Shown here: positions 1 through 64,000 of the stretch, piece after piece | Layout of the letters: every line of letters starts with the position of its first letter | Position numbering within the stretch: position 1 is the first letter of the stretch | Source: an uncultured Alphaproteobacteria bacterium | GTDB taxonomy: Bacteria; Vulcanimicrobiota; Vulcanimicrobiia; Vulcanimicrobiales; Vulcanimicrobiaceae | Length of the DNA: 64,000 nucleotides | Assembly: GCA_963787965.1 (NCBI GenBank) | Contig: CAWBES010000013.1 | Location: 2,338 to 66,337, forward strand | Direction: 5' to 3' | Position numbers and translations under genes: made by a program | The notes under the pieces: generated by a model | Seen by the model: only the letters and a program-made list of their open reading frames with translations | Database searches by the model: none | Told to the model about the DNA's origin: nothing

Positions 1-107
1 GCGGGATGGCGGAATTGGTATCCGTTCCCTAGCGCTTCCGAGCGCGATGAGGGAGGGAAGCCGCAAGACCTCGTACAGGAACCGAACGCTACCGGGCGAG
101 GAGGCCG

Positions 108-500
108 ATGATCCCCGAGAGCCGAGGAACCTTGATGCGGATTTATCTGGACGAAAGCGACCGCTGGCGCGGAACGGCGCTCTTCGATGCGATCGTGAAG
201 ACGCTCCTCGATAGCGGCATCGACGGCGCGACCGTTTTCAAAGGCGTCGAAGGGTACGGCGGACGCAAGCTGATCCACTCGTCGCGAGTCGTCGACGGCT
301 TGCAATCGCTGCCGGTGGTCATCGAAGTCCTCGACGACGAGGAACGCATACGCCGCGCGATCCCGCTCGTCGAGCCGATGATCGCGGGCGGCGTCATCAC
401 GCTCGAAAAGGTACAGATCATGCACTATCGGGCGGGAGAGGAAGCGGACGAACCGGCTGCCGCCGCGAGCGATGCCGATGCGGCGAACGCGGAACCTTAG
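108..500 (+). CDS. DUF190 / COG1993 PII-like protein, paralog 1
   Basis: The translation (LMRIYLDESDRWRG...DGATVFKGVEGYGG...LPVVIEVLDDEERI...GGVITLEKV) follows the DUF190 pattern (LRIY..e.D...g.pLy..iv...GiaGATV.rG..GfG...LP.vIE.vD.ee.i...G.itle.v). GAGGAGG lies just upstream of ATG 108. Confidence 0.85.
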   Translation: MIPESRGTLMRIYLDESDRWRGTALFDAIVKTLLDSGIDGATVFKGVEGYGGRKLIHSSRVVDGLQSLPVVIEVLDDEERIRRAIPLVEPMIAGGVITLEKVQIMHYRAGEEADEPAAAASDADAANAEP

Positions 501-835
501 CGCTTTTTCGCAGGAGCGAAGACCGCGAACTCGACGCGTTCGAGCGTGACCAAGCCTTCCGAAATCATGCTACGCAGTTGCGGTACGACCGCCACGATCT
601 TTTCAGGCTCGTCGACGACTTCGATGAGGACCGGAAGGTTCGGGAATCCGAAGACGCTCGAGACGTGCACCTGCTTGTGGGAGCCGAATCCTTCGATGCC
701 CATGAAGACCGTTGCCCCCGCGATACCGGCACGCTTGAGAGCGCCCACGATGGCCGTATAGAGCGGTTGACCGTGCCAGCGATCGTGCTGGTCCACGAAG
801 ATTCGTAGGAGCTTCCCCTCGTGAAAATCCGCCAT
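497..835 (-). CDS. DUF190 / COG1993 PII-like protein, paralog 2
   Basis: These are the last 112 codons of ORF 497..1474. The internal ATG (CAT at 833-835 on the + strand) opens MADFHEGKLLRIFVDQHDRWHG...AGATVFMGIEGFG...LPVLIEVVDEPEKI...GLVTLERVE. The ORF upstream of it is Arg-rich and not protein-like. Confidence 0.85.
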   Translation of the reverse strand: MADFHEGKLLRIFVDQHDRWHGQPLYTAIVGALKRAGIAGATVFMGIEGFGSHKQVHVSSVFGFPNLPVLIEVVDEPEKIVAVVPQLRSMISEGLVTLERVEFAVFAPAKKR

Positions 836-1055
836 TCCGATCCCACGCCTCTCTGACCGGCCGGTGCCGGCGTGCGACTTTGCCGCGCAGCGCCCGCCAT
901 CATTTTTCGCAGGTGCGCGTTCCCGCCGGCATCGGCCGGCCGCCGTCGTGCGGACCACTTTCACGATGCGGCGGATGGACGCGCATCCCTCGTCAGCGAC
1001 AACGCGCCTTGATATACTCGAAGGGGACAACGTGGATCGTTGTCGGGGGCCTGGT

Positions 1056-1406
1056 ATGGACGGATTCACGCCTGCGAAGCTGCTCCGCGTCTTCGTCGAC
1101 GATAACGACCGGCTCGGGGTGCAGCCCCTTCGCGTAGCGATCGTCGAGCTGCTGATGAAGCACGGGCTGGCGGGCGCCACCGTATTTCGCGGCGTCGAGG
1201 GCTTCGGGTGCCACGAGGTGATCCGTCGGGCAAAGGGCTTCGCCTGGCTGCCGAACCTGCCGATTCTCATCGAAGTCATCGACCGCGAGGAAAAAGTCGT
1301 CGCCGTCCTGCCCGACTTGCAAGCGATGATCCCCGACGGCTTGATCGTGCTCGAGTCGGTGGAAATCAAGCAGCTCAAGGGAGCGGTAGCTTCCAAGCGA
1401 AACTGA
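1056..1406 (+). CDS. DUF190 / COG1993 PII-like protein, paralog 3
   Basis: The internal ATG at 1056 of ORF 864..1406 opens MDGFTPAKLLRVFVDDNDRLG...AGATVFRGVEGFG...LPILIEVIDREEKV...GLIVLESVE. It looks clearly closer to paralog 2 than to paralog 1 by eye. Confidence 0.85.
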   Translation: MDGFTPAKLLRVFVDDNDRLGVQPLRVAIVELLMKHGLAGATVFRGVEGFGCHEVIRRAKGFAWLPNLPILIEVIDREEKVVAVLPDLQAMIPDGLIVLESVEIKQLKGAVASKRN

Positions 1407-1477
1407 GGGACTCGGTTCTTCGGCCGATATCGGTCTGACTGACGCGCCGGCTTTTCGACGACGGCTCGCGGCACGCC

Positions 1478-1516
1478 GAAGAAATAGCTAAGAAGACGAT
1501 GACGTGACGCATCGTC
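1478..1516 (-). terminator. Possible minus-strand intrinsic terminator
   Basis: GACGATG (1495-1501) pairs with CATCGTC (1510-1516) as a 7-bp stem with an 8-nt loop. On the minus strand it is followed by UUCUUAGCUAUUUCUUC. There is no U tail on the + strand. Confidence 0.3.
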
Positions 1517-1691
1517 TCCACCAAATCGGGCGCCGGTTCATCGAGCCAAAGGTACCTGCCGCCGCATGCCGGTGAGCGCGCTCGCGAACGCGACGGTCGG
1601 GAGCGTGCCGGCAGCCACGAGGAAGGCCGGCACCCGGCGAGACGGCGTCGACGCGAGGAACATCAGACCGCTTCCGAGAACGGCGCGGCAC

Positions 1692-1739
1692 GGCGATGGA
1701 GCTCGCCTTAACTGCCGATTCCGGCTGATGGCTCCTGTG
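1692..1739 (+). promoter_or_regulatory. Fluoride riboswitch (crcB RNA motif) aptamer
   Basis: The sequence reads GGCGAUGGAGCUCGCC UUAACU GCCG AUUC CGGC UGAUG GCUCC UGUG. P1 is GGCG/CGCC, the pseudoknot is GGAGC (1699-1703) with GCUCC (1731-1735), and P3 is GCCG/CGGC. The conserved GAUG, AACUGCC and GGCUGAUGG blocks match characterised fluoride aptamers almost base for base. It lies 90 nt upstream of the antiporter ATG. Confidence 0.85.
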
Positions 1740-1828
1740 TCAACAACGCGAGGCGGACGTGACATGGGCGCGGCCAACGGAATGTCTGAGTTTGTCGAGG
1801 TGCTCGTTACGCGCGCAGGAGCCCGCCG

Positions 1829-2986
1829 ATGAGCGCGCTCGCCGGGAATACGTGGATGGTCGCCGCGGTTTGGATGCTGCTGGCGGCGATCAGCGCGATT
1901 CTAGCCGTGCGTGTGAAGGTCGCCGCGGCGCTGGTCGAGATCGTCATCGGCATCCTCGCCGGGAGCTTCATCGATCTGCGCACGAACGACTGGGTCGACT
2001 TCGTGGCCGGGTTCGGGAGCATCTTGCTGACGTTCCTGGCCGGCGCCGAGATCGACCCGGTCGTGCTGCGCAAGCAGCTCGTTCCGTCCGCGACGCTCGG
2101 GTTCGTCTCGTTCCTCGCGCCTTGCGTGGGCGCGTGGGCCTACGCCCTCTACGTCGGTCACTGGACTCCCGACGGCGCGAAGATCGCGGGGATCGCGATG
2201 TCGACGACGTCGGTGGCCGTCGTGTATGCCGTACTCGTGGAGTCCGGACTCTCGAAACGGGAGTTCGGCCAACTGATCCTGGCCGCGTGCTTCTTCACCG
2301 ATCTCGGTACGGTCGTTGCGCTCGGCCTGCTGTTCGCGAACTACAACGTGTGGCTGGCCGCGCTCGTGCTGCTGATCCTCGCGAGCATGGCGGTCGTTCC
2401 CAAGATCTTGCCGCCGATGCTCGAGAGCATGCAGCGCTACGTCAGCGAGCCCGCGCTGCGCGTGCTGTTCGCGATCGTCTTCGTGCTCGCGGCGGTGGCG
2501 ACGTACGCGCGCAGCGAAGGCGTGCTGCCGGCGTACTTTCTCGGGCTCGCGTGCGCGGGCGTGATGATGACGTACCCGGACGTGAAGCGCCGGCTGCAGA
2601 CGATGACGATGACGATTCTCGCGCCCTTCTATTTTCTCAAGGCGGGCACGTTCGTCTCCCTGCGCGACGCGTGGAGCGGCGCGGGGATCATCGGCGCGCT
2701 CTTCTGCGTCAAGGTCTTCGCCAAGATCGGCGGCGTGTGGCCGGTCGCGCGGCTCCTCCGCTACGAAATCCGAGATGCGAGCTACCTGACGCTCCTGATG
2801 GCAACCGGACTCACGTTCGGGACGATCTCGAGCCTGTACGGCTTGACGCATCATTACATCGACCGCGCGCAGTACACGGCGCTCGTTACGGTCGTCATTC
2901 TGACGGCGGTCGTGCCGACGCTCGTCGCGCAAGCGATGTTCAAGCCGGCCGAGGAGCCGCCCGAGCTCGAGGCTGAAGTCCCGTAA
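1829..2986 (+). CDS. Cation:proton antiporter (CPA2 / Na+/H+ exchanger family), membrane domain only
   Basis: The 385-aa protein is polytopic and hydrophobic. The N-terminal LVEIVIGILAG...FGSILLTFLAGAEID and later GIAMSTTSVAVV blocks are typical of Kef/NapA-type exchangers. AGGAG lies 7 nt before ATG 1829. There is no C-terminal RCK/KTN domain. Confidence 0.85.
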   Translation: MSALAGNTWMVAAVWMLLAAISAILAVRVKVAAALVEIVIGILAGSFIDLRTNDWVDFVAGFGSILLTFLAGAEIDPVVLRKQLVPSATLGFVSFLAPCVGAWAYALYVGHWTPDGAKIAGIAMSTTSVAVVYAVLVESGLSKREFGQLILAACFFTDLGTVVALGLLFANYNVWLAALVLLILASMAVVPKILPPMLESMQRYVSEPALRVLFAIVFVLAAVATYARSEGVLPAYFLGLACAGVMMTYPDVKRRLQTMTMTILAPFYFLKAGTFVSLRDAWSGAGIIGALFCVKVFAKIGGVWPVARLLRYEIRDASYLTLLMATGLTFGTISSLYGLTHHYIDRAQYTALVTVVILTAVVPTLVAQAMFKPAEEPPELEAEVP

Positions 2987-3055
2987 CCGCCGCTTGCGGC
3001 CGGTTCGCTACCAAAGACCGGGCCTCACCCGCGCGGCCGATGGTACGATTCATCC

Positions 3056-4204
3056 ATGGCAAGCGACGCGCCGCAATCCCCAGCCTCCGAAACCATCTCG
3101 CCCATCACCGCAGCGTTCTTCTGGCCGCTCGCCGTGGGCGAAAGCGAGTGGAATCTCTACGCGCGGAATCTGAAGTTCTTCGGTGAGGCCGCCAAGCTCG
3201 ATTACGGGTTGCAGCCCGAGCTCGCCACCGCAAACGAGGTTCGGCTCGACCTGCGCACGATGACCTTACGCGATTACTCGCTAACGGCGGCGACGGGCGT
3301 CCCCACGATCGTCGACGCACCGTATGCGGGGCACTCGTCGATGATAGCGGATTTTGCGCCCGGCCAGAGCTTGATGCAAACGCTGCGCGCGAACGGTATG
3401 GGCCGGCTCTTCCTCACCGACTGGAAACCGGCGACGCCGGACATGAAGGACTTCGACTGCGACACGTATATCGCCGAGCTGAACGTCTGTGTCGACGATC
3501 TGGGCGGGCGGGTGAACCTGGTCGGCCTGTGCCAGGGCGGCTGGATGTCGGCCATGTACGCAGCGCGCTTTCCGGACAAGGTCGAGCGCATCGTGCTCGC
3601 CGGCGCGCCGATCGATACCGACGCCGGCGACGGCGCGGTCAAGCGGATGGCCCACGAGCTACCGGTCTCGTACTACGAGCAACTGGTCGCGGCCGACGGG
3701 GGCCTGGTCTCCGGGCGCATGATGCTCTTGGGCTGGAAGAATCTCGATCCGGAGAAGCAGTACGTCGAGAAGTACGTCGACCTTTACAAGAACCTCGACG
3801 ACCCCGCGTATCTCGAGCGCCAGGAACGCTTCTCGAGCTGGTACGAGAATCCGGTCGATCTGCCGGGCCGCTGGTACCTACAGGTCATCGTGCAGCTGTT
3901 CAAAGAGAACCGCTTGGCCAAGGGCGAGTTCGTCGCCCTGGGAAAGCGTCTCCGGCTCGCGGATGTCCGGTGTCCCGCCTACTTGCTCGCCGGCGCGGAG
4001 GACGCCATCACGCCGGCCGTGCAAGTCTTCAATGCCGAACAGTACCTCGGTACGCCCAAGGACCTCATCGTCAAGGAGACCGCGCCGGGCGGGCACATCG
4101 GCTTGTTCATGGGCTCGAACTCGCTTGCGGCGTATTGGCCGAAGATCGCGGCCTGGCTCGTCGCGTCCGGCGCCCCGGAGCCGGAGGGCTCGGGCCGGGC
4201 CTGA
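3056..4204 (+). CDS. Class III PhaC-like alpha/beta hydrolase (putative polyhydroxyalkanoate synthase)
   Basis: The lipase-box variant with Cys (VNLVGLCQGGWMSAMYAARFPDKV), together with later CPAYLLAGAEDAITP and PGGHIGLFMG, is collinear with class III PhaC. No phaE lies next to it. Confidence 0.6.
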   Translation: MASDAPQSPASETISPITAAFFWPLAVGESEWNLYARNLKFFGEAAKLDYGLQPELATANEVRLDLRTMTLRDYSLTAATGVPTIVDAPYAGHSSMIADFAPGQSLMQTLRANGMGRLFLTDWKPATPDMKDFDCDTYIAELNVCVDDLGGRVNLVGLCQGGWMSAMYAARFPDKVERIVLAGAPIDTDAGDGAVKRMAHELPVSYYEQLVAADGGLVSGRMMLLGWKNLDPEKQYVEKYVDLYKNLDDPAYLERQERFSSWYENPVDLPGRWYLQVIVQLFKENRLAKGEFVALGKRLRLADVRCPAYLLAGAEDAITPAVQVFNAEQYLGTPKDLIVKETAPGGHIGLFMGSNSLAAYWPKIAAWLVASGAPEPEGSGRA

Positions 4205-4277
4205 GGATTCGACCGCTCGCCGAACCGCTGGGCTGCGGCCCTGCAGGCTTCGGGCGCGGCCGCGTCATACGCACTCC

Positions 4278-4317
4278 CCCGAGCCGGCGGCGGCTTCACA
4301 AGGCGGCCCGGGTTTTT
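4278..4317 (+). terminator. Candidate intrinsic terminator after the PhaC-like gene
   Basis: CCCGAGCCG (4278-4286) pairs with CGGCCCGGG (4304-4312) at 8 of 9 bp, followed by TTTTT (4313-4317). Confidence 0.4.
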
Positions 4318-4420
4318 GTCGAAAGCAGCGCGGTCCGGGGTGCCGCGCCGCGTCGCGGTACGGTTCCGGAGCGCCGGGCACGGCGCGCAAACGTGCCGCG
4401 CCATTTGGACGGAGTATTGG

Positions 4421-5674
4421 TTGGAGAAAAAACGGGTCGTCATCACGGGAATGGGCGCGGTCACGCCGCTCGGTAACACGCGCGAGGAGTTCTGGGCCGC
4501 CCTCGTCGCAGGCAAGAGCGGCGTAGCGACCGTGACCGCGTTCGACGCGAAGGCGGCGGGCCTCAAATCGCAGATCGCGGCGGAAGTGAAGAATTTCAAC
4601 CCCGACGACCGGATCGGGCGGCGCGACGCGCGCCGGATGGACCGCTTCGCGCAGTTCGCGTTCGTGGCGGCGCGCGAGGCGATCGAAGATGCGGCGTTTC
4701 CCGACGACAAAGAGCTGCGCGACGAGACCGGCGTCGTGGTCGCCAGCGGCATCGGCGGCATCATCACGATTCAGGATACCGTCACCAAGGCGCGCGCGGC
4801 CGGCACGGCGGGACGCATCACGCCTTTCTTCGTCCCCATGCTGATGGGGAATTCCGCGTCCGCGCAGATCTCGATGCGCTACGGGTTCCGGGGGCCGATG
4901 TTCGCGGTGTCCAGCGCCTGCGCGAGCTCGAACGACGCGCTCGGCGTCGCGTACGATATGATCGTCCACGGGAAGGCGCGCGCGATCGTCTCGGGCGGCG
5001 CCGAAGCGACCGTGACCGACGTCGCCATGGGCGGTTTCGATTCGATGAAAGCGCTCTCGACCCGCAACTCGGAGCCCGAGCGGGCCAGCCGCCCCTTCGA
5101 CAGGGAGCGCGACGGCTTCGTGCTGGCCGAGGGCGGCGCCATTTTCGTCCTCGAGGAGCTGGAACTGGCCAAATCGCGCGGCGCTCGCATCTATGCGGAG
5201 CTCCTGGGCTACGGCGAGTCGGGCGACGCCTACGACCTGGTCGCGGTCGATCCGGCCGGCGGCGGCGTGGAACTCGCGCTCAAGCGCGCGTTCGCGTGCG
5301 CCGGCATCGCTCCCAGCGACGTCGACTACGTCAACGCGCACGCGACCTCGACGCCGATCGGCGACCCGGCCGAGTCGCAGGCCCTCGGGCGCATCGTCGG
5401 TGCCGGCGGTCACACATTCGCGGTCAGCTCGACCAAGAGCATGCACGGGCACGCGCTGGGCGCGGCCGGCGCGCTCGAAGGCGTCGCGACGGTGCTCGCC
5501 ATCCGCAATTCGATCATCCCGCCGACGATCAACTACGAGTACCCCGATCCCGAGTGCACGCTCGACTACGTGCCCAACATCGCGCGCAAGGCCGACGTGA
5601 AGATCGCGCTGTCGAGTTCGTTCGGTTTCGGCGGCCATAACAGCGTCGTGGTCTTCGGAAAATATACGGCCTGA
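4421..5674 (+). CDS. fabF: 3-oxoacyl-ACP synthase II
   Basis: KRVVITGMGAVTPLGN, the active-site region AVSSACASS, NAHATSTP.GD and SSTKSMHGHALGAAG are present. I chose the TTG start at 4421, which has GGAG at 4411-4414. The track start at 4316 lies inside the terminator T-run. Confidence 0.9.
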   Translation: MEKKRVVITGMGAVTPLGNTREEFWAALVAGKSGVATVTAFDAKAAGLKSQIAAEVKNFNPDDRIGRRDARRMDRFAQFAFVAAREAIEDAAFPDDKELRDETGVVVASGIGGIITIQDTVTKARAAGTAGRITPFFVPMLMGNSASAQISMRYGFRGPMFAVSSACASSNDALGVAYDMIVHGKARAIVSGGAEATVTDVAMGGFDSMKALSTRNSEPERASRPFDRERDGFVLAEGGAIFVLEELELAKSRGARIYAELLGYGESGDAYDLVAVDPAGGGVELALKRAFACAGIAPSDVDYVNAHATSTPIGDPAESQALGRIVGAGGHTFAVSSTKSMHGHALGAAGALEGVATVLAIRNSIIPPTINYEYPDPECTLDYVPNIARKADVKIALSSSFGFGGHNSVVVFGKYTA

Positions 5675-5691
5675 ATCGATGCTGGTCTTCG

Positions 5692-6456
5692 GTGCGCGCC
5701 GTGGCCGGTGAATCCCGGCGCCGGCGCCTGCGCGCGCTCCTGAACCTAGCGGGCGCCGCGGGCGCGAACTCGCGCGCGTTCGAGGCGGCTTTCGTGCACG
5801 AGAGCGCGGTCAAAGAACGGCTGGCCGAACGCTCGAACGAGCGGCTGGAGTTCTTGGGCGATGCGATCCTTGGCTTCACGGTCGCCCGCTCGTTGTACGA
5901 GCGGTACCCCGATGCCGACGAGGGCGAACTCGCGCTGCGAAAATCGGCACTGGTCGCCGACACGGCGCTGGCCGACACCGCCGAGCGGCTGGGCTTCGAG
6001 CCGTTGCTCGTGCTGGGCGCCGGGATGGCGAAGCTTCCGCCCGCGCGCCGCCGTTCGGCGCTGTCCGACGCCTTCGAGGCGTTCTTGGCCGTGCTCTTCG
6101 AGCAGTGCGGCCCAGGCACGGTCGCGGCGTTCGTTTTGCACGAACACGTCGCCGTGCACGAGCGGCTCGGCGCTGCCCTGGACGATCCGAAGACCGTGCT
6201 GCAGGAATGGACGCAGCGCCGGTTCGGGGTCGTTCCGCAGTACAGCGAGCGCTTCGAGGGGCCCGATCACGAGCGCACCTTCTTCGCCGAGGTGACGGTG
6301 GCCGGCGACGTACGTGCCGAAGGGACCGGTCCCTCGAAGAAGCTCGCGCAACGCGCTGCGGCCGCGCGCGTGCTCGAAGTGCTGGGCGAGCGCTTCGACG
6401 ACGTCGCGCCGCGCCCGCTCTCGTCTGCGCCGGCCGCGAAACGGGCGCGGCCGTGA
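5692..6456 (+). CDS. rnc: Ribonuclease III
   Basis: The signature ERLEFLGDAILG is present, with a C-terminal dsRBD (KTVLQEW...ERTFFAEV...GTGPSKKLAQRAAA). Confidence 0.9.
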   Translation: MRAVAGESRRRRLRALLNLAGAAGANSRAFEAAFVHESAVKERLAERSNERLEFLGDAILGFTVARSLYERYPDADEGELALRKSALVADTALADTAERLGFEPLLVLGAGMAKLPPARRRSALSDAFEAFLAVLFEQCGPGTVAAFVLHEHVAVHERLGAALDDPKTVLQEWTQRRFGVVPQYSERFEGPDHERTFFAEVTVAGDVRAEGTGPSKKLAQRAAAARVLEVLGERFDDVAPRPLSSAPAAKRARP

Positions 6457-9400
6457 AACTCAAGTCGCTGCGCCTCTTCGGTTTCAAGACGTTTGCCGAA
6501 CAGACCGTGCTGACGTTCGAGCCCGGCATCACCGCGCTCGTCGGTCCCAACGGTTCGGGCAAGTCCAACCTGGTCGATGCGATCCGCTGGGTGCTGGGCG
6601 AGCAGAGCGCGAAGTCGCTGCGATCGTCGAAGACGGAGGACGTGATCTTCGCGGGCAACGAGCGGCGCAAACCGCTCGGCATGGCCGAAGTTGCGCTGAC
6701 CTTCGATAACGCGGATCGCGCGCTCAAACTGGACGCCAGCGAAGTTCAAATAACGCGCCGCGCCTATCGCGCGGGCGAGAGCGAGTTCTTCCTCAACCGC
6801 CAAAGCGTCCGGCTGCGCGACGTGATCGAGCTGCTGATGGGCACGGGCCTGGGCCCCGGCTCGTACGCGATCGTCTCGCAGGGCCAGATCGACGCGATCC
6901 TGGCGGCCAAACCCGCCGACCGCCGCGCGCTCTTCGAGGAGACGGCCGGCATCAACAAATTCCTGGCCCGCAAGAACGAGTCGCTGCGCCGCCTGGACCA
7001 AACCGAACAGAACGGCATCCGCGTCAACGACCTGATCCAGGAAATCGTCGGGCGGATTCCGGAGCTCGAGACGCAAGCGCGGCGCGCGCGCCGCTTTCGC
7101 AAGGCCTTCGCGCGGCTTCGCGACCTCGAGATCCTGTCGTACCTGCGGGCCGGCGCCCTGCGGCGCTCCGAACGCCAAGCGCTGCAGGCCGAACTCGAAG
7201 GTCTGGAGTTCGCGCGCGTGGCCGCCGCCGCCAAAGCGGCGAGCCTGGATGCCGAGCTCGCGTCGCTGCGCACGGATCTGTACGCGCGCGAGCGGGGCCT
7301 CGAGACGCTGCGCGTCGACGCGACGCAAGCGCGCGCGGAGCTGGCCGAGCTCGAAGCGCAGCTGGCGGCCGCCGGCGCGCGGCGCGAAGCCCTGGAGGCG
7401 CAATCGTCGCAGATTACCGGCGACCGCGAGCGGGCCGAAACCGAGCAGCGCGATTTACGGCTGGCCGTCGAGGCCCTCGAGGGCGAGATCGCACCGAAAT
7501 CCGCCGAGCTCGAACGCGAGCGTGGCCGCGAGCGGCAAGCGCAGGAAGCGCTCGCGACGGCGCGCGCCGCGCTCGACCGCATCTTCGCGGCGCTGCGCGA
7601 AGTCGAGGCGGTGGCCGCGGCGGAGGCCGCGAGCGAAGCGGAGCGCCGCGCGCAGCTGGCTGCGACCCAAGCCGACTACGAGCGGCTCGAACGCGAAGCG
7701 TTCGCCCTACGCGAAGACGCGGGAAAACGCAGCGCGCGCCTGGCGTCGCAAGCGCACGAGGCGACGGCGGCAGAGGCCGAACTGGCCGCGCTCGACGAGC
7801 GCGCCGCCGCCGCGCGGGAGGCCGCCTCGGCGGCGGACGAACGAGTCAAAGCCGCCGCGCAGGCCCTGGCCGACGCGCAACACGCCTACCGGGCGGCGAC
7901 GAGCGACCTCGCGAGCACGGAAGCGCGGCTGCACACGATCGAGGAACTCGAGGCGAACCTCGAAGGGCACATTCCGGGCACGCGCGCGATCCTCGAAGCC
8001 GACGCGCGCGGCGAGTTCAGCGGCATCCACGGCGTCGTCTCCAATCTGATTCGCGTCGACGAGCAGTTCGCGCGGGCGCTGGATATCGCGTTCGGCGCTT
8101 CGCTATCGAATATCGTGACCGAGACCGCCGAGGACGCCGAACGCGGGATCGCGTTCTTGCGCTCGCGCGAAGCGGGCCGCGCGACCTTTCTGCCGCTCGA
8201 TACGCTGGGCGCGCGCACCGGCCGCAACGCGAACGAGGTGCCGCGCGAGCGCGGCGTGATCGGCTACGCCCACACGCTCGTGGAACCCGCGGACCCGCGC
8301 TACGCGGGGATCGTCGCGTTTCTCGTCGGGCGTATTCTGATCGTGGAATCGCTCGAGGTCGGCGTTCGGCTCGTGCGCGGCCTCGGGTTCCGGGATGCGA
8401 TCGTGACGCTCGACGGCGACGAGATCCGCGGCGGCGGGGCGATGACCGGCGGCCGTTACAAGCGCGAACGCTCGATACTGTCGCGGCGCGCGCAGGCTCG
8501 CACGCTCTCCGAGGCGCTGCCGCAGTTGCGCGCGCGCTTGGAAGACGCGCAGGCCGCGGCCACGGCGGCCGGCGAGGAAAGCGCGGTTGCGACGCGCGAG
8601 CGCGACGAGGCGCACCGGATCGAAGGCGAGCTCGCGGTCAAGCTGCGCGACGCGTACGCGCTGGTCGAGACGTTGACCGTCGAGCGCCGCCGGTTGGAAG
8701 GCGAGGTCGCGGCGATGCTCGCAAGCGCGGCCGAACGCGATCGCGAAACGGCGGTCGCACGCGAGCGGCTCGCGCTGCTGGACCGCGCCTCGACCGGCGC
8801 CTCGACCGCGGCCGCAGACCGGGAGCGGCTCGAAGCGTCGCTGGCCGAAGCGCGCGAAACGATCGCGCGCGCGCAGGATGCCGAGCGCGCGGTCGCCGCC
8901 GAGATCGCCGCCGCGCGCGAAGCGGTGGCGACCTTGAGCGCGCGGCGCGACGGCGCGACCGCGCGCCTGGGACTGCTCGACGCCGACCGCGAACGTGCCG
9001 CCCGCGCGCGCGCCGCGATGAACGAGGAACTCGAGGCGCTCGCGGCGCGCATCGAGAGCGCCGAGTCGACCCTGGCACGGCTGCGCGAACGTGCGGCCGC
9101 CCTCGAGGCGCGCGATGCGCGGGCGCGGCGCGAACGCGATGCGGCTTTGCTGCGCGCGCAGCAGCTCGACGCCGACGTGCGGCTCGCGCAAGCCGCCGAG
9201 CGCGAGGCGGCGGCGTCCGGGGAAGGCGGGCGCATGCGCCTCGCCGAGATCGACGCGGAACTGGGCATGCTCGCGGCGCAGTTCGCCCAGAACCCGGCGA
9301 CCGCCGAAGAGTGCGCGGACGTCGAAGCGCGCTACGCGGCCGAGCGGGGCGATGTGGCGAGCGAAGTCGCACGCCTGCGCGACGAAATCGCGCGTCTGCA

Positions 9401-10037
9401 AAACGTCAACCTCAACGCCGAAGCCGAAATCGCGGAGCTGGCCGAGCGCGAGCGCTTTCTCAAAGAACAGCTCGACGACCTGGCGCGCGCGCGGGAGACG
9501 CTGCTGGCGTCGATCCGCGAGATCGAAGAGTCGTCGCAAGCGCAGTTCAACGAGACCTTCGCGCTCGTCAAGAGCGCGTTCGAAGACGTTTACGCGCGGC
9601 TCTTTCCGGGCGGTCAAGCCAAGATGTGGCAGACCGAACCCGAGAAGCTCTCGGAGACCGGCATCGAGATCTCCGTGCAGCCGCCGGGCAAGAAGATGAT
9701 GTCGCTCGCGGCCCTCTCGGGCGGCGAGCGCGCGATGGCGGCGTCGGCGCTGATCTTCGCGCTGATCCGGGTGAAGCCGTCGCCGTTTTACTTGCTCGAC
9801 GAAGTCGATGCGGCGCTCGACGACGCCAACGTCGAACGCTTCGCGGGGCTGGTGCGCGAGGTCGGGAGCGAAGCGCAGCTATTGCTCGTCACGCACAACA
9901 AGAAAACGATGGAACTCGCCGAACGCATGTACGGCGTGACGATGGCCGAGCCGGGCATCTCGAATGTGATCGCGGCCGACCTGACGCCGGCCGAACCCGA
10001 ACCCGAACTCGTCGCGGAGCCTGCCCTTGCCGTTTGA
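6453..10037 (+). CDS. smc: Chromosome partition protein SMC
   Basis: GTG 6453 overlaps the rnc stop (GTGA). The N-terminus is LKSLRLFGFKTFAE...GPNGSGKSNLVDAIRWVLGEQS, followed by long coiled coils and a hinge. The C-terminus has LSGGERAMAASALIFAL and FYLLDEVDAALD. Confidence 0.95.
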   Translation: MKLKSLRLFGFKTFAEQTVLTFEPGITALVGPNGSGKSNLVDAIRWVLGEQSAKSLRSSKTEDVIFAGNERRKPLGMAEVALTFDNADRALKLDASEVQITRRAYRAGESEFFLNRQSVRLRDVIELLMGTGLGPGSYAIVSQGQIDAILAAKPADRRALFEETAGINKFLARKNESLRRLDQTEQNGIRVNDLIQEIVGRIPELETQARRARRFRKAFARLRDLEILSYLRAGALRRSERQALQAELEGLEFARVAAAAKAASLDAELASLRTDLYARERGLETLRVDATQARAELAELEAQLAAAGARREALEAQSSQITGDRERAETEQRDLRLAVEALEGEIAPKSAELERERGRERQAQEALATARAALDRIFAALREVEAVAAAEAASEAERRAQLAATQADYERLEREAFALREDAGKRSARLASQAHEATAAEAELAALDERAAAAREAASAADERVKAAAQALADAQHAYRAATSDLASTEARLHTIEELEANLEGHIPGTRAILEADARGEFSGIHGVVSNLIRVDEQFARALDIAFGASLSNIVTETAEDAERGIAFLRSREAGRATFLPLDTLGARTGRNANEVPRERGVIGYAHTLVEPADPRYAGIVAFLVGRILIVESLEVGVRLVRGLGFRDAIVTLDGDEIRGGGAMTGGRYKRERSILSRRAQARTLSEALPQLRARLEDAQAAATAAGEESAVATRERDEAHRIEGELAVKLRDAYALVETLTVERRRLEGEVAAMLASAAERDRETAVARERLALLDRASTGASTAAADRERLEASLAEARETIARAQDAERAVAAEIAAAREAVATLSARRDGATARLGLLDADRERAARARAAMNEELEALAARIESAESTLARLRERAAALEARDARARRERDAALLRAQQLDADVRLAQAAEREAAASGEGGRMRLAEIDAELGMLAAQFAQNPATAEECADVEARYAAERGDVASEVARLRDEIARLQNVNLNAEAEIAELAERERFLKEQLDDLARARETLLASIREIEESSQAQFNETFALVKSAFEDVYARLFPGGQAKMWQTEPEKLSETGIEISVQPPGKKMMSLAALSGGERAMAASALIFALIRVKPSPFYLLDEVDAALDDANVERFAGLVREVGSEAQLLLVTHNKKTMELAERMYGVTMAEPGISNVIAADLTPAEPEPELVAEPALAV

Positions 10038-11577
10038 ATCCGGGCGCGAAGCCGCGCTCTTCTCCGTCTACGACCGCACGGGGGTCGTCGAGCTCGCCCG
10101 CCGTCTCGCCGCGCGAGGCACGCCGATCTTCGCGACCGGGGGTACGCGCGCGCACTTGGTCGAGCACGGCATCGAGGCGCGCGACGTCGGCGAGCTCACC
10201 GGATTCCCGTCGCTCTTCGACGGCCGCGTCAAGACGCTGCACCCGCGGGTGTTCGGCGCGATCCTGGCCGACCGCCGCAACCCCGCGCACCTCGCGGAGG
10301 CGCAGAAGCACGGCGTCCCGACGATCTCGACGGTCGTCGTCAACCTCTACCCCTTCGAGACCACGGTCGCGCGCGAGGGCGCGACGCTCGAAGAAGCGGT
10401 CGAGCAGATCGATATCGGCGGGGTCGCGCTGATTCGCGCCGCCGCGAAGAACTTCGAGTACGTGACGGTGCTGGTCGATCCCGACCAGTACGACGCGATC
10501 GGCATCGGCGACGAGCCGACGGACCTTGCGACGCGGCGGCTGCTCGCGACGCGCGCCTTCGAGCGCACCGCGGAATACGACTCGTCGATCGCGCGTTATC
10601 TCGAAGCCGGCTTGCTCGCGCACGAGTTGCCGGGTTCGCTCGCGCTGACGTTGCCGCTGGCGACGCCGCTGCGCTACGGCGAGAACCCCCAATCCCGCGC
10701 GGCCTTCTACCTCTCGCGCACGGAGCATCTGCCCGAGCAGCTCGGCGGCAAGGCCCTCTCGTACAACAACCTGCTCGATCTCGACGCGACGTTGCGCCTG
10801 CTCGTGCGCGAGGTTCCGGGTGCGGCCGAGGGCGTGGTGCGCGCGGCCATCGTCAAGCACACGGTCCCGTGCGGCGTGGCGGAACGCGCGAACGCGAGCG
10901 AGGCCGTCGCTGCGGCGCTGGCGGCCGATCCCGTTTCCGCCTTCGGCGGCATCATCGCGCTCGACGGCCGGGTCGACCTCGCGACCGCCGAAGCGTTAGC
11001 TGAATTTTTCCTCGAAATCGTCGCGGCGCCCGCGTTCGACGACGACGCGTTCGCGCGCCTGCAGCGCAAGAAGAACCTGCGCATCATTCGGTACGATCCG
11101 CGCCTACCGGACCGGCTCGCGCGCGAACTGCGCGTGCGCAGCGCGCTCGGCGGCGTACTGGCCGAAGACGACGATCCGGCCGCAACGCCCGAGCGCTGGC
11201 AGGTCGTCTCGCGCAAGCAGCCGACGGAGGCGGAGTGGCGCGATCTGCGTTTCGCTTGGGACGTCGTGCGCCACGTGAAGTCCAACGGCGTCGTCGTCGT
11301 GCGCGACGGCATCACGCGCGGGATTTGCGCGGGTCAGACCAATCGCGTGAGCGCGGTCCGCATCGCCGGCTCGCGCGCCGAAGCGTTCGCACGCGGTGCG
11401 GCGTGCGCGAGCGACGGCTTCTTTCCGTTCGCGGACGGTCTCGAAGCGGCCGCGGAGACCGGCTGTACCGCCGTGATCGCGCCGTCGGGGTCCATTCGCG
11501 ACGAGCACGTCGTCGCCGCGGCCGACCGGCTGGGGATCGCGCTGGTCTTCTCGACTCACCGCTATTTCTTGCATTGA
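10027..11577 (+). CDS. purH: Bifunctional AICAR transformylase / IMP cyclohydrolase
   Basis: ALFSVYDRTG...FATGGTRAHL...DGRVKTLHPRVFGAILA is present, with a C-terminal FFPFADGL...IAPSGSIRD...FSTHRYFLH. The TTG start overlaps the smc stop. Confidence 0.95.
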   Translation: MPFESGREAALFSVYDRTGVVELARRLAARGTPIFATGGTRAHLVEHGIEARDVGELTGFPSLFDGRVKTLHPRVFGAILADRRNPAHLAEAQKHGVPTISTVVVNLYPFETTVAREGATLEEAVEQIDIGGVALIRAAAKNFEYVTVLVDPDQYDAIGIGDEPTDLATRRLLATRAFERTAEYDSSIARYLEAGLLAHELPGSLALTLPLATPLRYGENPQSRAAFYLSRTEHLPEQLGGKALSYNNLLDLDATLRLLVREVPGAAEGVVRAAIVKHTVPCGVAERANASEAVAAALAADPVSAFGGIIALDGRVDLATAEALAEFFLEIVAAPAFDDDAFARLQRKKNLRIIRYDPRLPDRLARELRVRSALGGVLAEDDDPAATPERWQVVSRKQPTEAEWRDLRFAWDVVRHVKSNGVVVVRDGITRGICAGQTNRVSAVRIAGSRAEAFARGAACASDGFFPFADGLEAAAETGCTAVIAPSGSIRDEHVVAAADRLGIALVFSTHRYFLH

Positions 11578-11579
11578 CG

Positions 11580-11596
11580 CGCGCGGTCGCCGCGCG
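11580..11596. terminator. GC hairpin between convergent purH and SLT genes
   Basis: CGCGCGG tcg CCGCGCG forms a 7-bp stem. There is no clear U tract on either strand. Confidence 0.25.
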
Positions 11597-11611
11597 GGCG
11601 CGTTCGTCCCT

Positions 11612-12250
11612 TTAGCGGACGCCCCAGTATGCGGCTTCGGCGCGCTCGAAGTCGCGGACGGGGTCGGCCGGCTGGTCGTCGAGGTCTGCCACGTTGCCGA
11701 GGCGCGCGCGTACCGAGCGCCACGCCAGCAACACTTTTCCGACGTAGCTACGCGTTTCTCCGTACGGCGGGACGCCGCCGTAGCTCTTGACCGCGTAAGG
11801 GCCGGCGTTGTAACCTGCGATCGCTTCGCGCAGCGGTTCGCGCGCTTCGCTGAAGAGCGCCAGTAAGCGGTGCAGGTACATCGCGGTTCCGCGCAGGTTC
11901 GCGCTCGGAGAGCGCGGGTTGACGCCCAGGTCGTGCGCCGTGTCGGGTTCGAGCTGTCCCAGTCCTTCCGCGCCGCGATCGGAAACGGCGCCGGCGTCCC
12001 AGTGCGATTCGACCGTGACGACGGCCATCATCAATGTCGGATCGACGTGCATCCGGCGCGCACTGGTAAGTAGCGCCGACGCATACGCGAGGCTCTTGCT
12101 TTCGGGGAGCCTCGGGTTGATCGTTCGCATCACCGAGGCGTAACTGTCTCGAGCGGTTACGTTGCGTTCGACCGCGAGACACGGCATCGCGGACGAGAGG
12201 ACGAACGCCGACGCAAGCATCGCTCTGAACGTTCGGGCGGCGCAGTGCAT
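11612..12250 (-). CDS. Lytic transglycosylase (SLT domain), secreted
   Basis: An N-terminal signal-like segment is followed by VVTVESHWDAGAVSDRGAEGLGQL and GYNAGPYAV. Confidence 0.8.
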   Translation of the reverse strand: MHCAARTFRAMLASAFVLSSAMPCLAVERNVTARDSYASVMRTINPRLPESKSLAYASALLTSARRMHVDPTLMMAVVTVESHWDAGAVSDRGAEGLGQLEPDTAHDLGVNPRSPSANLRGTAMYLHRLLALFSEAREPLREAIAGYNAGPYAVKSYGGVPPYGETRSYVGKVLLAWRSVRARLGNVADLDDQPADPVRDFERAEAAYWGVR

Positions 12251-12306
12251 GGCGCGGTTGTTCGCAACCGCGCGACGTCACCCTTTCAGCGCTTGACCAA
12301 CGCGTA

Positions 12307-13989
12307 TTAACGCCGTCCGGGCACCGGCTCGCCGACTTCGTGCTGCAACAAATCTTCACGTGCCGGCAACGCGCGCACGCGCTCTTGCTGAAGACCGGTC
12401 GAGCGAACGTATAGCGGGTACGAGCGCGCAGCTGATACCGACGTGTCCACGCTCGCACCGTGCGTTGCGAGCGGTTCCGCGACCGGCGTGTACTCGAGCG
12501 ATCCCGCGTGTGCCCATTGCGTACTGCGTACGACGCGATCGCTCGCAGCAGAGACGGGCGTGCTCTCGCGTTCGACCGGTATCGCGTACGGCCCGTGCGG
12601 CGCGCTTCCGTCGATGACCTGCACGGCGTGCGCCGGATACGGATACGATAAGCGCACGGCGTTCTCGACGGCGCGCCGTTCGTTTTGAAATGAAGCGCCC
12701 GTCGACGGAACGATCGGCAGGACGCCGGTCACGGGCGCCACGCGCGCCAGTTGCGGCGCCGTCGCCGCTCGCACGCGCTCGAAGTTTCCGGCGCGAAAAT
12801 CGGTACGGCTGATGGTGGACGTTGCGCTCGGTGCGAGCGCGTTGCGGTAGCGCTTCGAGATATCGGTACGGTACTCGTCGATCGTAACGCTGTCGACGAC
12901 CGCCGCGCCGTGGGAGCGATAGGCGGCTCCCCACCACGGATGAAGCGGTTCGTTCGGCGCGAGCGGCAACCAGCCGATGTCGCTGCCCGGGAGTTCGCCG
13001 AAGGAAAGAAACGTGACGAGGCCCGGCTGGTAGACGATCCCGGTGCGTGCGCCGGGCGCCCAGCACCAGCCGCGTCCGCTCGCGTAAAACCAGCGGCCGT
13101 AGTGGTACGGCGCCCAGCCCCAGCGTTCGCTGCCGATCCAGGTCCAGCCGTAGTACGGGGCCCACAGCCAGCGACCGTAACGGTACGGCGCCCAGCCGGC
13201 GGGCTGATCCGTCGGAACCCAGACGTCGCCGTAACTCGCCACGTCGGTCCAGGTGCCGTATTGGTCCAGCGCGTCCGCGCCCAGCATGCCGTCGCCGGCA
13301 TACGCGGCACCCGGCGAGCCCGCGTCGCCGTCGTCGAATTGCGTGTCGCGGCTGTCGGACCAGCGGTCGAAATCGTCGTCCTCCTCCGCCGCCACCGCAG
13401 TGAAGTGCGCCGCCGCACCTTGGCCGGCGACCAGAACCGTCGAACCCGGTAGGGCGATTTCCGCGTCGTCCGGGGCGATCGCGTCGGCCAGACCGGAGCG
13501 CGCCGTCACCTCGGTGCTGCCGTCGTTCCCCACCGTGACGCGGTAGCGCCCGCCTTCGGCGGGAACGACCGCCACCGCCGGCGTGTCGATTTCGGGCCGC
13601 GCCCCGGGAGCGTCCGGGAGGCTGAGCTCCACCGTTCCCCGAGCGAGCTGCACGCAGGCGCGGCGGCCGTCGAGGCGCGTGAAGCGAATCTGCGTGTCCG
13701 GCGCGACGCGCACCAGCGCACCGTACGAAAGCTCGATTTCCGCGCGGGCGCCGTCGCCTGTGCCCAGCTGGTCCCCGGCGGCGACGGGCGCGTTGAGCGA
13801 GGCGGCGAAGGTCTCGCCGGAATCGGCGCGGCGGACGTCCACGTTTCCGGTAAGGTCGCTGATGCGCGCAACTCCGGGAGCGGCCGAGCCGCCGTCGTCC
13901 GCACGCGCCGGCGCGCCGGCGAGCAGCAGGCAGAGCGCCGCCGTCGCGGCCGGCACGGCTGGGAAGAACCGGGTTGCTTCGAGTTTCAT
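12307..13989 (-). CDS. FecR-domain / Trp-Gly-rich repeat (DUF6600-like) secreted protein
   Basis: The internal ATG at 13989 (CAT 13987-13989) opens MKLEATRFFPAVPAATAALCLLLAGAPARA (signal). A FecR-like GNVDVRRADSGE...GDQLGTGDGARAEI block follows, then WAPYRYGRWLWAPYYGWTWIG..RWGWAPYHYGRWFY repeats. The track ORF's upstream 164 codons overlap the VOC gene on the other strand. Confidence 0.7.
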   Translation of the reverse strand: MKLEATRFFPAVPAATAALCLLLAGAPARADDGGSAAPGVARISDLTGNVDVRRADSGETFAASLNAPVAAGDQLGTGDGARAEIELSYGALVRVAPDTQIRFTRLDGRRACVQLARGTVELSLPDAPGARPEIDTPAVAVVPAEGGRYRVTVGNDGSTEVTARSGLADAIAPDDAEIALPGSTVLVAGQGAAAHFTAVAAEEDDDFDRWSDSRDTQFDDGDAGSPGAAYAGDGMLGADALDQYGTWTDVASYGDVWVPTDQPAGWAPYRYGRWLWAPYYGWTWIGSERWGWAPYHYGRWFYASGRGWCWAPGARTGIVYQPGLVTFLSFGELPGSDIGWLPLAPNEPLHPWWGAAYRSHGAAVVDSVTIDEYRTDISKRYRNALAPSATSTISRTDFRAGNFERVRAATAPQLARVAPVTGVLPIVPSTGASFQNERRAVENAVRLSYPYPAHAVQVIDGSAPHGPYAIPVERESTPVSAASDRVVRSTQWAHAGSLEYTPVAEPLATHGASVDTSVSAARSYPLYVRSTGLQQERVRALPAREDLLQHEVGEPVPGRR

Positions 13990-14073
13990 TCGGCGCGCGG
14001 CGTCCTCCGTCCGGAGACTACGAGTATACGCGCGGAGCGGGAAAACGGCACGCGTCGGGCGCAAGCACCGGCC

Positions 14074-14466
14074 ATGCCGCGCTACTTGCATACCTCGATT
14101 TTCGTGAGCGACATGGCCGCCTCGATCGAGTTCTACACGCAGCGGCTGGGGCTGAAGCTGCTCGACGGGCCGCTGCACTATCCGGGAAACGCCGATATGG
14201 CCTTCGTGGGTGCCGACTGGAACTCGTACATCGAGCTGGTGTACGACCTCGAAGACCACCCGCCGTACCGGCTCGGGAACCGCTACGAGCACCTCGCCGT
14301 CGAGGTCGACGGCGACCTTCCCGCCGTGATCGCGAACCTCGAAGCGGCCGGAGTCAAGATTCTCACTCGCCCGAAGAAAGCTCCGGGCGGGTCGCGCTGG
14401 ATCGCGTTCGTCGAAGACCCGAACGGAATTCCCGTCGAACTGCTCGAGCCGCGCGCGGACCGCTAA
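14074..14466 (+). CDS. VOC family protein (glyoxalase I-like)
   Basis: YLHTSIFVSDMAASIEFYTQRLGLKL...YEHLAVEVD...IAFVEDPNGIPVELLE is present. Confidence 0.8.
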   Translation: MPRYLHTSIFVSDMAASIEFYTQRLGLKLLDGPLHYPGNADMAFVGADWNSYIELVYDLEDHPPYRLGNRYEHLAVEVDGDLPAVIANLEAAGVKILTRPKKAPGGSRWIAFVEDPNGIPVELLEPRADR

Positions 14467-14732
14467 GCGAAACGCCGGCAAAGCGGCACGGTGAACGACC
14501 GCATGCCGTCTTCGCTCGGCTTTCGAACGGGTGGTTGCTTCGATTCCGCCGCCGCTGCGTTTGCCGCGACGCGGCGCTTAACCCTGCTCGCTGCGAACCG
14601 ATTGTCTTTATAGACGACGCTCGCCGTTGTCGCACGCCGAGCGTCGCTATCGATCTCCCAACGCACGAGTGCCGGCGCATCACGTCCTCGTCGGCCACCA
14701 ATCATCCACAGTAATGAAAAGACAGGAAAGCA

Positions 14733-15230
14733 ATGAAACGCAGCATCATCGCGCTGGCCGCAGCAGCGCTCGCCGTCGGCGCACTTTCCGTCGCGCCGCG
14801 CAACGCCGAGGCCACGCTGCCGAATACCGGGAAGATCCACCTCAACGTCAATTACCCGCTCTATTTCAGCATCACCGGCACGACGAACGTCAATTATCCG
14901 GACTGGAACGGCCGGCCGGACGCCAGCCAGAGCTTCATCGTCGGGGTCACCTCGAACGGCAACGGCGACCAGCCGTACGACTTCACGTTCACCTCGCCCA
15001 ACGCTTCGGGAAACGCCTTCCACCTCACCAACCAGAGCGACGAGGGCGTGGGCTTCGTCTACAGCTTCAAACAAGCAAGCGACTCGTCAATGTACGTTCC
15101 CGGTGTTGCCGGACCTAGCCAAACCAGACTCGGCAGGAGCAGGTTTATCGTATACCTGGGCCGGGCGCCTGAAGCCGGCGACTACACCGACACGCTCACC
15201 GTGACCGTGAACCCCACGATACGCAACTGA
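14733..15230 (+). CDS. Putative pilin, spore-coat-U (SCPU)/CsuA/B-like, Cys-free
   Basis: It has a signal peptide (AEA cleavage) and a C-terminal GDYTDTLTVTVNP that resembles the GDYKDTLLVTVNF end of CsuA/B-type subunits. It is the first gene of the chaperone-usher cluster. Confidence 0.6.
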   Translation: MKRSIIALAAAALAVGALSVAPRNAEATLPNTGKIHLNVNYPLYFSITGTTNVNYPDWNGRPDASQSFIVGVTSNGNGDQPYDFTFTSPNASGNAFHLTNQSDEGVGFVYSFKQASDSSMYVPGVAGPSQTRLGRSRFIVYLGRAPEAGDYTDTLTVTVNPTIRN

Positions 15231-15240
15231 CCCGTGGTCC

Positions 15241-15269
15241 GGCCGGCGCGCCTACGCTCGCGCCCGGCC
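15241..15269 (+). terminator. GC-rich hairpin (attenuator-like) between pilin and chaperone genes
   Basis: GGCCGGCGCG (15241-15250) pairs with CGCGCCCGGCC (15259-15269) as 10 bp with one bulge. There is no U tract. Confidence 0.3.
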
Positions 15270-15422
15270 GCCCGCAGCTCCTAATAACCGAGCAAAATGC
15301 TCACAGAACGCGTAACAGCAGTTAAGCGTCATTATTCCTGGTTCGCCGCACGAGGCGCCCGGCGAGAAAGAGCGGGAGAACATGATACGCGAGATCGCCG
15401 CAGCCGAGCGGGGGACGAACGC

Positions 15423-16199
15423 GTGACGGCTTCGACGCGCACGTGCCTGCGGCACGCGGTGCCCTTTGCCGCCGCGGTCGCGCTGGTGCTGGGCAGCGCG
15501 AGCGGTGCGAGGGCCGAAGGCTTTGAGTTCTTTCCCCTGGTCGTCGATCTGACGGCCGCCGAGCACGTGGGTTCGATCACGCTGCGAAATCCCGGCGACG
15601 TCCCGCTCCGGCTCGAAGCTCAGGCCTACCGCTGGACGCAGCGAGCCGACGGACGCCCTGCACTCGATCCCAGCAACGACTTGATCGTCTTTCCGCAGCT
15701 GCTCACGGTCCCGCCCCACGATCAGCGCAACATTCGGGTGGCGACGACCGACCCACCGGCCGCGCTCGAGTCGACGTTCAAGGTCTCGATCACGGAGATC
15801 GGCAGCTTCTCGGCCCCCGCCACGCGCGGCGCGGGTATCGCGCTGCAGTTACGGACGGACGTACCGGTGTTCGTCGCTCCGGCGGTCGAGCGCCGGGCCG
15901 GCGCGATCGCCGCTGCCGGCGTTCGGGACCGGACGGTCAGTTTCGCCGTCGTCAACTCCGGCACGCTTCACTTCGTCGCCAAGGACGTCCGCGTGACCGG
16001 CTTCGGTGCGGACGCCCGCCCGCTCTTTTCGACGCAACTCGAGAGCGGCGAAGTGCTGGCCGGCGCGAAGCGGGAGTACCGCCTCGACGTGTCGCGTCAG
16101 CAGTGCGGCGCGCTGCGCGCGGTGTCGATGACGCTCGAAGCGGGCGATCAGCAGCTCACCCACATGCTCGAGGTTCCAGCCGGCTCTTGCGGTGTGTAG
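15423..16199 (+). CDS. Pilus assembly periplasmic chaperone (PapD/CsuC-like)
   Basis: GTG 15423 opens a signal peptide (RHAVPFAAAVALVLGSASGARA). A two-domain beta-rich body follows (ITLRNPGDVPLRLEAQAYRW...LIVFPQLLTVPP..QRNIRV). The position between pilin and usher supports the call. Confidence 0.65.
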   Translation: MTASTRTCLRHAVPFAAAVALVLGSASGARAEGFEFFPLVVDLTAAEHVGSITLRNPGDVPLRLEAQAYRWTQRADGRPALDPSNDLIVFPQLLTVPPHDQRNIRVATTDPPAALESTFKVSITEIGSFSAPATRGAGIALQLRTDVPVFVAPAVERRAGAIAAAGVRDRTVSFAVVNSGTLHFVAKDVRVTGFGADARPLFSTQLESGEVLAGAKREYRLDVSRQQCGALRAVSMTLEAGDQQLTHMLEVPAGSCGV

Positions 16200-18606
16200 G
16201 TGGGACGCGGCGGGCGCCGTGCTGGCGTTGCTCGCGACGCTGTGTCCGCTCGAGAGCGCGGCCGCGCCCGCTCAGCCCGCCGTGACGTCCTCGCCCGGCA
16301 GCGCCGAGCTGCAAACGACTGCGGCGCAAACGACCCTGGCGCAGGCCGGCGACCAGCGGGCCGCGCTGTCGCTCGTGGTCGACGGCGTGCCGAAGGCGGA
16401 AAACGTCATCGCGTACTTGCGGCCGAACGACGTCCTGGTCGAGGAAAAGGATCTGATCGCCGCCGCGGTGCCGCTTCCGGGTGCGACTATCGTGGAGATC
16501 AAGGGACGCCGCTTCGTTTCGCTGGCTTCGCTTGCGCCGCACGTCACCTATCGGATCGACGTCGACGCGCTGAGCTTGAACCTGCAAGTCGACCCGGCGC
16601 TTTTGGGGCACACGACCGTCGTCGTCGGCGAACCGATCGAGAACGAGCGCCCGGCCCGCGCCGACCCGAGCGGTTTCTTGACGTATTCGCTTTCCAGCGG
16701 CGCGAGCAACGGTTCGAGCGCGAGCGGTTACGCTCAAGCGGGTGCCGGCAGCGCCGCGGCCGGGCTCTTCACCGCCAGCGCCTCGTACGCGCAAGGCGGG
16801 GCCCACCGCGGGCTGATCGCCTACCAGCGGGAGTCAGAGCCGAACCTCAGCCGCTTGACCGCCGGTGACGAGTACGCCACGACCGGCAACCTCGGCGCCA
16901 ACGTGGTCGTCGGCGGTCTGGGCGCAACCCGGCAATTCGATTTTCAGCCGGATTATGCGTATTTTCCGACGCCGGGAATGAGCGGCACCGCGCTCAGCCC
17001 GACGACCGCCGACCTGTACGCCAACGGCACGCTCGTGCGTTCGGTGCAGTTGGCCCCCGGCGTCTTCAACTTATCGGGAATTCCGGTGGCGCCCGGCGCC
17101 GGGGTCACGCAAGTCGTTCTGCGCGACGCCTACGGCAACACGCAAACGTACAACGGCGCGTACTACCAATCGCGCCAGCTCCTGCGCACGGGAGTGACCG
17201 ACTACAACTACCATGTGGGTTTCGTGCGCGCCGATCCCTTCGGCGACGACGACGCCTACGGACCCTTTGCCGCGCTCGGCGAGTACCGCATCGGTTTCTC
17301 GGATGCGGTAACCGTGGGCGCCCGGTTCGAGGCTACGGCCGGCACGTGGAGCGGCGGCCCGCAGTTGGACTTCGGGTTGCCGATCGGACACGTCTCGCTC
17401 GATCTCGCGGCCAGTAACGCCTTCGGCGCCGCCGGGAACGCGCTGGGCGCCGAGTACGACTATCTCGGCAGGCGGTTCGGAATCACTCTCGCGGCCCAAA
17501 CGCAGAGCGCGAACTATGCGACGGCAAGTCTGGAGCCGAACGCGCCGCGCCAGCTCTCGAGCGTGCGCGAGACGTTCGGGCTGCCGGTCGGACGCGGTGC
17601 GACCTTCAACGTGTCCAATACGACGAGCACGTACACCGGTCAACCGGCGGGCGGCCAGTTGCTCGCCGACCTGACGGTGCAGCCGCGGCGGCGCGCGTAC
17701 TTCGTCACGTTCAGCGCGGAGCGCGATACGGGCGGCTCGATCTTCGGCATCGGCAACACGCTTTCATCGGCGCACTGGGCGTACGGGGCTCAAGTGACGT
17801 TTCTGACCAGCTCGAGCACGGATCTCACGGTCGGGACCGGAACCGGCGTCGGGAGCGCGACGACCGTCGACTTCACGAAATCGACGCCGACCGGCCCGGG
17901 CTTCGCTTACCAGGTCAGAGGTTCGGCGGGGGCCGCCGCGTCGGCGACCGCCCAGGTCGCGTACCAAACGCAATACGGCGATATCCAAGCGCTCAGCAAC
18001 ACCGGTGCGGGGCCGGAGTCGTCGTCGTTGACGCTGGCCGGGGCCCTGGTCGGCTTCCGGCAAGGCCTGTTCTTCACGCGGCCGGTGTCCGGCGCGTACG
18101 CGCTCGTCGACGTTCCGGAATTCGCCCGGTTGCCGGTCTTTTTCAACAACCAGTACGCGGGCCGCACCGACCGGCGCGATGCGATGATCGTGCCCAACCT
18201 CACACCCTACTACAACAACGACGTGAGCATCGATCAGCTGCGCGACCGGCTCGACCTCAGCGAAGATTCGTCCTCCGCCGAAGTGCGGCCGAAGACCCTC
18301 TCCGGCGTCGTCACCGAGTTCACGATTCGGCACTTCCACGCGTACGCCGGACACATCGTCGTCCACCGCGCCGGGCGCTCGATCGTTCCGGTGCTCGGGA
18401 GGATCGTGTTCAGCCGCGCGGGCACCGACTACGCGTCCGACCTGGGCGGCGAAGGCCAGTTCTACGTCGAGAACCTCGCAGCCGGGCACTTCGCAGCGAC
18501 CGTCACGACCGCCGACGGCCTCACCTGCGCCTTCGGGATCGATCTGCCGAGCGATGCAAGCCCGGTCACCTCCGTGGGGACGCTGGTCTGCGAGGCGGCA
18601 ACGTGA
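16192..18606 (+). CDS. Fimbrial outer-membrane usher (CsuD-like)
   Basis: The 804-aa protein has a signal peptide and a Gly/Tyr/Thr-rich beta-barrel composition. An N-terminal VDG.....VIAYLR...VLVEEKDL block is present. It overlaps the chaperone stop by 8 nt and the next gene by 4 nt. Confidence 0.7.
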   Translation: MCRWDAAGAVLALLATLCPLESAAAPAQPAVTSSPGSAELQTTAAQTTLAQAGDQRAALSLVVDGVPKAENVIAYLRPNDVLVEEKDLIAAAVPLPGATIVEIKGRRFVSLASLAPHVTYRIDVDALSLNLQVDPALLGHTTVVVGEPIENERPARADPSGFLTYSLSSGASNGSSASGYAQAGAGSAAAGLFTASASYAQGGAHRGLIAYQRESEPNLSRLTAGDEYATTGNLGANVVVGGLGATRQFDFQPDYAYFPTPGMSGTALSPTTADLYANGTLVRSVQLAPGVFNLSGIPVAPGAGVTQVVLRDAYGNTQTYNGAYYQSRQLLRTGVTDYNYHVGFVRADPFGDDDAYGPFAALGEYRIGFSDAVTVGARFEATAGTWSGGPQLDFGLPIGHVSLDLAASNAFGAAGNALGAEYDYLGRRFGITLAAQTQSANYATASLEPNAPRQLSSVRETFGLPVGRGATFNVSNTTSTYTGQPAGGQLLADLTVQPRRRAYFVTFSAERDTGGSIFGIGNTLSSAHWAYGAQVTFLTSSSTDLTVGTGTGVGSATTVDFTKSTPTGPGFAYQVRGSAGAAASATAQVAYQTQYGDIQALSNTGAGPESSSLTLAGALVGFRQGLFFTRPVSGAYALVDVPEFARLPVFFNNQYAGRTDRRDAMIVPNLTPYYNNDVSIDQLRDRLDLSEDSSSAEVRPKTLSGVVTEFTIRHFHAYAGHIVVHRAGRSIVPVLGRIVFSRAGTDYASDLGGEGQFYVENLAAGHFAATVTTADGLTCAFGIDLPSDASPVTSVGTLVCEAAT

Positions 18607-19043
18607 GCGGCCGGCGCGCGTTCCGTTCGTCCGCGGCCGTTATCGCGTTGGCCGCCCTCCCGGCAATCGCACTCGGGAGTCCGGTGTGCGGGATCTCGAA
18701 CGCGACCTCGCTCGCGTTCGGGACGATTTCCGATCCGGACGGCCCGCAGGACGCTCGCGCGAGCTTCGTCGTCACCTGCACGCGCACGCAGACGACGACG
18801 ATTTCGCTGGTCTATTCGCATCGCTTGAACGGCGGCGCGGGAGGCCGCGAGCTGACCTACGACCTGTACTCGTCCGCGAACCATGCGGCCGTCTGGGGCA
18901 GCGGCGGCGACGGAGCGCCGATCGAGCAGACCTTTGCCGCCGGGCGCCCGACCACGGTCTACGTGTACGCCCGTATACCGCCGCACCAACAGGCCGTCGC
19001 CGGACGGTTCGACGACAGCATCGAAATCGTGACGATGCCGTGA
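18603..19043 (+). CDS. Spore-coat-U (SCPU) domain pilus subunit with Cys pair
   Basis: A signal peptide is followed by SPVCGISNATSLAFGTIS...ASFVVTCT (the Cys pair seen in Csu subunits). The C-terminus is AGRFDDSIEIVTMP. Confidence 0.75.
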   Translation: MSGRRAFRSSAAVIALAALPAIALGSPVCGISNATSLAFGTISDPDGPQDARASFVVTCTRTQTTTISLVYSHRLNGGAGGRELTYDLYSSANHAAVWGSGGDGAPIEQTFAAGRPTTVYVYARIPPHQQAVAGRFDDSIEIVTMP

Positions 19044-19200
19044 CGGACGCTACGAACGAACCGCGCGGCGGACGCCGGCGAGACGAAACGACGCGCATCT
19101 GTTATGCTGGAGGATGCCCTCTACACCGGCGGCGCCGGTTCGGGCACCCAAGCAAACGGAAGCCATACCTTCCTGTATTTTCGATAATGCTAATGTCTTC

Positions 19201-19220
19201 ATTCGTCAACATTCGTCAAC
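19201..19220 (+). repeat. Exact tandem 10-bp repeat ATTCGTCAAC x2 in an AT-rich leader
   Basis: Read directly. It lies 32 nt upstream of ATG 19252, in the locally AT-rich stretch 19170-19225. Confidence 0.9.
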
Positions 19221-19251
19221 GAACGCTCGCTGCTGCGAGAGAGATCAAGGC

Positions 19252-20772
19252 ATGAAACGTAAGATCATCGACGCACCGGCCGGTCCGGCGCGTCGCATAC
19301 TGACCGTGCTCTGCGGAGCCGCATTCGTGGCGGCGTCCGCCGGCGCGATTCAAGCGGGCGAACTGCCCGATAGGACCGTCGTCGCGGCGGCTTCGACGCG
19401 GCTGGTGCTTCCGCCGTCGCGAGCGAAGGCGCTGCAGCAGTTCTCCTATTCGCTCGCGCTGACCGCGGCGGAGTGGGGCGCGCCGCTCGTCACGATGTAC
19501 AACCTGCGCCACAACGACGTCTTCGGCCCGTCGCCGAAAGCGCTTCCAAACGGCATCTGGCGCATGTCGAACATCTCGACCCCGGAACTCTCTCGAGAGG
19601 CCGGCTACGTCACGCCGAACGTCAACACGATCTACGGCTTCGGGTTCCTGGATCTCGGCCCGCAGCCCGTCGTGCTGACGCTGCCGGACTCCAGAGGGCT
19701 GTACTACATGGTCGAGGTCTGCGATATGTGGACCAACGCGTTCGCGTATCCCGCCGGGGCGGCCCGCGGGTATAAGGGCGGAACCTTCGCCATCGTCGGT
19801 CCTGGCTGGACCGGAACGCTGCCGCCGAACGTCCAGCGCATCGACTCGCCGACGCGCTGGGTCCTCATCCAGCCGCGCGTCCACCTCGCGAGACAAGCGG
19901 ATCTCGCGGCTTCGCGAGCGGTCCTCGACGGCATCACCACGCGCGGATTGGCCGAATTCCTCGGTCAGCCGGCACCGGCCGCACCGAAGTACGATTATCT
20001 CGCGCCCGTCTACAAGACCGCGACGCAGCCCGTCAGCGCGCTGAACTACCAAGACCCGCTGCAGTTCTGGGATATCCTGTCGCGGGCGATGAACGAGAAC
20101 CCGCCGCCGAAGGAACAGATCGCGGCGTTACTGCCGCTGTTCGCGCCGCTCGGGCTCGAACTCGGAAAGACGTGGGACCGCTCGCGCGTACAACCCGATA
20201 TGCTCGCTTCGATGAAGCAGGCGGCCGGCGACATCGGCGAACTGCTGGGTACCGTACCGATCGGCGAATTCGCGGGCGGCTGGTTCGTACCGCCGCCGAC
20301 CATCGGTAATTTCGGCACCGACTACTTCACGCGAGCGGTCGTCGCGCGCGACGGCCTGACCGCCAATACGCCGAACGAAGCCGTGTACTTCGACTCGACC
20401 ACGGACGAAACCGGAACGCTCCTGAGCGGTGCCGACCGCTACGCGGTGACGTTCCACCAGTTACCGCCGTTCAACGCCCCGGGCTTTTGGTCCGTGACGA
20501 TGTATGACGGAACGAATAACTACACCGTTCCCAACGCGCTCAACCGGTACTCGTTGGGTAGCGACGACGCGCTCAAGACCGCCGCCGACGGCTCGACGAC
20601 CCTGTATATCCAGCACGCGAGTCCGGGAACGGCGCTCGAATCGAACTGGCTTCCGGCGCCGGCCGGGCCGTTCTACATGATCCTGCGCTCGTACGCGCCG
20701 GGGCCCGCGATCGTCCAGACGCTCTCGAAGCCTGGGACGTACGCCCTGCCGCCCATCCGGCTCGTGAAATAA
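19252..20772 (+). CDS. DUF1254 + DUF1214 domain secreted protein
   Basis: ATG 19252 opens MKRKIID...signal. YYMVEVCDMWTNAFAYP is DUF1254-like, and FWSVTMYDG.NNY.VPNALNRYSLGS is DUF1214-like. Confidence 0.8.
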   Translation: MKRKIIDAPAGPARRILTVLCGAAFVAASAGAIQAGELPDRTVVAAASTRLVLPPSRAKALQQFSYSLALTAAEWGAPLVTMYNLRHNDVFGPSPKALPNGIWRMSNISTPELSREAGYVTPNVNTIYGFGFLDLGPQPVVLTLPDSRGLYYMVEVCDMWTNAFAYPAGAARGYKGGTFAIVGPGWTGTLPPNVQRIDSPTRWVLIQPRVHLARQADLAASRAVLDGITTRGLAEFLGQPAPAAPKYDYLAPVYKTATQPVSALNYQDPLQFWDILSRAMNENPPPKEQIAALLPLFAPLGLELGKTWDRSRVQPDMLASMKQAAGDIGELLGTVPIGEFAGGWFVPPPTIGNFGTDYFTRAVVARDGLTANTPNEAVYFDSTTDETGTLLSGADRYAVTFHQLPPFNAPGFWSVTMYDGTNNYTVPNALNRYSLGSDDALKTAADGSTTLYIQHASPGTALESNWLPAPAGPFYMILRSYAPGPAIVQTLSKPGTYALPPIRLVK

Positions 20773-20914
20773 CCCGCAGACCGAGAGCGACGCGACGTTC
20801 GGGATCTGCGCTGGCCATCGGTAATGTTGCAAGGAGTCCGGAGGGTCGCCGGCCTGCAAACGTCGGACGAACGCGACGTACGGATCGTCGCGCGCGCCGC
20901 GCGTAGAACCGCGG

Positions 20915-21484
20915 CTAGCGTTTCCAGTACGAGTTCGGAACGGCGACGGCACCTGAGGTGCGGTCGTGCGGTACCCACGGCCGCGCCGCATAGCCGATGC
21001 AATCCGGCACCGTTCCGACGGCGCCATCGATCGGGTGGAAGACGGCGTTGCAGTTCGGCGCGTTGAGGACTTGCGGTGACACCAGACACGACGGCGCGCC
21101 TGCAAAGATCGCGATGCCCTCGTCTTCGGAAGGATCGACGAGGCTGAAACGCAGCCGCGGCGGTGGGACGTAAGGGGTTATCGTCGCCATCGCCGCGCGC
21201 TGCGCGCGGCTCAGACCTGGAACGCCCCGTTTACCGAGATCGGCGACGCGGAACACGAGCCCGCGTCCGGCGTCCCGCGACCCGGGAGCAAAACAGTTCC
21301 AACCTAGACCGTGCAGATATCCGGCGGCCGGCGGGTACCCGCCTTTCGAAGCCGCCGTATCGGCCCCCGACGCAGCGAACGTGGAGCCGCCGAGCGAAAA
21401 CCCCAACAGCAAAATCGCGACCGGAGCGCGCGTTCTTCTGAAAGTTACCGAAGTCGCCTTTACTAACGTTGACGTAGTATCCAA
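20915..21484 (-). CDS. Hypothetical secreted Cys-containing protein
   Basis: The N-terminus has RRTRAPVAILLLGFSLGGSTFAASGA (signal, possibly Tat-like). There are six Cys and no family motif that I recognise. Confidence 0.5.
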   Translation of the reverse strand: MDTTSTLVKATSVTFRRTRAPVAILLLGFSLGGSTFAASGADTAASKGGYPPAAGYLHGLGWNCFAPGSRDAGRGLVFRVADLGKRGVPGLSRAQRAAMATITPYVPPPRLRFSLVDPSEDEGIAIFAGAPSCLVSPQVLNAPNCNAVFHPIDGAVGTVPDCIGYAARPWVPHDRTSGAVAVPNSYWKR

Positions 21485-21614
21485 ACGGCGTCCTTTCGTA
21501 GCTGAGCCCGGGATACGGCGGGATGGGGGATTGCCTTTAGCTTGGGTCAGTTAGAATACTACGTTCGATCCGGCTCGTGAAGTAACCTCACCGCCGCGCG
21601 CCGTGCCCGTCTCG

Positions 21615-22784
21615 TTAGCGGTAGAGAAAGGGGTCGGCAGGGCGCGGCGTGCGGCGCCACGCCGACGTTTGCAGGACGAGCGCGCCGCCCGCACCGCGCG
21701 CGACGACGCCGTCGACCGTGACCCATTCGCCCTGCGCCACGGCCAGCCGCCGGTCGAGCGCGATCGCAACCGGTGAGGCGTCGATGCGGCAGCAGGCGAT
21801 GGCGAAGCGTTCGACCAGCGTCACGTTTCCGGCCCGCAGCGCCGTGCCGGCGAAGCTCAGGCGCGCGCCGGGGAACGCGCCGGGAAGCCCGGCGGCGTCG
21901 GTCCGGTAGGCCGGCTGCGGCGAGCCGGCCAGCAGCGCCCCGGCCATGAGGGCCGGCGCCAGCGCCGCGCCCCGCTTCAAGGCGGTCGTTCGTTTCCGGC
22001 AGCCCAGGGCCGCCATGACGGCGGCGGCTGCCACCGCGGGGACGAGGTGCGGACTGACCAGGCCTGAGGGCCCGCGCCACGCAAGCGCGGCCAGGGCCGC
22101 CGCCAGCAACACGCTCGCGAAGCGCGTCTCCCGGGCCGCGGCGCGCGGCGCGGGAGGCAGCTCGAGGCCGAGCAGACCGGCGCTTGCAAGCAGCCCGGCG
22201 GCCGCGGCCGGGAGCGGACCGGCCAGCGCCGCCGCGCTCGCCACGCCGGCCGTCGCGCACGGCACCACCGCACCGAGGGCGACGCCCGCCGCGAACGCCA
22301 GCGCCGAACCGGCCGCGCCGGAGGCGTGCAACGTCGCTGCGCCCGCGCCCAAGGCTCCGGCCGCGACGGACGCGACGGCGGCCGTGACCGCGAGCGCGGC
22401 CAGCTCCGCGAACGCGTCGGGAGCGTGCTCGTCGGCGCCTTCGTGACAGCGCCCGGGGCCGCGCGCCCGGCGCGTCAGGATCAGCGCCAAAGCCGCCCCG
22501 ACCCTTCCGAGCGCGACCGCGGGGCCGAAGGCGAGCCAGCAGAGCGCGGCGGCCGGCAGCGAGAGGGCGCCCGGGAGCCGCCCCCGGCAGCCGCAACCCG
22601 CGAGTACGGCAAAGGCGCCCAGCGCGCGCAGCCGCGGTGAGCCCAGCAGCTCCGCCAGCAGGACGAACGGAGCGGCCTCGAAGAGGCTTCCGGCCGCCGC
22701 GGCCAGCGCGGCGTGCAACGCCGGCGGGGGCAGCGCGGCGCAGAACGCGGCGGCGGCGATCGGTTTCCAGGGCAGTCGAGGCAT
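21615..22784 (-). CDS. Ala-rich polytopic membrane protein with C-terminal TIGR03943/DUF1980-like domain
   Basis: ATG 22784 (CAT 22782-22784) opens MPRLPWKP. Multiple hydrophobic segments and a GCGC motif are present. The C-terminal RFAIACCRIDASPVAIAL resembles the CC..D motif of DUF1980 (YcgQ-type) proteins. The upstream part of the track ORF overlaps hisS. Confidence 0.55.
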   Translation of the reverse strand: MPRLPWKPIAAAAFCAALPPPALHAALAAAAGSLFEAAPFVLLAELLGSPRLRALGAFAVLAGCGCRGRLPGALSLPAAALCWLAFGPAVALGRVGAALALILTRRARGPGRCHEGADEHAPDAFAELAALAVTAAVASVAAGALGAGAATLHASGAAGSALAFAAGVALGAVVPCATAGVASAAALAGPLPAAAAGLLASAGLLGLELPPAPRAAARETRFASVLLAAALAALAWRGPSGLVSPHLVPAVAAAAVMAALGCRKRTTALKRGAALAPALMAGALLAGSPQPAYRTDAAGLPGAFPGARLSFAGTALRAGNVTLVERFAIACCRIDASPVAIALDRRLAVAQGEWVTVDGVVARGAGGALVLQTSAWRRTPRPADPFLYR

Positions 22785-22814
22785 TTCGGTCGCCCGCGGA
22801 CGAATAAGGACGAG

Positions 22815-24119
22815 ATGAACAAGATCGCCGCCCCGCGTGGAACGGCAGACGTCTATCCCCCCGAAAGCGCCCTCTGGCAAGCGCTGGAAGCGCGCATCCG
22901 CGCGATCGCGCACCGCTACGGCTACGGCGAAATTCGCACCCCGACGTTCGAATCGACCGAACTGTTCGTGCGCGGCGTCGGCGAGACGACCGACATCGTC
23001 GAAAAAGAGATGTATACGTTCGCCGACAAGGGCAAGCGCAGCATGACGCTGCGGCCCGAGTGGACGGCGCCCGTCGTGCGCGCGGTGCTCGAGCACAACC
23101 TGCTGGCGCAGGGTCCGCAGCGCCTCTATTACCTGGGCCCGATCTATCGCTACGAACGCCCCCAAGCCGGGCGTTACCGGCAGGCCCATCAGTTCGGCGT
23201 CGAGTGCTTCGGCTTTGCCGGCCCCGAAGCCGACGTCGAGACGATCGCGCTGGCCGACGAGGTCGTGCGCGCGCACGGGCCGGCCGTGTCCCTCTCCATC
23301 AACTCGATCGGCGACGAGGCGTGCCGGCCGCGCTATCGCGAAGCGCTGTTCGCCCACTTCGCGCCGCACCGCGACGCGCTCTCGCCCGACTCACAGCGCC
23401 GGCTCGAGCGCAACCCGCTGCGCATCCTCGATAGTAAGGCACCTGAAGATCGCGCCCTCGTCGCAAGCGCGCCGGCCATGCTCGAGGTGCTGTGCGAACC
23501 CTGCGCCCGGCATTTCGCGCGGGTCTGCGCGCTGCTCGACGCCGTCGGAGTGCCGTACGACGTCGATCCGCGCATCGTGCGCGGGCTCGACTACTACACG
23601 CGCACCGTCTTCGAGTTCGTCTCGCGCGACCTGGGCGCGCAAGCGACGGTGTGCGCCGGCGGCCGCTACGACGGGCTGGTCGCCTCGCTCGGCGGTCCGC
23701 CCACGCCGGGCGTCGGCTTCGCGCTCGGGTTGGAGCGCTTCTTGATGCTGCTCGCGATGCGCCGCAGCGAGGACGGCGGGGCGCGTTCGGGCATCGCGGT
23801 CGTGGCCCTCGGCGAGGCCGCGCGAACGCGCGTCGTGCCGCTGGTGGCCGCGCTGCGCCGGCAGAGCGGGGAACTGGCGGTCACGATCGACTACGGCGAC
23901 GCCAAGATCGCGGCGCAGTTCAGGAAGGCGGACCGGGCGAACGCGCGCGCGGCCGTGATCGTCGGCGACGACGAAGTCGCGGCCGGTACGCTGGTCGTGC
24001 GCGATCTGGCGACGCGCGTGCAGGACACGCTGGCGGCCGCAGGCGACGAAGCCGCGACCGCCGCGCACGTGTTGCGCTGGTACCGTTCCCTGCCGGCCGC
24101 CCCGCAGGAGGCGGCGTGA
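22815..24119 (+). CDS. hisS: Histidine--tRNA ligase
   Basis: ATG 22815 opens MNKIAAPRGTADVYP. MYTFADKGKRSMTLRPEWT, YRYERPQAGRYRQAHQFG and GGRYDGL are present. Confidence 0.95.
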   Translation: MNKIAAPRGTADVYPPESALWQALEARIRAIAHRYGYGEIRTPTFESTELFVRGVGETTDIVEKEMYTFADKGKRSMTLRPEWTAPVVRAVLEHNLLAQGPQRLYYLGPIYRYERPQAGRYRQAHQFGVECFGFAGPEADVETIALADEVVRAHGPAVSLSINSIGDEACRPRYREALFAHFAPHRDALSPDSQRRLERNPLRILDSKAPEDRALVASAPAMLEVLCEPCARHFARVCALLDAVGVPYDVDPRIVRGLDYYTRTVFEFVSRDLGAQATVCAGGRYDGLVASLGGPPTPGVGFALGLERFLMLLAMRRSEDGGARSGIAVVALGEAARTRVVPLVAALRRQSGELAVTIDYGDAKIAAQFRKADRANARAAVIVGDDEVAAGTLVVRDLATRVQDTLAAAGDEAATAAHVLRWYRSLPAAPQEAA

Positions 24120-24559
24120 CCGGCGAGCGCGAGGCGCTGGACGCGATGCTGTCCGTGCTTCGCGACTACGATCTCGATGCGCTGATCGTACGCGTCGGCG
24201 GCTCGACCTACGAGCTGGTCGCGCGTACGGAGGCGGCCGGCGTCGCGGCGCCCGCCGCGCCGGCCGTTGCGGCCGAGCCGGCGTTCGCACCGGCCGAGGC
24301 CGCGCCCGTCGCGGCCGCGAACGCGAAAAAGGTCACCTCGCCGATCATCGGCGTCTTCTACCGGGCGCCGTCGCCGGGTGCGGAACCGTTCGTCGAAGTC
24401 GGCGACCGCGTCGAAGTCGGCCAGGTGCTGTGCATCCTCGAAGCGATGAAATTGATGAACGAGATAACGAGCGACTACGCCGGCGTCGTGCGCCGCATTC
24501 TGCCCGAGAACGGCGCGCTCGTGTCGCTCGGCGAGGAGATGTTTTGGATCGAACCGTAG
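24116..24559 (+). CDS. accB: Biotin carboxyl carrier protein (BCCP)
   Basis: GTG 24116 overlaps the hisS stop (GTGA). An Ala/Pro linker is followed by SPIIGVFY...VGQVLCILEAMKLMNEI (biotinyl-Lys motif). No accC is adjacent. Confidence 0.8.
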   Translation: MTGEREALDAMLSVLRDYDLDALIVRVGGSTYELVARTEAAGVAAPAAPAVAAEPAFAPAEAAPVAAANAKKVTSPIIGVFYRAPSPGAEPFVEVGDRVEVGQVLCILEAMKLMNEITSDYAGVVRRILPENGALVSLGEEMFWIEP

Positions 24560-25128
24560 CCCGCAAGGGATTTCGCGCGCTCCTCGACGAGCGGCGCGGC
24601 TTGCTGGACGCCGACCGCTACGAGGCCGTGACCGATCGCATCGCGCGCACGCTGGTGGCCGCGTTCAGTGCCGGGCGCAAGGTACTGTGGTGCGGGAACG
24701 GCGGGAGCGCGGCCGACGCGCAGCATCTCGCAGCCGAATTCTCCGGCCGCTTTCTGCGCGAACGCCGCGGCCTGCCCTCCGAAGCGCTGTCGGTCAACTC
24801 GTCGGCCGTCACCGCGATCGCGAACGACTACGGGTACGAGCGCGTCTTCGCGCGCCAAGTCGAGGCCTTCGCCCAGCCGGGCGACGTCGTGATCGGTATT
24901 TCGACCAGCGGCAATTCGCCCAACGTCATACTCGCGCTCGAGGAGGCGAAGCGGATCGGTGCCACGACGATCGCGTTCAGCGGCAACGGGGGCGGGCGGC
25001 TGGCGGACGTCGCGGACATCGCGCTGATCGGTCCCGACGGCTACTCGGCGCTGGTTCAGGAAGTGCACATAACGCTCGGTCATATCGTGTGCGACCTGGT
25101 CGAGCAGGCGCTCTTCCCCGACGCATGA
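24544..25128 (+). CDS. gmhA: Phosphoheptose isomerase (SIS domain)
   Basis: CGNGGSAADAQHLAAEF, ISTSGNSPNV and QEVHITLGHIVC are present. The TTG start at 24544 gives 194 aa and overlaps the accB end by 16 nt. Confidence 0.85.
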   Translation: MDRTVARKGFRALLDERRGLLDADRYEAVTDRIARTLVAAFSAGRKVLWCGNGGSAADAQHLAAEFSGRFLRERRGLPSEALSVNSSAVTAIANDYGYERVFARQVEAFAQPGDVVIGISTSGNSPNVILALEEAKRIGATTIAFSGNGGGRLADVADIALIGPDGYSALVQEVHITLGHIVCDLVEQALFPDA

Positions 25129-25646
25129 AACCGGCCGCATTTCTCGATCGCGACGGAACGCTGATGGAAGATTCGGGCTTTATCGGCGACCCGCGCCGCG
25201 TGCGCGTGCTCGACGGCGTCGCCGAAGCCCTGGTGGAACTCGCCGCCGCGGGTTACGAGCGCATCGTGATCACCAACCAGTCCGGCGTCGCGCGCGGAAT
25301 GTTCGGCGAAGCCGACGTCGCCAACGTCAACCGCGCGCTGCGGGAGGAACTGGCCGCGCGCGGCGCGAGCCTCGACGCGTTCTATTTTTGCGCGCACCTC
25401 GACGGCTGCGACTGCCGCAAACCCGCTCCCGGCATGGTCCGCCGCGCGGTCGCGGAGCGAGCGCTGGATCTGCCGCGCAGCGTGGTCTTCGGCGATCGCG
25501 GCAGCGACATCGCCCTGGCCGCGAGCGTCGGGGTTCCCGGCATCCTGGTCAACGAACTGCCCGGCTACGACGGGCCGCCGCCGCTCTACCGCGCGCGTTC
25601 GTTGCGCGAGGGCGTCCGCTTCTTCCTCGAGCACGTGCATGCGTAA
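25125..25646 (+). CDS. gmhB: D-glycero-D-manno-heptose 1,7-bisphosphate phosphatase (HAD)
   Basis: There is an ATGA overlap with gmhA. AAFLDRDGTL, ITNQSGVARG, the C.H....C.CRKP zinc motif and FGDRGSD are present. Confidence 0.85.
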   Translation: MKPAAFLDRDGTLMEDSGFIGDPRRVRVLDGVAEALVELAAAGYERIVITNQSGVARGMFGEADVANVNRALREELAARGASLDAFYFCAHLDGCDCRKPAPGMVRRAVAERALDLPRSVVFGDRGSDIALAASVGVPGILVNELPGYDGPPPLYRARSLREGVRFFLEHVHA

Positions 25647-26619
25647 CGCCTTGGCGGAACCGCACGCGCGCGAACTCTTCGCACGGATGCGCGACAAGCG
25701 CGTCCTGGTGGTCGGCGACGTCATGGTCGACGAGTGGGTGTGGGGCAGCGTGTCGCGGATTTCGCCCGAAGCGCCGGTTCCGGTCGTGCGGGTTACCGAC
25801 CATTCGTTCACGCTCGGCGGCGCGGGCAACGTGGCCAGCAACCTGCGCGCGATCGGCGCGCGCGTCGCGTTCGCGGCCACGGTCGGCGACGACGCCGAGG
25901 GCCGCCGCGTACGGGCGCTGCTCGACGCGATCGACGTGGACGCGAGCGCGCTGGTCACGCTCGGCGACCGACCGACGACGCGCAAGACGCGCATCGTGGC
26001 GCACAACCAGCAGGTCGTGCGGGCCGATTGGGAGTCCGCGGCCGTGCTCGACGCCGCCGACCGGGCGCGGCTCTGCGCGCTCGTGCGCGAACGCGCGGCC
26101 GATTACGACGCCGTCGTCCTCTCCGATTATGCGAAGGGACTGTTCTCGCGCGAGTTGGTCGAAGCGGCGTCGGCCGCGCGGGTCGTCACCGCCGATCCGA
26201 AGCCGGCCAACATCGGTCTCTTCCGAGGCGTGACCTGCGTCGCACCCAACGCGGCCGAGACCGCCGAGGCCACCGGCATCGCGATCAAGGATGAAGCCTC
26301 GCTCGAACGCGCGGGCAGCTCGCTGCTGGAACGGCTCGGGTGCCGCTACGTCGTGGTCACGCTCGGCGAGCGCGGCATGGCGCTCTTCGGCGCCGACGGC
26401 GAACGGATGATCATTCCCTCGGTGGCGCGCACGGTGTTCGACGTCAGCGGCGCGGGCGACACGGTCATCGCGGTCCTGACGCTGGCGCTCGCCGCGAGCG
26501 CCCCGATCAAGCTCGCCGTCGAGCTGGCGAATTTTGCGGCGGGAGCGGTCGTCGGCAAGCTGGGCACCGCCACGGCGTCGCCGGACGAGATTCTCAGCCT
26601 CGTAGGCGCCGATGCTTGA
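25639..26619 (+). CDS. hldA: D-glycero-beta-D-manno-heptose-7-phosphate kinase (RfaE domain I type)
   Basis: VLVVGDVMVDEWVWG...RISPEAPVPVV...LGGAGNVA and the C-terminal DVSGAGDTV are present (PfkB kinase). Confidence 0.85.
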   Translation: MRNALAEPHARELFARMRDKRVLVVGDVMVDEWVWGSVSRISPEAPVPVVRVTDHSFTLGGAGNVASNLRAIGARVAFAATVGDDAEGRRVRALLDAIDVDASALVTLGDRPTTRKTRIVAHNQQVVRADWESAAVLDAADRARLCALVRERAADYDAVVLSDYAKGLFSRELVEAASAARVVTADPKPANIGLFRGVTCVAPNAAETAEATGIAIKDEASLERAGSSLLERLGCRYVVVTLGERGMALFGADGERMIIPSVARTVFDVSGAGDTVIAVLTLALAASAPIKLAVELANFAAGAVVGKLGTATASPDEILSLVGADA

Positions 26620-27103
26620 GTTCGCGGCGCCCGTGCTCGAAACCGAAGCGGCCGTGCGCTGGCGTGAAGATCTGCGCGCGCGCGGCCGGCGCGTCGTGTT
26701 CACGAACGGCGTTTTCGACATCCTGCACGCGGGCCACGTCGCGTATCTCGCGTGGGCGCGCGCGCAGGGCGCCGCGCTGCTGGTCGGCATGAATTCCGAT
26801 GCGTCGGTGCGCGCGCTCAAGGGCCCCGAACGGCCGCTGGTGCCGTTCGCCGACCGCGCGGCCGTGGTCGCCGGCTTGCGGAGCGTCGATGCGGTCGTCG
26901 GGTTCGCGGAGCGCACTCCCGAGGAGCTGCTGGACCGGATCCGCCCCGACGTGCACGTAAAGAGCGCGCAGTACCGCATCGAAGATCTGCCCGAGCGCGT
27001 CGTCGTGCTGGCGCACGGCGGCGAAATACGGCTCGCGCCGCACGCCGCGGGCAAGAGCACGACGGATATCGTCGCCGAGATCCGGCGCCGGTACGGTCCG
27101 TAG
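26612..27103 (+). CDS. hldC: D-glycero-beta-D-manno-heptose-1-phosphate adenylyltransferase (RfaE domain II type)
   Basis: The cytidylyltransferase motif is VVFTNGVFDILHAGHVAYL, followed by NSDASVR.LKGP.RP. Confidence 0.85.
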   Translation: MLEFAAPVLETEAAVRWREDLRARGRRVVFTNGVFDILHAGHVAYLAWARAQGAALLVGMNSDASVRALKGPERPLVPFADRAAVVAGLRSVDAVVGFAERTPEELLDRIRPDVHVKSAQYRIEDLPERVVVLAHGGEIRLAPHAAGKSTTDIVAEIRRRYGP

Positions 27104-27164
27104 CGAGCTTTCGGCCATACGCATCGCGATTACCAGTAACGGGCCGGGCGAATTCTCCGGCTGG

Positions 27165-28349
27165 GTGCGCCCGCTCGTGGCGGCCCTCTTGCGGCTGGCC
27201 CCGGACGCCGACCTGACGCTCTTTTTCGTGCCCGACGATTACGCGACGGGACGCGAGCCCGACGTCGCACAACGGCTGTTTCCGAGCGTGCGCGTCGTCT
27301 CGGCCAAGGAGTACGTGCGCTTCGCGCTCGGCCGCGGCGGGGCGGGAGCGCCGCGCGGCGCGGACGTCGTGCAGTATCTGGGCGGCGACTTGCTGCACGC
27401 GGCGCGCGTTCGCGCCCGTCTCGGCGGCACGGCGCGGTCGTACAAGTTCGCGGGCAAGCGCGAGGCGCGTACGTTCGAGCTCGCGTACGCGATCGACGCC
27501 CGCAACGCGGACGCGATCGCGAAGGCCGGCTATCCGCGCGAGCGGATCGAGACGGTGGGGAATCTGGCGATCGACGGCGCGCTCGCCGAAGCGGCCGGCG
27601 CGTTCGCCCCGACCGAGCAGCTAACCGAGATCGCTTCGGACGGCGTGCTGTTCATGCCCGGCACGCGGCGCAACGAAATCGCCAATATGGTGCCCTTTTT
27701 CCTGCAGACCGCGCTGCACGTGCGCGCGCTGCGGCCGGACGTGCCCGTCGCCTTCGCGCTCTCGCCGTTCACGACGCGCGACGAACTCGAGCGCGCGCTG
27801 GCGACCGGCGGACACCGCAACGTCTGGGGTGCGCGCGGTCATCTCGTCGCGTCGCACGGGGGCATCGGCTTGCAGGCGGAGGCGGGCGGCGAACCGTTCC
27901 AGGTCGTGCGCGACGCGATGCGCTACGCGCCCCGGGCGCGGCTGGTCGTCACCTTGCCGGGTACGAAGTGCATCGAACTGGCGGCGCTCGGCGTACCCGC
28001 GATCGTGTGCGTGCCCACCAACGCTCCGGAGGCGGTCGTGATCAACGGTCCGCTGCAATACATCGATCGCATTCCGGTCGCCGGCGCGTTCGTCAAACGC
28101 GCCGCCGTGCTCGCGGTCGACCGGCGCTTCACGTTAACCGCGCAACCGAACATCGACACGGGCGAGGCGCTGATGCCCGAGTTGCGCGGCACCCTGATGC
28201 CGGGCGAAGTCGCCCGCCGGGTGACTGCGTACGCGGACGACGCACCGGCGCTGGCGGCCGCAGCGCAGCGCCTGCGCACCCTGTACGCCGCGCACGCCGG
28301 TGCGGCGGAACGCATGGCGCGTTCGCTGCTCGAAGCCCACGCGCCGTGA
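27165..28349 (+). CDS. Lipid-A-disaccharide-synthase-related glycosyltransferase (LpxB-like); true start probably upstream
   Basis: The C-terminal TLPGTKCIELAALGVPAIVCVP is LpxB-like. The conserved N-terminal-type motif RIAITSNGPGEFSGW is encoded in frame at 27120-27164, upstream of the first GTG. Confidence 0.55.
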   Translation: MRPLVAALLRLAPDADLTLFFVPDDYATGREPDVAQRLFPSVRVVSAKEYVRFALGRGGAGAPRGADVVQYLGGDLLHAARVRARLGGTARSYKFAGKREARTFELAYAIDARNADAIAKAGYPRERIETVGNLAIDGALAEAAGAFAPTEQLTEIASDGVLFMPGTRRNEIANMVPFFLQTALHVRALRPDVPVAFALSPFTTRDELERALATGGHRNVWGARGHLVASHGGIGLQAEAGGEPFQVVRDAMRYAPRARLVVTLPGTKCIELAALGVPAIVCVPTNAPEAVVINGPLQYIDRIPVAGAFVKRAAVLAVDRRFTLTAQPNIDTGEALMPELRGTLMPGEVARRVTAYADDAPALAAAAQRLRTLYAAHAGAAERMARSLLEAHAP

Positions 28350-29233
28350 GGTTCTCGGTCGTCATCGCCACCAGAGACCGTGCTCGCTTCCTCGAGCGCA
28401 CGCTGGCATCGCTCGCTCGGCAAACCGGCGCTCCCGAATTCGAGGTCGTCGTCGCCGACAACGGCTCGAGCGACGATACGGCGGCCGTCGTCGCACGAGT
28501 CCGGGAGGGCGGCGCCGTCGCGGTCGAGCGGGTGTTCGTACCGCGTCCCAACCGCGGCGCGGCGCGAAACGCGGGCGTCGCCGCCGCGCGCGGAACCGTC
28601 GTGGCGTTCGTCGACGACGACGTGTGGCTGCCGCCCGGCTTCCTCGCCGCCCACGCCGAAGCGCACGCGCGCGAACCGTTCCCGCACGTCGTATCGGGAC
28701 CGATCGTCAACGTGCCGTCGTACGAGGCCAAGCCGAAACCGACCGTCTTGAACTACTCGGGCGCGTTCTTCTGCACGTGCAACGCGTCGGTGCCGCGCTC
28801 GTCGCTGCTCGCGGTCGGCGGCTTCGACGAGGCCTTCGACTTGTACGGCTGGGAGGACACGGAACTCGGGTTGCGCCTGCGGCGCTTCGACGTTCGCCAT
28901 ACCTTCGCGTGGCGCGCGTATCTCTGGCACGTCAAGCCGCCGCGCACCGAGACGCTGGACGTGGTGCTGAACAAGACCGTCGAGCGCGCCACGATGGCGG
29001 CCCGCCTGCTGCGTAAGGACTCGAGCCTGCGGACCAAGCTCGCAACCGGCGCCTACGGTCCGAACCTCGTGCGCTCGGCGCTGCTCGCCCCGCGCTGGTC
29101 GCTGCCCGCCTATCGAACCATGGCGACCGATCCGCGCGTGCCCGGCGCCGTGCGCGCCCTGGCGCGCGCCCAACTGCTCGACGGCTCCTATCGGGCGGCG
29201 CTGCTGCGCGCGCTCGGAGAGGGCTCGGGTTGA
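28346..29233 (+). CDS. GT2 family glycosyltransferase (paralog A)
   Basis: There is a GTGA overlap. FSVVIATRDRARFLERTLASLARQ, VVADNGSSDDT, FVDDD and GWEDTELGLRL are present. Confidence 0.8.
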   Translation: MRFSVVIATRDRARFLERTLASLARQTGAPEFEVVVADNGSSDDTAAVVARVREGGAVAVERVFVPRPNRGAARNAGVAAARGTVVAFVDDDVWLPPGFLAAHAEAHAREPFPHVVSGPIVNVPSYEAKPKPTVLNYSGAFFCTCNASVPRSSLLAVGGFDEAFDLYGWEDTELGLRLRRFDVRHTFAWRAYLWHVKPPRTETLDVVLNKTVERATMAARLLRKDSSLRTKLATGAYGPNLVRSALLAPRWSLPAYRTMATDPRVPGAVRALARAQLLDGSYRAALLRALGEGSG

Positions 29234-30204
29234 ACGTCCTGCTCGTGCGCGCCGACGGCCTCGGCGACGCGCTCGTCTGCGCGCCGCTCGTGGCGGCCCT
29301 GCGCGCCGCCGGGCACGCCGTCGGCGCCGTGCTCGGCACCGCCAACCGCGAGGCCTTCGCGCCCGGCGTCCTCTCGCGCGTACACGTCCTCGAGCGCATC
29401 CCGTGGCCGCGCCACGGTTCCACGCCGCAGAGCCGCCGGGTCGCGCTCGCGAGCGCGCGCGCCGCGGGGTACGACATCGCCTTGATCGCATCGGAGGAGC
29501 TCGAAGCGTACGAATTCGCGCGCGCGGCGGGCATCCCCGAACGGGTCGGGTTCATCAACGGCTGGGAAAAGCCGCTGAAGTCGCTGCGCGTCGCGCCCTT
29601 GCTCACGCGCGCGCTCGTGCGCCCGGCATCGGCGGCGCGCGAGCGCTACCACGAGGTCGTCACCCTCTTCGGGCTGGGCAAAGGGCTGTACCGCGAAGCG
29701 GTGCCGACGCTCGACCTCGCGCGCTTGCGCCCGCTGGTGCTCGAAGAACCCGCCGTCCCGCACGGCCGCGTCGCGCTGCAGGCGTCGCGCAAGCTCGCGG
29801 GCGCCGGTCTGACCGCCGCCGCGCTGGCCGCTGCGGCTCGCGAACTGGCGGCGTGCGGCTGGCGCCCGCTCGTGTTGGGCGACGATGCGGAATTTGCCAC
29901 GGAAGTCGCCGCGGCGAGCGGCTCCGAGGTTGCGGCCGGGCTCGGCGTGCGGGCTTGGAAAGCACTGATCGCCGGCGCGCGGGCCCTCGTGACGCCCGAC
30001 TCGGGCGCCGCGCACGTCGCCGGGATGCTGGGAATCCCATGCGTCGACTGTTTCGCGCCGGGCGACGAACGGGCGATGGCGCGCTGGTCGCCGTGGGCCG
30101 CGCCATTTCGCACGCTTCCGCTCGACCCCGTGCGAACGCCCGCCCAGACCGGCGTGCGGATCGCGCTCGAAGTCGCGTCGCTTGCGAGCGAGCCGGCGGC
30201 GTGA
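29230..30204 (+). CDS. GT9 family glycosyltransferase (heptosyltransferase-like) 1
   Basis: There is a TTGA overlap. VLLVRADGLGDALVCAPLVAALR and the C-terminal VTPDSGAAHVAGMLGIPCV are present. Confidence 0.8.
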   Translation: MNVLLVRADGLGDALVCAPLVAALRAAGHAVGAVLGTANREAFAPGVLSRVHVLERIPWPRHGSTPQSRRVALASARAAGYDIALIASEELEAYEFARAAGIPERVGFINGWEKPLKSLRVAPLLTRALVRPASAARERYHEVVTLFGLGKGLYREAVPTLDLARLRPLVLEEPAVPHGRVALQASRKLAGAGLTAAALAAAARELAACGWRPLVLGDDAEFATEVAAASGSEVAAGLGVRAWKALIAGARALVTPDSGAAHVAGMLGIPCVDCFAPGDERAMARWSPWAAPFRTLPLDPVRTPAQTGVRIALEVASLASEPAA

Positions 30205-31208
30205 GCGCCATCGTGATCTGCACGGGCGGCGGCATCGGCGACGTCCTGCTCGCGACTCCGGTCATGCGCGCCCTGCGCGAGCGGTTCGGCGAGATCACGG
30301 CGTTGACCACGGTGGCGCACCGGGACGTCCTGCTGCACGATCCGGACCTCGCCGAGGTGTGGACGGACGAGGCGCCGTTCGTGGAAGCGAGCGCGCGCAT
30401 CGCCGCGCAGGGCTTCGATGCGGCGGTCGTCACCTGGGCGTCGCTGCGCTCGGCGGCGTTGCCGTACGTCGCGCGCATTCCGCTACGGGCCGGTCAAGCG
30501 CGGCGCATCTATTCGCGTCTGTTCACGCATCAGGTCAAGGTCAGGAGCGAATTCGGGGACCGCACGACCCACTGGACGCAGATCTTGCTCGATTTCGCGC
30601 GGGCTCTCGGTTGCGACGTTGCGGACGCGACCCCGGTCTTCACCGTTCCGGATGCGGCGCGCGAATCGGTGGCGGAAAAGCTGCGCGCGGCCGGCGTCGC
30701 GGGCCCGTACCTGGTCCTGCACCCGACGCGCGGCATCGCGGCGGCGCGCGACCGCTGGCCGGTCGGACGCCTGTCCGAACTCGCCGGGGCGCTCGCGGCG
30801 CAGTTCGGCGCGACGGTGGTCGTGACGGGTTCCGAGGCGGACCGGGCGATCGCCGATCGGATCGCCGCCGCCGGAGCCGCGGTATCGGTTGCGGGACGCA
30901 CGTCGCTGGCCGAATTCGGCGCCTTGGCGGAGGGTGCGCTCGGGGTCGTGGCGATGGATTCGGGTCCGATGCACCTGGCCGCCGCCGTCGGGGCGCCAAC
31001 GGTCGGGATCTTCGCGCTGCAGTCGGACGAGCCCGACCGCTGGGCGCCGCTGGGACCCCGGGTGGAGGTCGTGCGGGCGACCTACCCGTGTCCGCCGCAG
31101 CACCGCAAAGAAACGTGCCCGGATTTCGCCTGCATCGAGGCGCTCGATATCCCGCGCGTGCTGGCGGCGTTGAGCGGGCTGCTCGGACGAAGGGCCGAAT
31201 CGAGCTGA
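30201..31208 (+). CDS. GT9 family glycosyltransferase (heptosyltransferase-like) 2
   Basis: There is a GTGA overlap. IVICTGGGIGDVLLATPVMRALRE and VAMDSGPMHLAAAVGAPTVGIF are present. Confidence 0.8.
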   Translation: MSAIVICTGGGIGDVLLATPVMRALRERFGEITALTTVAHRDVLLHDPDLAEVWTDEAPFVEASARIAAQGFDAAVVTWASLRSAALPYVARIPLRAGQARRIYSRLFTHQVKVRSEFGDRTTHWTQILLDFARALGCDVADATPVFTVPDAARESVAEKLRAAGVAGPYLVLHPTRGIAAARDRWPVGRLSELAGALAAQFGATVVVTGSEADRAIADRIAAAGAAVSVAGRTSLAEFGALAEGALGVVAMDSGPMHLAAAVGAPTVGIFALQSDEPDRWAPLGPRVEVVRATYPCPPQHRKETCPDFACIEALDIPRVLAALSGLLGRRAESS

Positions 31209-31210
31209 CT

Positions 31211-32125
31211 GTGCTTGCGACGATCCAACTGTGCACCTATAACCGCGCGCACCTGCTCGGCAGAGTGCTCGATGCCTGCTTCGAGCAGACGGTGCCCTCG
31301 GATAGCTACGAGGTCGTCCTGGTCGACGACGGCTCGCGCGACGGTACCGCGCCCGTGATCGAGGCGGCGCGCGGCCGCGCGAACTGCGCGTTCACGGTCG
31401 TTTCCCAAGCCAACGCGGGGCTCGCGCGCGCCCGCAACGCCGGCATCGCCCGGGCGCGCGGGGAGCGGATCATCTTCATCGACGACGACGTGCTGCCGGT
31501 GCCCGCGTTCGTGGCCGAACACCTGCGCTCGCACCGCGCCCATCCCGCGGCGATCGTACGCGGGGCCGTGATCAACACGGAGAGCTTCGAGCGGTTGCCG
31601 GCCCCGAATTGGACGCTCGCGAACTACTCGGCGAACTACTTCTGGACCACGAACGTCTCGCTGCCGCTCGCGACCCTGCACGCCGTAGGCCCGTTCACCG
31701 AAGCCTTCCGCGAGTACGGTTGGGAAGATATCGAGCTCGGCCTGCGGCTGCGCTCGGCGGGCGTCAAAGGGGTCTTCAACCGCTACGCGCTGGCCTTCCA
31801 CTACAAGCCCCGGCCGGCGGCCCTCGGCGTCGACGGGATGCTCCGGCAAGCGCGCGCTCAGGCCCGGACGGCCGTGCAACTGCGCGCGCTGCACCCGACG
31901 TGGCGCGTCGTCCTCGCCACCGGCGACGATCCGCTGCAACGGACTTTCCATCGCGGCTTGCGCGCGCTCGGCGCGCTGCGGCTGCTCGAACGCGCGGTCG
32001 GCGACCGTCGCACCGACCGTCCGCTCGGCGCGCGCGAACTCGCCGCCGCGCGGGCGCTGGCGCGCGAGACGTATTTCGCCGAACTGGACGAAGCGCGCCG
32101 CGCGGGTGCGCGCGCGCTCGCGTGA
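31211..32125 (+). CDS. GT2 family glycosyltransferase (paralog B)
   Basis: GTG 31211 lies 2 nt after the previous stop. IQLCTYNRAHLLGRVLDACFEQ, VLVDDGSRDGT, FIDDD and GWEDIELGLRL are present. Confidence 0.8.
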   Translation: MLATIQLCTYNRAHLLGRVLDACFEQTVPSDSYEVVLVDDGSRDGTAPVIEAARGRANCAFTVVSQANAGLARARNAGIARARGERIIFIDDDVLPVPAFVAEHLRSHRAHPAAIVRGAVINTESFERLPAPNWTLANYSANYFWTTNVSLPLATLHAVGPFTEAFREYGWEDIELGLRLRSAGVKGVFNRYALAFHYKPRPAALGVDGMLRQARAQARTAVQLRALHPTWRVVLATGDDPLQRTFHRGLRALGALRLLERAVGDRRTDRPLGARELAAARALARETYFAELDEARRAGARALA

Positions 32126-33132
32126 ACGTGCTGCTCACGCGACTCGATCGCGTCGGCGACCTGATCCTTTCGACGCCGGCGATCGCGTCGGTGCGGCGTT
32201 CCTGGCCCGACGCCCGCATCACGCTCGCCTGCAGCTCGTACAATGCGGTCGTGGTCGAACGCAACCCGGACATCGACGGCGTGCTCGTCGTGCCGCCGGG
32301 GCGCTCGCCGGCCGCCTTCGGGAGGCGCTTCCGCCGTGCGTGCGACCTGGCGATCGCGCTGGCGCCGTGCGTGCCGGATTTTCGGCTGGTCGGCGCCTCC
32401 CGAGCGCCGGTCCGCGTCGGTTACACGTACGTCCGCCGCTATCTGGTGCGCTTGACCGCGGCGCGGTATCTGACGCGCCTGGCGATTTCGGAGGCGGACC
32501 CGGGCCTCTCCGAGCGGGACCCGGGCCGCGTCGTTCGCCACGAAGTCGACCAGGTGCTCGATCTCGTGCGCCTGGCCGGTGGGACGCAGATCGTTTCAGA
32601 CCTTCTGATCCCGATCGAGGAGATCGACCGGAGGGCCGTCGCGCACGTGCCGGCGGGCGGCATCGCCTTTCACCTCGGCGCGCGCTGGTTCCGCGACGGC
32701 GGCTCGCTTGCCAATACGCTCGAGCTGCTGCGGCAGCTGCGGCGCTACGGCTTGCCGCTCGTCGTGACCTACGGTGTCGACGCGCTCGAGCAGGCTACCG
32801 CCGTGCGGGCCGCGGCCGTCGCCGAGGCGGTCGTGGGCAGCCTGTCGTTCTACCAGTGGGCCGCGGTGTTCGAGAAGAGCCGCTTGGTCGTCACCGTCGA
32901 CACCGGAGCGACCCACGTTGCGAGCGCGACGCGCAGGCCCACCGTCGTCGTCTTCGAACACCGGTACTTCAACTTGAGTTCGCAAGAGTGGGCGCCGTAC
33001 CGGGTGCCGTCGGTGTGCCTGCGCAAACCGGCGAGCGACGATGCGATCGAGTTGGCCTCGCTGCGTGCCGCGGTGCTCGCCGCGGTCGGCGAACTCCTGG
33101 ACGCGAAGGGGACCCTCGCCAAACAAGCATGA
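32122..33132 (+). CDS. GT9 family glycosyltransferase (heptosyltransferase-like) 3
   Basis: There is a GTGA overlap. VLLTRLDRVGDLILSTPAIASVR and VTVDTGATHVASATRRPTVVVF are present. Confidence 0.75.
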   Translation: MNVLLTRLDRVGDLILSTPAIASVRRSWPDARITLACSSYNAVVVERNPDIDGVLVVPPGRSPAAFGRRFRRACDLAIALAPCVPDFRLVGASRAPVRVGYTYVRRYLVRLTAARYLTRLAISEADPGLSERDPGRVVRHEVDQVLDLVRLAGGTQIVSDLLIPIEEIDRRAVAHVPAGGIAFHLGARWFRDGGSLANTLELLRQLRRYGLPLVVTYGVDALEQATAVRAAAVAEAVVGSLSFYQWAAVFEKSRLVVTVDTGATHVASATRRPTVVVFEHRYFNLSSQEWAPYRVPSVCLRKPASDDAIELASLRAAVLAAVGELLDAKGTLAKQA

Positions 33133-34037
33133 TCCATCCAGAGATTTCCGTCGTTATCCCGACGTACAACCGGCTCGACACGTTGCGCCACGTCATCCCG
33201 TCGCTGTTGCGTCAGGATCTGCGGGCCGAACGCTACGAGATCGTCGTCGCGGACTCGAACTCGAGCGACGGCACGGCCGAGTACCTGGCCGGGGTGACGG
33301 CGGAGTATCCGCGCGTGCGGCACGTGCCCGGTCCGTACACGGGCCGCGCGATGGCCCGCAACGCCGGCATCGAGGCGGCGCGCGGCGAGATCGTCATGTT
33401 CACCGACGCCGACATCATCGCGTCGAGCGATCTGCTCTCGCAACACGTGCGCCGTCACCGGGAACGCTCCGCCATCGCGGTCGTGGGCATGGAGCTGCAA
33501 GTCGCGTCGCTGGAAGAGTACGAGCGGCTGGCGAGCCGGCCGAGCGAGCGCCGCCCGCTGCACCCGAACTCGCGCAAGAAGCTCTCGTGGCTCTACTTCC
33601 TGACCGGCAACGCCTCGGTGCGCCGCACCGATCTCGACCGCGTGGGACGTTTCGACGAGAACTTCACCGGCTACGGCCACGAGGATCTCGAACTCGGGTA
33701 CCGGCTGCAGCAGGCCGGGCTGACGATCGTCTACGAGCCCCTCGCCGTCGACTTTCACTGGCATCCGGTGCCCTACGCGGAACAGAAGGAGAAGATGGCC
33801 CTGGCCGGCCGCTCGACGGTTCGCTTCTATCGCAAACATCCGTCCTTCGTCGTGCAGGCCCGGCTCGGCATGACGCCGCTCTCGCGGGTCGTGCACGCCG
33901 CGGTCAAACGCCGGCCCAAGCTGCTGGCGTCGCTCGAGCGGGCCGGCGCGGCCAAGCCCGGACTCGCGCGCAACATCGTCTATCAGTACCACTATCTCAG
34001 CGGCGTCGAAGACGCCTTGGAACGCGAGCGTACGTAA
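33129..34037 (+). CDS. GT2 family glycosyltransferase (paralog C)
   Basis: There is an ATGA overlap. ISVVIPTYNRLDTLRHVIPSLLRQ, VVADSNSSDGT, FTDAD and GHEDLELGYRL are present. Confidence 0.8.
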   Translation: MIHPEISVVIPTYNRLDTLRHVIPSLLRQDLRAERYEIVVADSNSSDGTAEYLAGVTAEYPRVRHVPGPYTGRAMARNAGIEAARGEIVMFTDADIIASSDLLSQHVRRHRERSAIAVVGMELQVASLEEYERLASRPSERRPLHPNSRKKLSWLYFLTGNASVRRTDLDRVGRFDENFTGYGHEDLELGYRLQQAGLTIVYEPLAVDFHWHPVPYAEQKEKMALAGRSTVRFYRKHPSFVVQARLGMTPLSRVVHAAVKRRPKLLASLERAGAAKPGLARNIVYQYHYLSGVEDALERERT

Positions 34038-34038
34038 A

Positions 34039-35838
34039 ATGGCTGTCCCGGCGCGGTTTTCTTGCGGTGCGATCGGCAGCGCGCAGGCCGGCACGGAGGT
34101 CGAGCTGCGCGGCTGGGTCAATCGCCGGCGCGACCACGGCGGCTTGATCTTCATCGACGTGCGCGACCGCGACGGGATCTCGCAGGTCGTCTTCGACCCG
34201 GCGGCCGTCGCCGCGTTCGAGTCGGCGCAGAGCTTGCGCAACGAAGACGTCATCGCGGTGCGCGGTGCGGTGCGTGCGCGCCCGGCCGGCACCGAGAACC
34301 CGAAGATCGCGACCGGGGCGGTCGAAGTGGCTGCCGAGCGTCTCGAGGTTCTGGCGCGCTCGCAGACGCCGCCGTTCCCGGTCAACGCCGATGCGGACGT
34401 CGACGAATCGCTACGGCTGAAGTACCGTTACCTCGATTTGCGCCGGCCCCGCTTGCAGCGCAATCTGACCGTCCGTCACCGGATCGTGAAAGCGATGCGC
34501 GACTTCTTCGACGCGCGGGACTTTCTCGAGATCGAGACGCCGTGTTTGATCAAGTCGACGCCCGAAGGCGCGCGCGATTACTTGGTCCCGAGCCGTCTGA
34601 CCCCCGGCACCTTCTACGCGCTGCCGCAATCGCCGCAGTTGCTCAAACAGATCCTGATGATCGGCGGCATCGGGCGTTACATGCAGATCGCGCGCTGCTT
34701 CCGCGACGAGGATTCGCGCGCGGACCGGCAACCGGAATTCACTCAGCTCGACGTCGAGATGTCGTTCGTGGACGAAGCCGACGTGATGGCCGTGATGGAA
34801 GACTGCATCGCGTACGTGTGGAACGCCGCGCTCGGCATCGAAATTCCGCGGCCGCTGCCGCGTCTGAGCCACGCGGACGCCCTCAAACGGTACGGCAGCG
34901 ATAAGCCCGACCTGCGATTCGGGCTCGAACTCGCGGACGTCGACGCAGCGTTCGCGGGTACCGCCATCAAGTTCTTGCAAGAGCACGTGGCCAACGGCGC
35001 GAGCCGCATCGTCGCGGTACGCTACCCCGGCGGTGCCGCGCTTTCGCGCCGCGATTTCGACGCGTTGACCGAGGCCGCGAAAACGTTCGGTGCCGGCGGC
35101 CTGATTTGGGTCTCGTTCGCAACCGACGGCTGGAAGTCGTCGATCGCCAAGCTGCTCGACGACCAGACCGTGGCGGCGCTGCGCGCGCTCTCGCACGCCG
35201 AGCACGGCGATGCGATCCTACTCGTGGCCGGAACCAAGGCGCTCGCGAGCGACGTGGCCGGCAAGCTGCGGCTGCACGTCGCGGACCTGCTGGGCTTGCG
35301 CGACCCGGCCGCCTTCGCGTTCTGCTGGGTCGTCGGCTTTCCGCTCTTCGAGCGCGACGCCGACACGGGCGGCATCACGCCGACGCACCATCCGTTCACC
35401 GCGCCGGCGCCGGGGCAGGAGTCGATGCTCGAGAGCGACCCGTTCGCCATTCGCGCGCAGCACTACGATCTCGTGCTCAACGGTTTCGAGCTGGGCAGCG
35501 GCTCGATCCGCATCCACGACCCGGCGTTCCAGCACAAGATCTTCGAGATCTTCGGGCTGTCGGAAGAGGAGATCGAGGAGCGCTTCGGCTTCTTCATGGA
35601 AGCCTTGCGTTACGGTGCGCCGCCGCACGGCGGCATGGCGTGGGGCATCGACCGGCTCGCGATGCTGGCCTGCGGCGAGACGTCCATTCGCGACGTTATC
35701 GCTTTTCCGAAGAACCAGATGGCGCGCGACCTGATGATGGACGCGCCTTCGAGCGTCCCCGACAAGCTGCTGCGCGACCTCGGCCTCGCCCGCAAGACGA
35801 CGCTTCAACCGGCGAAGCCACCGCCGAGCGGACCGTAG
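34039..35838 (+). CDS. aspS: Aspartate--tRNA ligase
   Basis: VELRGWVNRRRDHGGLIFIDVRDRDG, FRDEDSRADRQPEFTQLD and the C-terminal GGMAWGIDRL...IRDVIAFPK are present. Confidence 0.95.
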   Translation: MAVPARFSCGAIGSAQAGTEVELRGWVNRRRDHGGLIFIDVRDRDGISQVVFDPAAVAAFESAQSLRNEDVIAVRGAVRARPAGTENPKIATGAVEVAAERLEVLARSQTPPFPVNADADVDESLRLKYRYLDLRRPRLQRNLTVRHRIVKAMRDFFDARDFLEIETPCLIKSTPEGARDYLVPSRLTPGTFYALPQSPQLLKQILMIGGIGRYMQIARCFRDEDSRADRQPEFTQLDVEMSFVDEADVMAVMEDCIAYVWNAALGIEIPRPLPRLSHADALKRYGSDKPDLRFGLELADVDAAFAGTAIKFLQEHVANGASRIVAVRYPGGAALSRRDFDALTEAAKTFGAGGLIWVSFATDGWKSSIAKLLDDQTVAALRALSHAEHGDAILLVAGTKALASDVAGKLRLHVADLLGLRDPAAFAFCWVVGFPLFERDADTGGITPTHHPFTAPAPGQESMLESDPFAIRAQHYDLVLNGFELGSGSIRIHDPAFQHKIFEIFGLSEEEIEERFGFFMEALRYGAPPHGGMAWGIDRLAMLACGETSIRDVIAFPKNQMARDLMMDAPSSVPDKLLRDLGLARKTTLQPAKPPPSGP

Positions 35839-35861
35839 TCGCCGCGAGCCTTCAGGGTTCG

Positions 35862-36788
35862 CTACGCCGGCCTCCAAGGGCCGGGCCATTCGACCGCGCG
35901 CGCGGCGTCGTACAACTGAAAGATCCCCACGCCGTCGAGCAGCGGCGACACCGCGTTCTCCGGAAGGGCGCGCTTCGCGCGAGATTCGTTCGTCGTGACC
36001 AGCTTATCGACGAAGGCGCGCGCGGGGAGCGAGTCGGACTTCGCCAGATTGCAGCGGTCGCAGGCCATAACTAAGTCCCACAGCGGGTCTGCCAGCAGAA
36101 AGCTCCACGGCAGCACGTGATCGACGTGCACGCGCACGAGTTCGCCGAACGGTCGGGCGCAATAGAAGCAGCAGGGCGCGTCGATGCTCGAGAGCAGACG
36201 GACGAAGCGGGTGAGCGAACGCCGTTGGGCGCCGTCGCGCCGGACCTTTTCGATGATGTACGGCGCGAGCGTATTGACTCTCTCGAGATAGCCGGCCCAC
36301 CAGTGGTTGGCCACGGTCTCGAGCGCCATCGCATTCGAAACGATGAAGGCGAGCGAGGCGTCGGACAGTTCGACGAACTCGCTGTCGTCGGCCCACGTAA
36401 AGAGCGCCGGCATGTGCGCGGGTTTGCTTCTGTGAAAGCGGCGCAGCACGTCGATCTTGAGAACCCGAACCATGCGGCGTACGAGTTCCGCCCGGGCTTC
36501 GGGAGGGAGGTCGCCGAGCCTGCGTACGCCGTGCGCCTCGGCCGCGCGGCGAATCGCTCTGAGGACTTCGGGTTCCTTACTGACGACGGCGGCTTGGCGC
36601 AGATGGAAGACGACGGTCTGGTTCCAGTAGAGCGATACGAACTGCTCGCCGATATCGGCCAGCGGTATGCGCGTCCGGCGATCGCGCGCGGCGATTCGCG
36701 CGATCGACTTGAGCAGCGCCGGCTTATACGTCGTAGACCAGGAGGCGTCCCGGGCGAGCACGATGATGTCGCGCAGGTCGAACATCAC
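35862..36788 (-). CDS. HNH endonuclease with uncharacterised ~200-aa N-terminal domain
   Basis: The C-terminus has CCFYCARP...VHVDHVLPWSF...MACDRCNLAKSD (CX2C...HxDH...CX2CN beta-beta-alpha-Me finger). I cannot assign the N-terminal part (WSTTYKPALLKSIARI...) to a family. Confidence 0.75.
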   Translation of the reverse strand: MMFDLRDIIVLARDASWSTTYKPALLKSIARIAARDRRTRIPLADIGEQFVSLYWNQTVVFHLRQAAVVSKEPEVLRAIRRAAEAHGVRRLGDLPPEARAELVRRMVRVLKIDVLRRFHRSKPAHMPALFTWADDSEFVELSDASLAFIVSNAMALETVANHWWAGYLERVNTLAPYIIEKVRRDGAQRRSLTRFVRLLSSIDAPCCFYCARPFGELVRVHVDHVLPWSFLLADPLWDLVMACDRCNLAKSDSLPARAFVDKLVTTNESRAKRALPENAVSPLLDGVGIFQLYDAARAVEWPGPWRPA

Positions 36789-36818
36789 CGTACCGCGCCC
36801 GGGCGCGAGCCGTTTCGG

Positions 36819-38222
36819 CTAGATGTGCACTCCGAGACCGACGAACGGCGACGTGACGCTGCCGTCCGACGGGGCGTTCGATTTCGCGCTGTAGTGCTGG
36901 CCCTCGTAGCCGAAGTCGACGTAGAGCGGCGTGTTCCCGATGTCGTAGGTTCCACCGACTTCGTACTTGAGCGCTGCGTACTGCAGCGTCGCGGTCGAGC
37001 CGGAGTATGGTCCGAGATAGATCGAGTTCGGATACGTGTAGTTTCCGCTGATCGTCGGGTAGTACCAGAAGTTCGCGTAAACGGAGAAGGTCTTGTCGAG
37101 ATCGGGCAGCTTCTCGATACCGAAGCCGACGCCGGACAGGTTCGGATAGCCGAGATACTTCTCTTGTTTGAAGAAGCCGCCGACGCCGATGTAGACGCGC
37201 GGGTTGAGGACCTTCAGCCCGAAGCGCACGTCGACGTTGCTCTCGTTCGCGGTGAACGAGGGGACGTAGGCCTGCCCGAGGCCGTTGTAGTTCTGGATGG
37301 TCTGGTAGCCGACCGTCGTGACGCAGCCGGGATCCGGCGCCGGGCAGACGCCGTACTGATAGACGGGGTCGTTACCGATGACCGTCGAGCAACCCGGCGT
37401 GCCGGCCCGGCAACCCGAGTAGCCGAGGTTCGACGGGTGGTTGTATTTCAGGTTCTGGTAGTTGCCTTCCAGGAACCAGCGCTCTCCGATGAACGGAAAC
37501 TCGACCGCGCCCTTGACCGTGTACGAGCCGATGCCGTGTTGTCCGGGCGACAGTTCGTTGTAGACGACAGGATTGAGGGCGTAGTCGCCGGCCAGGAACT
37601 TCTCGTAGGCTTGGGTGGGTACCGGGCTCGGCGTCGGGGTCGGTGCCGGAGTCGGCGCGACGGTCGGCGCCGGCGTCGGTGCCTCGGTGGGAGCCGGAGT
37701 CGGCGCCGGCGGCGGGTTGTAGCGCACGACCACCAAGTGTCTGTCGGCGACCCACAGGACGTACGCACCCATCCCTTCGGAGATGACGCGCAGCGGCACG
37801 ACGACGGCGCCCTTATAGATCTCGGGCGGAACGTCGAGCGGACGCTCTTCGCCGTTGATCGAGACGACCGGTTTGCCGACCGTGACTTTCACGTCGGCGC
37901 CGGGCTTCGAGACGTCGACGCTCTTGGTCGCCGGGTCGTAACTGACCGTCGCTCCCGTTTGCTCGAACAGCGAGCGCAAGGGCACGAGGATCGTGCCGTC
38001 CTTGACCAGGGCCGCCAGTACGCGGCCGGCCTTGAGCCGGTCGGGCGTCGAGTAGACGTGGTGGTCGTTGAAAAGGATGGGCACCTCGCCCGAGGGAGGC
38101 GTCCCGAAGTCCGCTGCCGGTGAGGCCGCGGCCTGGGCCAGCGCCGCGCCGGCGGACCCCAGAATCGCGGCAGAGGCAAAGGCGGATATCAACCATAGCC
38201 GCACGGATGAGAGACGATTCAC
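36819..38222 (-). CDS. Secreted protein: copper-amine-oxidase-N-like domain + Pro/Thr linker + beta-rich (porin-like) C-terminal domain
   Basis: A signal peptide ends in ALAQA. ILVPLRSLFEQTGATVSYD...AVVVPLRVISEGMGAYVLW shows the two halves of a CuAO-N-type fold. A PAPTPAPTEAPTPAPTVAPTPAPTPTPSP linker follows. The ~260-aa Gly/Tyr/Asn-rich C-terminus shows alternating hydrophobicity. Confidence 0.6.
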   Translation of the reverse strand: MNRLSSVRLWLISAFASAAILGSAGAALAQAAASPAADFGTPPSGEVPILFNDHHVYSTPDRLKAGRVLAALVKDGTILVPLRSLFEQTGATVSYDPATKSVDVSKPGADVKVTVGKPVVSINGEERPLDVPPEIYKGAVVVPLRVISEGMGAYVLWVADRHLVVVRYNPPPAPTPAPTEAPTPAPTVAPTPAPTPTPSPVPTQAYEKFLAGDYALNPVVYNELSPGQHGIGSYTVKGAVEFPFIGERWFLEGNYQNLKYNHPSNLGYSGCRAGTPGCSTVIGNDPVYQYGVCPAPDPGCVTTVGYQTIQNYNGLGQAYVPSFTANESNVDVRFGLKVLNPRVYIGVGGFFKQEKYLGYPNLSGVGFGIEKLPDLDKTFSVYANFWYYPTISGNYTYPNSIYLGPYSGSTATLQYAALKYEVGGTYDIGNTPLYVDFGYEGQHYSAKSNAPSDGSVTSPFVGLGVHI

Positions 38223-38384
38223 TGTGAATCTCCTTCGGCGTCGGATACCATACGAGTTCGACCACCCCCGGTGGTTTGACTAAGCGACCTTGCATCGGGA
38301 CGGTTCTCGAACCTTTCGCTCGGAGGCCTTATTGGGCCGGAAGTGTAGGCGGAAGCCCGGTATAGGCCGTTGCCGCCCGCCCGG

Positions 38385-39098
38385 CTATTCCGAACAGCCC
38401 CGGAGCAGCGCGCGGGCCCGGGTGAAGATCGCGTCGAGCATCGGTTCGGTGAGGACGCCGGTATTCGTATTCTGGCGGCTCGGGTGGTAGGACGCGAGCA
38501 GGATCGCGGCTTCCCGGCCCGGCCGTTCGAAGCGGGTTTCGGCCCCGTGTCCGAAGGCGGCACGCGCGGCGGCCGCGTAGCCGGCGGCGACCAGCGCCGC
38601 CGCCGCCGCGCGCGTGCCGATCGCGCCGAGACCGACGACGACCCGCAACGCCGCCAGCGCCTCGACTTCCGCCAGCAGATACGGAAAGCAGCGCTCGAGC
38701 TCGGCCGGCGAGGGCTTGTTGCCGGGCGGCGCGCAGCGGACGGCCGCAGTGATCATCGCGTCGTGCAGCCTGAGCCCGTCGCTGCGGTCGCGCTGTTCCG
38801 ACTGGTTCGCGAAGCCCGCGCGAAAGAGGGCGCGGTAGAGCCAGACGCCGGACGCGTCGCCGGTGAACATGCGTCCCGTCCGGTTGGAACCGTGGGCGCC
38901 CGGCGCGAGCCCGACCAGCAGCACGCGGGCGGCCGGGTCGCCGAACGCGGGAACGGGCTTTCCCCAATAGGCTTCGTCGCGGTACGCCTTGCGCTTCACC
39001 CGGGCTACTTCCGCGCAGTACGCGCGAAGCTCGGGGCACCGTTCGCACGCGACGACGCGGCGTTCGATCCGTTCGATTCCGTTCGGCGCGGGCATCAT
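38385..39098 (-). CDS. Uracil-DNA glycosylase, family 5 (UdgB)-like
   Basis: The ATGATG start at 39098 opens MMPAPNG. C.RC......C cluster Cys residues, LLVGLAPGAHGSNRTGRMFTGD and the C-terminal LASYHPSRQN are present. Confidence 0.8.
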   Translation of the reverse strand: MMPAPNGIERIERRVVACERCPELRAYCAEVARVKRKAYRDEAYWGKPVPAFGDPAARVLLVGLAPGAHGSNRTGRMFTGDASGVWLYRALFRAGFANQSEQRDRSDGLRLHDAMITAAVRCAPPGNKPSPAELERCFPYLLAEVEALAALRVVVGLGAIGTRAAAAALVAAGYAAAARAAFGHGAETRFERPGREAAILLASYHPSRQNTNTGVLTEPMLDAIFTRARALLRGCSE

Positions 39099-39553
39099 GC
39101 CAGCCCCGGAAACCGCAGGCGCTCGAGGGCGGCGTACGCGACCACGCCCGCGGCGGTCGAAACGTTCAAGCTTCGCACGGCACTCCCGCGCATCGGTATG
39201 CGAAGCGTGCGCGTGGGATGGGCCGCGAGCAAGGCCGCCGGTAAACCTGCGGTTTCCTTGCCGAAGACCAGCGCGTCGCCGAATGCGAAATCCGCTTCCG
39301 CGTACGCGCGCGGCGCGCGCGTGGAGAACAGCCACATCGGGCGATGCCACGTCGCGAGGAATTCGGCTAGCGACGGGTGCAGCGTCAGCGCGACCGCATC
39401 CCAATAGTCCAGTCCGGCGCGCTTGAGTTCGCGATCGCCGATCGAAAAGCCGAGCGGCTCGACCAGGTGCAGCGCGCAACCCGTTGCGGCGCAGAGACGC
39501 GCGACGTTGCCGGTGTTGGGCGGGATCTGCGGCTCGACCAGCACGACGTGCAA
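39095..39553 (-). CDS. trmL: tRNA (cytidine/uridine-2'-O)-methyltransferase TrmL (SpoU family)
   Basis: HVVLVEPQIPPNTGNVARLCAATG, FGKETAGLP and RSLNVSTAAGVVAYEAL-type motifs are present. There is a 4-nt overlap with the UDG gene. Confidence 0.85.
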   Translation of the reverse strand: MHVVLVEPQIPPNTGNVARLCAATGCALHLVEPLGFSIGDRELKRAGLDYWDAVALTLHPSLAEFLATWHRPMWLFSTRAPRAYAEADFAFGDALVFGKETAGLPAALLAAHPTRTLRIPMRGSAVRSLNVSTAAGVVAYAALERLRFPGLA

Positions 39554-39614
39554 CGGCGCGTCGGCCGGCGCGTCGCTGCTTACCCGCTCCGCGGGCTGCG
39601 CCGGCGTTGCGAAC

Positions 39615-40196
39615 CTACGCCTTCGGCGGGTGGTAGCGCAGAACTTTGGAGAGGTCCTTGCCGCGGATGATGCCCGCGCTGTGATAGGTCAGGCCCCACG
39701 CGTCGATCGACGAGAGGTCCGGAAAGATGCACGCGTCGAGGACTTCGTCGACCGATCCCTTGAGCACCCAGCCGCCGCCGGCCGCATTGATTCCGCCGAA
39801 AAGATCCGTTCCCCCGAGTTGCGAGCAGTAGCAGGATGCGGGGTTGCCGTTGCAGCCGGGGTTTAACTTCACCTTCGAGTAATACGCCAGCGCTGCCAGC
39901 GTCGGCAAGGGCGAAAACAGCGTCGACGTGAGCACGTAGATGCGCGACCTCTTGTCGCTGCTCTGGAAACGGCAGAACGCCGCGCGCCCGTCCAGCAGCA
40001 GCGGGTTCGGGTTATTGGTTCCGAAGAAGGCCGCTCGAACTTCGACCACGCCGCCCGAACTGACGCAATACTGCGCGGCCGTCGTCGCGGTCGCGTCGTC
40101 GGAGGCGCGCGCCGCGGGAGCCCCGAGCGTTGCCGCAAACAACAGGCCGGCCGCAACCGCGACGGAAAGGAAACGCGGAACGTAGGTTCTTTTCAT
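39615..40196 (-). CDS. Secreted protein with two DUF333-like domains
   Basis: ATG 40196 opens MKRTYVPRFLSVAVAAGLLFA (signal). There are two copies of the C...GG....C.F pattern (AAQYCVSSGGVVEV...AFCRF and NPASCYCSQLGGTDL...ACIFPDLSSIDAW). Confidence 0.55.
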   Translation of the reverse strand: MKRTYVPRFLSVAVAAGLLFAATLGAPAARASDDATATTAAQYCVSSGGVVEVRAAFFGTNNPNPLLLDGRAAFCRFQSSDKRSRIYVLTSTLFSPLPTLAALAYYSKVKLNPGCNGNPASCYCSQLGGTDLFGGINAAGGGWVLKGSVDEVLDACIFPDLSSIDAWGLTYHSAGIIRGKDLSKVLRYHPPKA

Positions 40197-40242
40197 GGCC
40201 GACGCGTTGCCGACCGGCCCGTAACGTTCCTTTCGCGGGACG

Positions 40243-41124
40243 CTAGGCATTGGCCAGGCGCAGGAGCGTGCCGGCCAGCGGTGCCGGAACGGCCGTGAAC
40301 GCGACGCCCCCGTGATCGAGCCAGGCGCGCTCGAACGCTCCGCGCGGATAGACGGCGGCGACGTCCGGATGCGCCGGGTCGTTGACCAGCGCGTCGCCGT
40401 TCTCGTCGATCCCGCGCAGGACCACGAGATGGCCGTCGCTCGCGGGCAGGGGCGCCCCCGGCAACGTGGCGGCGGTCCACGCGATCGAGAGCGCGAGCGG
40501 GATGTCGTCGGCCAGAAACGCGTGCGCGTGCGCGAGATCGCGCAGATGAAGGACGGCGGCTCGGAACCCGAGCGACCCCGCGAACGCGGCGTTCAGCGTC
40601 CAGTTTCCCGTGCCGCCGTAACGCGCGTCGTAGACTTCGCGGGCGACGTCCGCCACGCCGACCGGGTGGGAGCGGTACGCCAGCAGCATGGCGAGCGAGG
40701 CGGGCGCGCACCAGCCGCGTTCCAGCGGCTGGGCGGAATGGTACTGCGAGAACGGGGGCACGTCGAGCGCGACGGCCGGGAGCGCCACGATGGACGACGG
40801 CGCGCCGTAGTCCGGCGTGCTGACGAACAGCGCATCGAGCGGTCCCCGCGACCGCACGCTCAGCGTCACGATGTCGACCGTGGCGCGCACGACGTCGGTA
40901 TCGATGCGGACGAATGTGTCCGCCCCCGCGAGCGACGCGCGCCTTTCAGGAGAAAACGCCACGTAGGGCAGCCAGGCCGACGTGCGGCCGTCGTGGGCGT
41001 TCGCGCGGACCTCGAGGGCCCCGCCCGGCGCGCGTGTATTCCACGACACGATCGCTTCGCGCGTCGGACCGAGGCGAACGAGGACTTCTTCCCCGGCCTC
41101 GGGTTCGCACACCAACGTCAACAT
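40243..41124 (-). CDS. Peptidase C39-like (C39_2/BtrH-like) cysteine-peptidase-fold protein, cytoplasmic
   Basis: ATG 41124 opens the gene. PFSQYHS...GWCAPASLAMLLAY (catalytic Cys context), GNWTLNAAFA and DGHLVVLRG are present. There is no signal peptide. Confidence 0.6.
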   Translation of the reverse strand: MLTLVCEPEAGEEVLVRLGPTREAIVSWNTRAPGGALEVRANAHDGRTSAWLPYVAFSPERRASLAGADTFVRIDTDVVRATVDIVTLSVRSRGPLDALFVSTPDYGAPSSIVALPAVALDVPPFSQYHSAQPLERGWCAPASLAMLLAYRSHPVGVADVAREVYDARYGGTGNWTLNAAFAGSLGFRAAVLHLRDLAHAHAFLADDIPLALSIAWTAATLPGAPLPASDGHLVVLRGIDENGDALVNDPAHPDVAAVYPRGAFERAWLDHGGVAFTAVPAPLAGTLLRLANA

Positions 41125-41128
41125 CTTC

Positions 41129-42742
41129 TCAGAGCTTCCATTCCCACGAATTCCAGTTGTCGGTGATGTACTCGGCGGGACGGTATCCCTGCAACTCGTC
41201 GTCGTACGCGGCCACCGCGGTTTCCCAGTACAAGAACACAGCCGGCACGAGTTCGTGGATCCGCGTTTCCTCCCGTTGGTACAGTGCTTTCCGTTTCGCG
41301 CGGTCGAAGGTGCGAAGCGCTGCGTCCGACAGTTCCGTGATCTCGGCGTCGCGCAAGAAGCTCGTATTCGCACCGCGCGGCGGAATGAAGTCGGCGCTCC
41401 AGTTGCCTTGGTTGTCGGGGTCGGGGGCGTTGGTGTCGATCGACCATTCGAGATCGTACCGGCCGGTGTAGAGCGGACCGTTCTGCGCGAACAGCAAGCT
41501 GGCCGGATAGTTCTTGATCGTCAGCTCGATGCCCGCCGCGCTCAGCGCCTGCTGCATCTGCACTTCGGCCTGTTCGTTACCGGGTTTGTTGGTGGCGGAG
41601 ATCGTGAAGCGCAGCGCCGTCGCGCCGTTCGTGCGCACGCCGCCGGGACCGGCCTTGTAGCCCGCGGCGTCGAGCAGGCGGCGCGCGTCCGCCTCGTCGT
41701 GCGGATAGAACGGCACGTCGGGCGCCGCCCAGGAATCGGGCGGGATGTCGCTGCGAGCGCGCAGATTGAGTCCGTGGTAGACCGTCGCGTTCATCCGGTC
41801 CCAGTCGATGGCTTCCGCGATCGCGCGCCGCACCCGGACGTCGCGCAGGCCCGGGCGGCTCGTGTTGATCGCTAGCCGTCGCCAATTCGCCGAGAGGTGC
41901 TTGACGATCCGCAAGCCCGCCACCCCTTCGAGCCGCTCGACGAAAGCGTCGCCTACGTTCGGCAGCAGGTCGATCTCGTGCGTGCGCAGCTGCGCGGCCA
42001 GCGTATCGGGGCTCGGCACGATCTTCCACGTTAGCGATGTCAGCTTGGGAGGGCCGCGCCAGTAGCGGGGATTCGGGGCGAACTCGAGCGACGACCCGCG
42101 ATTCCACGCCGTCAGCAGCCAGGGGCCGCTGGAGATGGGGTGCGCGTTGAAGGCCGCGGCGTTGAGGTCCGGCAGCTTGCCCAGCAGATGCTCGGGAAGC
42201 GGCGGGTACGCGCTTCCGCCGCCGCCGCCGAAGATGCCCAGGACGTCGGCGTTGGGGCGCTTGAGGCGGATGACGGCGGTCGCGTCGTCCGGAACGTCGA
42301 TGGCCGCGATGTCGTCCCAGCCGAAACGGGTCTTGGTATCGTTGCGGTCGCTCGTGACCGCGCGCCACGTGAAACGCAGGTCGCGCGGCGTTAGCGGTTC
42401 TCCATCCGACCAGGTCACGCCGCGCCGCCAGTGCAGCACGATCGTTTTGGAGTCCCTGGAGATCCCGCCGTTCGCGTACGTGGGCACGACCGTCGCGAGT
42501 TCGGGCACGAACTCGCCGTGAGGGTCGTAGCGGAAGACGGGCGCGAAGATCAGAGCGTCGATCTGGTCGGTCGCGTCCGTGTGCGCGAACATCGGGTTGA
42601 GATTATCGGGTTCGTCGGGACTGCCGATTCGCAGGCGGCCGGGCTGCGTCCACGGGTGGCGGCCGGTGCCGGAGCCGTCGTCGACGCGCGTGCAGGCGCC
42701 GAGCGCGAGAACCGCGATCGCGAGCAGCGCGACGAGCTTCAC
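41129..42742 (-). CDS. ABC-type peptide/nickel substrate-binding lipoprotein (family 5), no cognate permease/ATPase nearby
   Basis: It has the lipobox LALGAC. RIGSPDEPDNLNPMF and the overall length and composition fit OppA/DppA-type binding proteins. There is a GTGA overlap with the DUF1611 gene. Confidence 0.85.
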   Translation of the reverse strand: MKLVALLAIAVLALGACTRVDDGSGTGRHPWTQPGRLRIGSPDEPDNLNPMFAHTDATDQIDALIFAPVFRYDPHGEFVPELATVVPTYANGGISRDSKTIVLHWRRGVTWSDGEPLTPRDLRFTWRAVTSDRNDTKTRFGWDDIAAIDVPDDATAVIRLKRPNADVLGIFGGGGGSAYPPLPEHLLGKLPDLNAAAFNAHPISSGPWLLTAWNRGSSLEFAPNPRYWRGPPKLTSLTWKIVPSPDTLAAQLRTHEIDLLPNVGDAFVERLEGVAGLRIVKHLSANWRRLAINTSRPGLRDVRVRRAIAEAIDWDRMNATVYHGLNLRARSDIPPDSWAAPDVPFYPHDEADARRLLDAAGYKAGPGGVRTNGATALRFTISATNKPGNEQAEVQMQQALSAAGIELTIKNYPASLLFAQNGPLYTGRYDLEWSIDTNAPDPDNQGNWSADFIPPRGANTSFLRDAEITELSDAALRTFDRAKRKALYQREETRIHELVPAVFLYWETAVAAYDDELQGYRPAEYITDNWNSWEWKL

Positions 42743-43788
42743 GCGCGCGGGGCCGTTTTGGCGGCGAAGGCGGGGGCCATCGCGGCGTAGAGCGCCGACG
42801 GTCCGTTGCGGACGACGTCGTCACACGGCAGGCCCGTGGCGTGCCGCGCGCCGGCCAGCGCGCGCCGGGCGTCCGCGTCGCCGAGCCCGTGCGTGTTCAG
42901 GGCGATGCCCGCGACGCGCGCGGGCTTCACGGTCGCGCAGAGCGTTTCGTAGACCTCGACCAAGCGCGGCAGCGACAGCAGCGGCGTGCCGTAGTCCTCG
43001 ATGTGGGTGCGCGTCGCCAGGTGCGCGAGGACCAGTGCGTCGGGCGACGTTCCGTACAGCAGCCCGAGCGTGACGGCGGCGAACGCCGGGTTATTGATGC
43101 CGCCCTGGCCTTCGACGAACAGCAGTTCCGCATCCGCGTTCTCCAGGACCAGCGCTTCGGCGGCGCCGCTCGTGAAGTCGCAGATCGTACGGTCGATCGG
43201 AATCCCTGCGCCGGCGATCGCGATTCCCGTTTGTCCGGTCGCGACGAAACGCGCGTCGACGCCCGCGGCGCGGGCGGCCGCGCTGAGCTCCAAGGCGGCG
43301 GTCATCTTCCCGACGGCGCAATCGCTGCCGACCGTCAGCACGACGCGTGCCCCGACGCGGGCACCGGCGCCGCTGAAGATGCGCGGCGGCGGCGGCGTGC
43401 GGAGGTCCCGAATGCGCGCGCCGCTGCGCGCCGCGGCGGCCGCGAACTCGGCATCGTCGCCGAGAAAATCGTGCAGCCCGCTGACGATCTCGAGGCCGGC
43501 GCCGATGGCTCGCAGGATCGCAGCGCGCCAGTCCGGCGGCAGCGCGCCGCCGGCGGGCGCCACGCCGATCAGCAGCGCCGTCGGCCCGAACGCCAGCGCT
43601 TCGTCCACGCTCGCGACGACCGGTGCGTCGCACGCCAGGTACGGCACGACGTCGCGAACGCGCTTGCCGGCCTGCGACGCGTCGATAACGGCGACGGTCG
43701 CATCGGCCGAGTACGCGATCGTGCCGTGAGCGGTCTTCGCGCCGCGCGTTGCGAAAAGTCCGGGCGCGAGGATCGCGTAGCGGCGCAC
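42739..43788 (-). CDS. DUF1611 protein (DgcN-like putative N-acetyltransferase)
   Basis: AILAPGLF....AKTAHG, a P-loop-like TVGSDCAVGKMT and VEGQGGINNPA are present. This is the typical pairing with an enolase-superfamily epimerase. Confidence 0.75.
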   Translation of the reverse strand: MRRYAILAPGLFATRGAKTAHGTIAYSADATVAVIDASQAGKRVRDVVPYLACDAPVVASVDEALAFGPTALLIGVAPAGGALPPDWRAAILRAIGAGLEIVSGLHDFLGDDAEFAAAAARSGARIRDLRTPPPPRIFSGAGARVGARVVLTVGSDCAVGKMTAALELSAAARAAGVDARFVATGQTGIAIAGAGIPIDRTICDFTSGAAEALVLENADAELLFVEGQGGINNPAFAAVTLGLLYGTSPDALVLAHLATRTHIEDYGTPLLSLPRLVEVYETLCATVKPARVAGIALNTHGLGDADARRALAGARHATGLPCDDVVRNGPSALYAAMAPAFAAKTAPRA

Positions 43789-43789
43789 G

Positions 43790-44785
43790 TCAGCCGCCGC
43801 GTTCGACGACGCCGAGCCCGGGGCCGCGCGGCAGAACCAGCTTTCCGCCGTCGTAGGTGACGCCGGCGAAGGGATCGCGCGCCGTCAGGAACGGACCGTC
43901 GAGGTCGGCCCAGTCCGCGAGCGGCGAGAGGTGCGCGGCCGCCGTCGCCAGGATCGCGCTCTCCACCATGCAGCCCAGCATGACCCGCAGCCCGAGCGCG
44001 CGGGCCGTGTGGATCGCCGCCAGCGCCGCGCGAATGCCCCCGCACTTGACGAGCTTGACGTTGACGCCGTCGACGCAGCCGGCCAGCGCGGGCAGATCGC
44101 GCGCGTCGCGGACGTCTTCGTCGGCCACGAGCGGCACGCGCGAGCGCTCGCGGATCCAGCGCAGCCGTTCCGGCGTCCCGGCCGGAATCGGCTGCTCGCA
44201 GAACTCGACGCCGGCGCGCGCGAGCGTCTCGAGCTTGGCCACGGCTTCTTCGGGCGTCCACCCTTCGTTTGCGTCGACGCGCAGCGTGCCGGTATAGCGC
44301 GCGCGCATCGCTTCGAGCACGTCGACGTCGCCGGGAAAGCCGAGTTTGACCTTGACGATCGGGTGCTCGCGGATGTCGTCCAGCTTCGCGAGCATCGCGC
44401 TCGGGGTGTCGATGCCGACCGTGAAGGACGTCACCGGCGTACGCTCGGGATCGAGGCCCAAGAGGCGCCACAGCGGCCGCTCCAGATCCTTGCCGATCGC
44501 ATCGTGCAGCGCGAGGTCGAGCGCGCAGCGGGCGGCGGGCGGGATACCGTCGAGCAGCGCTTCGAGGGCGTACGGATCGTTGCCGGCGAGCGGATGCGCG
44601 GACAGGGACGCCAGCACCGACTCGACGCTTTCGCCGTAGCGCGGCGACGGAGCGCTTTCGCCCAAGGCCTCGATATCGTGCCAGCGCAGCCGCACGAGCG
44701 CGGAACGAGCGGTGGTCTCCGAGCTGCGCGCGATCGTGAACGTATGGACGAGCGGGAGCTCGAGCTCGGAGAGCGCCAAGTGCAC
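43790..44785 (-). CDS. Enolase-superfamily dipeptide epimerase / N-acyl-amino-acid racemase
   Basis: IVKVKLG, LRVDANEGW, FCEQP, VPLVADE, NVKLVKCGG and the C-terminal MLGCMVES are present. The GTG start at 44785 is chosen (TTG 44779 is also possible). The track ORF upstream overlaps the photolyase gene. Confidence 0.8.
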   Translation of the reverse strand: MHLALSELELPLVHTFTIARSSETTARSALVRLRWHDIEALGESAPSPRYGESVESVLASLSAHPLAGNDPYALEALLDGIPPAARCALDLALHDAIGKDLERPLWRLLGLDPERTPVTSFTVGIDTPSAMLAKLDDIREHPIVKVKLGFPGDVDVLEAMRARYTGTLRVDANEGWTPEEAVAKLETLARAGVEFCEQPIPAGTPERLRWIRERSRVPLVADEDVRDARDLPALAGCVDGVNVKLVKCGGIRAALAAIHTARALGLRVMLGCMVESAILATAAAHLSPLADWADLDGPFLTARDPFAGVTYDGGKLVLPRGPGLGVVERGG

Positions 44786-44839
44786 GCTCGCGACTTCCGC
44801 GAGCGTGCCGCACCTCCTCGCGCCGGCGTCTAACGGCGG

Positions 44840-46327
44840 ATGCACCACGCCGTCTCGATCGTCTGGTTCCGCCGCGACCTGCGGCTCGCCGATCACGTCG
44901 CGCTCGAACGGGCCGCACGCGCGAGCGAGCGCGTCGTCTGCGCGTTCGTGCTGGATCCGCAGCTGTTGCGCGGTCCGCGCCTGGGCGCGCCGATCGTGTC
45001 GTTCTTCTTCGACGCGCTGGCGGAACTGCGCGAGCGGCTGCGACGGCGCGGCAGCGACCTCGCGCTCCTGGAAGGCGACCCGCTCGCGGAGCTCGGCGAA
45101 CTGATCCGGCGGGTCGGCGCGTCGGCGCTGTACTTCAATGCGGATTACGAGGCTCGCGCGCTCGCGCGCGACGCGCGCGTGACGAGCGGTCTGCGCGCCG
45201 CCGGTATCGCGGTCGAGTCGTTCGTCGATCACGTGTTCTTCGGCGCGCAGGAAGTTCTGAAGGCGGACGGCGCGCCGTACACGCTCTACGCGCCCTACCG
45301 GCGGCGCTGGCTGGAACGCTGCGAGGCCGATCCGCGACCGCCCGTAGCTTCCGCGGCCGCGAGCGCCGGCAAGCTCGCGGCGCGGCAGGGGATCGGCGAC
45401 ACGCGCGCGGTACCCGATCCCTCCGAGTACGGGTACGCGCGTTCGGCGCGCTACCCGCAGGGCGGCGAAGCGCGCGCGCGCGCGCTACTCGAACGCTTCA
45501 TCACCGAACGAATCGCCGCGTATGCGGACGAACGCAACGTTCCCGCGGCGTGCGGAACGTCCGGACTCTCGCCGCACTTGCGCGCCGGCACGATCGGCAT
45601 TCGCACCTGCATCGCCGCAGCGCGCGAGGCGCGCCGCGCCGCGCGCGGTTCGCGCGCGACCGGCATCGACGCGTGGATCGGCGAGCTGATCTGGCGAGAT
45701 TTCTATCAACAGATACTCGCTCACTATCCGCACGTCGAGCGCGAGCCGTTCCTCGAGGCTGCGAAAGCGCTAACGTATCGCGATAGCGAGGCGGACTTCA
45801 CGGCGTGGTGCGAAGGTCGCACCGGCTACCCCATCGTCGACGCCGCGATGCGGCGGCTCAACGAAAGCGGCTGGATGCACAACCGCCTGCGCATGATCGT
45901 CGCGTCGTTTCTCACCAAGCATCTGCTGCTCGATTACCGCTGGGGCGAGCGGTACTTCGAGCGGCATCTGGCGGACGCCGACACCGCCGCGAACAACGGC
46001 GGCTGGCAGTGGTCGTCCTCGACCGGCACGGACGCGGCGCCGTACTTCCGCATCTTCAATCCCACGCTGCAGAGCAAGAAATTCGATCCCGGCGGCCGTT
46101 TCATTCGCGAGGCGTTGCCGCAACTCGCGGCGTTGCCCGACGCGGCGGTGCACGAACCGTGGACGCTCTCGCCGCTCGAGGCGCGAGCGGCCGGTTTTCG
46201 GCTGGGGCGCGATTATCCCGAACCGATCGTCGATCACGCCGAGGCGCGGGCGCGCGCGTTCGCCGCATACGCGCCGGTTCTCGGCAACCGCGCGCACGCA
46301 CGGAAAGAGAATCGTGTCAAGTCTTGA
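44840..46327 (+). CDS. phrB: Deoxyribodipyrimidine photolyase
   Basis: IVWFRRDLRLADH is present, with the C-terminal TGYPIVDAAMRRLNESGWMHNRLRMIVASFLTKHL...NNGGWQW...APYFRIFNP. Confidence 0.9.
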   Translation: MHHAVSIVWFRRDLRLADHVALERAARASERVVCAFVLDPQLLRGPRLGAPIVSFFFDALAELRERLRRRGSDLALLEGDPLAELGELIRRVGASALYFNADYEARALARDARVTSGLRAAGIAVESFVDHVFFGAQEVLKADGAPYTLYAPYRRRWLERCEADPRPPVASAAASAGKLAARQGIGDTRAVPDPSEYGYARSARYPQGGEARARALLERFITERIAAYADERNVPAACGTSGLSPHLRAGTIGIRTCIAAAREARRAARGSRATGIDAWIGELIWRDFYQQILAHYPHVEREPFLEAAKALTYRDSEADFTAWCEGRTGYPIVDAAMRRLNESGWMHNRLRMIVASFLTKHLLLDYRWGERYFERHLADADTAANNGGWQWSSSTGTDAAPYFRIFNPTLQSKKFDPGGRFIREALPQLAALPDAAVHEPWTLSPLEARAAGFRLGRDYPEPIVDHAEARARAFAAYAPVLGNRAHARKENRVKS

Positions 46328-46375
46328 CCGCGGTGGGATAATGACTCAAGGCGACTGCGCTCGCACGCGTACTTT

Positions 46376-46482
46376 CCTAGGTGTAGGACCAACGTAAAAA
46401 CCACGGGAGCATCAGCTCCGGATACGACAGCACGCCGGCTTCGCCGGCACCCTGGCGCCCGGGCCGCACCCACCTGTCTAGG
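46376..46482. other. Structured intergenic element (candidate ncRNA or 3' UTR structure)
   Basis: A closing helix pairs CCTAGGTG (46376-46383) with CACC-tgt-CTAGG (46471-46482). It encloses hairpins GGAGC atca GCTCC (46406-46419) and GCCGGC ttc GCCGGC (46434-46448). The strand is undetermined. Confidence 0.25.
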
Positions 46483-46536
46483 CAGGTTTCTACCCAGGCA
46501 TGCAGACGGCAAGGGCGGTCGCCTTTTATGAAACGT

Positions 46537-47292
46537 TCAGCTCGTAGACGCGCTCGTTAGGAGCGCGTTAGCGCGTAGTGAGGCAAAGCGCCGCAACGCG
46601 TGATGGTATGCCTCACGCGGTTCGGGCGCGCTATGCGTTTCGAGCACGACGAAACCACGAAAGCGCGCGAGCGAACCGACGACGCTCGCCGCCTCGGCGT
46701 CCAGGTTCGTAGCGAACGTCGTCGCGTCGCCGATCACGTGCGCGGCGATCACGCTCTTGGCCAGCACGCCGGTCGCGGCATCCGTCGCGCCGAAGGCCGC
46801 GCCGTCGAACGCGAAACGCAGCCACGCGCTGTCGACGTCTTTGGCGAGGCGCTTGAGGTCGGACGAGTCCGCGCACAGCGTTCCGGGTGCGTTACGCGCT
46901 GCGAGCGTCACGTTGGCGCGCTTGGCCGCGCGCGAGCGCTCCTTGACCGCGTCGGCAAAGGTACCCCAGGCCTCCGGGTCGGGCTCGGCCGGCGGTGCGG
47001 TCCCCATCAGCAGCGGAGCCCCGAGGGCGACCGCGGAGTCTCGAGCCCCCAGCTCGCCGGCTCGGCCGAACGCATCCGCCGCCGCCAGCGCCGCCACGGT
47101 CAGCCCGAGGTCGGCCGCCAGCTTCTTCAGCTGCGCGAGGTACTCGGCGTCGGTGCGCGGGAACTGCGCGAGATCGAACACGACGCCGTCGACCTCGAGC
47201 TCGTTCGCGCACAGATCGAGCCATTCGAGCTGCGTCAGCTCGCCGTTCGCGATCGGGCCTGCGAACGTGGCACTCGAGCAGGCGACTTTCAT
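46537..47292 (-). CDS. Sugar phosphate isomerase/epimerase (xylose-isomerase-like TIM barrel)
   Basis: ATG 47292 opens MKVACSSATFAG. The length and the E..D..H..E-type layout fit the family. The 400 codons upstream in the track ORF are antisense to glyA. Confidence 0.7.
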   Translation of the reverse strand: MKVACSSATFAGPIANGELTQLEWLDLCANELEVDGVVFDLAQFPRTDAEYLAQLKKLAADLGLTVAALAAADAFGRAGELGARDSAVALGAPLLMGTAPPAEPDPEAWGTFADAVKERSRAAKRANVTLAARNAPGTLCADSSDLKRLAKDVDSAWLRFAFDGAAFGATDAATGVLAKSVIAAHVIGDATTFATNLDAEAASVVGSLARFRGFVVLETHSAPEPREAYHHALRRFASLRANALLTSASTS

Positions 47293-47418
47293 GACCGCTC
47301 GTCGTTCGAGTTCCCCGCCCCCGGCCCCGCTGCGGCCCCGGCCGGCTTCCCGACTTCCGTCGCAACGGTGAGCGTGGCGGGCGCGTCGTATCTGTAGCGA
47401 TAAGCCACCCCGCGACCG

Positions 47419-48678
47419 ATGGTACCGCCCGTGCAACTTCTCGAACCGGCCCTGCTCGCCGATAGCGACCCCGAACTCTATGCCGCCGTCCTGGGCGAAG
47501 AACGCCGCCAGCGCGAGAACCTCGAGCTGATCGCGTCGGAGAACTACGCGAGCCGGGCCGTGCGCGAAGCGTCGGCGTCCGTGCTGACCAACAAGTATGC
47601 CGAGGGGTACCCGGGCAAGCGGTACTACGGCGGCTGCGAGTTCGTCGACGTCGCGGAGCGGCTCGCGATCGACCGCGCCAAAGCGATCTTCGGCGCGCCG
47701 CACGCGAACGTGCAGCCGCACGCCGGCGCGCAGGCCAACATGGCCGTCTTCATGGCCGTGTTGCAGCCCGGCGATACGGTGCTCGGCATGAAGATCGATC
47801 ACGGCGGCCACTTGACGCACGGCACCAAGGTCAGCTTCAGCGGTAAGCTCTACGACGCGGTCGGGTACGGCGTGCGCCGGGATACGGAGCTGATCGACTA
47901 CGACGAAGTTCGCGCGCTGGCGCGCGAGCGCAGGCCCAAGCTGATCATCGCGGGCGCCAGCGCGTATCCGCGCACGATGGACTACGCGCCCTTCGCCGAG
48001 ATCGCGCGCGAAGTCGGTGCCGCGCTGCTGGTGGACATGGCGCACATCGCGGGCCTGGTCGCGGTGGGGCTGCACCCTTCGCCGGTTCCGCTCGCCGATT
48101 TCGTGACCACGACCACGCACAAGACGCTGCGTGGCCCGCGCGGCGGCCTGATCCTCTCGAGCGCCCAGTACGCGGCCGCCGTCGACAAGAGCCTTTTCCC
48201 CGGCATTCAGGGCGGCCCGATGATGCACACGATCGCGGCCAAAGCCGTCGCCTTGGGCGAAGCGCAGAGACCCGAGTTCGCCGCCTACCAGCAGCGCGTG
48301 CTCGACAACGCGCGCGCGATGGGTGAGGAACTCCAGCGCGCCGGCGCGCGCCTGGTCGCCGGCGGTACCGACACCCACCTCCTGCTGGTGGATCTCGGGC
48401 CCAAGGCGCTGACGGGCAAGGCGGTAGAAGCCTATCTCGACGAGATCAAGATCACGGTCAACAAGAACGGCATCCCGTTCGATCCCCAAAAGCCCGCGGT
48501 CACCAGCGGCATCCGGATCGGCTCGCCCGCGATCACGACCCGCGGCATGGGCGTCGCGGAAGCGCGCGAGATCGGCAAGATCATCGGTGAAGCGCTCGAT
48601 GACGTCGGCCCCCGCGCCAAGATGGAGAAACTGCGCGCCCGGGTGGCCGAGCTGACCTCCCGCTACGACGTGCCGTAG
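47419..48678 (+). CDS. glyA: Serine hydroxymethyltransferase
   Basis: [25 protein letters not shown] and [14 protein letters not shown] (PLP Lys) are present. Confidence 0.95.
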
Positions 48679-48722
48679 GCTCGCGCCCTAAAGTCCAGTC
48701 CCGCACGGAGGCTGTCTTCTAG

Positions 48723-48774
48723 GCATACTGTCTCGAATGCAGTATGCTTGAAAGACAGTATGTTTCGAATGCAG
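48723..48774 (+). repeat. Cluster of short inverted/direct repeats in an AT-rich island over the ATPase gene start
   Basis: GCATACTG (48723-30) pairs with CAGTATGC (48740-47). CATACTGTCT (48724-33) pairs with AGACAGTATG (48753-62). TCGAATGCAG occurs twice (48733-42 and 48765-74). Confidence 0.85.
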
Positions 48775-50136
48775 CCTCGGTTCATTGGGCGAAGGGACGA
48801 GTTGGCCGCCCTTTCAAGGGCGTGTGATTCCGACGCGGCACAGCTCGTGCTGCTTGCGGGGCGGCGCCGAATCGGGAAGAGCTACCTCCTGCAGCAGTTC
48901 GTGCGTGGGCGGCGGGCGATCTTCTACCAGGCAACGCGCCAGGCGCAGGCCCAGGAGCTGACCGCCTTCGCTCGTGAGGCGGACGCCGCCCTCGGCGGGT
49001 TGCCGCCCGGCTACGCGTTTCCCGACTGGGAGGTGGCGCTCGAGTATCTCGCCGGCCACGCGGGCACCGAGAAACTCGTCGTCATCTTGGACGAATTCCC
49101 GTATCTCTGCGAATCGACGCCGGGATTGCCGTCGATCGTCCAGCGCTGGTGGGACAGACGCGGCCGCACCTCACGCGTGATGCTCGTGCTCTGCGGATCC
49201 GCGCAAGCGTTCATGGCCGAACTGGACGCCGGATCTGCGCCGCTTCACCAGCGCTTCACGGTGAGAATGTCGCTTGGGCCGTTGCCGTACCGCGAGGCGG
49301 CCGCGTTCTTCCCGACGCTCTGCGCAGCGGATCTCGTGCGCGTTTACGGCATCCTCGGCGGGACGCCTCTGTACCTCGAGCAATGGAATCCCGAGGACAG
49401 CCTCCGCGAAAACCTCCTAACGCTATTCGGCGACCCGGGAAGCGCGCTGGTCGACTCAGCGCAGTTGGTCCTCCACACCGATCTCGGCGATGCGACTGCC
49501 GCCTATCGGGCTCTCGGCGCTATTGCCGGCGGCTCGACGCGCCGGAACGATATCCTGCAGAAGGCCAGCATCACGAACGAGCGGGTGCTGCAACGGCTCG
49601 ACGACCTTCGCCTCATCGAAAAAAAAGTCCCGATCACTGAGGGTCCCGCTTCGCGGCGCGTCCTGTACTCGGTGAGGGATCCATACTTTCGCTTCTGGTT
49701 CCGGTTTATCGACGGCAACCGCGCCGCCATCGATCGCGGACTCGGCGAAAAGCTGATCGACGAGGTCGTCGAGCCGAGGCTGGACGCCCATCTGGGTCCC
49801 ATCTTCGAGGAACTTGCGCGAGAATTCACGCTTGGGCTGATCGCCAAAGGGGAGTTAGACGGGTTGGACGCCGGCTCTTGGTGGTCGACGGACGGCGGCC
49901 ACGAAGTCGACATCGTGACCGTGCTGCAAAAGCGTGTAACGGCTGTCGGTACCGTCAAATGGCGTAGTGCCCCGCTCGGGCGCGAGGTCTACAGGAACCT
50001 GGCCGACCACGCCCGCGCCCTGGGAGTCGATGAGACGATTCCGTGGCTCATGATCGGCCGTGGCGGCGTCGAGCCGTCATTGTTGAAAGCCGAGCCGCAC
50101 GTGCGCGGGTATTCGGTCGAGGATCTCTATCGTTAG
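48748..50136 (+). CDS. AAA-type ATPase (archaeal-ATPase family) with C-terminal DUF234-like domain
   Basis: FIGRRDEL..L, the Walker A GRRRIGKSYLL, the Walker B VVILDEFPYL and a winged-helix-like middle region are present. The C-terminal WW...G.EVDIV region is nuclease-fold-like. The start may be ATG 48760 or 48769 rather than TTG 48748. Confidence 0.75.
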   Translation: MKDSMFRMQPRFIGRRDELAALSRACDSDAAQLVLLAGRRRIGKSYLLQQFVRGRRAIFYQATRQAQAQELTAFAREADAALGGLPPGYAFPDWEVALEYLAGHAGTEKLVVILDEFPYLCESTPGLPSIVQRWWDRRGRTSRVMLVLCGSAQAFMAELDAGSAPLHQRFTVRMSLGPLPYREAAAFFPTLCAADLVRVYGILGGTPLYLEQWNPEDSLRENLLTLFGDPGSALVDSAQLVLHTDLGDATAAYRALGAIAGGSTRRNDILQKASITNERVLQRLDDLRLIEKKVPITEGPASRRVLYSVRDPYFRFWFRFIDGNRAAIDRGLGEKLIDEVVEPRLDAHLGPIFEELAREFTLGLIAKGELDGLDAGSWWSTDGGHEVDIVTVLQKRVTAVGTVKWRSAPLGREVYRNLADHARALGVDETIPWLMIGRGGVEPSLLKAEPHVRGYSVEDLYR

Positions 50137-50597
50137 CTATTGCTGCCGCAGTGGTGGCGCTTGAAGGTCAGGCCTTGGGAACCGTATGCGTTCGTAGGGT
50201 CTTGGGCGAGTTTGAGCGTGCAGCCGGAGAGTTTGAAGAAGAGGGTGACGTTTTCGCCGCGTTCGTGCTCCTTCTGCTCGCCGTTCAGCTGCGCGGACTT
50301 CGACAGGTGGACGAGCGCGAAGCCGCCCGCGTCTTGCCAGGTTCCGTATTCGCGCAGCGGCAGCACGGGCGTGCCCGCGGCGGTTTTCGTGTAGCCGGGA
50401 AACTCCGTGGTCAGCGTGACCTTGTCGTTCTCGTACAGCCGCAGCTCGAGCTGCTGCAGGCTGTCGGCGCCCTGCCGCGTCAGGAAGTACGAGCCGATAA
50501 GCGCCTCTTTGCCCGCGCCGAACGGTGCCTGCGCGGTCAGTGCCGTCGGTACGAGGGCGGCGGTCAGGGCGAGCAACATGCGGTGTCGGATTGCCAT
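50133..50597 (-). CDS. Hypothetical small secreted protein
   Basis: ATG 50597 (CAT 50595-97) opens MAIRHRMLLALTAALVPTALTAQA (signal). The 154-aa protein has no motif that I recognise. Confidence 0.5.
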   Translation of the reverse strand: MAIRHRMLLALTAALVPTALTAQAPFGAGKEALIGSYFLTRQGADSLQQLELRLYENDKVTLTTEFPGYTKTAAGTPVLPLREYGTWQDAGGFALVHLSKSAQLNGEQKEHERGENVTLFFKLSGCTLKLAQDPTNAYGSQGLTFKRHHCGSNS

Positions 50598-50623
50598 CGT
50601 CGTCTCCCGTGCGGTGCGGCGTC

Positions 50624-51140
50624 TTATCCTATGCTGCCGATACCGGCGCTCACCTTCGCGCCGGCCCGCGGTGCGGACATGGGAAGCGTGCCGTGTATGC
50701 CGTTCGCCAGGGCCGACGCCGCGGGAGCGGCCCCGAGTGCGTACGCGAGCAAAAGGGAGCTCGCGACGAGCGCCCGCCGCCGGCGCGACGGCGGTGTGGG
50801 ATGGTCCGCCGGCAGGACGGCGAGCCGCGCGCGAACGCCAGCAGCGCTTCGGCATGATCGCACGGTCCCGCCTCGCGAGCGGCGTGCGCGTCGGCCGCGA
50901 ACTCGCGCGCTCGGCGATAGGGCGCGACCAGGTCGCCGGCCGGTAACGGGACGATGTCCGAGATGAAACTGACGGCGGCCGCGATGAATTGGTTGCCGCG
51001 GCGCGATCGTCGTGAAGAGCGCCGCGGGCAACACCGCGGCGGCGGCCGCGAGCGGTGCGCACGGCGAGCCACGCCGCGGGCGGAATCACGACCAGCGCGC
51101 AGGCGGACGTCGACAGCGCCGGTGCCGAAAAGCACGCCAC
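50624..51140 (-). pseudogene. Possible frame-disrupted gene remnant
   Basis: Protein-like, high-GC3 minus-strand segments lie in different frames. NQFIAAAVSFISDIVPLPAGDLVAPY...AEALLAFAR is in one frame. ARLAVLPADH...LVASSLLLAYALGAAPAASALANG...* is in another, ending at 50624. Confidence 0.25.
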
Positions 51141-51368
51141 GGAGCGTGGTCACGCAGCGTCCTGCTGCGCGCCCCGGGCTCGTCCCGGTGCTCTCGTAGG
51201 CGCGTCGTTCGCACTCGCGTTCGCTACCCCGGCGTGCAATCCAAGCTGCCGGGCGGCTCTGCCTCGTGCGCCGCAAATCTCCCGCCGGCACGTCCTCCAT
51301 GGGAGACTTCGGTTAGAAGTTCCCCCGACGGGGCGGGCGCTATCGCTTCGGCGAATAACAGGGCTTCG

Positions 51369-51857
51369 GTGCGCAGTGACGAGCGAGTTCGACCGGTAAG
51401 CGGTCCGGCGCGGCCGGGCTGGGACGAATACTTCATGGAGGTGGCTCGCACGGTCGCGACCCGCGCGACCTGTCCGCGCGCCAGCGTGGGCGCGGTGCTC
51501 GTGCGGGAGAACCGCATCCTCACGACCGGCTACAACGGCGCGCCGCGGCACGTGCCGCACTGCTCGGAGGTGGGCTGCGAGATGGTCGGCGGCCACTGCG
51601 TCCGCTCGACTCACGCGGAGGCCAACGCCGTCGTCCAGGGCGCGCTGCACGGCGTGGGCCTGGAAGGCGCCACCGCGTACTGCACGCACCAGCCGTGCGT
51701 GCACTGCGCGAAGCTCCTGATCAGCGCCGGCGTCGCCCGGATCGTGTACGGCGATGCCTATCCCGACCCGTTCGCGCAGCGGCTGCTGGCCGAGGCCGGC
51801 GTCGTGCTGGTCAGTTTCGCGACCCTCGAACGGGCGGTGCCGGGAGGCCGCCCGTGA
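51369..51857 (+). CDS. dCMP deaminase (ComEB-type zinc deaminase)
   Basis: WDEYFMEVARTVATRATC, VGAVLV, TGYNG, HAEANA and the C..C zinc ligand PCVHCAKLL are present. GTG 51369 is chosen as the start. Confidence 0.8.
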   Translation: MRSDERVRPVSGPARPGWDEYFMEVARTVATRATCPRASVGAVLVRENRILTTGYNGAPRHVPHCSEVGCEMVGGHCVRSTHAEANAVVQGALHGVGLEGATAYCTHQPCVHCAKLLISAGVARIVYGDAYPDPFAQRLLAEAGVVLVSFATLERAVPGGRP

Positions 51858-52858
51858 ACCTGCAGGGCCTCTTCCTGCTCTCGCTCGCGACCGCGTTCCT
51901 GACGTCGCTCGCGGCGACCCCGCAGGTGCGCCGGCTGGCGCTGCGCGTCGGCGTGCTCGACGCGGTCGGCGACCGGCGCATGCACACCGAACCCAAGCCG
52001 CGCATCGGCGGCATCGCGGTCTACCTGGGCATCGCCTTCGCGCTGTTCGTCTCGATCGGGTTCGCGCTGCACACGACCCTGTTCCACAGCGCCAACGACA
52101 CTCAGGATTTCTTCGGCCTGCTCTTCGGGGGCACGCTGATCATGCTGGTCGGCGTCTGGGACGACGTCATGGGCATGCGGCCGCGCAACAAGTTCCTCGC
52201 GCAGATCATCGTGGCCGTGATCTCGATGATCTACGGGTTCCACATCCCCGGCTTCCAGCTCCCGGGCCAGCAGTACGTCAACCTGCCGCCGTGGGTCGAC
52301 TATCCGCTGACGCTGGTCTGGTACCTGGGCATGATGAACGCGATCAACTTCCTCGACGGTCTGGACGGTTTGCTCGCCGGGGTCACGGCCATTTCCGGCC
52401 TGTTCCTGTTCGCGATCGCGTCCGCCCACGGCCACGTCGGCGCGGCGCTGGTCCTGTGCGCGCTGGTGGGCGGCGCGCTCGGCTTCCTCCCGTACAACTT
52501 CAATCCGGCCAAGATCTTCTTGGGCGATACGGGCTCGCTCTTGATCGGGTACGTGTTCGCGACCGTCTCGCTGCTGATCACCGCCAAGATCGCGGTAACG
52601 GTCAGTTTGCTCGTGCCCTTGGTCGCGCTGGCCCTACCCGTCGTCGACACGGCCGCCGCCATCTTCCGCCGCTTCCGGGCCGGGAAGGCCATCACGGAGG
52701 CCGACCGCGGCCACTTCCATCACGTGCTGGTCTTCCGGTTCGGCCTCAACGTGAAGCAGGCGGTCCTGCTGATCTACTTCGTGTGCTTCGTCCTGGGGGC
52801 CGTCGCCTACGTGCTGTCCGGGAGCGCGCCGGGCCGGCTCCACCCCGGGCTGATCTAG
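51854..52858 (+). CDS. wecA: Undecaprenyl-phosphate N-acetylhexosamine-1-phosphate transferase (WecA/MraY family, GT4)
   Basis: There is a GTGA overlap. GVWDDV, NAINFLDGLDGL and FLGDTGSLLIGY are present. Confidence 0.8.
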   Translation: MNLQGLFLLSLATAFLTSLAATPQVRRLALRVGVLDAVGDRRMHTEPKPRIGGIAVYLGIAFALFVSIGFALHTTLFHSANDTQDFFGLLFGGTLIMLVGVWDDVMGMRPRNKFLAQIIVAVISMIYGFHIPGFQLPGQQYVNLPPWVDYPLTLVWYLGMMNAINFLDGLDGLLAGVTAISGLFLFAIASAHGHVGAALVLCALVGGALGFLPYNFNPAKIFLGDTGSLLIGYVFATVSLLITAKIAVTVSLLVPLVALALPVVDTAAAIFRRFRAGKAITEADRGHFHHVLVFRFGLNVKQAVLLIYFVCFVLGAVAYVLSGSAPGRLHPGLI

Positions 52859-52865
52859 AGTCCCG

Positions 52866-54026
52866 ATGAACGCTCCGCTACGCGTCATGAGCGTGTTCGG
52901 CACGCGCCCGGACACGATCAAGATGGCCCCGGTCGTACGGGCGCTGGCCGGCTCGCGGCCCGTGGTCGAACCGATCGTTTGCGTGTCGGCCCAGCACCGC
53001 GAGATGCTCGACGACCTGCTCGCGCTCTTCGAGATCGTGCCCGACTACGATCTCGACGTGATGCGGCACGACCAGACGATCACCGAGATCACGACTCGCG
53101 TGCTCGCCGGCATGGAACCCGTGCTGCGCGACGCGCGGCCCGACGTCGTCCTGGTTCACGGCGACACCTCGACCAGCACGGCGGCCGCTCTGGCGGCCTT
53201 TTACGCGAAGGTGCCGGTCGGCCACGTCGAGGCGGGGCTGCGCACCTCCACGATATGGGAGCCCTTTCCGGAGGAGATGAACCGGCGCTTGACCGGCCGC
53301 CTGGCTTCCTACCACTTCGCGCCGACCGCCCGGGCACGGGCGAACCTCGAACGCGAGAACGTGTCGCCGCAGGACATCGTCGTCACCGGCAATACCGTAA
53401 TCGACGCTTTCCTCGCGGTGGCGGCGCAGGCCGGACCGGCCGTGGAGCCGGCCTGGGAGGGGCTGGACCCGGCCCGTCCATGGATCTTCGTCACCGCCCA
53501 CCGCCGCGAGAACCACGACAAGATGCGCGAGATCTGCGAAGCGCTGGCCGAGGTCGCGGCCTTTCCGCAGCGCCCCCAGATCCTGTGGCCCGTCCACCCG
53601 TCGCCCCGGGTCGCGCCGGTCGCGCACGAGGTGCTCGACGGCGTGCCCGGCGTCAAGCTGGTCGCTCCGCTTTCCTACGACGCGACCGTCCGTTCGATCA
53701 AGCGTTCGACCCTGGTCCTGACCGACAGCGGCGGCCTCCAAGAAGAGGCGCCGTGCCTCGGCAAGCCGGTACTGGTCATGCGCGACGAGACCGAGCGCCC
53801 CGAGGGCATCGAGGCCGGTACCCTGGAACTCGTCGGCCCGCACCGCGCGGCGATCGTGGCTGCGACCCGGCACCTCCTGGAGGACGAGGTCGCCTACGCG
53901 CGGATGTCGCGGGCGAACAACCCATACGGCGACGGCCGGGCGGCGGAACGGATCGTGACCTGGCTGCTGGCCCGTTTGCGGGGGGGTACCTACCCGGCCG
54001 CCTTCGTCGCCGGCTCCCTCCGCTAG
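52866..54026 (+). CDS. wecB: UDP-N-acetylglucosamine 2-epimerase (non-hydrolysing)
   Basis: VFGTRPDTIKMAPV, LVHGDTSTS, HVEAGLRT and SDSGGLQEEAP are present. Confidence 0.9.
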   Translation: MNAPLRVMSVFGTRPDTIKMAPVVRALAGSRPVVEPIVCVSAQHREMLDDLLALFEIVPDYDLDVMRHDQTITEITTRVLAGMEPVLRDARPDVVLVHGDTSTSTAAALAAFYAKVPVGHVEAGLRTSTIWEPFPEEMNRRLTGRLASYHFAPTARARANLERENVSPQDIVVTGNTVIDAFLAVAAQAGPAVEPAWEGLDPARPWIFVTAHRRENHDKMREICEALAEVAAFPQRPQILWPVHPSPRVAPVAHEVLDGVPGVKLVAPLSYDATVRSIKRSTLVLTDSGGLQEEAPCLGKPVLVMRDETERPEGIEAGTLELVGPHRAAIVAATRHLLEDEVAYARMSRANNPYGDGRAAERIVTWLLARLRGGTYPAAFVAGSLR

Positions 54027-54106
54027 GGTCCGGCGGGCTCCTCGACCGCCCGGCGCAGCGTCGCAGGCAGGGTTCGCGCCGGAGGTTCCCCAATTGGGAA
54101 GCCGCC

Positions 54107-54481
54107 GTGTCAGAGGCCGATTTGCGTGCTTATCATGACCGCAAGCGTCCGATGGCGGTTTGGTCCTTAGCGTTTGCCGTCCTTGCGGGGCTTGCCATCT
54201 GGGGGAAGTCTCCCATCGCGGCGGCCGCCCTGGTGTCGGGCACCGGATGCGGTCTCGCAAATGCGTTTCTCACGATGCGTGGAAACGAACGGCTTATCGA
54301 CCACCGAAGCGTCTGGGCGTTCGTCTTAAGCAGTACCCTGCGCATAGGTGTCTTCGGTATAGTTCCGGTGGAGTTTGCGCAGCATGGCCCCTGGTGGTCC
54401 ATGGCGACTTACTTCGTCGGGTTCTTTACGCCACTGGCGCTTTACGCGGCTATTGTTGCCCGCGCCGTTCGGACGGGATGA
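54107..54481 (+). CDS. atpI: ATP synthase protein I-like small membrane protein
   Basis: The 124-aa protein has hydrophobic segments and lies immediately upstream of atpB, which it overlaps. The start (GTG 54107 or ATG 54152) is uncertain. Confidence 0.5.
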   Translation: MSEADLRAYHDRKRPMAVWSLAFAVLAGLAIWGKSPIAAAALVSGTGCGLANAFLTMRGNERLIDHRSVWAFVLSSTLRIGVFGIVPVEFAQHGPWWSMATYFVGFFTPLALYAAIVARAVRTG

Positions 54482-54482
54482 C

Positions 54483-55211
54483 GTGAAAGAGGGAATCGGC
54501 ACACATAGCCTGTGGACGCTGCCCGTGCTCGGCACGGTGCACAGCGACACCGTCTATACGACCTGGCTCGCCATGGCCGTCGCGTTGCTGCTCCTGGCTT
54601 GGGTCGGCCGCAGCTACCGTTCGCCGCGGGCCGGCAAGACCCAGACCGTCTTCGAAGGCATTATCGACTACATCGCGGACATGGTGTACGGCTCGCTCGG
54701 CAGGAGCGGCGAACCCTTCGTCCCGTTCTTCGTCTCGCTGTTCATCTTCATTTTCTTGCTCAACCAGTTCGGCGTCTTCCCGTTCAAACAGCTGGGCCTG
54801 CCCTTCGGCGGAGCGCCGACGGCCGACCTCAACACGACGGTCGCCTACGCGTTGATCGTGTTCTTCCTCATTCAGATCACGGCGGTCCGCAAGCGCGGGC
54901 TGGGCGCCTACGCGCATATCTTCAAGCCCTGGTTCCTGACGCCGATCAACCTGCTCGAGGAACTCGTCCGCCCGGTCACCCTGGCGGCGCGCCTGTTCTT
55001 CAACATCTTCGTCGGCGAACTGCTCTTTATTATTATCGCCTCGATCGTGACCGCGAAGGTGATGATCGGGTCGTTCAACCTGTCGCTTGCGGTCAGCATC
55101 CTCCCGTTTTTCATTCAATTCTTCAATTTCTTCGTGGGCACGGTCCAGGCGTTCGTGTTCACGCTGCTCGGCATCGTCTACTTGTCCTTGGCGACGGCCG
55201 AGGATCACTGA
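54483..55211 (+). CDS. atpB: F0 ATP synthase subunit a
   Basis: VRPVTLAARLFFNIFVGELL (essential Arg helix) is present, with GTG 54483 as the start. Confidence 0.9.
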   Translation: MKEGIGTHSLWTLPVLGTVHSDTVYTTWLAMAVALLLLAWVGRSYRSPRAGKTQTVFEGIIDYIADMVYGSLGRSGEPFVPFFVSLFIFIFLLNQFGVFPFKQLGLPFGGAPTADLNTTVAYALIVFFLIQITAVRKRGLGAYAHIFKPWFLTPINLLEELVRPVTLAARLFFNIFVGELLFIIIASIVTAKVMIGSFNLSLAVSILPFFIQFFNFFVGTVQAFVFTLLGIVYLSLATAEDH

Positions 55212-55225
55212 GAAAGGTACCCATT

Positions 55226-55504
55226 GTGACTTCTGAGAGCTTAGTTGCCGCCGCGACCATCCTCGCGTTCGGGTTGATCGTGCTCGGCGTTGCGCTCGGA
55301 TCGGCGATCGGCGACGGCGTCGTCGCCTCGAAGGCGGTCGAGGCGATCGCGCGCCAACCGGAAGCGCGGCCAAACATCTTTACGTTCCTGTTCCTGGGCG
55401 TCGGCGTCTTGGAAGCGTTCCCGATCATCGCGCTCGGGCTCGCGTTCTATCTGCTGCTCGTCGTCGCGAACGTTCCGGGTCTCCTGACGCACCTCTCGAA
55501 GTAG
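55226..55504 (+). CDS. atpE: F0 ATP synthase subunit c
   Basis: GSAIGDG, AIARQPEA and the ion-binding Glu in GVGVLEAFPII are present. It carries a roughly 15-aa C-terminal extension. Confidence 0.85.
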   Translation: MTSESLVAAATILAFGLIVLGVALGSAIGDGVVASKAVEAIARQPEARPNIFTFLFLGVGVLEAFPIIALGLAFYLLLVVANVPGLLTHLSK

Positions 55505-55513
55505 CCCTGGCCG

Positions 55514-55942
55514 ATGTTTCTTTCGCTCGACGGGACGTTCTGGTTCCAGCTGTTTAACTTCGCGGTGTTCTACGCGATCCTCAACGTCGTGTTCTTGCGT
55601 CCCGTCGGCAACGCGATCAAGGAGCGGCGAGCCCACATCGACGGCGTACACAGCGATTGCGACCGGTACGAGCACCAGTTTTCGAGCCTGACGTCCAAAG
55701 CCGACCAAAAGCGCGCCGCGGCGCGGCGCGAAGCCGACGAGACGATCGCGCGGGCGCGCGCCGAAGCGGACCGGGAGGCCGAGACGATCGCGCAAGAGCA
55801 AGGCGCGGCCGCGGAGGCGCTGGCGCTGGAAGCGCGCGAGATCGTCGAGGCCGAAATCGCAACGGCCAAGACCCGCGAGAGCGAACTCTCGCAGGCCCTG
55901 GCGCGGACCCTGCTCGAGCGCGCCGTGGGAAACGCGTCGTGA
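55514..55942 (+). CDS. F0 ATP synthase subunit b/b' (first copy)
   Basis: There is one N-terminal TM (FWFQLFNFAVFYAILNVVFL) and a long charged helix. Its operon position supports the call. Confidence 0.75.
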   Translation: MFLSLDGTFWFQLFNFAVFYAILNVVFLRPVGNAIKERRAHIDGVHSDCDRYEHQFSSLTSKADQKRAAARREADETIARARAEADREAETIAQEQGAAAEALALEAREIVEAEIATAKTRESELSQALARTLLERAVGNAS

Positions 55943-56436
55943 ACGACTCCTTTTACGAACACGTCGCGGTCTGGAGCCAAGTCGTCGCGTCGGCGCTCTT
56001 CATCGTCGCGCTCGTGTACGGCTGGATCCGCTTCCTCAGCCCCGCCGTCGCCAAGTCGGCGGAACGCAAGAATGCCGAGCTGCTCGAGGCCGAACAGCGC
56101 CGGGACGCCGCCAAGGAGCGGGTCGAGGTCGCGCAGCGCGATCTCGAGCGCGCCGCCGAAGACGTCCGCGCGATTACGGCGCGCGCCAACCGCGACGCCA
56201 ACGAGTTGCGCGCGCGCATCATTTCCGAAGCCCATGCGGAGGGCAAGCGCACCGTGAGGAACGCCGAGGGAGAACTCGAGCGCTCGCGCGCGGCGGCTCG
56301 CGAACAGTTTCGGGCCGACTTGCTGGAGCGCGCGATGGCGATCGCCCGCGACGCCGCGAGCCGCCTCGACGACGAAACCAACCGCCGCCTGGTCGCCGAA
56401 GCGGTCGCGGGCGCGGAGCGCGGGGCCGGCAACTGA
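55939..56436 (+). CDS. atpF: F0 ATP synthase subunit b (second copy)
   Basis: There is a GTGA overlap, an N-terminal TM and an Ala/Arg/Glu-rich coiled helix. Confidence 0.75.
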   Translation: MNDSFYEHVAVWSQVVASALFIVALVYGWIRFLSPAVAKSAERKNAELLEAEQRRDAAKERVEVAQRDLERAAEDVRAITARANRDANELRARIISEAHAEGKRTVRNAEGELERSRAAAREQFRADLLERAMAIARDAASRLDDETNRRLVAEAVAGAERGAGN

Positions 56437-56978
56437 TGGTCAACGAAACGGTGGCGCGCCGCTACGCGGTCGCGATCTTCAACCTCGCGAGCGGCGGCGG
56501 CACGACCGAAGCGGTCGGCCGGGACCTCAAAGCCGCCGTGGACGCAATCTACAGCAACGACGACGTGCGCCGCTTCTACCTGTCGCCCGTCTTCCAGCGG
56601 TCCAAGAAAGAAGAGCTGCTGGCCGGCGCGTTTGCCGGCCGACTTTCCACGATCGCGCTGCACTCGCTGCTGCTGCTCGTCCGCAAGCGCCGCGAGGCCT
56701 TGCTTCCCGCGATTTCGCAGGAATTCGATAAGCTGGCGCAAGCGGCGGCCGGGAAGGAGCCGCTCGAGATCGTCAGCGCTCGCGAACTCGGCCCGAACGA
56801 GCTCGACGACATCGTGGCGCGGCTGTCCCGCGTCTACGGCAAGTCGTTCGACGTCACGCAACGAATCGATGCGAGGCTGCTCGGCGGCGTCCGCATCACG
56901 ATGGGCGACCGCCGTATCGACGGCTCGCTTGCCGGGCGCCTCGACGACATCTCGCGCCAGCTCTTCGCCCGCAATTGA
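56436..56978 (+). CDS. atpH: F1 ATP synthase subunit delta (OSCP)
   Basis: VARRYAVAIFNLA and the C-terminal LGGVRITMGDRRIDGSLAGRL are present. There is a TGATG overlap. Confidence 0.85.
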   Translation: MVNETVARRYAVAIFNLASGGGTTEAVGRDLKAAVDAIYSNDDVRRFYLSPVFQRSKKEELLAGAFAGRLSTIALHSLLLLVRKRREALLPAISQEFDKLAQAAAGKEPLEIVSARELGPNELDDIVARLSRVYGKSFDVTQRIDARLLGGVRITMGDRRIDGSLAGRLDDISRQLFARN

Positions 56979-57002
56979 CACGAACCCGAAGAAAGTACCA
57001 CT

Positions 57003-58502
<1,500 letters not shown>

Positions 58503-58511
58503 TGGTGATGT

Positions 58512-60885
<2,374 letters not shown>

Positions 60886-60886
<1 letters not shown>

Positions 60887-61299
60887 TGGCCAACACGATC
60901 CCGTTCCGGCTGGTCACCCCGGTCGCGGTCGCGTTCGACGGCGAGGCGGAACTCGTCATCGCGGTCGGGACGGAAGGCGAAGAAGGCATCTTGCCCTCCC
61001 ACGCGCCGTTCTTGACGGCGCTGCGGCCGGGCATCCTGCGCGCCAACGTGGTCGTCGACGGTGAGAGCAAGCGGCTCGAATTCGCGACCAGCGACGGCTT
61101 CCTGCAAGCGTTGCCCGACCGCGTGACCGTCATCGTCGACGCCGCGCTGACGCGCGACCAGATCGACCGCGACGCGGCTCACGCGGACCTCGAAGCCGCG
61201 ACGGAGCGGCGCGCGCAATTCGCGCCGCAGACCCCGGACTACGAGCGCGAACAGGCCGCCGTCGATTTCGCCAACGCGAGGTTAGTCCTCACGGGTTAG
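60886..61299 (+). CDS. atpC: F1 ATP synthase subunit epsilon
   Basis: There is a TAATG overlap. FRLVTP......GE and IL..HAP.L..L.PG are present. Confidence 0.9.
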
Positions 61300-61415
61300 G
61301 TTAGAGGCGAAAGTCCCACTGGGCCGGCGGGGTCGATCTTTCACGAGCGGGAACGGTTTGGAGATACCTGTCACTCCGTCACCCGTGCCACTCCAATCAT
61401 CGGATCGGAGGGATC

Positions 61416-62957
61416 GTGCCTCAGTTCGGTCGCAGTCCTTTGGTTCTCAGCGCAGCTGCGCTGTGCGTCGGTCTGTTCGCGGTTGCATTCCCGGCCGCGA
61501 GTTCCGCTGCCGGCGTGCCCGGAAGAGCGGCCGTGCGCATCGCAGCCGCTCCGCCTTCGAGCGCGACGTTGCCGGCAGCGTCGGGCTCCGACACGATCGA
61601 TCAGTGTCTCGCGCCGCCGGCGCTGGGCTGCGGCACGCAACTGCAGAAGATCCTCTTCACGGTCACGGTCCCGAGCGCGCCCACCGGCATCACGGTTACG
61701 TACTTCGACAGCAATCTCCCGAAGGGGGTCACGGCCTCGTTCGCTCCCAATCCCGTGAAAACGTATCCGTACAAATCGGTCGAGACGCTCAAGATCGCGG
61801 GCGACGCTCGCATCACCGATCAGGATACGGAAACGGTCGGTGCCGACTGCGGACCTACGTTCGTCTGCTTGGAAGCCCAAGCGCAGTTCGAGGTGATGTG
61901 CAGCTTGTCCGCGCACCACTGCCCGCAGTTGCAGCTGACCGACGCCAATCAGAAGTCCGGCGTCGTTAGCGGCAATCCGCCGAACCCGCCGCCGAAGACC
62001 ACGAGCGTCGTCGGATACCAGGCCGACGTAACCGTCAAATATCAGAAGGGCACGGGCCAACCCGGTACGAGCTACTCCGAGCCGACGGGCCTGCTCTGGA
62101 AAGTGCCGGGCAACCCGATCGCCGGCTACGCGCACGACGGCAAGCCGCCCCAGCCGTTCGACGCGTCCTCGCTGACGTCGAATGAAGTGAAATGGTACTA
62201 CTACACGGGCGGGGAGCAGAAGCCCAGCGTGACTGGGACGCTGACGCGCACCGACAACCAGGAGATCGCGGTTCCGGAAGCGCTGGCCGACTACGACGTG
62301 AAAGTTCCGGCCAACCAAGGCTTTACGCAGACGACGGGCGCCTTTCTCGGCGGCGGCGGTAAAGGCACCACGTATTGGACGCTCGGTTTCAGGGGGTTGA
62401 GCCCCTCGAGTAAGGGCATCACGTTCCGCTTCATCGATACCGACGTTCCGGGCTTTCCGGGCGACGTTTTCGGTACCCAACTCATCGATTACGCGTACAA
62501 CGTGAACGGAAAGCTGCAACCGTTGACCGGTGGTGCGTTCTGGCTCGACAACAACCAGTTTTATCCGGAACTGGGCGGCAGCGGACCCAACGACTATCAG
62601 TCGGCCGACTCGCCCAACGTCGAGCTCGATCCCGGCTGTACGAACGAAGGCCTGATCGGGTCCTTCAAGATGTACTTCATGTTCAAACCGAACGTGCACG
62701 GCATCTGGGTCACGCTCGCGAAGGTCGACTGGTTTTTCCAAGCGGGCGCGCATCACACCAAGAATACCCCGCAGACCTGGTGTCTCAACGGTAACGGATC
62801 GTGTCCGCCGACCGTCCCCGCGGCGTGGTCCGCCGACCCGGCGGTCAACCCGTCCACCGAGTTTCCGTTGTGGGCGGCCGTCTTCAAGAACCCCACCTCG
62901 TTCTCGCCGTGCACCAAGGCCGCCTTGGGCGCCGCGACCTTTTCGCGAGCGCGCTGA
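61416..62957 (+). CDS. Hypothetical secreted Cys-rich protein (513 aa)
   Basis: GGAGGG lies before GTG 61416, and a signal peptide ends in ASSAAG. The composition is Gly/Thr/Pro/Asn-rich and beta-type with about 12 Cys. I recognise no family motif. Confidence 0.6.
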   Translation: MPQFGRSPLVLSAAALCVGLFAVAFPAASSAAGVPGRAAVRIAAAPPSSATLPAASGSDTIDQCLAPPALGCGTQLQKILFTVTVPSAPTGITVTYFDSNLPKGVTASFAPNPVKTYPYKSVETLKIAGDARITDQDTETVGADCGPTFVCLEAQAQFEVMCSLSAHHCPQLQLTDANQKSGVVSGNPPNPPPKTTSVVGYQADVTVKYQKGTGQPGTSYSEPTGLLWKVPGNPIAGYAHDGKPPQPFDASSLTSNEVKWYYYTGGEQKPSVTGTLTRTDNQEIAVPEALADYDVKVPANQGFTQTTGAFLGGGGKGTTYWTLGFRGLSPSSKGITFRFIDTDVPGFPGDVFGTQLIDYAYNVNGKLQPLTGGAFWLDNNQFYPELGGSGPNDYQSADSPNVELDPGCTNEGLIGSFKMYFMFKPNVHGIWVTLAKVDWFFQAGAHHTKNTPQTWCLNGNGSCPPTVPAAWSADPAVNPSTEFPLWAAVFKNPTSFSPCTKAALGAATFSRAR

Positions 62958-63053
62958 CGGCTATTCGAATCGTCGAGGCGCGGCTACCAGAAGCGACCGG
63001 AGACGTAGTGCTAGACCTTTCGGCAATCTTCGACACCGAGCTCTGAGGTGCGA

Positions 63054-63074
63054 CGCGGCCGCCCGTCGGCCGCG
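63054..63074 (+). terminator. GC hairpin downstream of the 513-aa gene
   Basis: CGCGGCCG (63054-61) pairs with CGGCCGCG (63067-74) as 8 bp with a 5-nt loop. There is no U tract. Confidence 0.25.
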
Positions 63075-63117
63075 CGGGGGTCGGAACGGCGCGGATTGCG
63101 AAGTTTCCGATCGAATC

Positions 63118-64000
63118 ATGAACGTGCTCGATCGACTCGAAACGACTTTGCGCGTCCAAGGGGGCATTGGACTCGAGGGATCCGTCGAAACGCACGGCGC
63201 GAAGAACGCGGCGCTGCCGATCATGGCCGCCGCTTTGCTCGCGAAGACCCCGGTCACGCTGCACCGCGTCCCGCGCATCACCGACGTCTCGGTCATGTGG
63301 CAGTTGCTCGAGGCGCTCGGGGCGCGCTTGCGGTCCGAAGGCAAGGGCACGGTCACGATCGATGCGAGCGACATCGTCACCCACCGCGCGCCCTACACGC
63401 TCGTGCGCAAACTCGCCGCCTCGTTCGATCTGGTCGGGCCGCTGCTGGGCCGTTTCGGGCGGGCGGAAGTGCCGCTGCCGGGCGGTTGCCTGCTTGGTAC
63501 CCGGGCCACGGACATGCACGAGCAGGCCTTTCGGGCGCTGGGTGCCGAGGTCTCCAACCAGCACGGCTACCTGATCGCCCAGGCCGCCAAGAGCCGGCTC
63601 GTCGGCGGCCACGTCCACTTCCGCCAGCCGAGCGTCGGTGCGACCAAGAACGGGATGCTGGCGGCGGTCCTAGCCGAGGGCACGACGACGTTGCGCAACG
63701 TCGCGATGGAGCCCGAGGTCGTCGACCTCGCCGACTTCCTCGTCGCGATGGGCGCGAAGATCCAGGGGCAGGGGAGCGACACCATCGTCATCGAGGGCGT
63801 CCGCGAGCTGCACGGGGTCGAATACGAGGTCATTCCGGATCGCATCGTGACGGGTACGCTGCTGCTGGCGGGTTGCGCGACGCGGGGCGACGTGACCGTG
63901 CAGCGCTGCGCGCCCGCCCACCTGGCGATCCTGATCTCGAAGGTCGAGGAGTGCGGCGCCAAAGTGACGACCGGCGTGGATTGGATTCGCGTGGTCGCCG
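63118..64000 (+). CDS. murA: UDP-N-acetylglucosamine 1-carboxyvinyltransferase (5' part; runs off the window)
   Basis: It is not in the ORF track because no stop falls in the window. ATG 63118 opens MNVLDRLE..V.GG..L.G.V...GAKNAALPIMAAALLA. KLAASFDL.GPLL and the active-site LPGGCLLGTRATDMH are present. Confidence 0.9.
   Translation, partial: MNVLDRLETTLRVQGGIGLEGSVETHGAKNAALPIMAAALLAKTPVTLHRVPRITDVSVMWQLLEALGARLRSEGKGTVTIDASDIVTHRAPYTLVRKLAASFDLVGPLLGRFGRAEVPLPGGCLLGTRATDMHEQAFRALGAEVSNQHGYLIAQAAKSRLVGGHVHFRQPSVGATKNGMLAAVLAEGTTTLRNVAMEPEVVDLADFLVAMGAKIQGQGSDTIVIEGVRELHGVEYEVIPDRIVTGTLLLAGCATRGDVTVQRCAPAHLAILISKVEECGAKVTTGVDWIRVVA

Follow-up and report, generated by a model that had tools for sequence, protein, structure and literature searches.

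Three DUF190 genes beside a fluoride-riboswitch-controlled cation/proton exchanger in an Eremiobacterota genome

The locus described here, in a 64,000-nucleotide stretch of an Eremiobacterota genome (the window), is a genuine fluoride-defence cluster and is not one of a kind. We favor, with moderate confidence, reading it as a rearranged form of a widespread cluster, here without CrcB, in which the DUF190 proteins are not specific to the exchanger they adjoin. Present explanations of fluoride resistance invoke two exporters, Fluc and CLC-F, together with the riboswitch regulon, whose accessory genes are largely uncharacterised. DUF190, a family with solved structures (2dcl, 1o51), is one of the most consistent neighbors of the fluoride channel gene, and the literature searched reports neither an assigned DUF190 function nor a published study of DUF190 and fluoride.

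Organization of the locus

PF02641 (gathering score 23.4) matches three ORFs, each across approximately positions 1-97 of the 97 in the model: d1 (108-500, + strand, 130 aa; E 1.4e-31, 109.1 bits), d2 (497-835, - strand, 112 aa; E 6.1e-34, 116.6 bits) and d3 (1056-1406, + strand, 116 aa; E 1.5e-30, 105.8 bits). The layout given in the initial annotation holds throughout: d1 and d2 are convergent and have the four bases 497-500 (TTAG) in common, d2 and d3 are divergent, and a fluoride riboswitch (RF01734, 1683-1744, + strand) is followed by an exchanger of 385 aa that has the membrane domain only (PF00999, 1829-2986, + strand). An independent assembly of the same locus (L025) yields identical gene calls of 130, 112 and 116 aa, and the genes are identical across two independent assemblies and two read sets. 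A sigma-70-like promoter match before d3 (TCGTCA-17-TATACT, 990-1018, + strand) is weak, at one site versus 0.5 expected.

The further claim that Fluc and CLC-F are missing is correct for 74 kb (the 64-kb window and 10 kb upstream) and unproven for the genome. When all ORFs of 25 aa or longer, from the window as well as from L025, were scanned with a CrcB HMM, the best E was 0.24, which is noise. No CLC gene occurs among the six ORFs of the window with at least three hydrophobic segments, namely the exchanger, DUF1980, a GT4 transferase, ATP synthase a, ATP synthase c and one ORF without a Pfam match. The 10 kb to the left of the window, with genes including MGS, CoA-transferase, L27 and Obg, also lacks an exporter, and the aptamer at 1683-1744 is the sole Rfam match in the 64 kb, with no further RF01734. 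CrcB is common in the phylum, and none of the 120 CrcB matches listed could be placed in the window's genome. A relative with a window-like layout (L108) appears to keep a CrcB-DUF190 locus (L036) elsewhere on its contig, and it is for this reason that absence of Fluc is unproven for the genome at hand.

Fluoride riboswitch and expression platform

The aptamer scores 52.1 bits (E 1.5e-11) against a gathering score of 34 and covers model positions 1-64 of 64. P1 is formed by 1692-1695 and 1704-1707, and the pseudoknot by 1698-1703 with 1730-1735. In an alignment of 20 homologs the P1 and P3 helices and the pseudoknot have covariation support, with 96% of cells paired and six pairs showing compensatory changes; the pseudoknot pair 25/71, for example, is UA in twelve sequences and CG in eight. 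The covariation score was reached by none of 500 shuffles.

Direct reading of the expression platform (1745-1828, + strand) locates the Shine-Dalgarno sequence AGGAG, which ends 7 nt before the exchanger ATG, within CAGGAGCC (1816-1823). This octamer is perfectly complementary to GGCUCCUG (1730-1737), which forms the 3′ strand of the aptamer. Pairing of 1730-1737 with 1816-1823 competes with the pseudoknot, which implies that the leader is a putative translational ON switch. Without fluoride, the aptamer 3′ strand would pair with the Shine-Dalgarno region and block translation; fluoride, as a Mg-F complex, would lock that strand into the pseudoknot, freeing the ribosome-binding site so that the exchanger is made. 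The hairpin of aptamer tail and Shine-Dalgarno region recurs in four other loci (L005-L007 and L108), with a U-run after it in L005-L007. The minimum free energy fold of the leader alone was uninformative.

An exchanger clade linked to the fluoride regulon

The exchanger matches PF00999 (Na_H_Exchanger) over residues 17-369 (E 6.9e-37, 127.6 bits), with no second domain in Pfam. It has more than 8000 homologs, with 72-75% identity across genera, and its family profile matches the structure of NapA (4bwz) at E 4e-12. Its assignment as CPA2-type is borne out by the PF00999 membrane domain and by the TM10 lysine K299, which is invariant in the clade and aligned with NapA K305, but not by the CPA2 model TIGR00932 (86.8 bits, below the cut-off of 238.3) or by TM5. 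A D-D motif in TM5 marks electrogenic members such as NapA and NhaA. The window exchanger has T157-D158 aligned with NapA D156-D157, and the motif alternates between T-D and N-D in the clade; with T/N-D instead of D-D, the exchanger is probably electroneutral. It would expel protons brought in by HF that diffuses into the cell and dissociates, thereby holding the pH and the proton-motive force needed for fluoride export. Substrate and direction are taken solely from the motifs and from the pH-homeostasis rationale in PMC11139923, and the literature searched reports no biochemical characterisation of this clade.

The riboswitch is present at 18 of 22 assessable genomic loci of the clade (16 at the Rfam gathering score and two via a custom model). 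These loci span Eremiobacterota, Rhodopila, Kiritimatiellae, Planctomycetales, Sumerlaeia, Verrucomicrobia, Thermodesulfobacteriota and Ktedonobacterales, a distribution that marks the clade as dedicated to the fluoride regulon in several phyla. Dynamin-like GTPases, enolase and universal stress proteins are also encoded in riboswitch-exchanger operons.

Three intact DUF190 paralogs from crcB-associated subfamilies

Relatives in Eremiobacterota (L003, L004, L030, L039) have one DUF190 gene just upstream of the riboswitch and, under its control, a second DUF190 gene, CrcB and the antiporter. Both subfamilies of this pair are represented in the window. The d3 gene belongs to the subfamily of the upstream copy (cluster 10), which also provides the only DUF190 gene, divergent in orientation, of L002 (59% identical to d3) and of L024, whereas d2 belongs to that of the riboswitch-controlled copy preceding crcB (cluster 12). 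The d1 gene is closest, at 48-50% identity, to the single-copy DUF190 that normally lies directly upstream of crcB (L038, L041, L036). In the window, all three either precede the riboswitch or are encoded on the opposite strand, and it therefore does not confer fluoride induction on them.

Could these genes be leftover passengers, decaying after crcB was lost or moved, so that their adjacency means nothing here? The d1 gene is the most divergent copy, with no more than 49% identity to any homolog other than itself, and ends in an unusual low-complexity tail of approximately 25 aa that is acidic and Ala-rich; blastn shows the DNA homologous to d3 in the opposite orientation in L002; and CrcB is absent where related clusters hold it. 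We nevertheless regard decay as very improbable: none of the invariant family residues is missing from d1, d2 or d3, whose Pfam scores are 106-117 bits, the genes are the same in both assemblies and both read sets, and the CrcB-less layout recurs in other lineages. The three are intact, anciently diverged DUF190 paralogs.

The initial annotation proposed a PII-like fold, and the AlphaFold2 model of d2 (pLDDT 79.8) agrees. It has a beta-alpha-beta-loop-beta-alpha-beta fold (E5-14, H25-35, E42-45, a low-confidence loop at 48-60, E69-75, H77-90, E95-103), in which the segment between beta2 and beta3 is disordered and T-loop-like. Foldseek matches 2dcl and 1o51 at 5e-8 and CPII, SbtB and GlnK at E 1e-5 to 2e-3, CPII being the closest fold outside the family. 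PDB 2dcl, matched by d2 at E 2.8e-22, has three chains. Single-chain proteins with two or three DUF190 domains and DUF190-CBS fusions exist; fusions to CrcB or to an exchanger were not found among the top 150 representatives. Fold, single-chain forms and CBS fusions together point to a nucleotide-sensing regulator. Because paralog sets are ancient and position-specific and the double and triple single-chain forms exist, heteromeric assembly is plausible.

Neighborhood census of DUF190, CrcB and the exchanger

DUF190 adjoins CrcB in 54 of 80 loci. Of the 39 metagenomic DUF190 loci that have flanking sequence to either side, 35 carry CrcB next to DUF190 in the same orientation, in line with the earlier remark that DUF190 is a frequent crcB neighbor. 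The DUF190 genes near crcB occur singly or in pairs or triplets that are conserved. Many loci place them inside riboswitch-controlled operons, often with the exchanger, as in L103 (riboswitch, antiporter, CrcB and three DUF190) or L084, where a divergent riboswitch pair drives the antiporter on one side and CrcB with three DUF190 on the other. The exchanger lies near DUF190 in 8 of the 80 DUF190 loci, with CrcB also present in six of these eight. Conversely, of the 23 genomic loci examined for the exchanger clade, five have DUF190 within 8 kb, and these five are in Eremiobacterota; the other 18 have none, and no exchanger locus outside Eremiobacterota among the 23 has one.

These counts bear on the proposal of the initial annotation that a heterotrimer of the three DUF190 proteins regulates the exchanger by docking on it from the cytoplasm, the two together being a self-sufficient alternative to Fluc and CLC-F. 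Adjacency of DUF190 and exchanger does recur, in contexts that differ (L060) and are non-syntenic (L002, L024, L108), and at least six loci keep the two together without CrcB (the window, L002, L024, L108, L060 and L061). Their number exceeds what a relic model would strictly require and fits a direct DUF190-exchanger link; L060 even has a convergent overlapping DUF190 pair, as in the window. The fold resemblance to the transporter regulators SbtB, CPII and GlnK, and the ancient paralog sets with their triple single chains, would also suit docking, as would the fluorinase clusters of actinomycetes, in which a cation:H+ antiporter gene (flH) and a DUF190 gene (flJ, sometimes duplicated) co-occur (PMC9173684). 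A dedicated exchanger regulator is nonetheless contradicted by the 18 exchanger loci that lack DUF190 and by CrcB as the dominant neighbor (35/39 versus 8/80 for the exchanger). The window DUF190 genes are outside riboswitch control, and absence of Fluc is established for 74 kb only. Additionally, a trimeric plug needs a trimeric partner. Both Fluc and NapA-type CPA exchangers are dimeric, and this speaks against a simple threefold plug. We consider this model doubtful.

For a PII-transporter pair with the exchanger as target, co-occurrence is not conserved (5/23; 8/80). With Fluc/CrcB as target, co-occurrence is conserved (35/39), though the window itself has no CrcB. What stands of the earlier interpretation is the DUF190-fluoride link, the PII-like fold, the plausibility of a heteromeric assembly and the recurrent adjacency. 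Modules of this kind have been described before: among riboswitch-associated classes, Na+/H+ antiporters are reported to rank second in frequency (PMC11139923), and flH and flJ already co-occur.

Possible roles of DUF190

In the rearranged-cluster reading that we favor, DUF190 proteins would be cytoplasmic PII-type trimers, and hetero-oligomers where several paralogs are present, whose sensing of a signal (adenylate, Mg or anion) would adjust the fluoride response. Fluc/CrcB, probably encoded elsewhere in this genome, would be their primary partner, and their position beside the exchanger would reflect common cluster ancestry and a common regulon.

A broader role is conceivable, if unlikely: DUF190 proteins may be general sensors of fluoride or energy state (for example of ADP/AMP and Mg-fluoride, on the model of CPII with ADP/AMP and bicarbonate) with several targets, among them Fluc, the exchanger and dynamin-like GTPases. 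DUF190 does occur with CrcB, exchanger and dynamin-like GTPases in one operon (L103, L068, L077), and a common arrangement elsewhere has one copy outside and one inside riboswitch control (L003, L004, L030, L039). The CBS fusions, the closeness to CPII and a Gly-rich GxxGATVxxGxxGxG motif that resembles the T-loop base of PII are consistent with sensing. The PII B-loop nucleotide motif, however, is apparently not conserved in the DUF190 alignment by comparison with GlnB, and a linkage to crcB this tight and close to obligatory points to one particular partner.

A more specific proposal, which we offer tentatively and think rather unlikely, is that DUF190 may be a PII-type halide-stress signalling family, in which hetero-trimers of two or three ancient paralogs would sense fluoride and control Fluc, the exchanger or both. 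CrcB-less loci, the window among them, would then be cases in which the exchanger is a second target, or in which, for some lineages, exchanger and DUF190 replace the channel. The fluoride site would be, for example, ADP-Mg-fluoride in the inter-subunit cleft, after the binding of ADP/AMP and bicarbonate by CPII.

Current accounts of the fluoride system rest on an always-open channel together with an RNA switch. Should DUF190 prove to regulate fluoride export or pH homeostasis in the manner of PII, control at the protein level would be added to these two, and PII signalling would reach into halide stress. The window is one rearranged example of many, and its value is as a natural 'channel-less' configuration that could separate DUF190-exchanger from DUF190-Fluc effects. 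There is also practical relevance for engineering fluoride tolerance in hosts for organofluorine degradation or synthesis (PMC11139923).

Comparison with known systems

With GlnK-AmtB, SbtB-SbtA and CPII with its DAB/inorganic-carbon transporter, the DUF190 proteins share the ferredoxin-like fold of two beta-alpha-beta units, a flexible T-loop-like segment and a gene that adjoins an ion transporter or channel. They differ in sequence (13-23% identity) and in that the candidate partners, Fluc and the CPA exchanger, are dimers rather than trimers. The crcB-DUF190 operons (COG1993/UPF0166) have the same family and the same subfamilies of pair and single types, whereas the window genes have no crcB in the surrounding 74 kb, their arrangement differs (two copies converge and overlap, and one has the opposite orientation to that in L002) and none lies downstream of the riboswitch.

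The flH/flJ clusters (PMC9173684) likewise combine an antiporter with one or two DUF190 genes in a fluoride-related setting and have no exporter gene in the cluster. Unlike the window, they serve fluorometabolite biosynthesis and no riboswitch is described there. Among solved structures, NapA of Thermus thermophilus (CPA2; 4bwz, 5bz2, 5bz3) is the best relative of the exchanger, with approximately 350 residues aligned and K305 kept as K299, and differs in having D156-D157 where the window exchanger has T157-D158 and other clade members have N-D. The riboswitch-controlled Na+/H+ antiporters (Baker et al. 2012, per PMC11139923) share RF01734 directly upstream of a PF00999 exchanger, the operons with enolase and universal stress proteins and the riboswitch linkage (18/22). 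From this class the window exchanger shows no difference in kind, its clade carrying T/N-D and not D-D.

Locus organization

Three DUF190 paralogs, d1 (108-500, +), d2 (497-835, −) and d3 (1056-1406, +), match PF02641 over the full domain in Pfam (E = 1e-31, 6e-34 and 1.5e-30, respectively). They are followed by a fluoride riboswitch (1683-1744, +; RF01734, 52.1 bits, E = 1.5e-11) and the gene for a 385-aa exchanger (1829-2986, +), in which PF00999 covers residues 17-369 and only the membrane domain is present. The d1 and d2 genes are convergent and have four bases (497-500) in common, while d2 and d3 are divergent. The genes, strands, overlap, riboswitch and membrane-only exchanger described in the initial annotation were thus all found in the sequence. 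Apart from the fluoride riboswitch, no Rfam family passes its threshold anywhere in the 64 kb, and none of the three DUF190 genes lies downstream of this riboswitch. A second, weaker riboswitch over the DUF190 genes was considered and rejected, as a permissive Rfam scan of 1-3200 returned the one aptamer plus noise; a search of the two intergenic regions for operator-like palindromes gave only weak GC-rich repeats.

The initial annotation had also stated that the window carries neither a CrcB (Fluc channel) nor a CLC gene, and this held. A CrcB HMM, seeded with an E. coli CrcB sequence that had itself been verified against PF02537, gave only noise over every ORF of 25 aa or more in the window and in L025, a second assembly of the same locus, and there is no CLC among the multi-helix ORFs of the window. 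We likewise rejected a CrcB pseudogene or relic, whether between d3 and the riboswitch or at another site, as there was nothing at E<10 except noise. L025 has identical gene calls and extends 10 kb further upstream, where the genes (MGS-like, CoA-transferase, L27, Obg and others) include no exporter. CrcB is common in the phylum, and many exchanger homologs appear to share a contig with it; among the 120 CrcB matches listed, of 7912, none falls on a contig as long as the window's own. The contig of the CrcB-DUF190 locus L036 and the longest contig with exchanger P0030, whose locus L108 is window-like, are equal in length (803,394 bp); if they are one contig, then CrcB is retained elsewhere in a relative that has the layout of the window.

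On the same strand, 70 nt 3′ of the exchanger gene, lies a gene for a 382-aa alpha/beta hydrolase (3056-4204, +) related to class III PHA synthase and PHB depolymerase (DUF3141, PHB_depo_C); a FabF-like ketoacyl synthase gene and RNase III come next. The hydrolase gene is not kept beside the exchanger in relatives and is therefore probably not a member of the module.

Riboswitch and expression platform

Across 20 homologous aptamers, pairing in P1, P3 and the pseudoknot is kept at 96%, and compensatory changes occur in six pairs, among them pseudoknot pair 25/71 (U-A in 12 sequences and C-G in eight). In the window, GGCUCCUG (1730-1737) in the aptamer 3′ strand is perfectly complementary to CAGGAGCC (1816-1823), which includes a Shine-Dalgarno AGGAG ending 7 nt 5′ of the ATG. 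The hairpin loop of the window carries an insertion of ~75 nt. An intrinsic terminator was rejected as the platform, the consensus scan of 1745-1828 being empty and the minimum free energy fold no better than shuffles (z = 0.51). The Shine-Dalgarno-sequestering pairing is accepted only because it is conserved: in four related loci (L005-L007 and L108) the aptamer tail is complementary to (G)ACAGGAG directly 5′ of the start codon, with a U-run after the hairpin in L005-L007. As the tail can take part in the pseudoknot or in the Shine-Dalgarno hairpin, never in both, the element is likely a fluoride-ON switch, which, judging from this pairing, would free the ribosome-binding site. A degenerate riboswitch-like element is found in L060 (7237-7322, −), the most window-like locus, where GGAGGAG replaces GAUGGAG and the complement between tail and Shine-Dalgarno (CUCCUACGA / UCGUAGGAG) is kept; at only 6.1 bits, it was left out of the riboswitch counts.

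The exchanger and its clade

The exchanger belongs to a very large and tightly conserved family, with more than 8000 proteins matching at E≤1e-10 and best matches 72-75% identical across genera. The window is from an Eremiobacterota genome, and the closest homologs of its exchanger belong to MAGs labelled Candidatus Eremiobacteraeota, Cybelea, Tyrphobacter and Aquilonibacter. Among 23 genomic loci sampled from the clade, 22 had sufficient upstream sequence; RF01734 reached its gathering score in 16 of these and our own model added two more, the riboswitch lying directly 5′ of the exchanger or heading its operon. The loci examined come from Eremiobacterota, Rhodopila, Kiritimatiellae, Planctomycetales, Sumerlaeia, Verrucomicrobia, Thermodesulfobacteriota and Ktedonobacterales, and a Desulfomonile/Syntrophaceae group is the only one without a riboswitch among the 22. 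Exchanger operons further hold enolase, universal stress proteins, metallophosphoesterase and dynamin-like GTPases, which make up the classic fluoride regulon. This linkage agrees with the literature, in which Na+/H+ antiporters are the commonest riboswitch-associated class after exporters, with pH homeostasis as the rationale (PMC11139923), so that the riboswitch-exchanger pair is of a known kind. The initial annotation had placed such antiporters among the less common regulated classes; they are commoner than that.

No PDB sequence matched the exchanger by phmmer, and NapA is the nearest solved structure by family profile (E = 4e-12). The TM10 lysine is conserved in the clade (K299, equivalent to NapA K305), and the first Asp of the D-D motif is replaced, giving T157-D158 in the window and N-D in other clade members. 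The label 'CPA2-type' is only loosely right: the Na_H_Exchanger membrane domain is present, but TIGR00932 (CPA2) scores far under its cut-off and the D-D motif is incomplete. A single carboxylate suggests electroneutral exchange. If so, H+ expulsion could be powered by an inward Na+ gradient, and this would suit the acid load from HF entry.

Several loci of the clade have features of their own. In L022 (Eremiobacterota), the exchanger (8207-9144) matches the family HMM in two pieces, 8207-8854 and 8872-9144, suggesting a frameshift or pseudogene, and is followed by DUF190 (−), DUF190 (+) and CrcB (+). A Rhodopila MAG has two riboswitch-controlled exchanger copies on two contigs (L013 and L021). 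L012 and L021 each have a further riboswitch, 4 kb upstream, which precedes a glutamine-synthetase-like ORF and a tandem pair of universal-stress-protein genes. The Planctomycetales locus L015 has four fluoride riboswitches in 7 kb (7848-14708), heading the exchanger, a dynamin-like GTPase (minus strand), a second GTPase-like ORF and a metallophosphoesterase-enolase pair. In two Eremiobacterota genomes, TPP riboswitches (L003:3495-3605 and L004:3436-3546) lie ~3.5 kb upstream of the fluoride cluster and are unrelated to it.

DUF190 in the fluoride regulon

To census DUF190 neighbourhoods, metagenome contigs were scanned with a DUF190 alignment and 80 loci were retained and annotated by local HMMs. 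In 54 of the 80 loci, CrcB directly adjoins the DUF190 genes and has their orientation; among the 39 loci with at least 500 nt on each side, 35 have this arrangement, bearing out the statement in the initial annotation that DUF190 genes are frequent crcB neighbours. Our own covariance model found a fluoride riboswitch in 24/80, typically in the order riboswitch-CrcB-DUF190(s). DUF190 genes are a regular component of the fluoride regulon. By a broader reading, in our judgement rather unlikely, DUF190 would sense fluoride or energy state and act on more than one member of the regulon.

Complete loci hold one (28 loci), two (four) or three (seven) DUF190 copies. In 15 tandem triplets, identity between loci is 48%, 56% and 61% at the same position and 29%, 29% and 48% between different positions, and this position-specific orthology marks the triplets as ancient fixed sets rather than recent duplications. 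Pairs comprise two recurring subfamilies. In the triplet loci L077 (2703-3283), L081 (1323-1904) and L092 (3655-4236), CrcB and the first DUF190 gene are set apart by a gap of ~580 nt, which in L081 holds a 193-aa ORF.

A profile search of 1.84 billion representatives returned 5896 DUF190 proteins, including many single-chain forms with two (~240 aa) or three domains (~350-370 aa). We rejected the idea that the latter are fused three-gene sets: their domains do not follow the triplet order 1-2-3, which makes them independent triplications. DUF190 is fused to two or four CBS domains in P0239, P0242, P0246, P0254 and P0275, and three-domain proteins of ~500-525 aa (P0169, P0222, P0223) have ~150-aa C-terminal tails without a Pfam match. 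No fusion to CrcB or to an exchanger occurs among the top 150 representatives, in which the extra domains are CBS and some tails are unassigned.

As modelled by AlphaFold2 (pLDDT 79.8), d2 adopts the PII-type beta-alpha-beta-loop-beta-alpha-beta fold and has a T-loop-like segment of low confidence. Its best Foldseek matches are 2dcl and 1o51, ahead of CPII (ADP/AMP plus bicarbonate), TTHA0516, SbtB (including the SbtA-SbtB complex) and GlnK. The earlier description of DUF190 as PII-like is thus supported by the predicted fold.

Dynamin-like GTPases (Pfam Dynamin_N), often as two paralogs, flank CrcB-DUF190x3 clusters on the same strand (L103:5258-9102; L068:1555-3726 and 5314-7104; L077:206-2308 and 4355-6166; also L100, L081, L087 and L107). 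They also occur within fluoride-riboswitch operons that hold the exchanger (L011:3095-4924; L017:6055-7920; L015:10702-12891). This is the top family flanking DUF190 blocks, with 12 matches among 150 ORFs; the window contains no homolog.

Relation to fuller clusters and known systems

Fuller clusters combine the same elements. L103 reads riboswitch-exchanger-CrcB-DUF190x3, then two dynamin-like GTPases, and L084 has two divergent riboswitches, one leading to the exchanger and the other to CrcB-DUF190x3. In L030, L039, L003 and L004, a DUF190 gene precedes riboswitch-DUF190-CrcB-exchanger; L003 and L004 are Eremiobacterota genomes with exchangers 74-75% identical to that of the window. The d3 subfamily is the copy just 5′ of the riboswitch in these four loci and the d2 subfamily is the copy between riboswitch and CrcB in fuller loci, while d1 is a divergent singleton (best homolog 49% identical) whose nearest relatives are single-copy DUF190 genes preceding CrcB. 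L002 is the closest species-level relative, with an 89% identical exchanger; its DNA aligns with that of the window over the riboswitch-exchanger segment and a d3 homolog only, the latter inverted, and the flanking genes are unrelated. L024 and L108 have one divergent DUF190 with riboswitch and exchanger, in still other contexts. L060, which lacks CrcB, has exchanger-DUF190-DUF190 and a third DUF190 gene that is convergent and overlapping. From these comparisons, the window is one of several CrcB-less variants of a recurrent cluster. Its best explanation, which we hold to be fairly probable, is a CrcB-less rearranged form of a widespread fluoride-defence cluster.

The initial annotation had proposed that the three DUF190 proteins could together regulate the exchanger as a heteromer, the pair replacing Fluc. 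A DUF190 gene does adjoin the exchanger without CrcB in at least six loci, and published fluorinase clusters pair flH (a cation:H+ antiporter) with flJ (DUF190) (PMC9173684). However, the main neighbour of DUF190 is CrcB, not the exchanger, and the exchanger is mostly found without DUF190. Furthermore, the candidate partners, Fluc and the exchanger, are dimers, not trimers. We consider this proposal unlikely and favor the rearranged fluoride-defence cluster.

Nor is the module 'undescribed' in kind. In the literature searchable here, the only mention of DUF190, UPF0166 or PII-like proteins with fluoride or crcB is the flJ annotation; the riboswitch-exchanger unit is already known and the DUF190-crcB neighbourhood is visible in databases. 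To these known systems the window adds a CrcB-less three-paralog variant, and the census sharpens the low-profile question of the DUF190 role in fluoride biology by bringing in the fixed triplet and pair sets, the single-chain and CBS-fused forms, control by the riboswitch and the link to dynamin-like GTPases.

Follow-up and report, generated by a model that had tools for sequence, protein, structure and literature searches.

Na+/H+ antiporter genes under the control of fluoride riboswitches were reportedly described by Baker et al. in 2012. In studied crcB RNAs, the 3′ strand of the aptamer pseudoknot is shared with the expression platform and the response is ON, and the same is expected in the locus reported here; it is well established that fluoride riboswitches switch through a pseudoknot strand overlapping the foot of the platform hairpin (PMC11077080). 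Long spacers occur in fluoride platforms, reaching 63 nt in one natural case (PMC11754884). Na+/H+ antiporters rank second, after the fluoride exporters, among the gene classes linked to fluoride riboswitches (PMC11139923, a 2024 review); thus, the pairing of a fluoride aptamer with a cation/proton antiporter is of a type already described in the literature.

Here, we analysed a 64-kb stretch of DNA (hereafter, the window) from an uncultured member of the Eremiobacterota. The 5′ leader of a CPA2-type antiporter gene in the window probably contains a fluoride riboswitch that turns the gene on as fluoride rises. The aptamer and its parts are as follows.

1683–1744, + strand: fluoride riboswitch aptamer (crcB motif, RF01734; Rfam covariance model).
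1692–1707, + strand: P1 hairpin, GGCG 1692–1695 with CGCC 1704–1707 (sequence and covariance-model alignment).
1714–1725, + strand: P3 hairpin, GCCG 1714–1717 with CGGC 1722–1725 (sequence and covariance-model alignment).
1731–1735, + strand: 3′ pseudoknot strand GCUCC, partner of 1698–1702 (sequence, covariation in relatives).

An earlier, sequence-only reading had called this RNA a canonical fluoride aptamer and had named the RF01734 covariance model as a check. Rfam cmscan gives a significant match at 1683–1744 on the + strand (52.1 bits versus a gathering score of 34, E 1.5e-11), which spans model positions 1–64 of 64, is not truncated, and is the sole gathering-level Rfam match within the window. 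The sequence at 1692–1739 is exactly as it had been quoted, and P1, P3 and the 3′ pseudoknot strand all lie where they had been placed; the 5′ pseudoknot strand, previously set at 1699–1703, is off by one, GGAGC occupying 1698–1702 in the P1 loop (AUGGAGCU). The joining nucleotides GAUGG, UAAC and CUGAUG agree with the RF01734 consensus, and the aptamer's score is on a par with those of related aptamers. Furthermore, the pseudoknot strands covary among 42 distinct aptamers of homologous loci (at two of the five positions; GGAGU/ACUCC in 24, GGAGC/GCUCC in nine, GGGGU/ACCCC in three and GGGGC/GCUCC in three), with all five pairs formed in 40 of the 42. Judged by its sequence, the RNA at 1683–1744 is a genuine, ordinary fluoride riboswitch aptamer that is predicted to bind fluoride; it very likely works as part of an ON switch induced by fluoride.

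The gene downstream of the aptamer is the following.

1829–2986, + strand: gene for a 385-aa cation/proton antiporter with a CPA2-type membrane domain (PF00999, family profile).

The gene starts 85 nt 3′ of the aptamer on the same strand, and ATG 1829 is its earliest in-frame start. The N-terminus, M-S/N-A-L/I-A-G-N-T-W-M, is kept with third-position changes in L001 and L077, the closest relatives, in which the sequence 5′ of the start diverges; the N-terminus of a further relative, L080, is a looser match (MHLISDNMWM). The protein matches PF00999 (Na_H_Exchanger) with an E-value of 6.9e-37, and its family profile aligns over ~350 residues with the solved structures of NapA (4bwz, E 1.5e-13) and KefC (8bxg, E 2.8e-09). 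The profile was required for this match, as phmmer with the single antiporter sequence returned no solved structure at E 0.001. The TIGR00932 (CPA2) score is 86.8 bits, under the cut-off of 238.3. The earlier assignment of the gene to the CPA2 antiporters is thereby upheld in a slightly looser form: by its profile matches the protein belongs to a divergent subfamily, which is more cautiously described as CPA2-type. Its best relatives of solved structure, NapA (Thermus thermophilus) and KefC (E. coli), are both CPA2 proteins, but distant ones. Specifically, KefC has a C-terminal KTN domain, whereas no KTN/RCK domain was found in the window antiporter, and where NapA has the ion-binding pair Asp-Asp (DD), the clade of the window antiporter aligns Thr-Asp (TD). 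Source records label the homologues of the antiporter 'Kef-type membrane component'.

Two other ORFs were treated as chance ORFs of this 68.5% G+C genome: an 88-aa ORF at 1566–1832, with no Pfam match, and a 405-aa ORF at 1759–2976, which runs out of frame across the antiporter gene. A tblastn search with two Eremiobacterota CrcB proteins found no crcB in the 64-kb window at E-values up to 1.

Rfam scanning of two sets of antiporter loci revealed a same-strand aptamer upstream of the antiporter gene in 13 of 20 loci in each set. The aptamer lies directly before the gene in most positive loci and ~0.8–2 kb upstream in four (L002, L003, L016 and L023). These loci span Eremiobacterota, Rhodopila, Kiritimatiellae, Planctomycetales, Sumerlaeia and Verrucomicrobia, and at least six phyla. 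In L081, the antiporter gene is part of a DUF190-CrcB-antiporter-NUDIX-NUDIX-enolase cluster; no paper linking DUF190 to fluoride riboswitches was found in the literature searched. The window locus adds to a clade of CPA2-type antiporters whose genes are linked to riboswitches in many phyla, which supports the published view that pH or cation homeostasis is core to fluoride tolerance. For the uncultured bacterium itself, the result marks the antiporter as a probable fluoride-response gene and has little import beyond annotation.

The 3′ pseudoknot strand (1731–1735 with its flanks) can pair with either of two partners downstream of the aptamer, each excluding the other, and 1731–1735 is thus common to the pseudoknot, to a proximal hairpin (HP1) and to a distal helix that covers the Shine–Dalgarno sequence (SD), hereafter the anti-SD helix.

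1729–1776, + strand: HP1, proximal anti-pseudoknot hairpin (minimum-free-energy [MFE] folding; conservation in L001 and L077).
1813–1823, + strand: distal partner of 1730–1740, containing the SD AGGAG at 1817–1821 (complementarity, duplex energy).

The distal partner is the one on which the sequence-only reading had built its expression platform, and the complementarity that it described holds. Specifically, 1730–1740 (GGCUCCUGUGU) can form 11 contiguous pairs, two of them G-U, with 1813–1823 (GCGCAGGAGCC), 72 nt away from the shared strand, with a duplex energy of −21.6 to −21.9 kcal/mol; AGGAG lies 7 nt before ATG 1829. Only seven sites in 128 kb (both strands of the window) pair as completely with 1730–1740, only four of ~64,000 + strand 16-mers reach the duplex energy, and only three of 68 AGGAG sites, that at 1817–1821 included, have the full six-pair extension. 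The rarity of equally complete sites, the energies and the extensions indicate that the match exceeds the automatic complementarity of CUCCU to AGGAG. It is rarer than chance (p ~0.005 per 85-nt leader, ~0.03–0.04 given a strong SD), and, as claimed earlier, the 3′ pseudoknot strand also belongs to an alternative helix that covers the SD.

HP1, which the sequence-only reading overlooked when it took the anti-SD helix as the sole platform structure, uses the same 5′ strand, but its partner is transcribed ~45 nt earlier. HP1 comprises 14 bp, of which nine (1734–1742/1760–1768) form a core and five (1729–1733/1772–1776) lie beyond a 3-nt bulge, and at −21.2 kcal/mol its stability equals that of the anti-SD helix. 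The MFE structure contains at least the 9-bp core at all sampled transcript lengths from 1770 except 1830 and 1840. It is HP1 that the closest relatives retain, with compensatory changes, as CCUAUGUC/GACAUGGG in L001 and as CCUUAUGUC/GACAUAAGG in L077, where a compensatory pair is inserted on both arms. It lies directly after the aptamer, in the position of the terminator/SD hairpin of the wider family, contains neither an SD nor a U-run, and is followed by ACGGAAUGUCUG.

In a simpler scheme, which we consider possible but doubtful, the long-range 11-bp helix 1730–1740/1813–1823 is the only relevant OFF structure, masking the SD until fluoride frees it through the pseudoknot. The real and rare complementarity speaks for this scheme, as does the behaviour of a transcript that ends at the AUG, in which the anti-SD helix beats HP1 by 3.0 kcal/mol and modelled ligand binding lifts the unpaired probability of the SD from 0.007 to 0.50. 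Comparable distal pairing across an intervening hairpin is found in L080, with the same GGCUCCU/AGGAGCC pairing, and in L043, where CUCCU pairs with a distal GGAGG. However, 1830 and 1840 are the only transcript ends at which the anti-SD helix is in the MFE structure, and its pairing probability is ≤0.035 once sequence to 1850–1900 is included. HP1, which is as stable, engages the same strand earlier, and L001 and L077 conserve HP1 but lack the extended SD complementarity; pairing of the SD with the pseudoknot strand is weak there (−9.5 kcal/mol in L001 and −8.0 kcal/mol in L077 versus −21.9 kcal/mol in the window). The SD-sequestering platform proposed earlier thus stands as regards its complementarity, but it is not simply 'readable', as had been claimed. 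Genome and metagenome scans and protein look-ups recovered only L001, L077 (with L078 and L079), L080 and the variant L085 from the sub-lineage of the window, and the four distinct sequences found are a number too small for statistical testing of covariation in the distal helix. As a side observation, alignment shows a short upstream motif, GCGAGGA ... AAGAA, shared by the window, L001 and L077.

Folding of transcripts that extend into the antiporter gene predicts a second hairpin, HP2, which the earlier reading also missed.

1797–1840, + strand: HP2, predicted hairpin pairing 1797–1808 with 1828–1840 (MFE folding).

HP2 is predicted to bury AUG 1829–1831 and to leave the SD in its apical part. 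Its energy is −21.5 kcal/mol, and from 1845 onwards the MFE structure contains its complete set of 12 pairs at each sampled length. Its 5′ arm, GCUCGUU, is retained in the otherwise diverged leader of L001, where it pairs with GUGAGC; HP2 is missing in L077. With 20–70 nt of coding sequence, HP1 and HP2 together are favoured over the anti-SD helix by 4–5 kcal/mol, and with at least 20 nt they replace it. With coding sequence, modelled accessibility is independent of ligand (SD ~0.8 unpaired, AUG ~0.01), so that the equilibrium model predicts no switch. The folding energy of the whole leader is no better than that of shuffled sequences (z = −0.12), and energy arguments are therefore weak in both directions. 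An anti-sequestor relay like that of relatives (1764–1771/1800–1807, 8 bp, three G-U) was rejected, being far weaker than HP2 and never present in constrained folds.

The lack of a ligand effect on modelled accessibility of the ribosome-binding site would fit a decayed platform, in which fluoride binding by the aptamer persists but the gene has been uncoupled from it by an insertion of ~40 nt in this lineage, leaving the gene constitutive or poorly expressed. The leader of the window is indeed ~42–47 nt longer than those of L001, L077 and L080. Nevertheless, we regard decay as highly improbable: the aptamer scores as high as its relatives' aptamers, the strain variant L085 retains the leader with a single substitution, and the inserted segment supplies the extended SD complementarity, which looks like rewiring.

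An upstream ORF overlaps both HP1 and the antiporter start.

1764–1832, + strand: speculative upstream ORF of 22 codons (MGAANGMSEFVEVLVTRAGARR; ORF reading).

It begins at AUG 1764, within the 3′ arm of HP1, and ends with a UGA that overlaps the start codon of the antiporter gene (AUGA). Upstream ORFs with such an overlap also occur in L001 (8 codons, GUGA) and L082 (12 codons, AUGA), and in L082 the 3′ arm of the hairpin carries GGGAG, an SD, 8 nt before the upstream AUG; L077 lacks both an upstream ORF and HP2. Together with the compensatory conservation of HP1, and with the covering of the start codon by HP2 in both modelled states, these ORFs could point to HP1 as the true OFF partner, with the SD complementarity incidental, fluoride opening HP1, and the output taking a route other than direct masking of the SD, such as reinitiation after an upstream ORF that melts HP2. 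We consider this reading unlikely. In particular, it is quite improbable that fluoride gates the short upstream ORF and not the antiporter's own SD, with ribosomes melting HP2 and reinitiating at the antiporter start; if true, this would be a riboswitch-controlled, translationally coupled leader ORF, with the same layout in L001 and L082. Against both proposals, the chance of an ATG-started upstream ORF given AUGA is 0.15 in random leaders, and the AUG in the arm largely follows from pairing with CCUGU/CCUAU (in L084, the arm AUG is in frame with the main start). Furthermore, the peptide is not conserved, the SD of the ORF is weak or absent in L001, and there are three instances only, of which the window and L001 are close relatives.

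A scan of 1300–2100 found no terminator-like site, as expected from the earlier statement that no terminator hairpin with a U tract lies between the aptamer and the ATG, and no match to a sigma-70 promoter. An intrinsic-terminator platform consists of a G+C-rich hairpin over the pseudoknot strand followed by a U-run, and no U-run follows HP1. Transcription could in principle be controlled without a canonical terminator, with fluoride-free HP1 promoting Rho-dependent or other non-canonical termination within 1777–1828. HP1 does sit where relatives have an intrinsic terminator hairpin and a U-run, and 85 nt between the aptamer and the AUG are untranslated. However, besides the missing U-run and the negative scan, the G-rich leader at 1745–1828 (33 G, 23 C) has a composition contrary to that of typical Rho loading sites, which makes such a site unlikely. 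Relatives from the same phylum have ordinary terminators with a U-run, so that no special type of terminator is needed; U-runs are present in relatives such as L005, L006 and L018. Non-canonical termination is thus very unlikely here.

In the reading that we favour, a fluoride-responsive ON switch acts through exchange of the pseudoknot strand. Without fluoride, the 1760–1776 arm would capture the pseudoknot strand first, during transcription, to form HP1; after synthesis of the ribosome-binding site, the strand could move by branch migration to 1813–1823 to form the anti-SD helix. With either OFF helix, the pseudoknot would be broken and initiation at AUG 1829 would be poor, the pairing of the start codon in HP2 adding to the effect. 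With fluoride, the Mg-F-stabilised pseudoknot would retain the strand, neither helix would be completed, and the SD would become more accessible. Control is therefore most likely exerted at translation initiation and not by intrinsic termination. HP1 and the anti-SD helix are both candidates for the dominant OFF helix in the cell, and the wiring of the aptamer to the gene is less clear-cut than the sequence-only reading held.

In ~30 distinct homologous leaders, RCUCCU has a pairing partner downstream, and this partner usually includes the SD. In compact terminator/SD platforms (e.g. L004, L005, L006, L018, L026 and L040), the 5′ arm is RCUCCU plus a few bases, in the same position as in HP1, and the 3′ arm bears the SD (..AGGAGU), followed by a U-run and by the start codon within ~10 nt. 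In contrast, the 3′ arm of the hairpin in the window, L001 and L077 (GACAUGGG or GACAUAAGG) has neither an SD nor a U-run, and the SD lies further downstream. The wiring types in relatives comprise the compact terminator/SD hairpin, a four-strand relay, long-range SD pairing, and a hairpin without an obvious output. The comparison is modestly instructive, in that the wiring varies among close relatives even though aptamer and gene are the same, and the locus could serve as a test case for expression-platform rewiring.

Compared with the studied fluoride riboswitches of Bacillus cereus crcB and Thermotoga petrophila, the window has the same aptamer, with P1, P3, a pseudoknot of 5–6 bp and the GAUGG...AAC...CUGAUG core. 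In those examples, the pseudoknot is overlapped by the base of an intrinsic terminator, whereas the window leader has no U-run terminator. Unlike in those examples, the shared strand in the window has two candidate partners, the proximal hairpin arm and the distal SD strand. As in the known riboswitch–antiporter class, the antiporter gene of the window lies directly 3′ of the aptamer, in this case in a member of the little-studied phylum Eremiobacterota.

Searched against Rfam 15, the entire 64-kb window yields a single gathering-level match, a full-model fluoride riboswitch (RF01734) at positions 1683–1744 on the forward strand (52.1 bits, E 1.5e-11; gathering score 34). This is the check that the sequence-only reading had proposed for its fluoride-aptamer call, and it confirms the call. 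The letters quoted for 1692–1739 match the window exactly and the 3′ pseudoknot strand was correctly placed, but the 5′ strand, put at 1699–1703, was one base off. The pseudoknot strands covary (GGAGU/ACUCC, GGAGC/GCUCC, GGGGU/ACCCC and GGGGC/GCUCC) across a set of 42 distinct aptamers taken from homologous loci, and the five-pair pseudoknot is complete in 40 of them.

Features of the riboswitch leader and its gene
1692–1695 with 1704–1707, forward: P1 (sequence and Rfam match)
1714–1717 with 1722–1725, forward: P3 (sequence and Rfam match)
1698–1702, forward: 5′ pseudoknot strand, GGAGC
1731–1735, forward: 3′ pseudoknot strand, GCUCC
1729–1742 with 1760–1776, forward: HP1, predicted anti-pseudoknot hairpin, 14 bp with a 3-nt bulge, −21.2 kcal/mol
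1797–1808 with 1828–1840, forward: HP2, predicted hairpin pairing the start codon, −21.5 kcal/mol
1764 (AUG) to 1830–1832 (UGA), forward: putative upstream ORF, 22 codons; AUG within the HP1 3′ arm, UGA overlapping AUG 1829
1829–2986, forward: antiporter gene, 385 aa (Pfam Na_H_Exchanger, E 6.9e-37)

Downstream of the aptamer, 1730–1740 can pair with 1813–1823 over 11 uninterrupted pairs (−21.6 kcal/mol), spanning the Shine-Dalgarno (SD) motif AGGAG at 1817–1821, which lies 7 nt from the AUG. This anti-SD complementarity, put forward in the sequence-only reading, does exist; equally complete complementarity occurs at only 7 sites in 128 kb, and its full extension at 3 of 68 AGGAG sites. The leader contains no intrinsic terminator, as had been stated. 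The proposed platform is nevertheless only partly supported and incomplete: HP1 and HP2 had been overlooked. HP1 and the anti-SD helix draw on one 5′ strand, and HP1 is made about 45 nt ahead of the SD strand.

In folding models, at least the 9-bp core of HP1 is present in the MFE structure at all sampled transcript ends from 1770 on, save 1830 and 1840, the only ends at which the anti-SD helix appears (9 of 11 pairs); HP2 is present from end 1845 onward. Forced-helix ensemble energies place the anti-SD helix ahead by 3.0 kcal/mol in the transcript to 1831, and HP1 ahead by 5.1 and 4.1 kcal/mol at ends 1870 and 1900. Constraining the aptamer as bound raises the unpaired probability of the SD from 0.007 to 0.50 in the 1831 transcript; constrained folds at ends 1850–1900 show no ligand effect, the unpaired probability being about 0.8 for the SD and about 0.01 for the AUG, bound or free. 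The whole-leader fold is no better than shuffles (z = −0.12). Taken together, these folding energies cannot decide the OFF structure. The models show the anti-SD helix as plausible only briefly, when the ribosome-binding site would have newly emerged.

In every one of about 30 distinct homologous leaders compared, an RCUCCU strand opens a hairpin right after the aptamer. In most (e.g. L004–L006, L018, L026, L040, L084), the 3′ arm reads ..AGGAGU, a U-run and the start codon come next, and the hairpin is at once a terminator and an SD mask. For Rhodopila loci L011, L012, L031 and L034, and for L013, L014 and L039, reading by eye gives a 3′ arm of GCGGUGGGG or GGUGGGAG. These leaders look like relays of four strands, a wiring distinct from the compact hairpin that most relatives have: the arm can pair either with the pseudoknot strand or with an anti-SD or terminator 5′ arm further downstream. 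The layout proposed for the window recurs in L080, of the same sub-lineage, and over 5 bp in L043, where the distal SD pairs with the pseudoknot strand across an intervening hairpin. The two closest relatives, L001 and L077, retain HP1 without SD pairing (arms CCUAUGUC/GACAUGGG in L001 and CCUUAUGUC/GACAUAAGG in L077, where an inserted U-A pair lengthens both arms in L077). Paired with the ribosome-binding region, the pseudoknot strand gives duplex energies of −21.9 kcal/mol in the window, −15.8 in L080, −9.5 in L001 and −8.0 in L077, and the window leader is about 42–47 nt longer than these three. That the anti-SD helix is the sole OFF structure appears doubtful. The leader is probably an ON switch induced by fluoride, with translation initiation the most likely point of control, in which three partners compete for the 3′ pseudoknot strand: the pseudoknot itself, HP1 and the strand carrying the SD.

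A more novel reading, centred on the upstream ORF, we consider improbable. Equivalents occur in L001 (8 codons, GUGA overlap) and L082 (12 codons, AUGA overlap, SD within the hairpin arm), but given AUGA, 15% of random leaders have an ATG upstream ORF by chance, and the AUG is largely a consequence of pairing with CCUGU (compare L084). L077 lacks both the upstream ORF and HP2. An independent assembly (L085) carries a strain variant of 1683–2986 with an identical protein and a single leader substitution, G1797C, which removes the outermost HP2 pair and turns a Glu codon of the putative upstream ORF into a Gln codon.

The earliest in-frame start of the antiporter ORF is ATG 1829. The DNA upstream diverges, whereas the N-terminus is conserved, L001 and L077 showing silent changes and L080 a looser match. 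Its close homologues come from Eremiobacterota assemblies. TIGR00932, a CPA2 model, matches below its cut-off, and an 18-member family profile search finds NapA (4bwz, E 1.5e-13) and KefC (8bxg, E 2.8e-09) as the sole solved relatives; the earlier CPA2 assignment therefore stands as "CPA2-type".

Neighbouring genes
108–500, forward: DUF190 (PF02641, PII-like) paralogue
497–832, reverse: DUF190 paralogue
1038–1406, forward: DUF190 paralogue
3056–4204, forward: PhaC-like alpha/beta hydrolase (class III PHA synthase model, 123 bits, below cut-off)

The DUF190 paralogues, just upstream of the riboswitch, share 39–54% mutual identity; DUF190 adjoins CrcB in L081 and L082; in L001 and L080, DUF190 and the riboswitch are divergently arranged. 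No crcB homologue is present in the 64-kb window. L081 carries a fluoride-response cluster (530–4922; DUF190-CrcB-antiporter-unknown gene-NUDIX-NUDIX-enolase). No aptamer was found directly before its antiporter; as about 500 nt of contig precede DUF190, one located farther upstream could have been lost. The hydrolase, next downstream in the window, has no evident fluoride link. In an 88%-identical relative, the antiporter gene is closely followed by a minus-strand group II intron D1-D4 element (RF01999, 104 bits; L077 3994–4112, L078 1662–1780, L079 1569–1687).

Two successive sets of 20 homologous loci each contain 13 in which Rfam finds a same-strand fluoride aptamer upstream of the antiporter. 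Most of these aptamers immediately precede the gene, and those of L002, L003, L016 and L023 lie about 0.8–2 kb upstream; a motif search finds one upstream in about 50 of 85 loci. These loci derive from Eremiobacterota, Rhodopila, Kiritimatiellae, Planctomycetales, Sumerlaeia and Verrucomicrobia, and the pairing of aptamer and antiporter gene is meaningful. One Desulfovibrionales locus (L022) has tandem Rfam-level aptamers (2264–2328 and 2867–2928), about 600 nt apart, both upstream of one antiporter homologue.

The window thus holds a known riboswitch class ahead of a known regulated gene class, correctly called. The association itself is already known, since a 2024 review (PMC11139923, citing Baker et al. 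2012) names Na+/H+ antiporters as the next commonest riboswitch-associated gene class after exporters. The same principle, a pseudoknot strand shared with the expression platform, has been shown in terminator-type fluoride switches (PMC11077080), and natural fluoride platforms with long spacers occur (PMC11754884). In the riboswitch-linked antiporter clade, Thr-Asp (T157-D158, FFTDLG) aligns to the NapA ion-binding pair Asp156-Asp157, with D158 invariant across 18 aligned sequences; the transported ion or stoichiometry may differ from that of classic CPA2 Na+/H+ antiporters.
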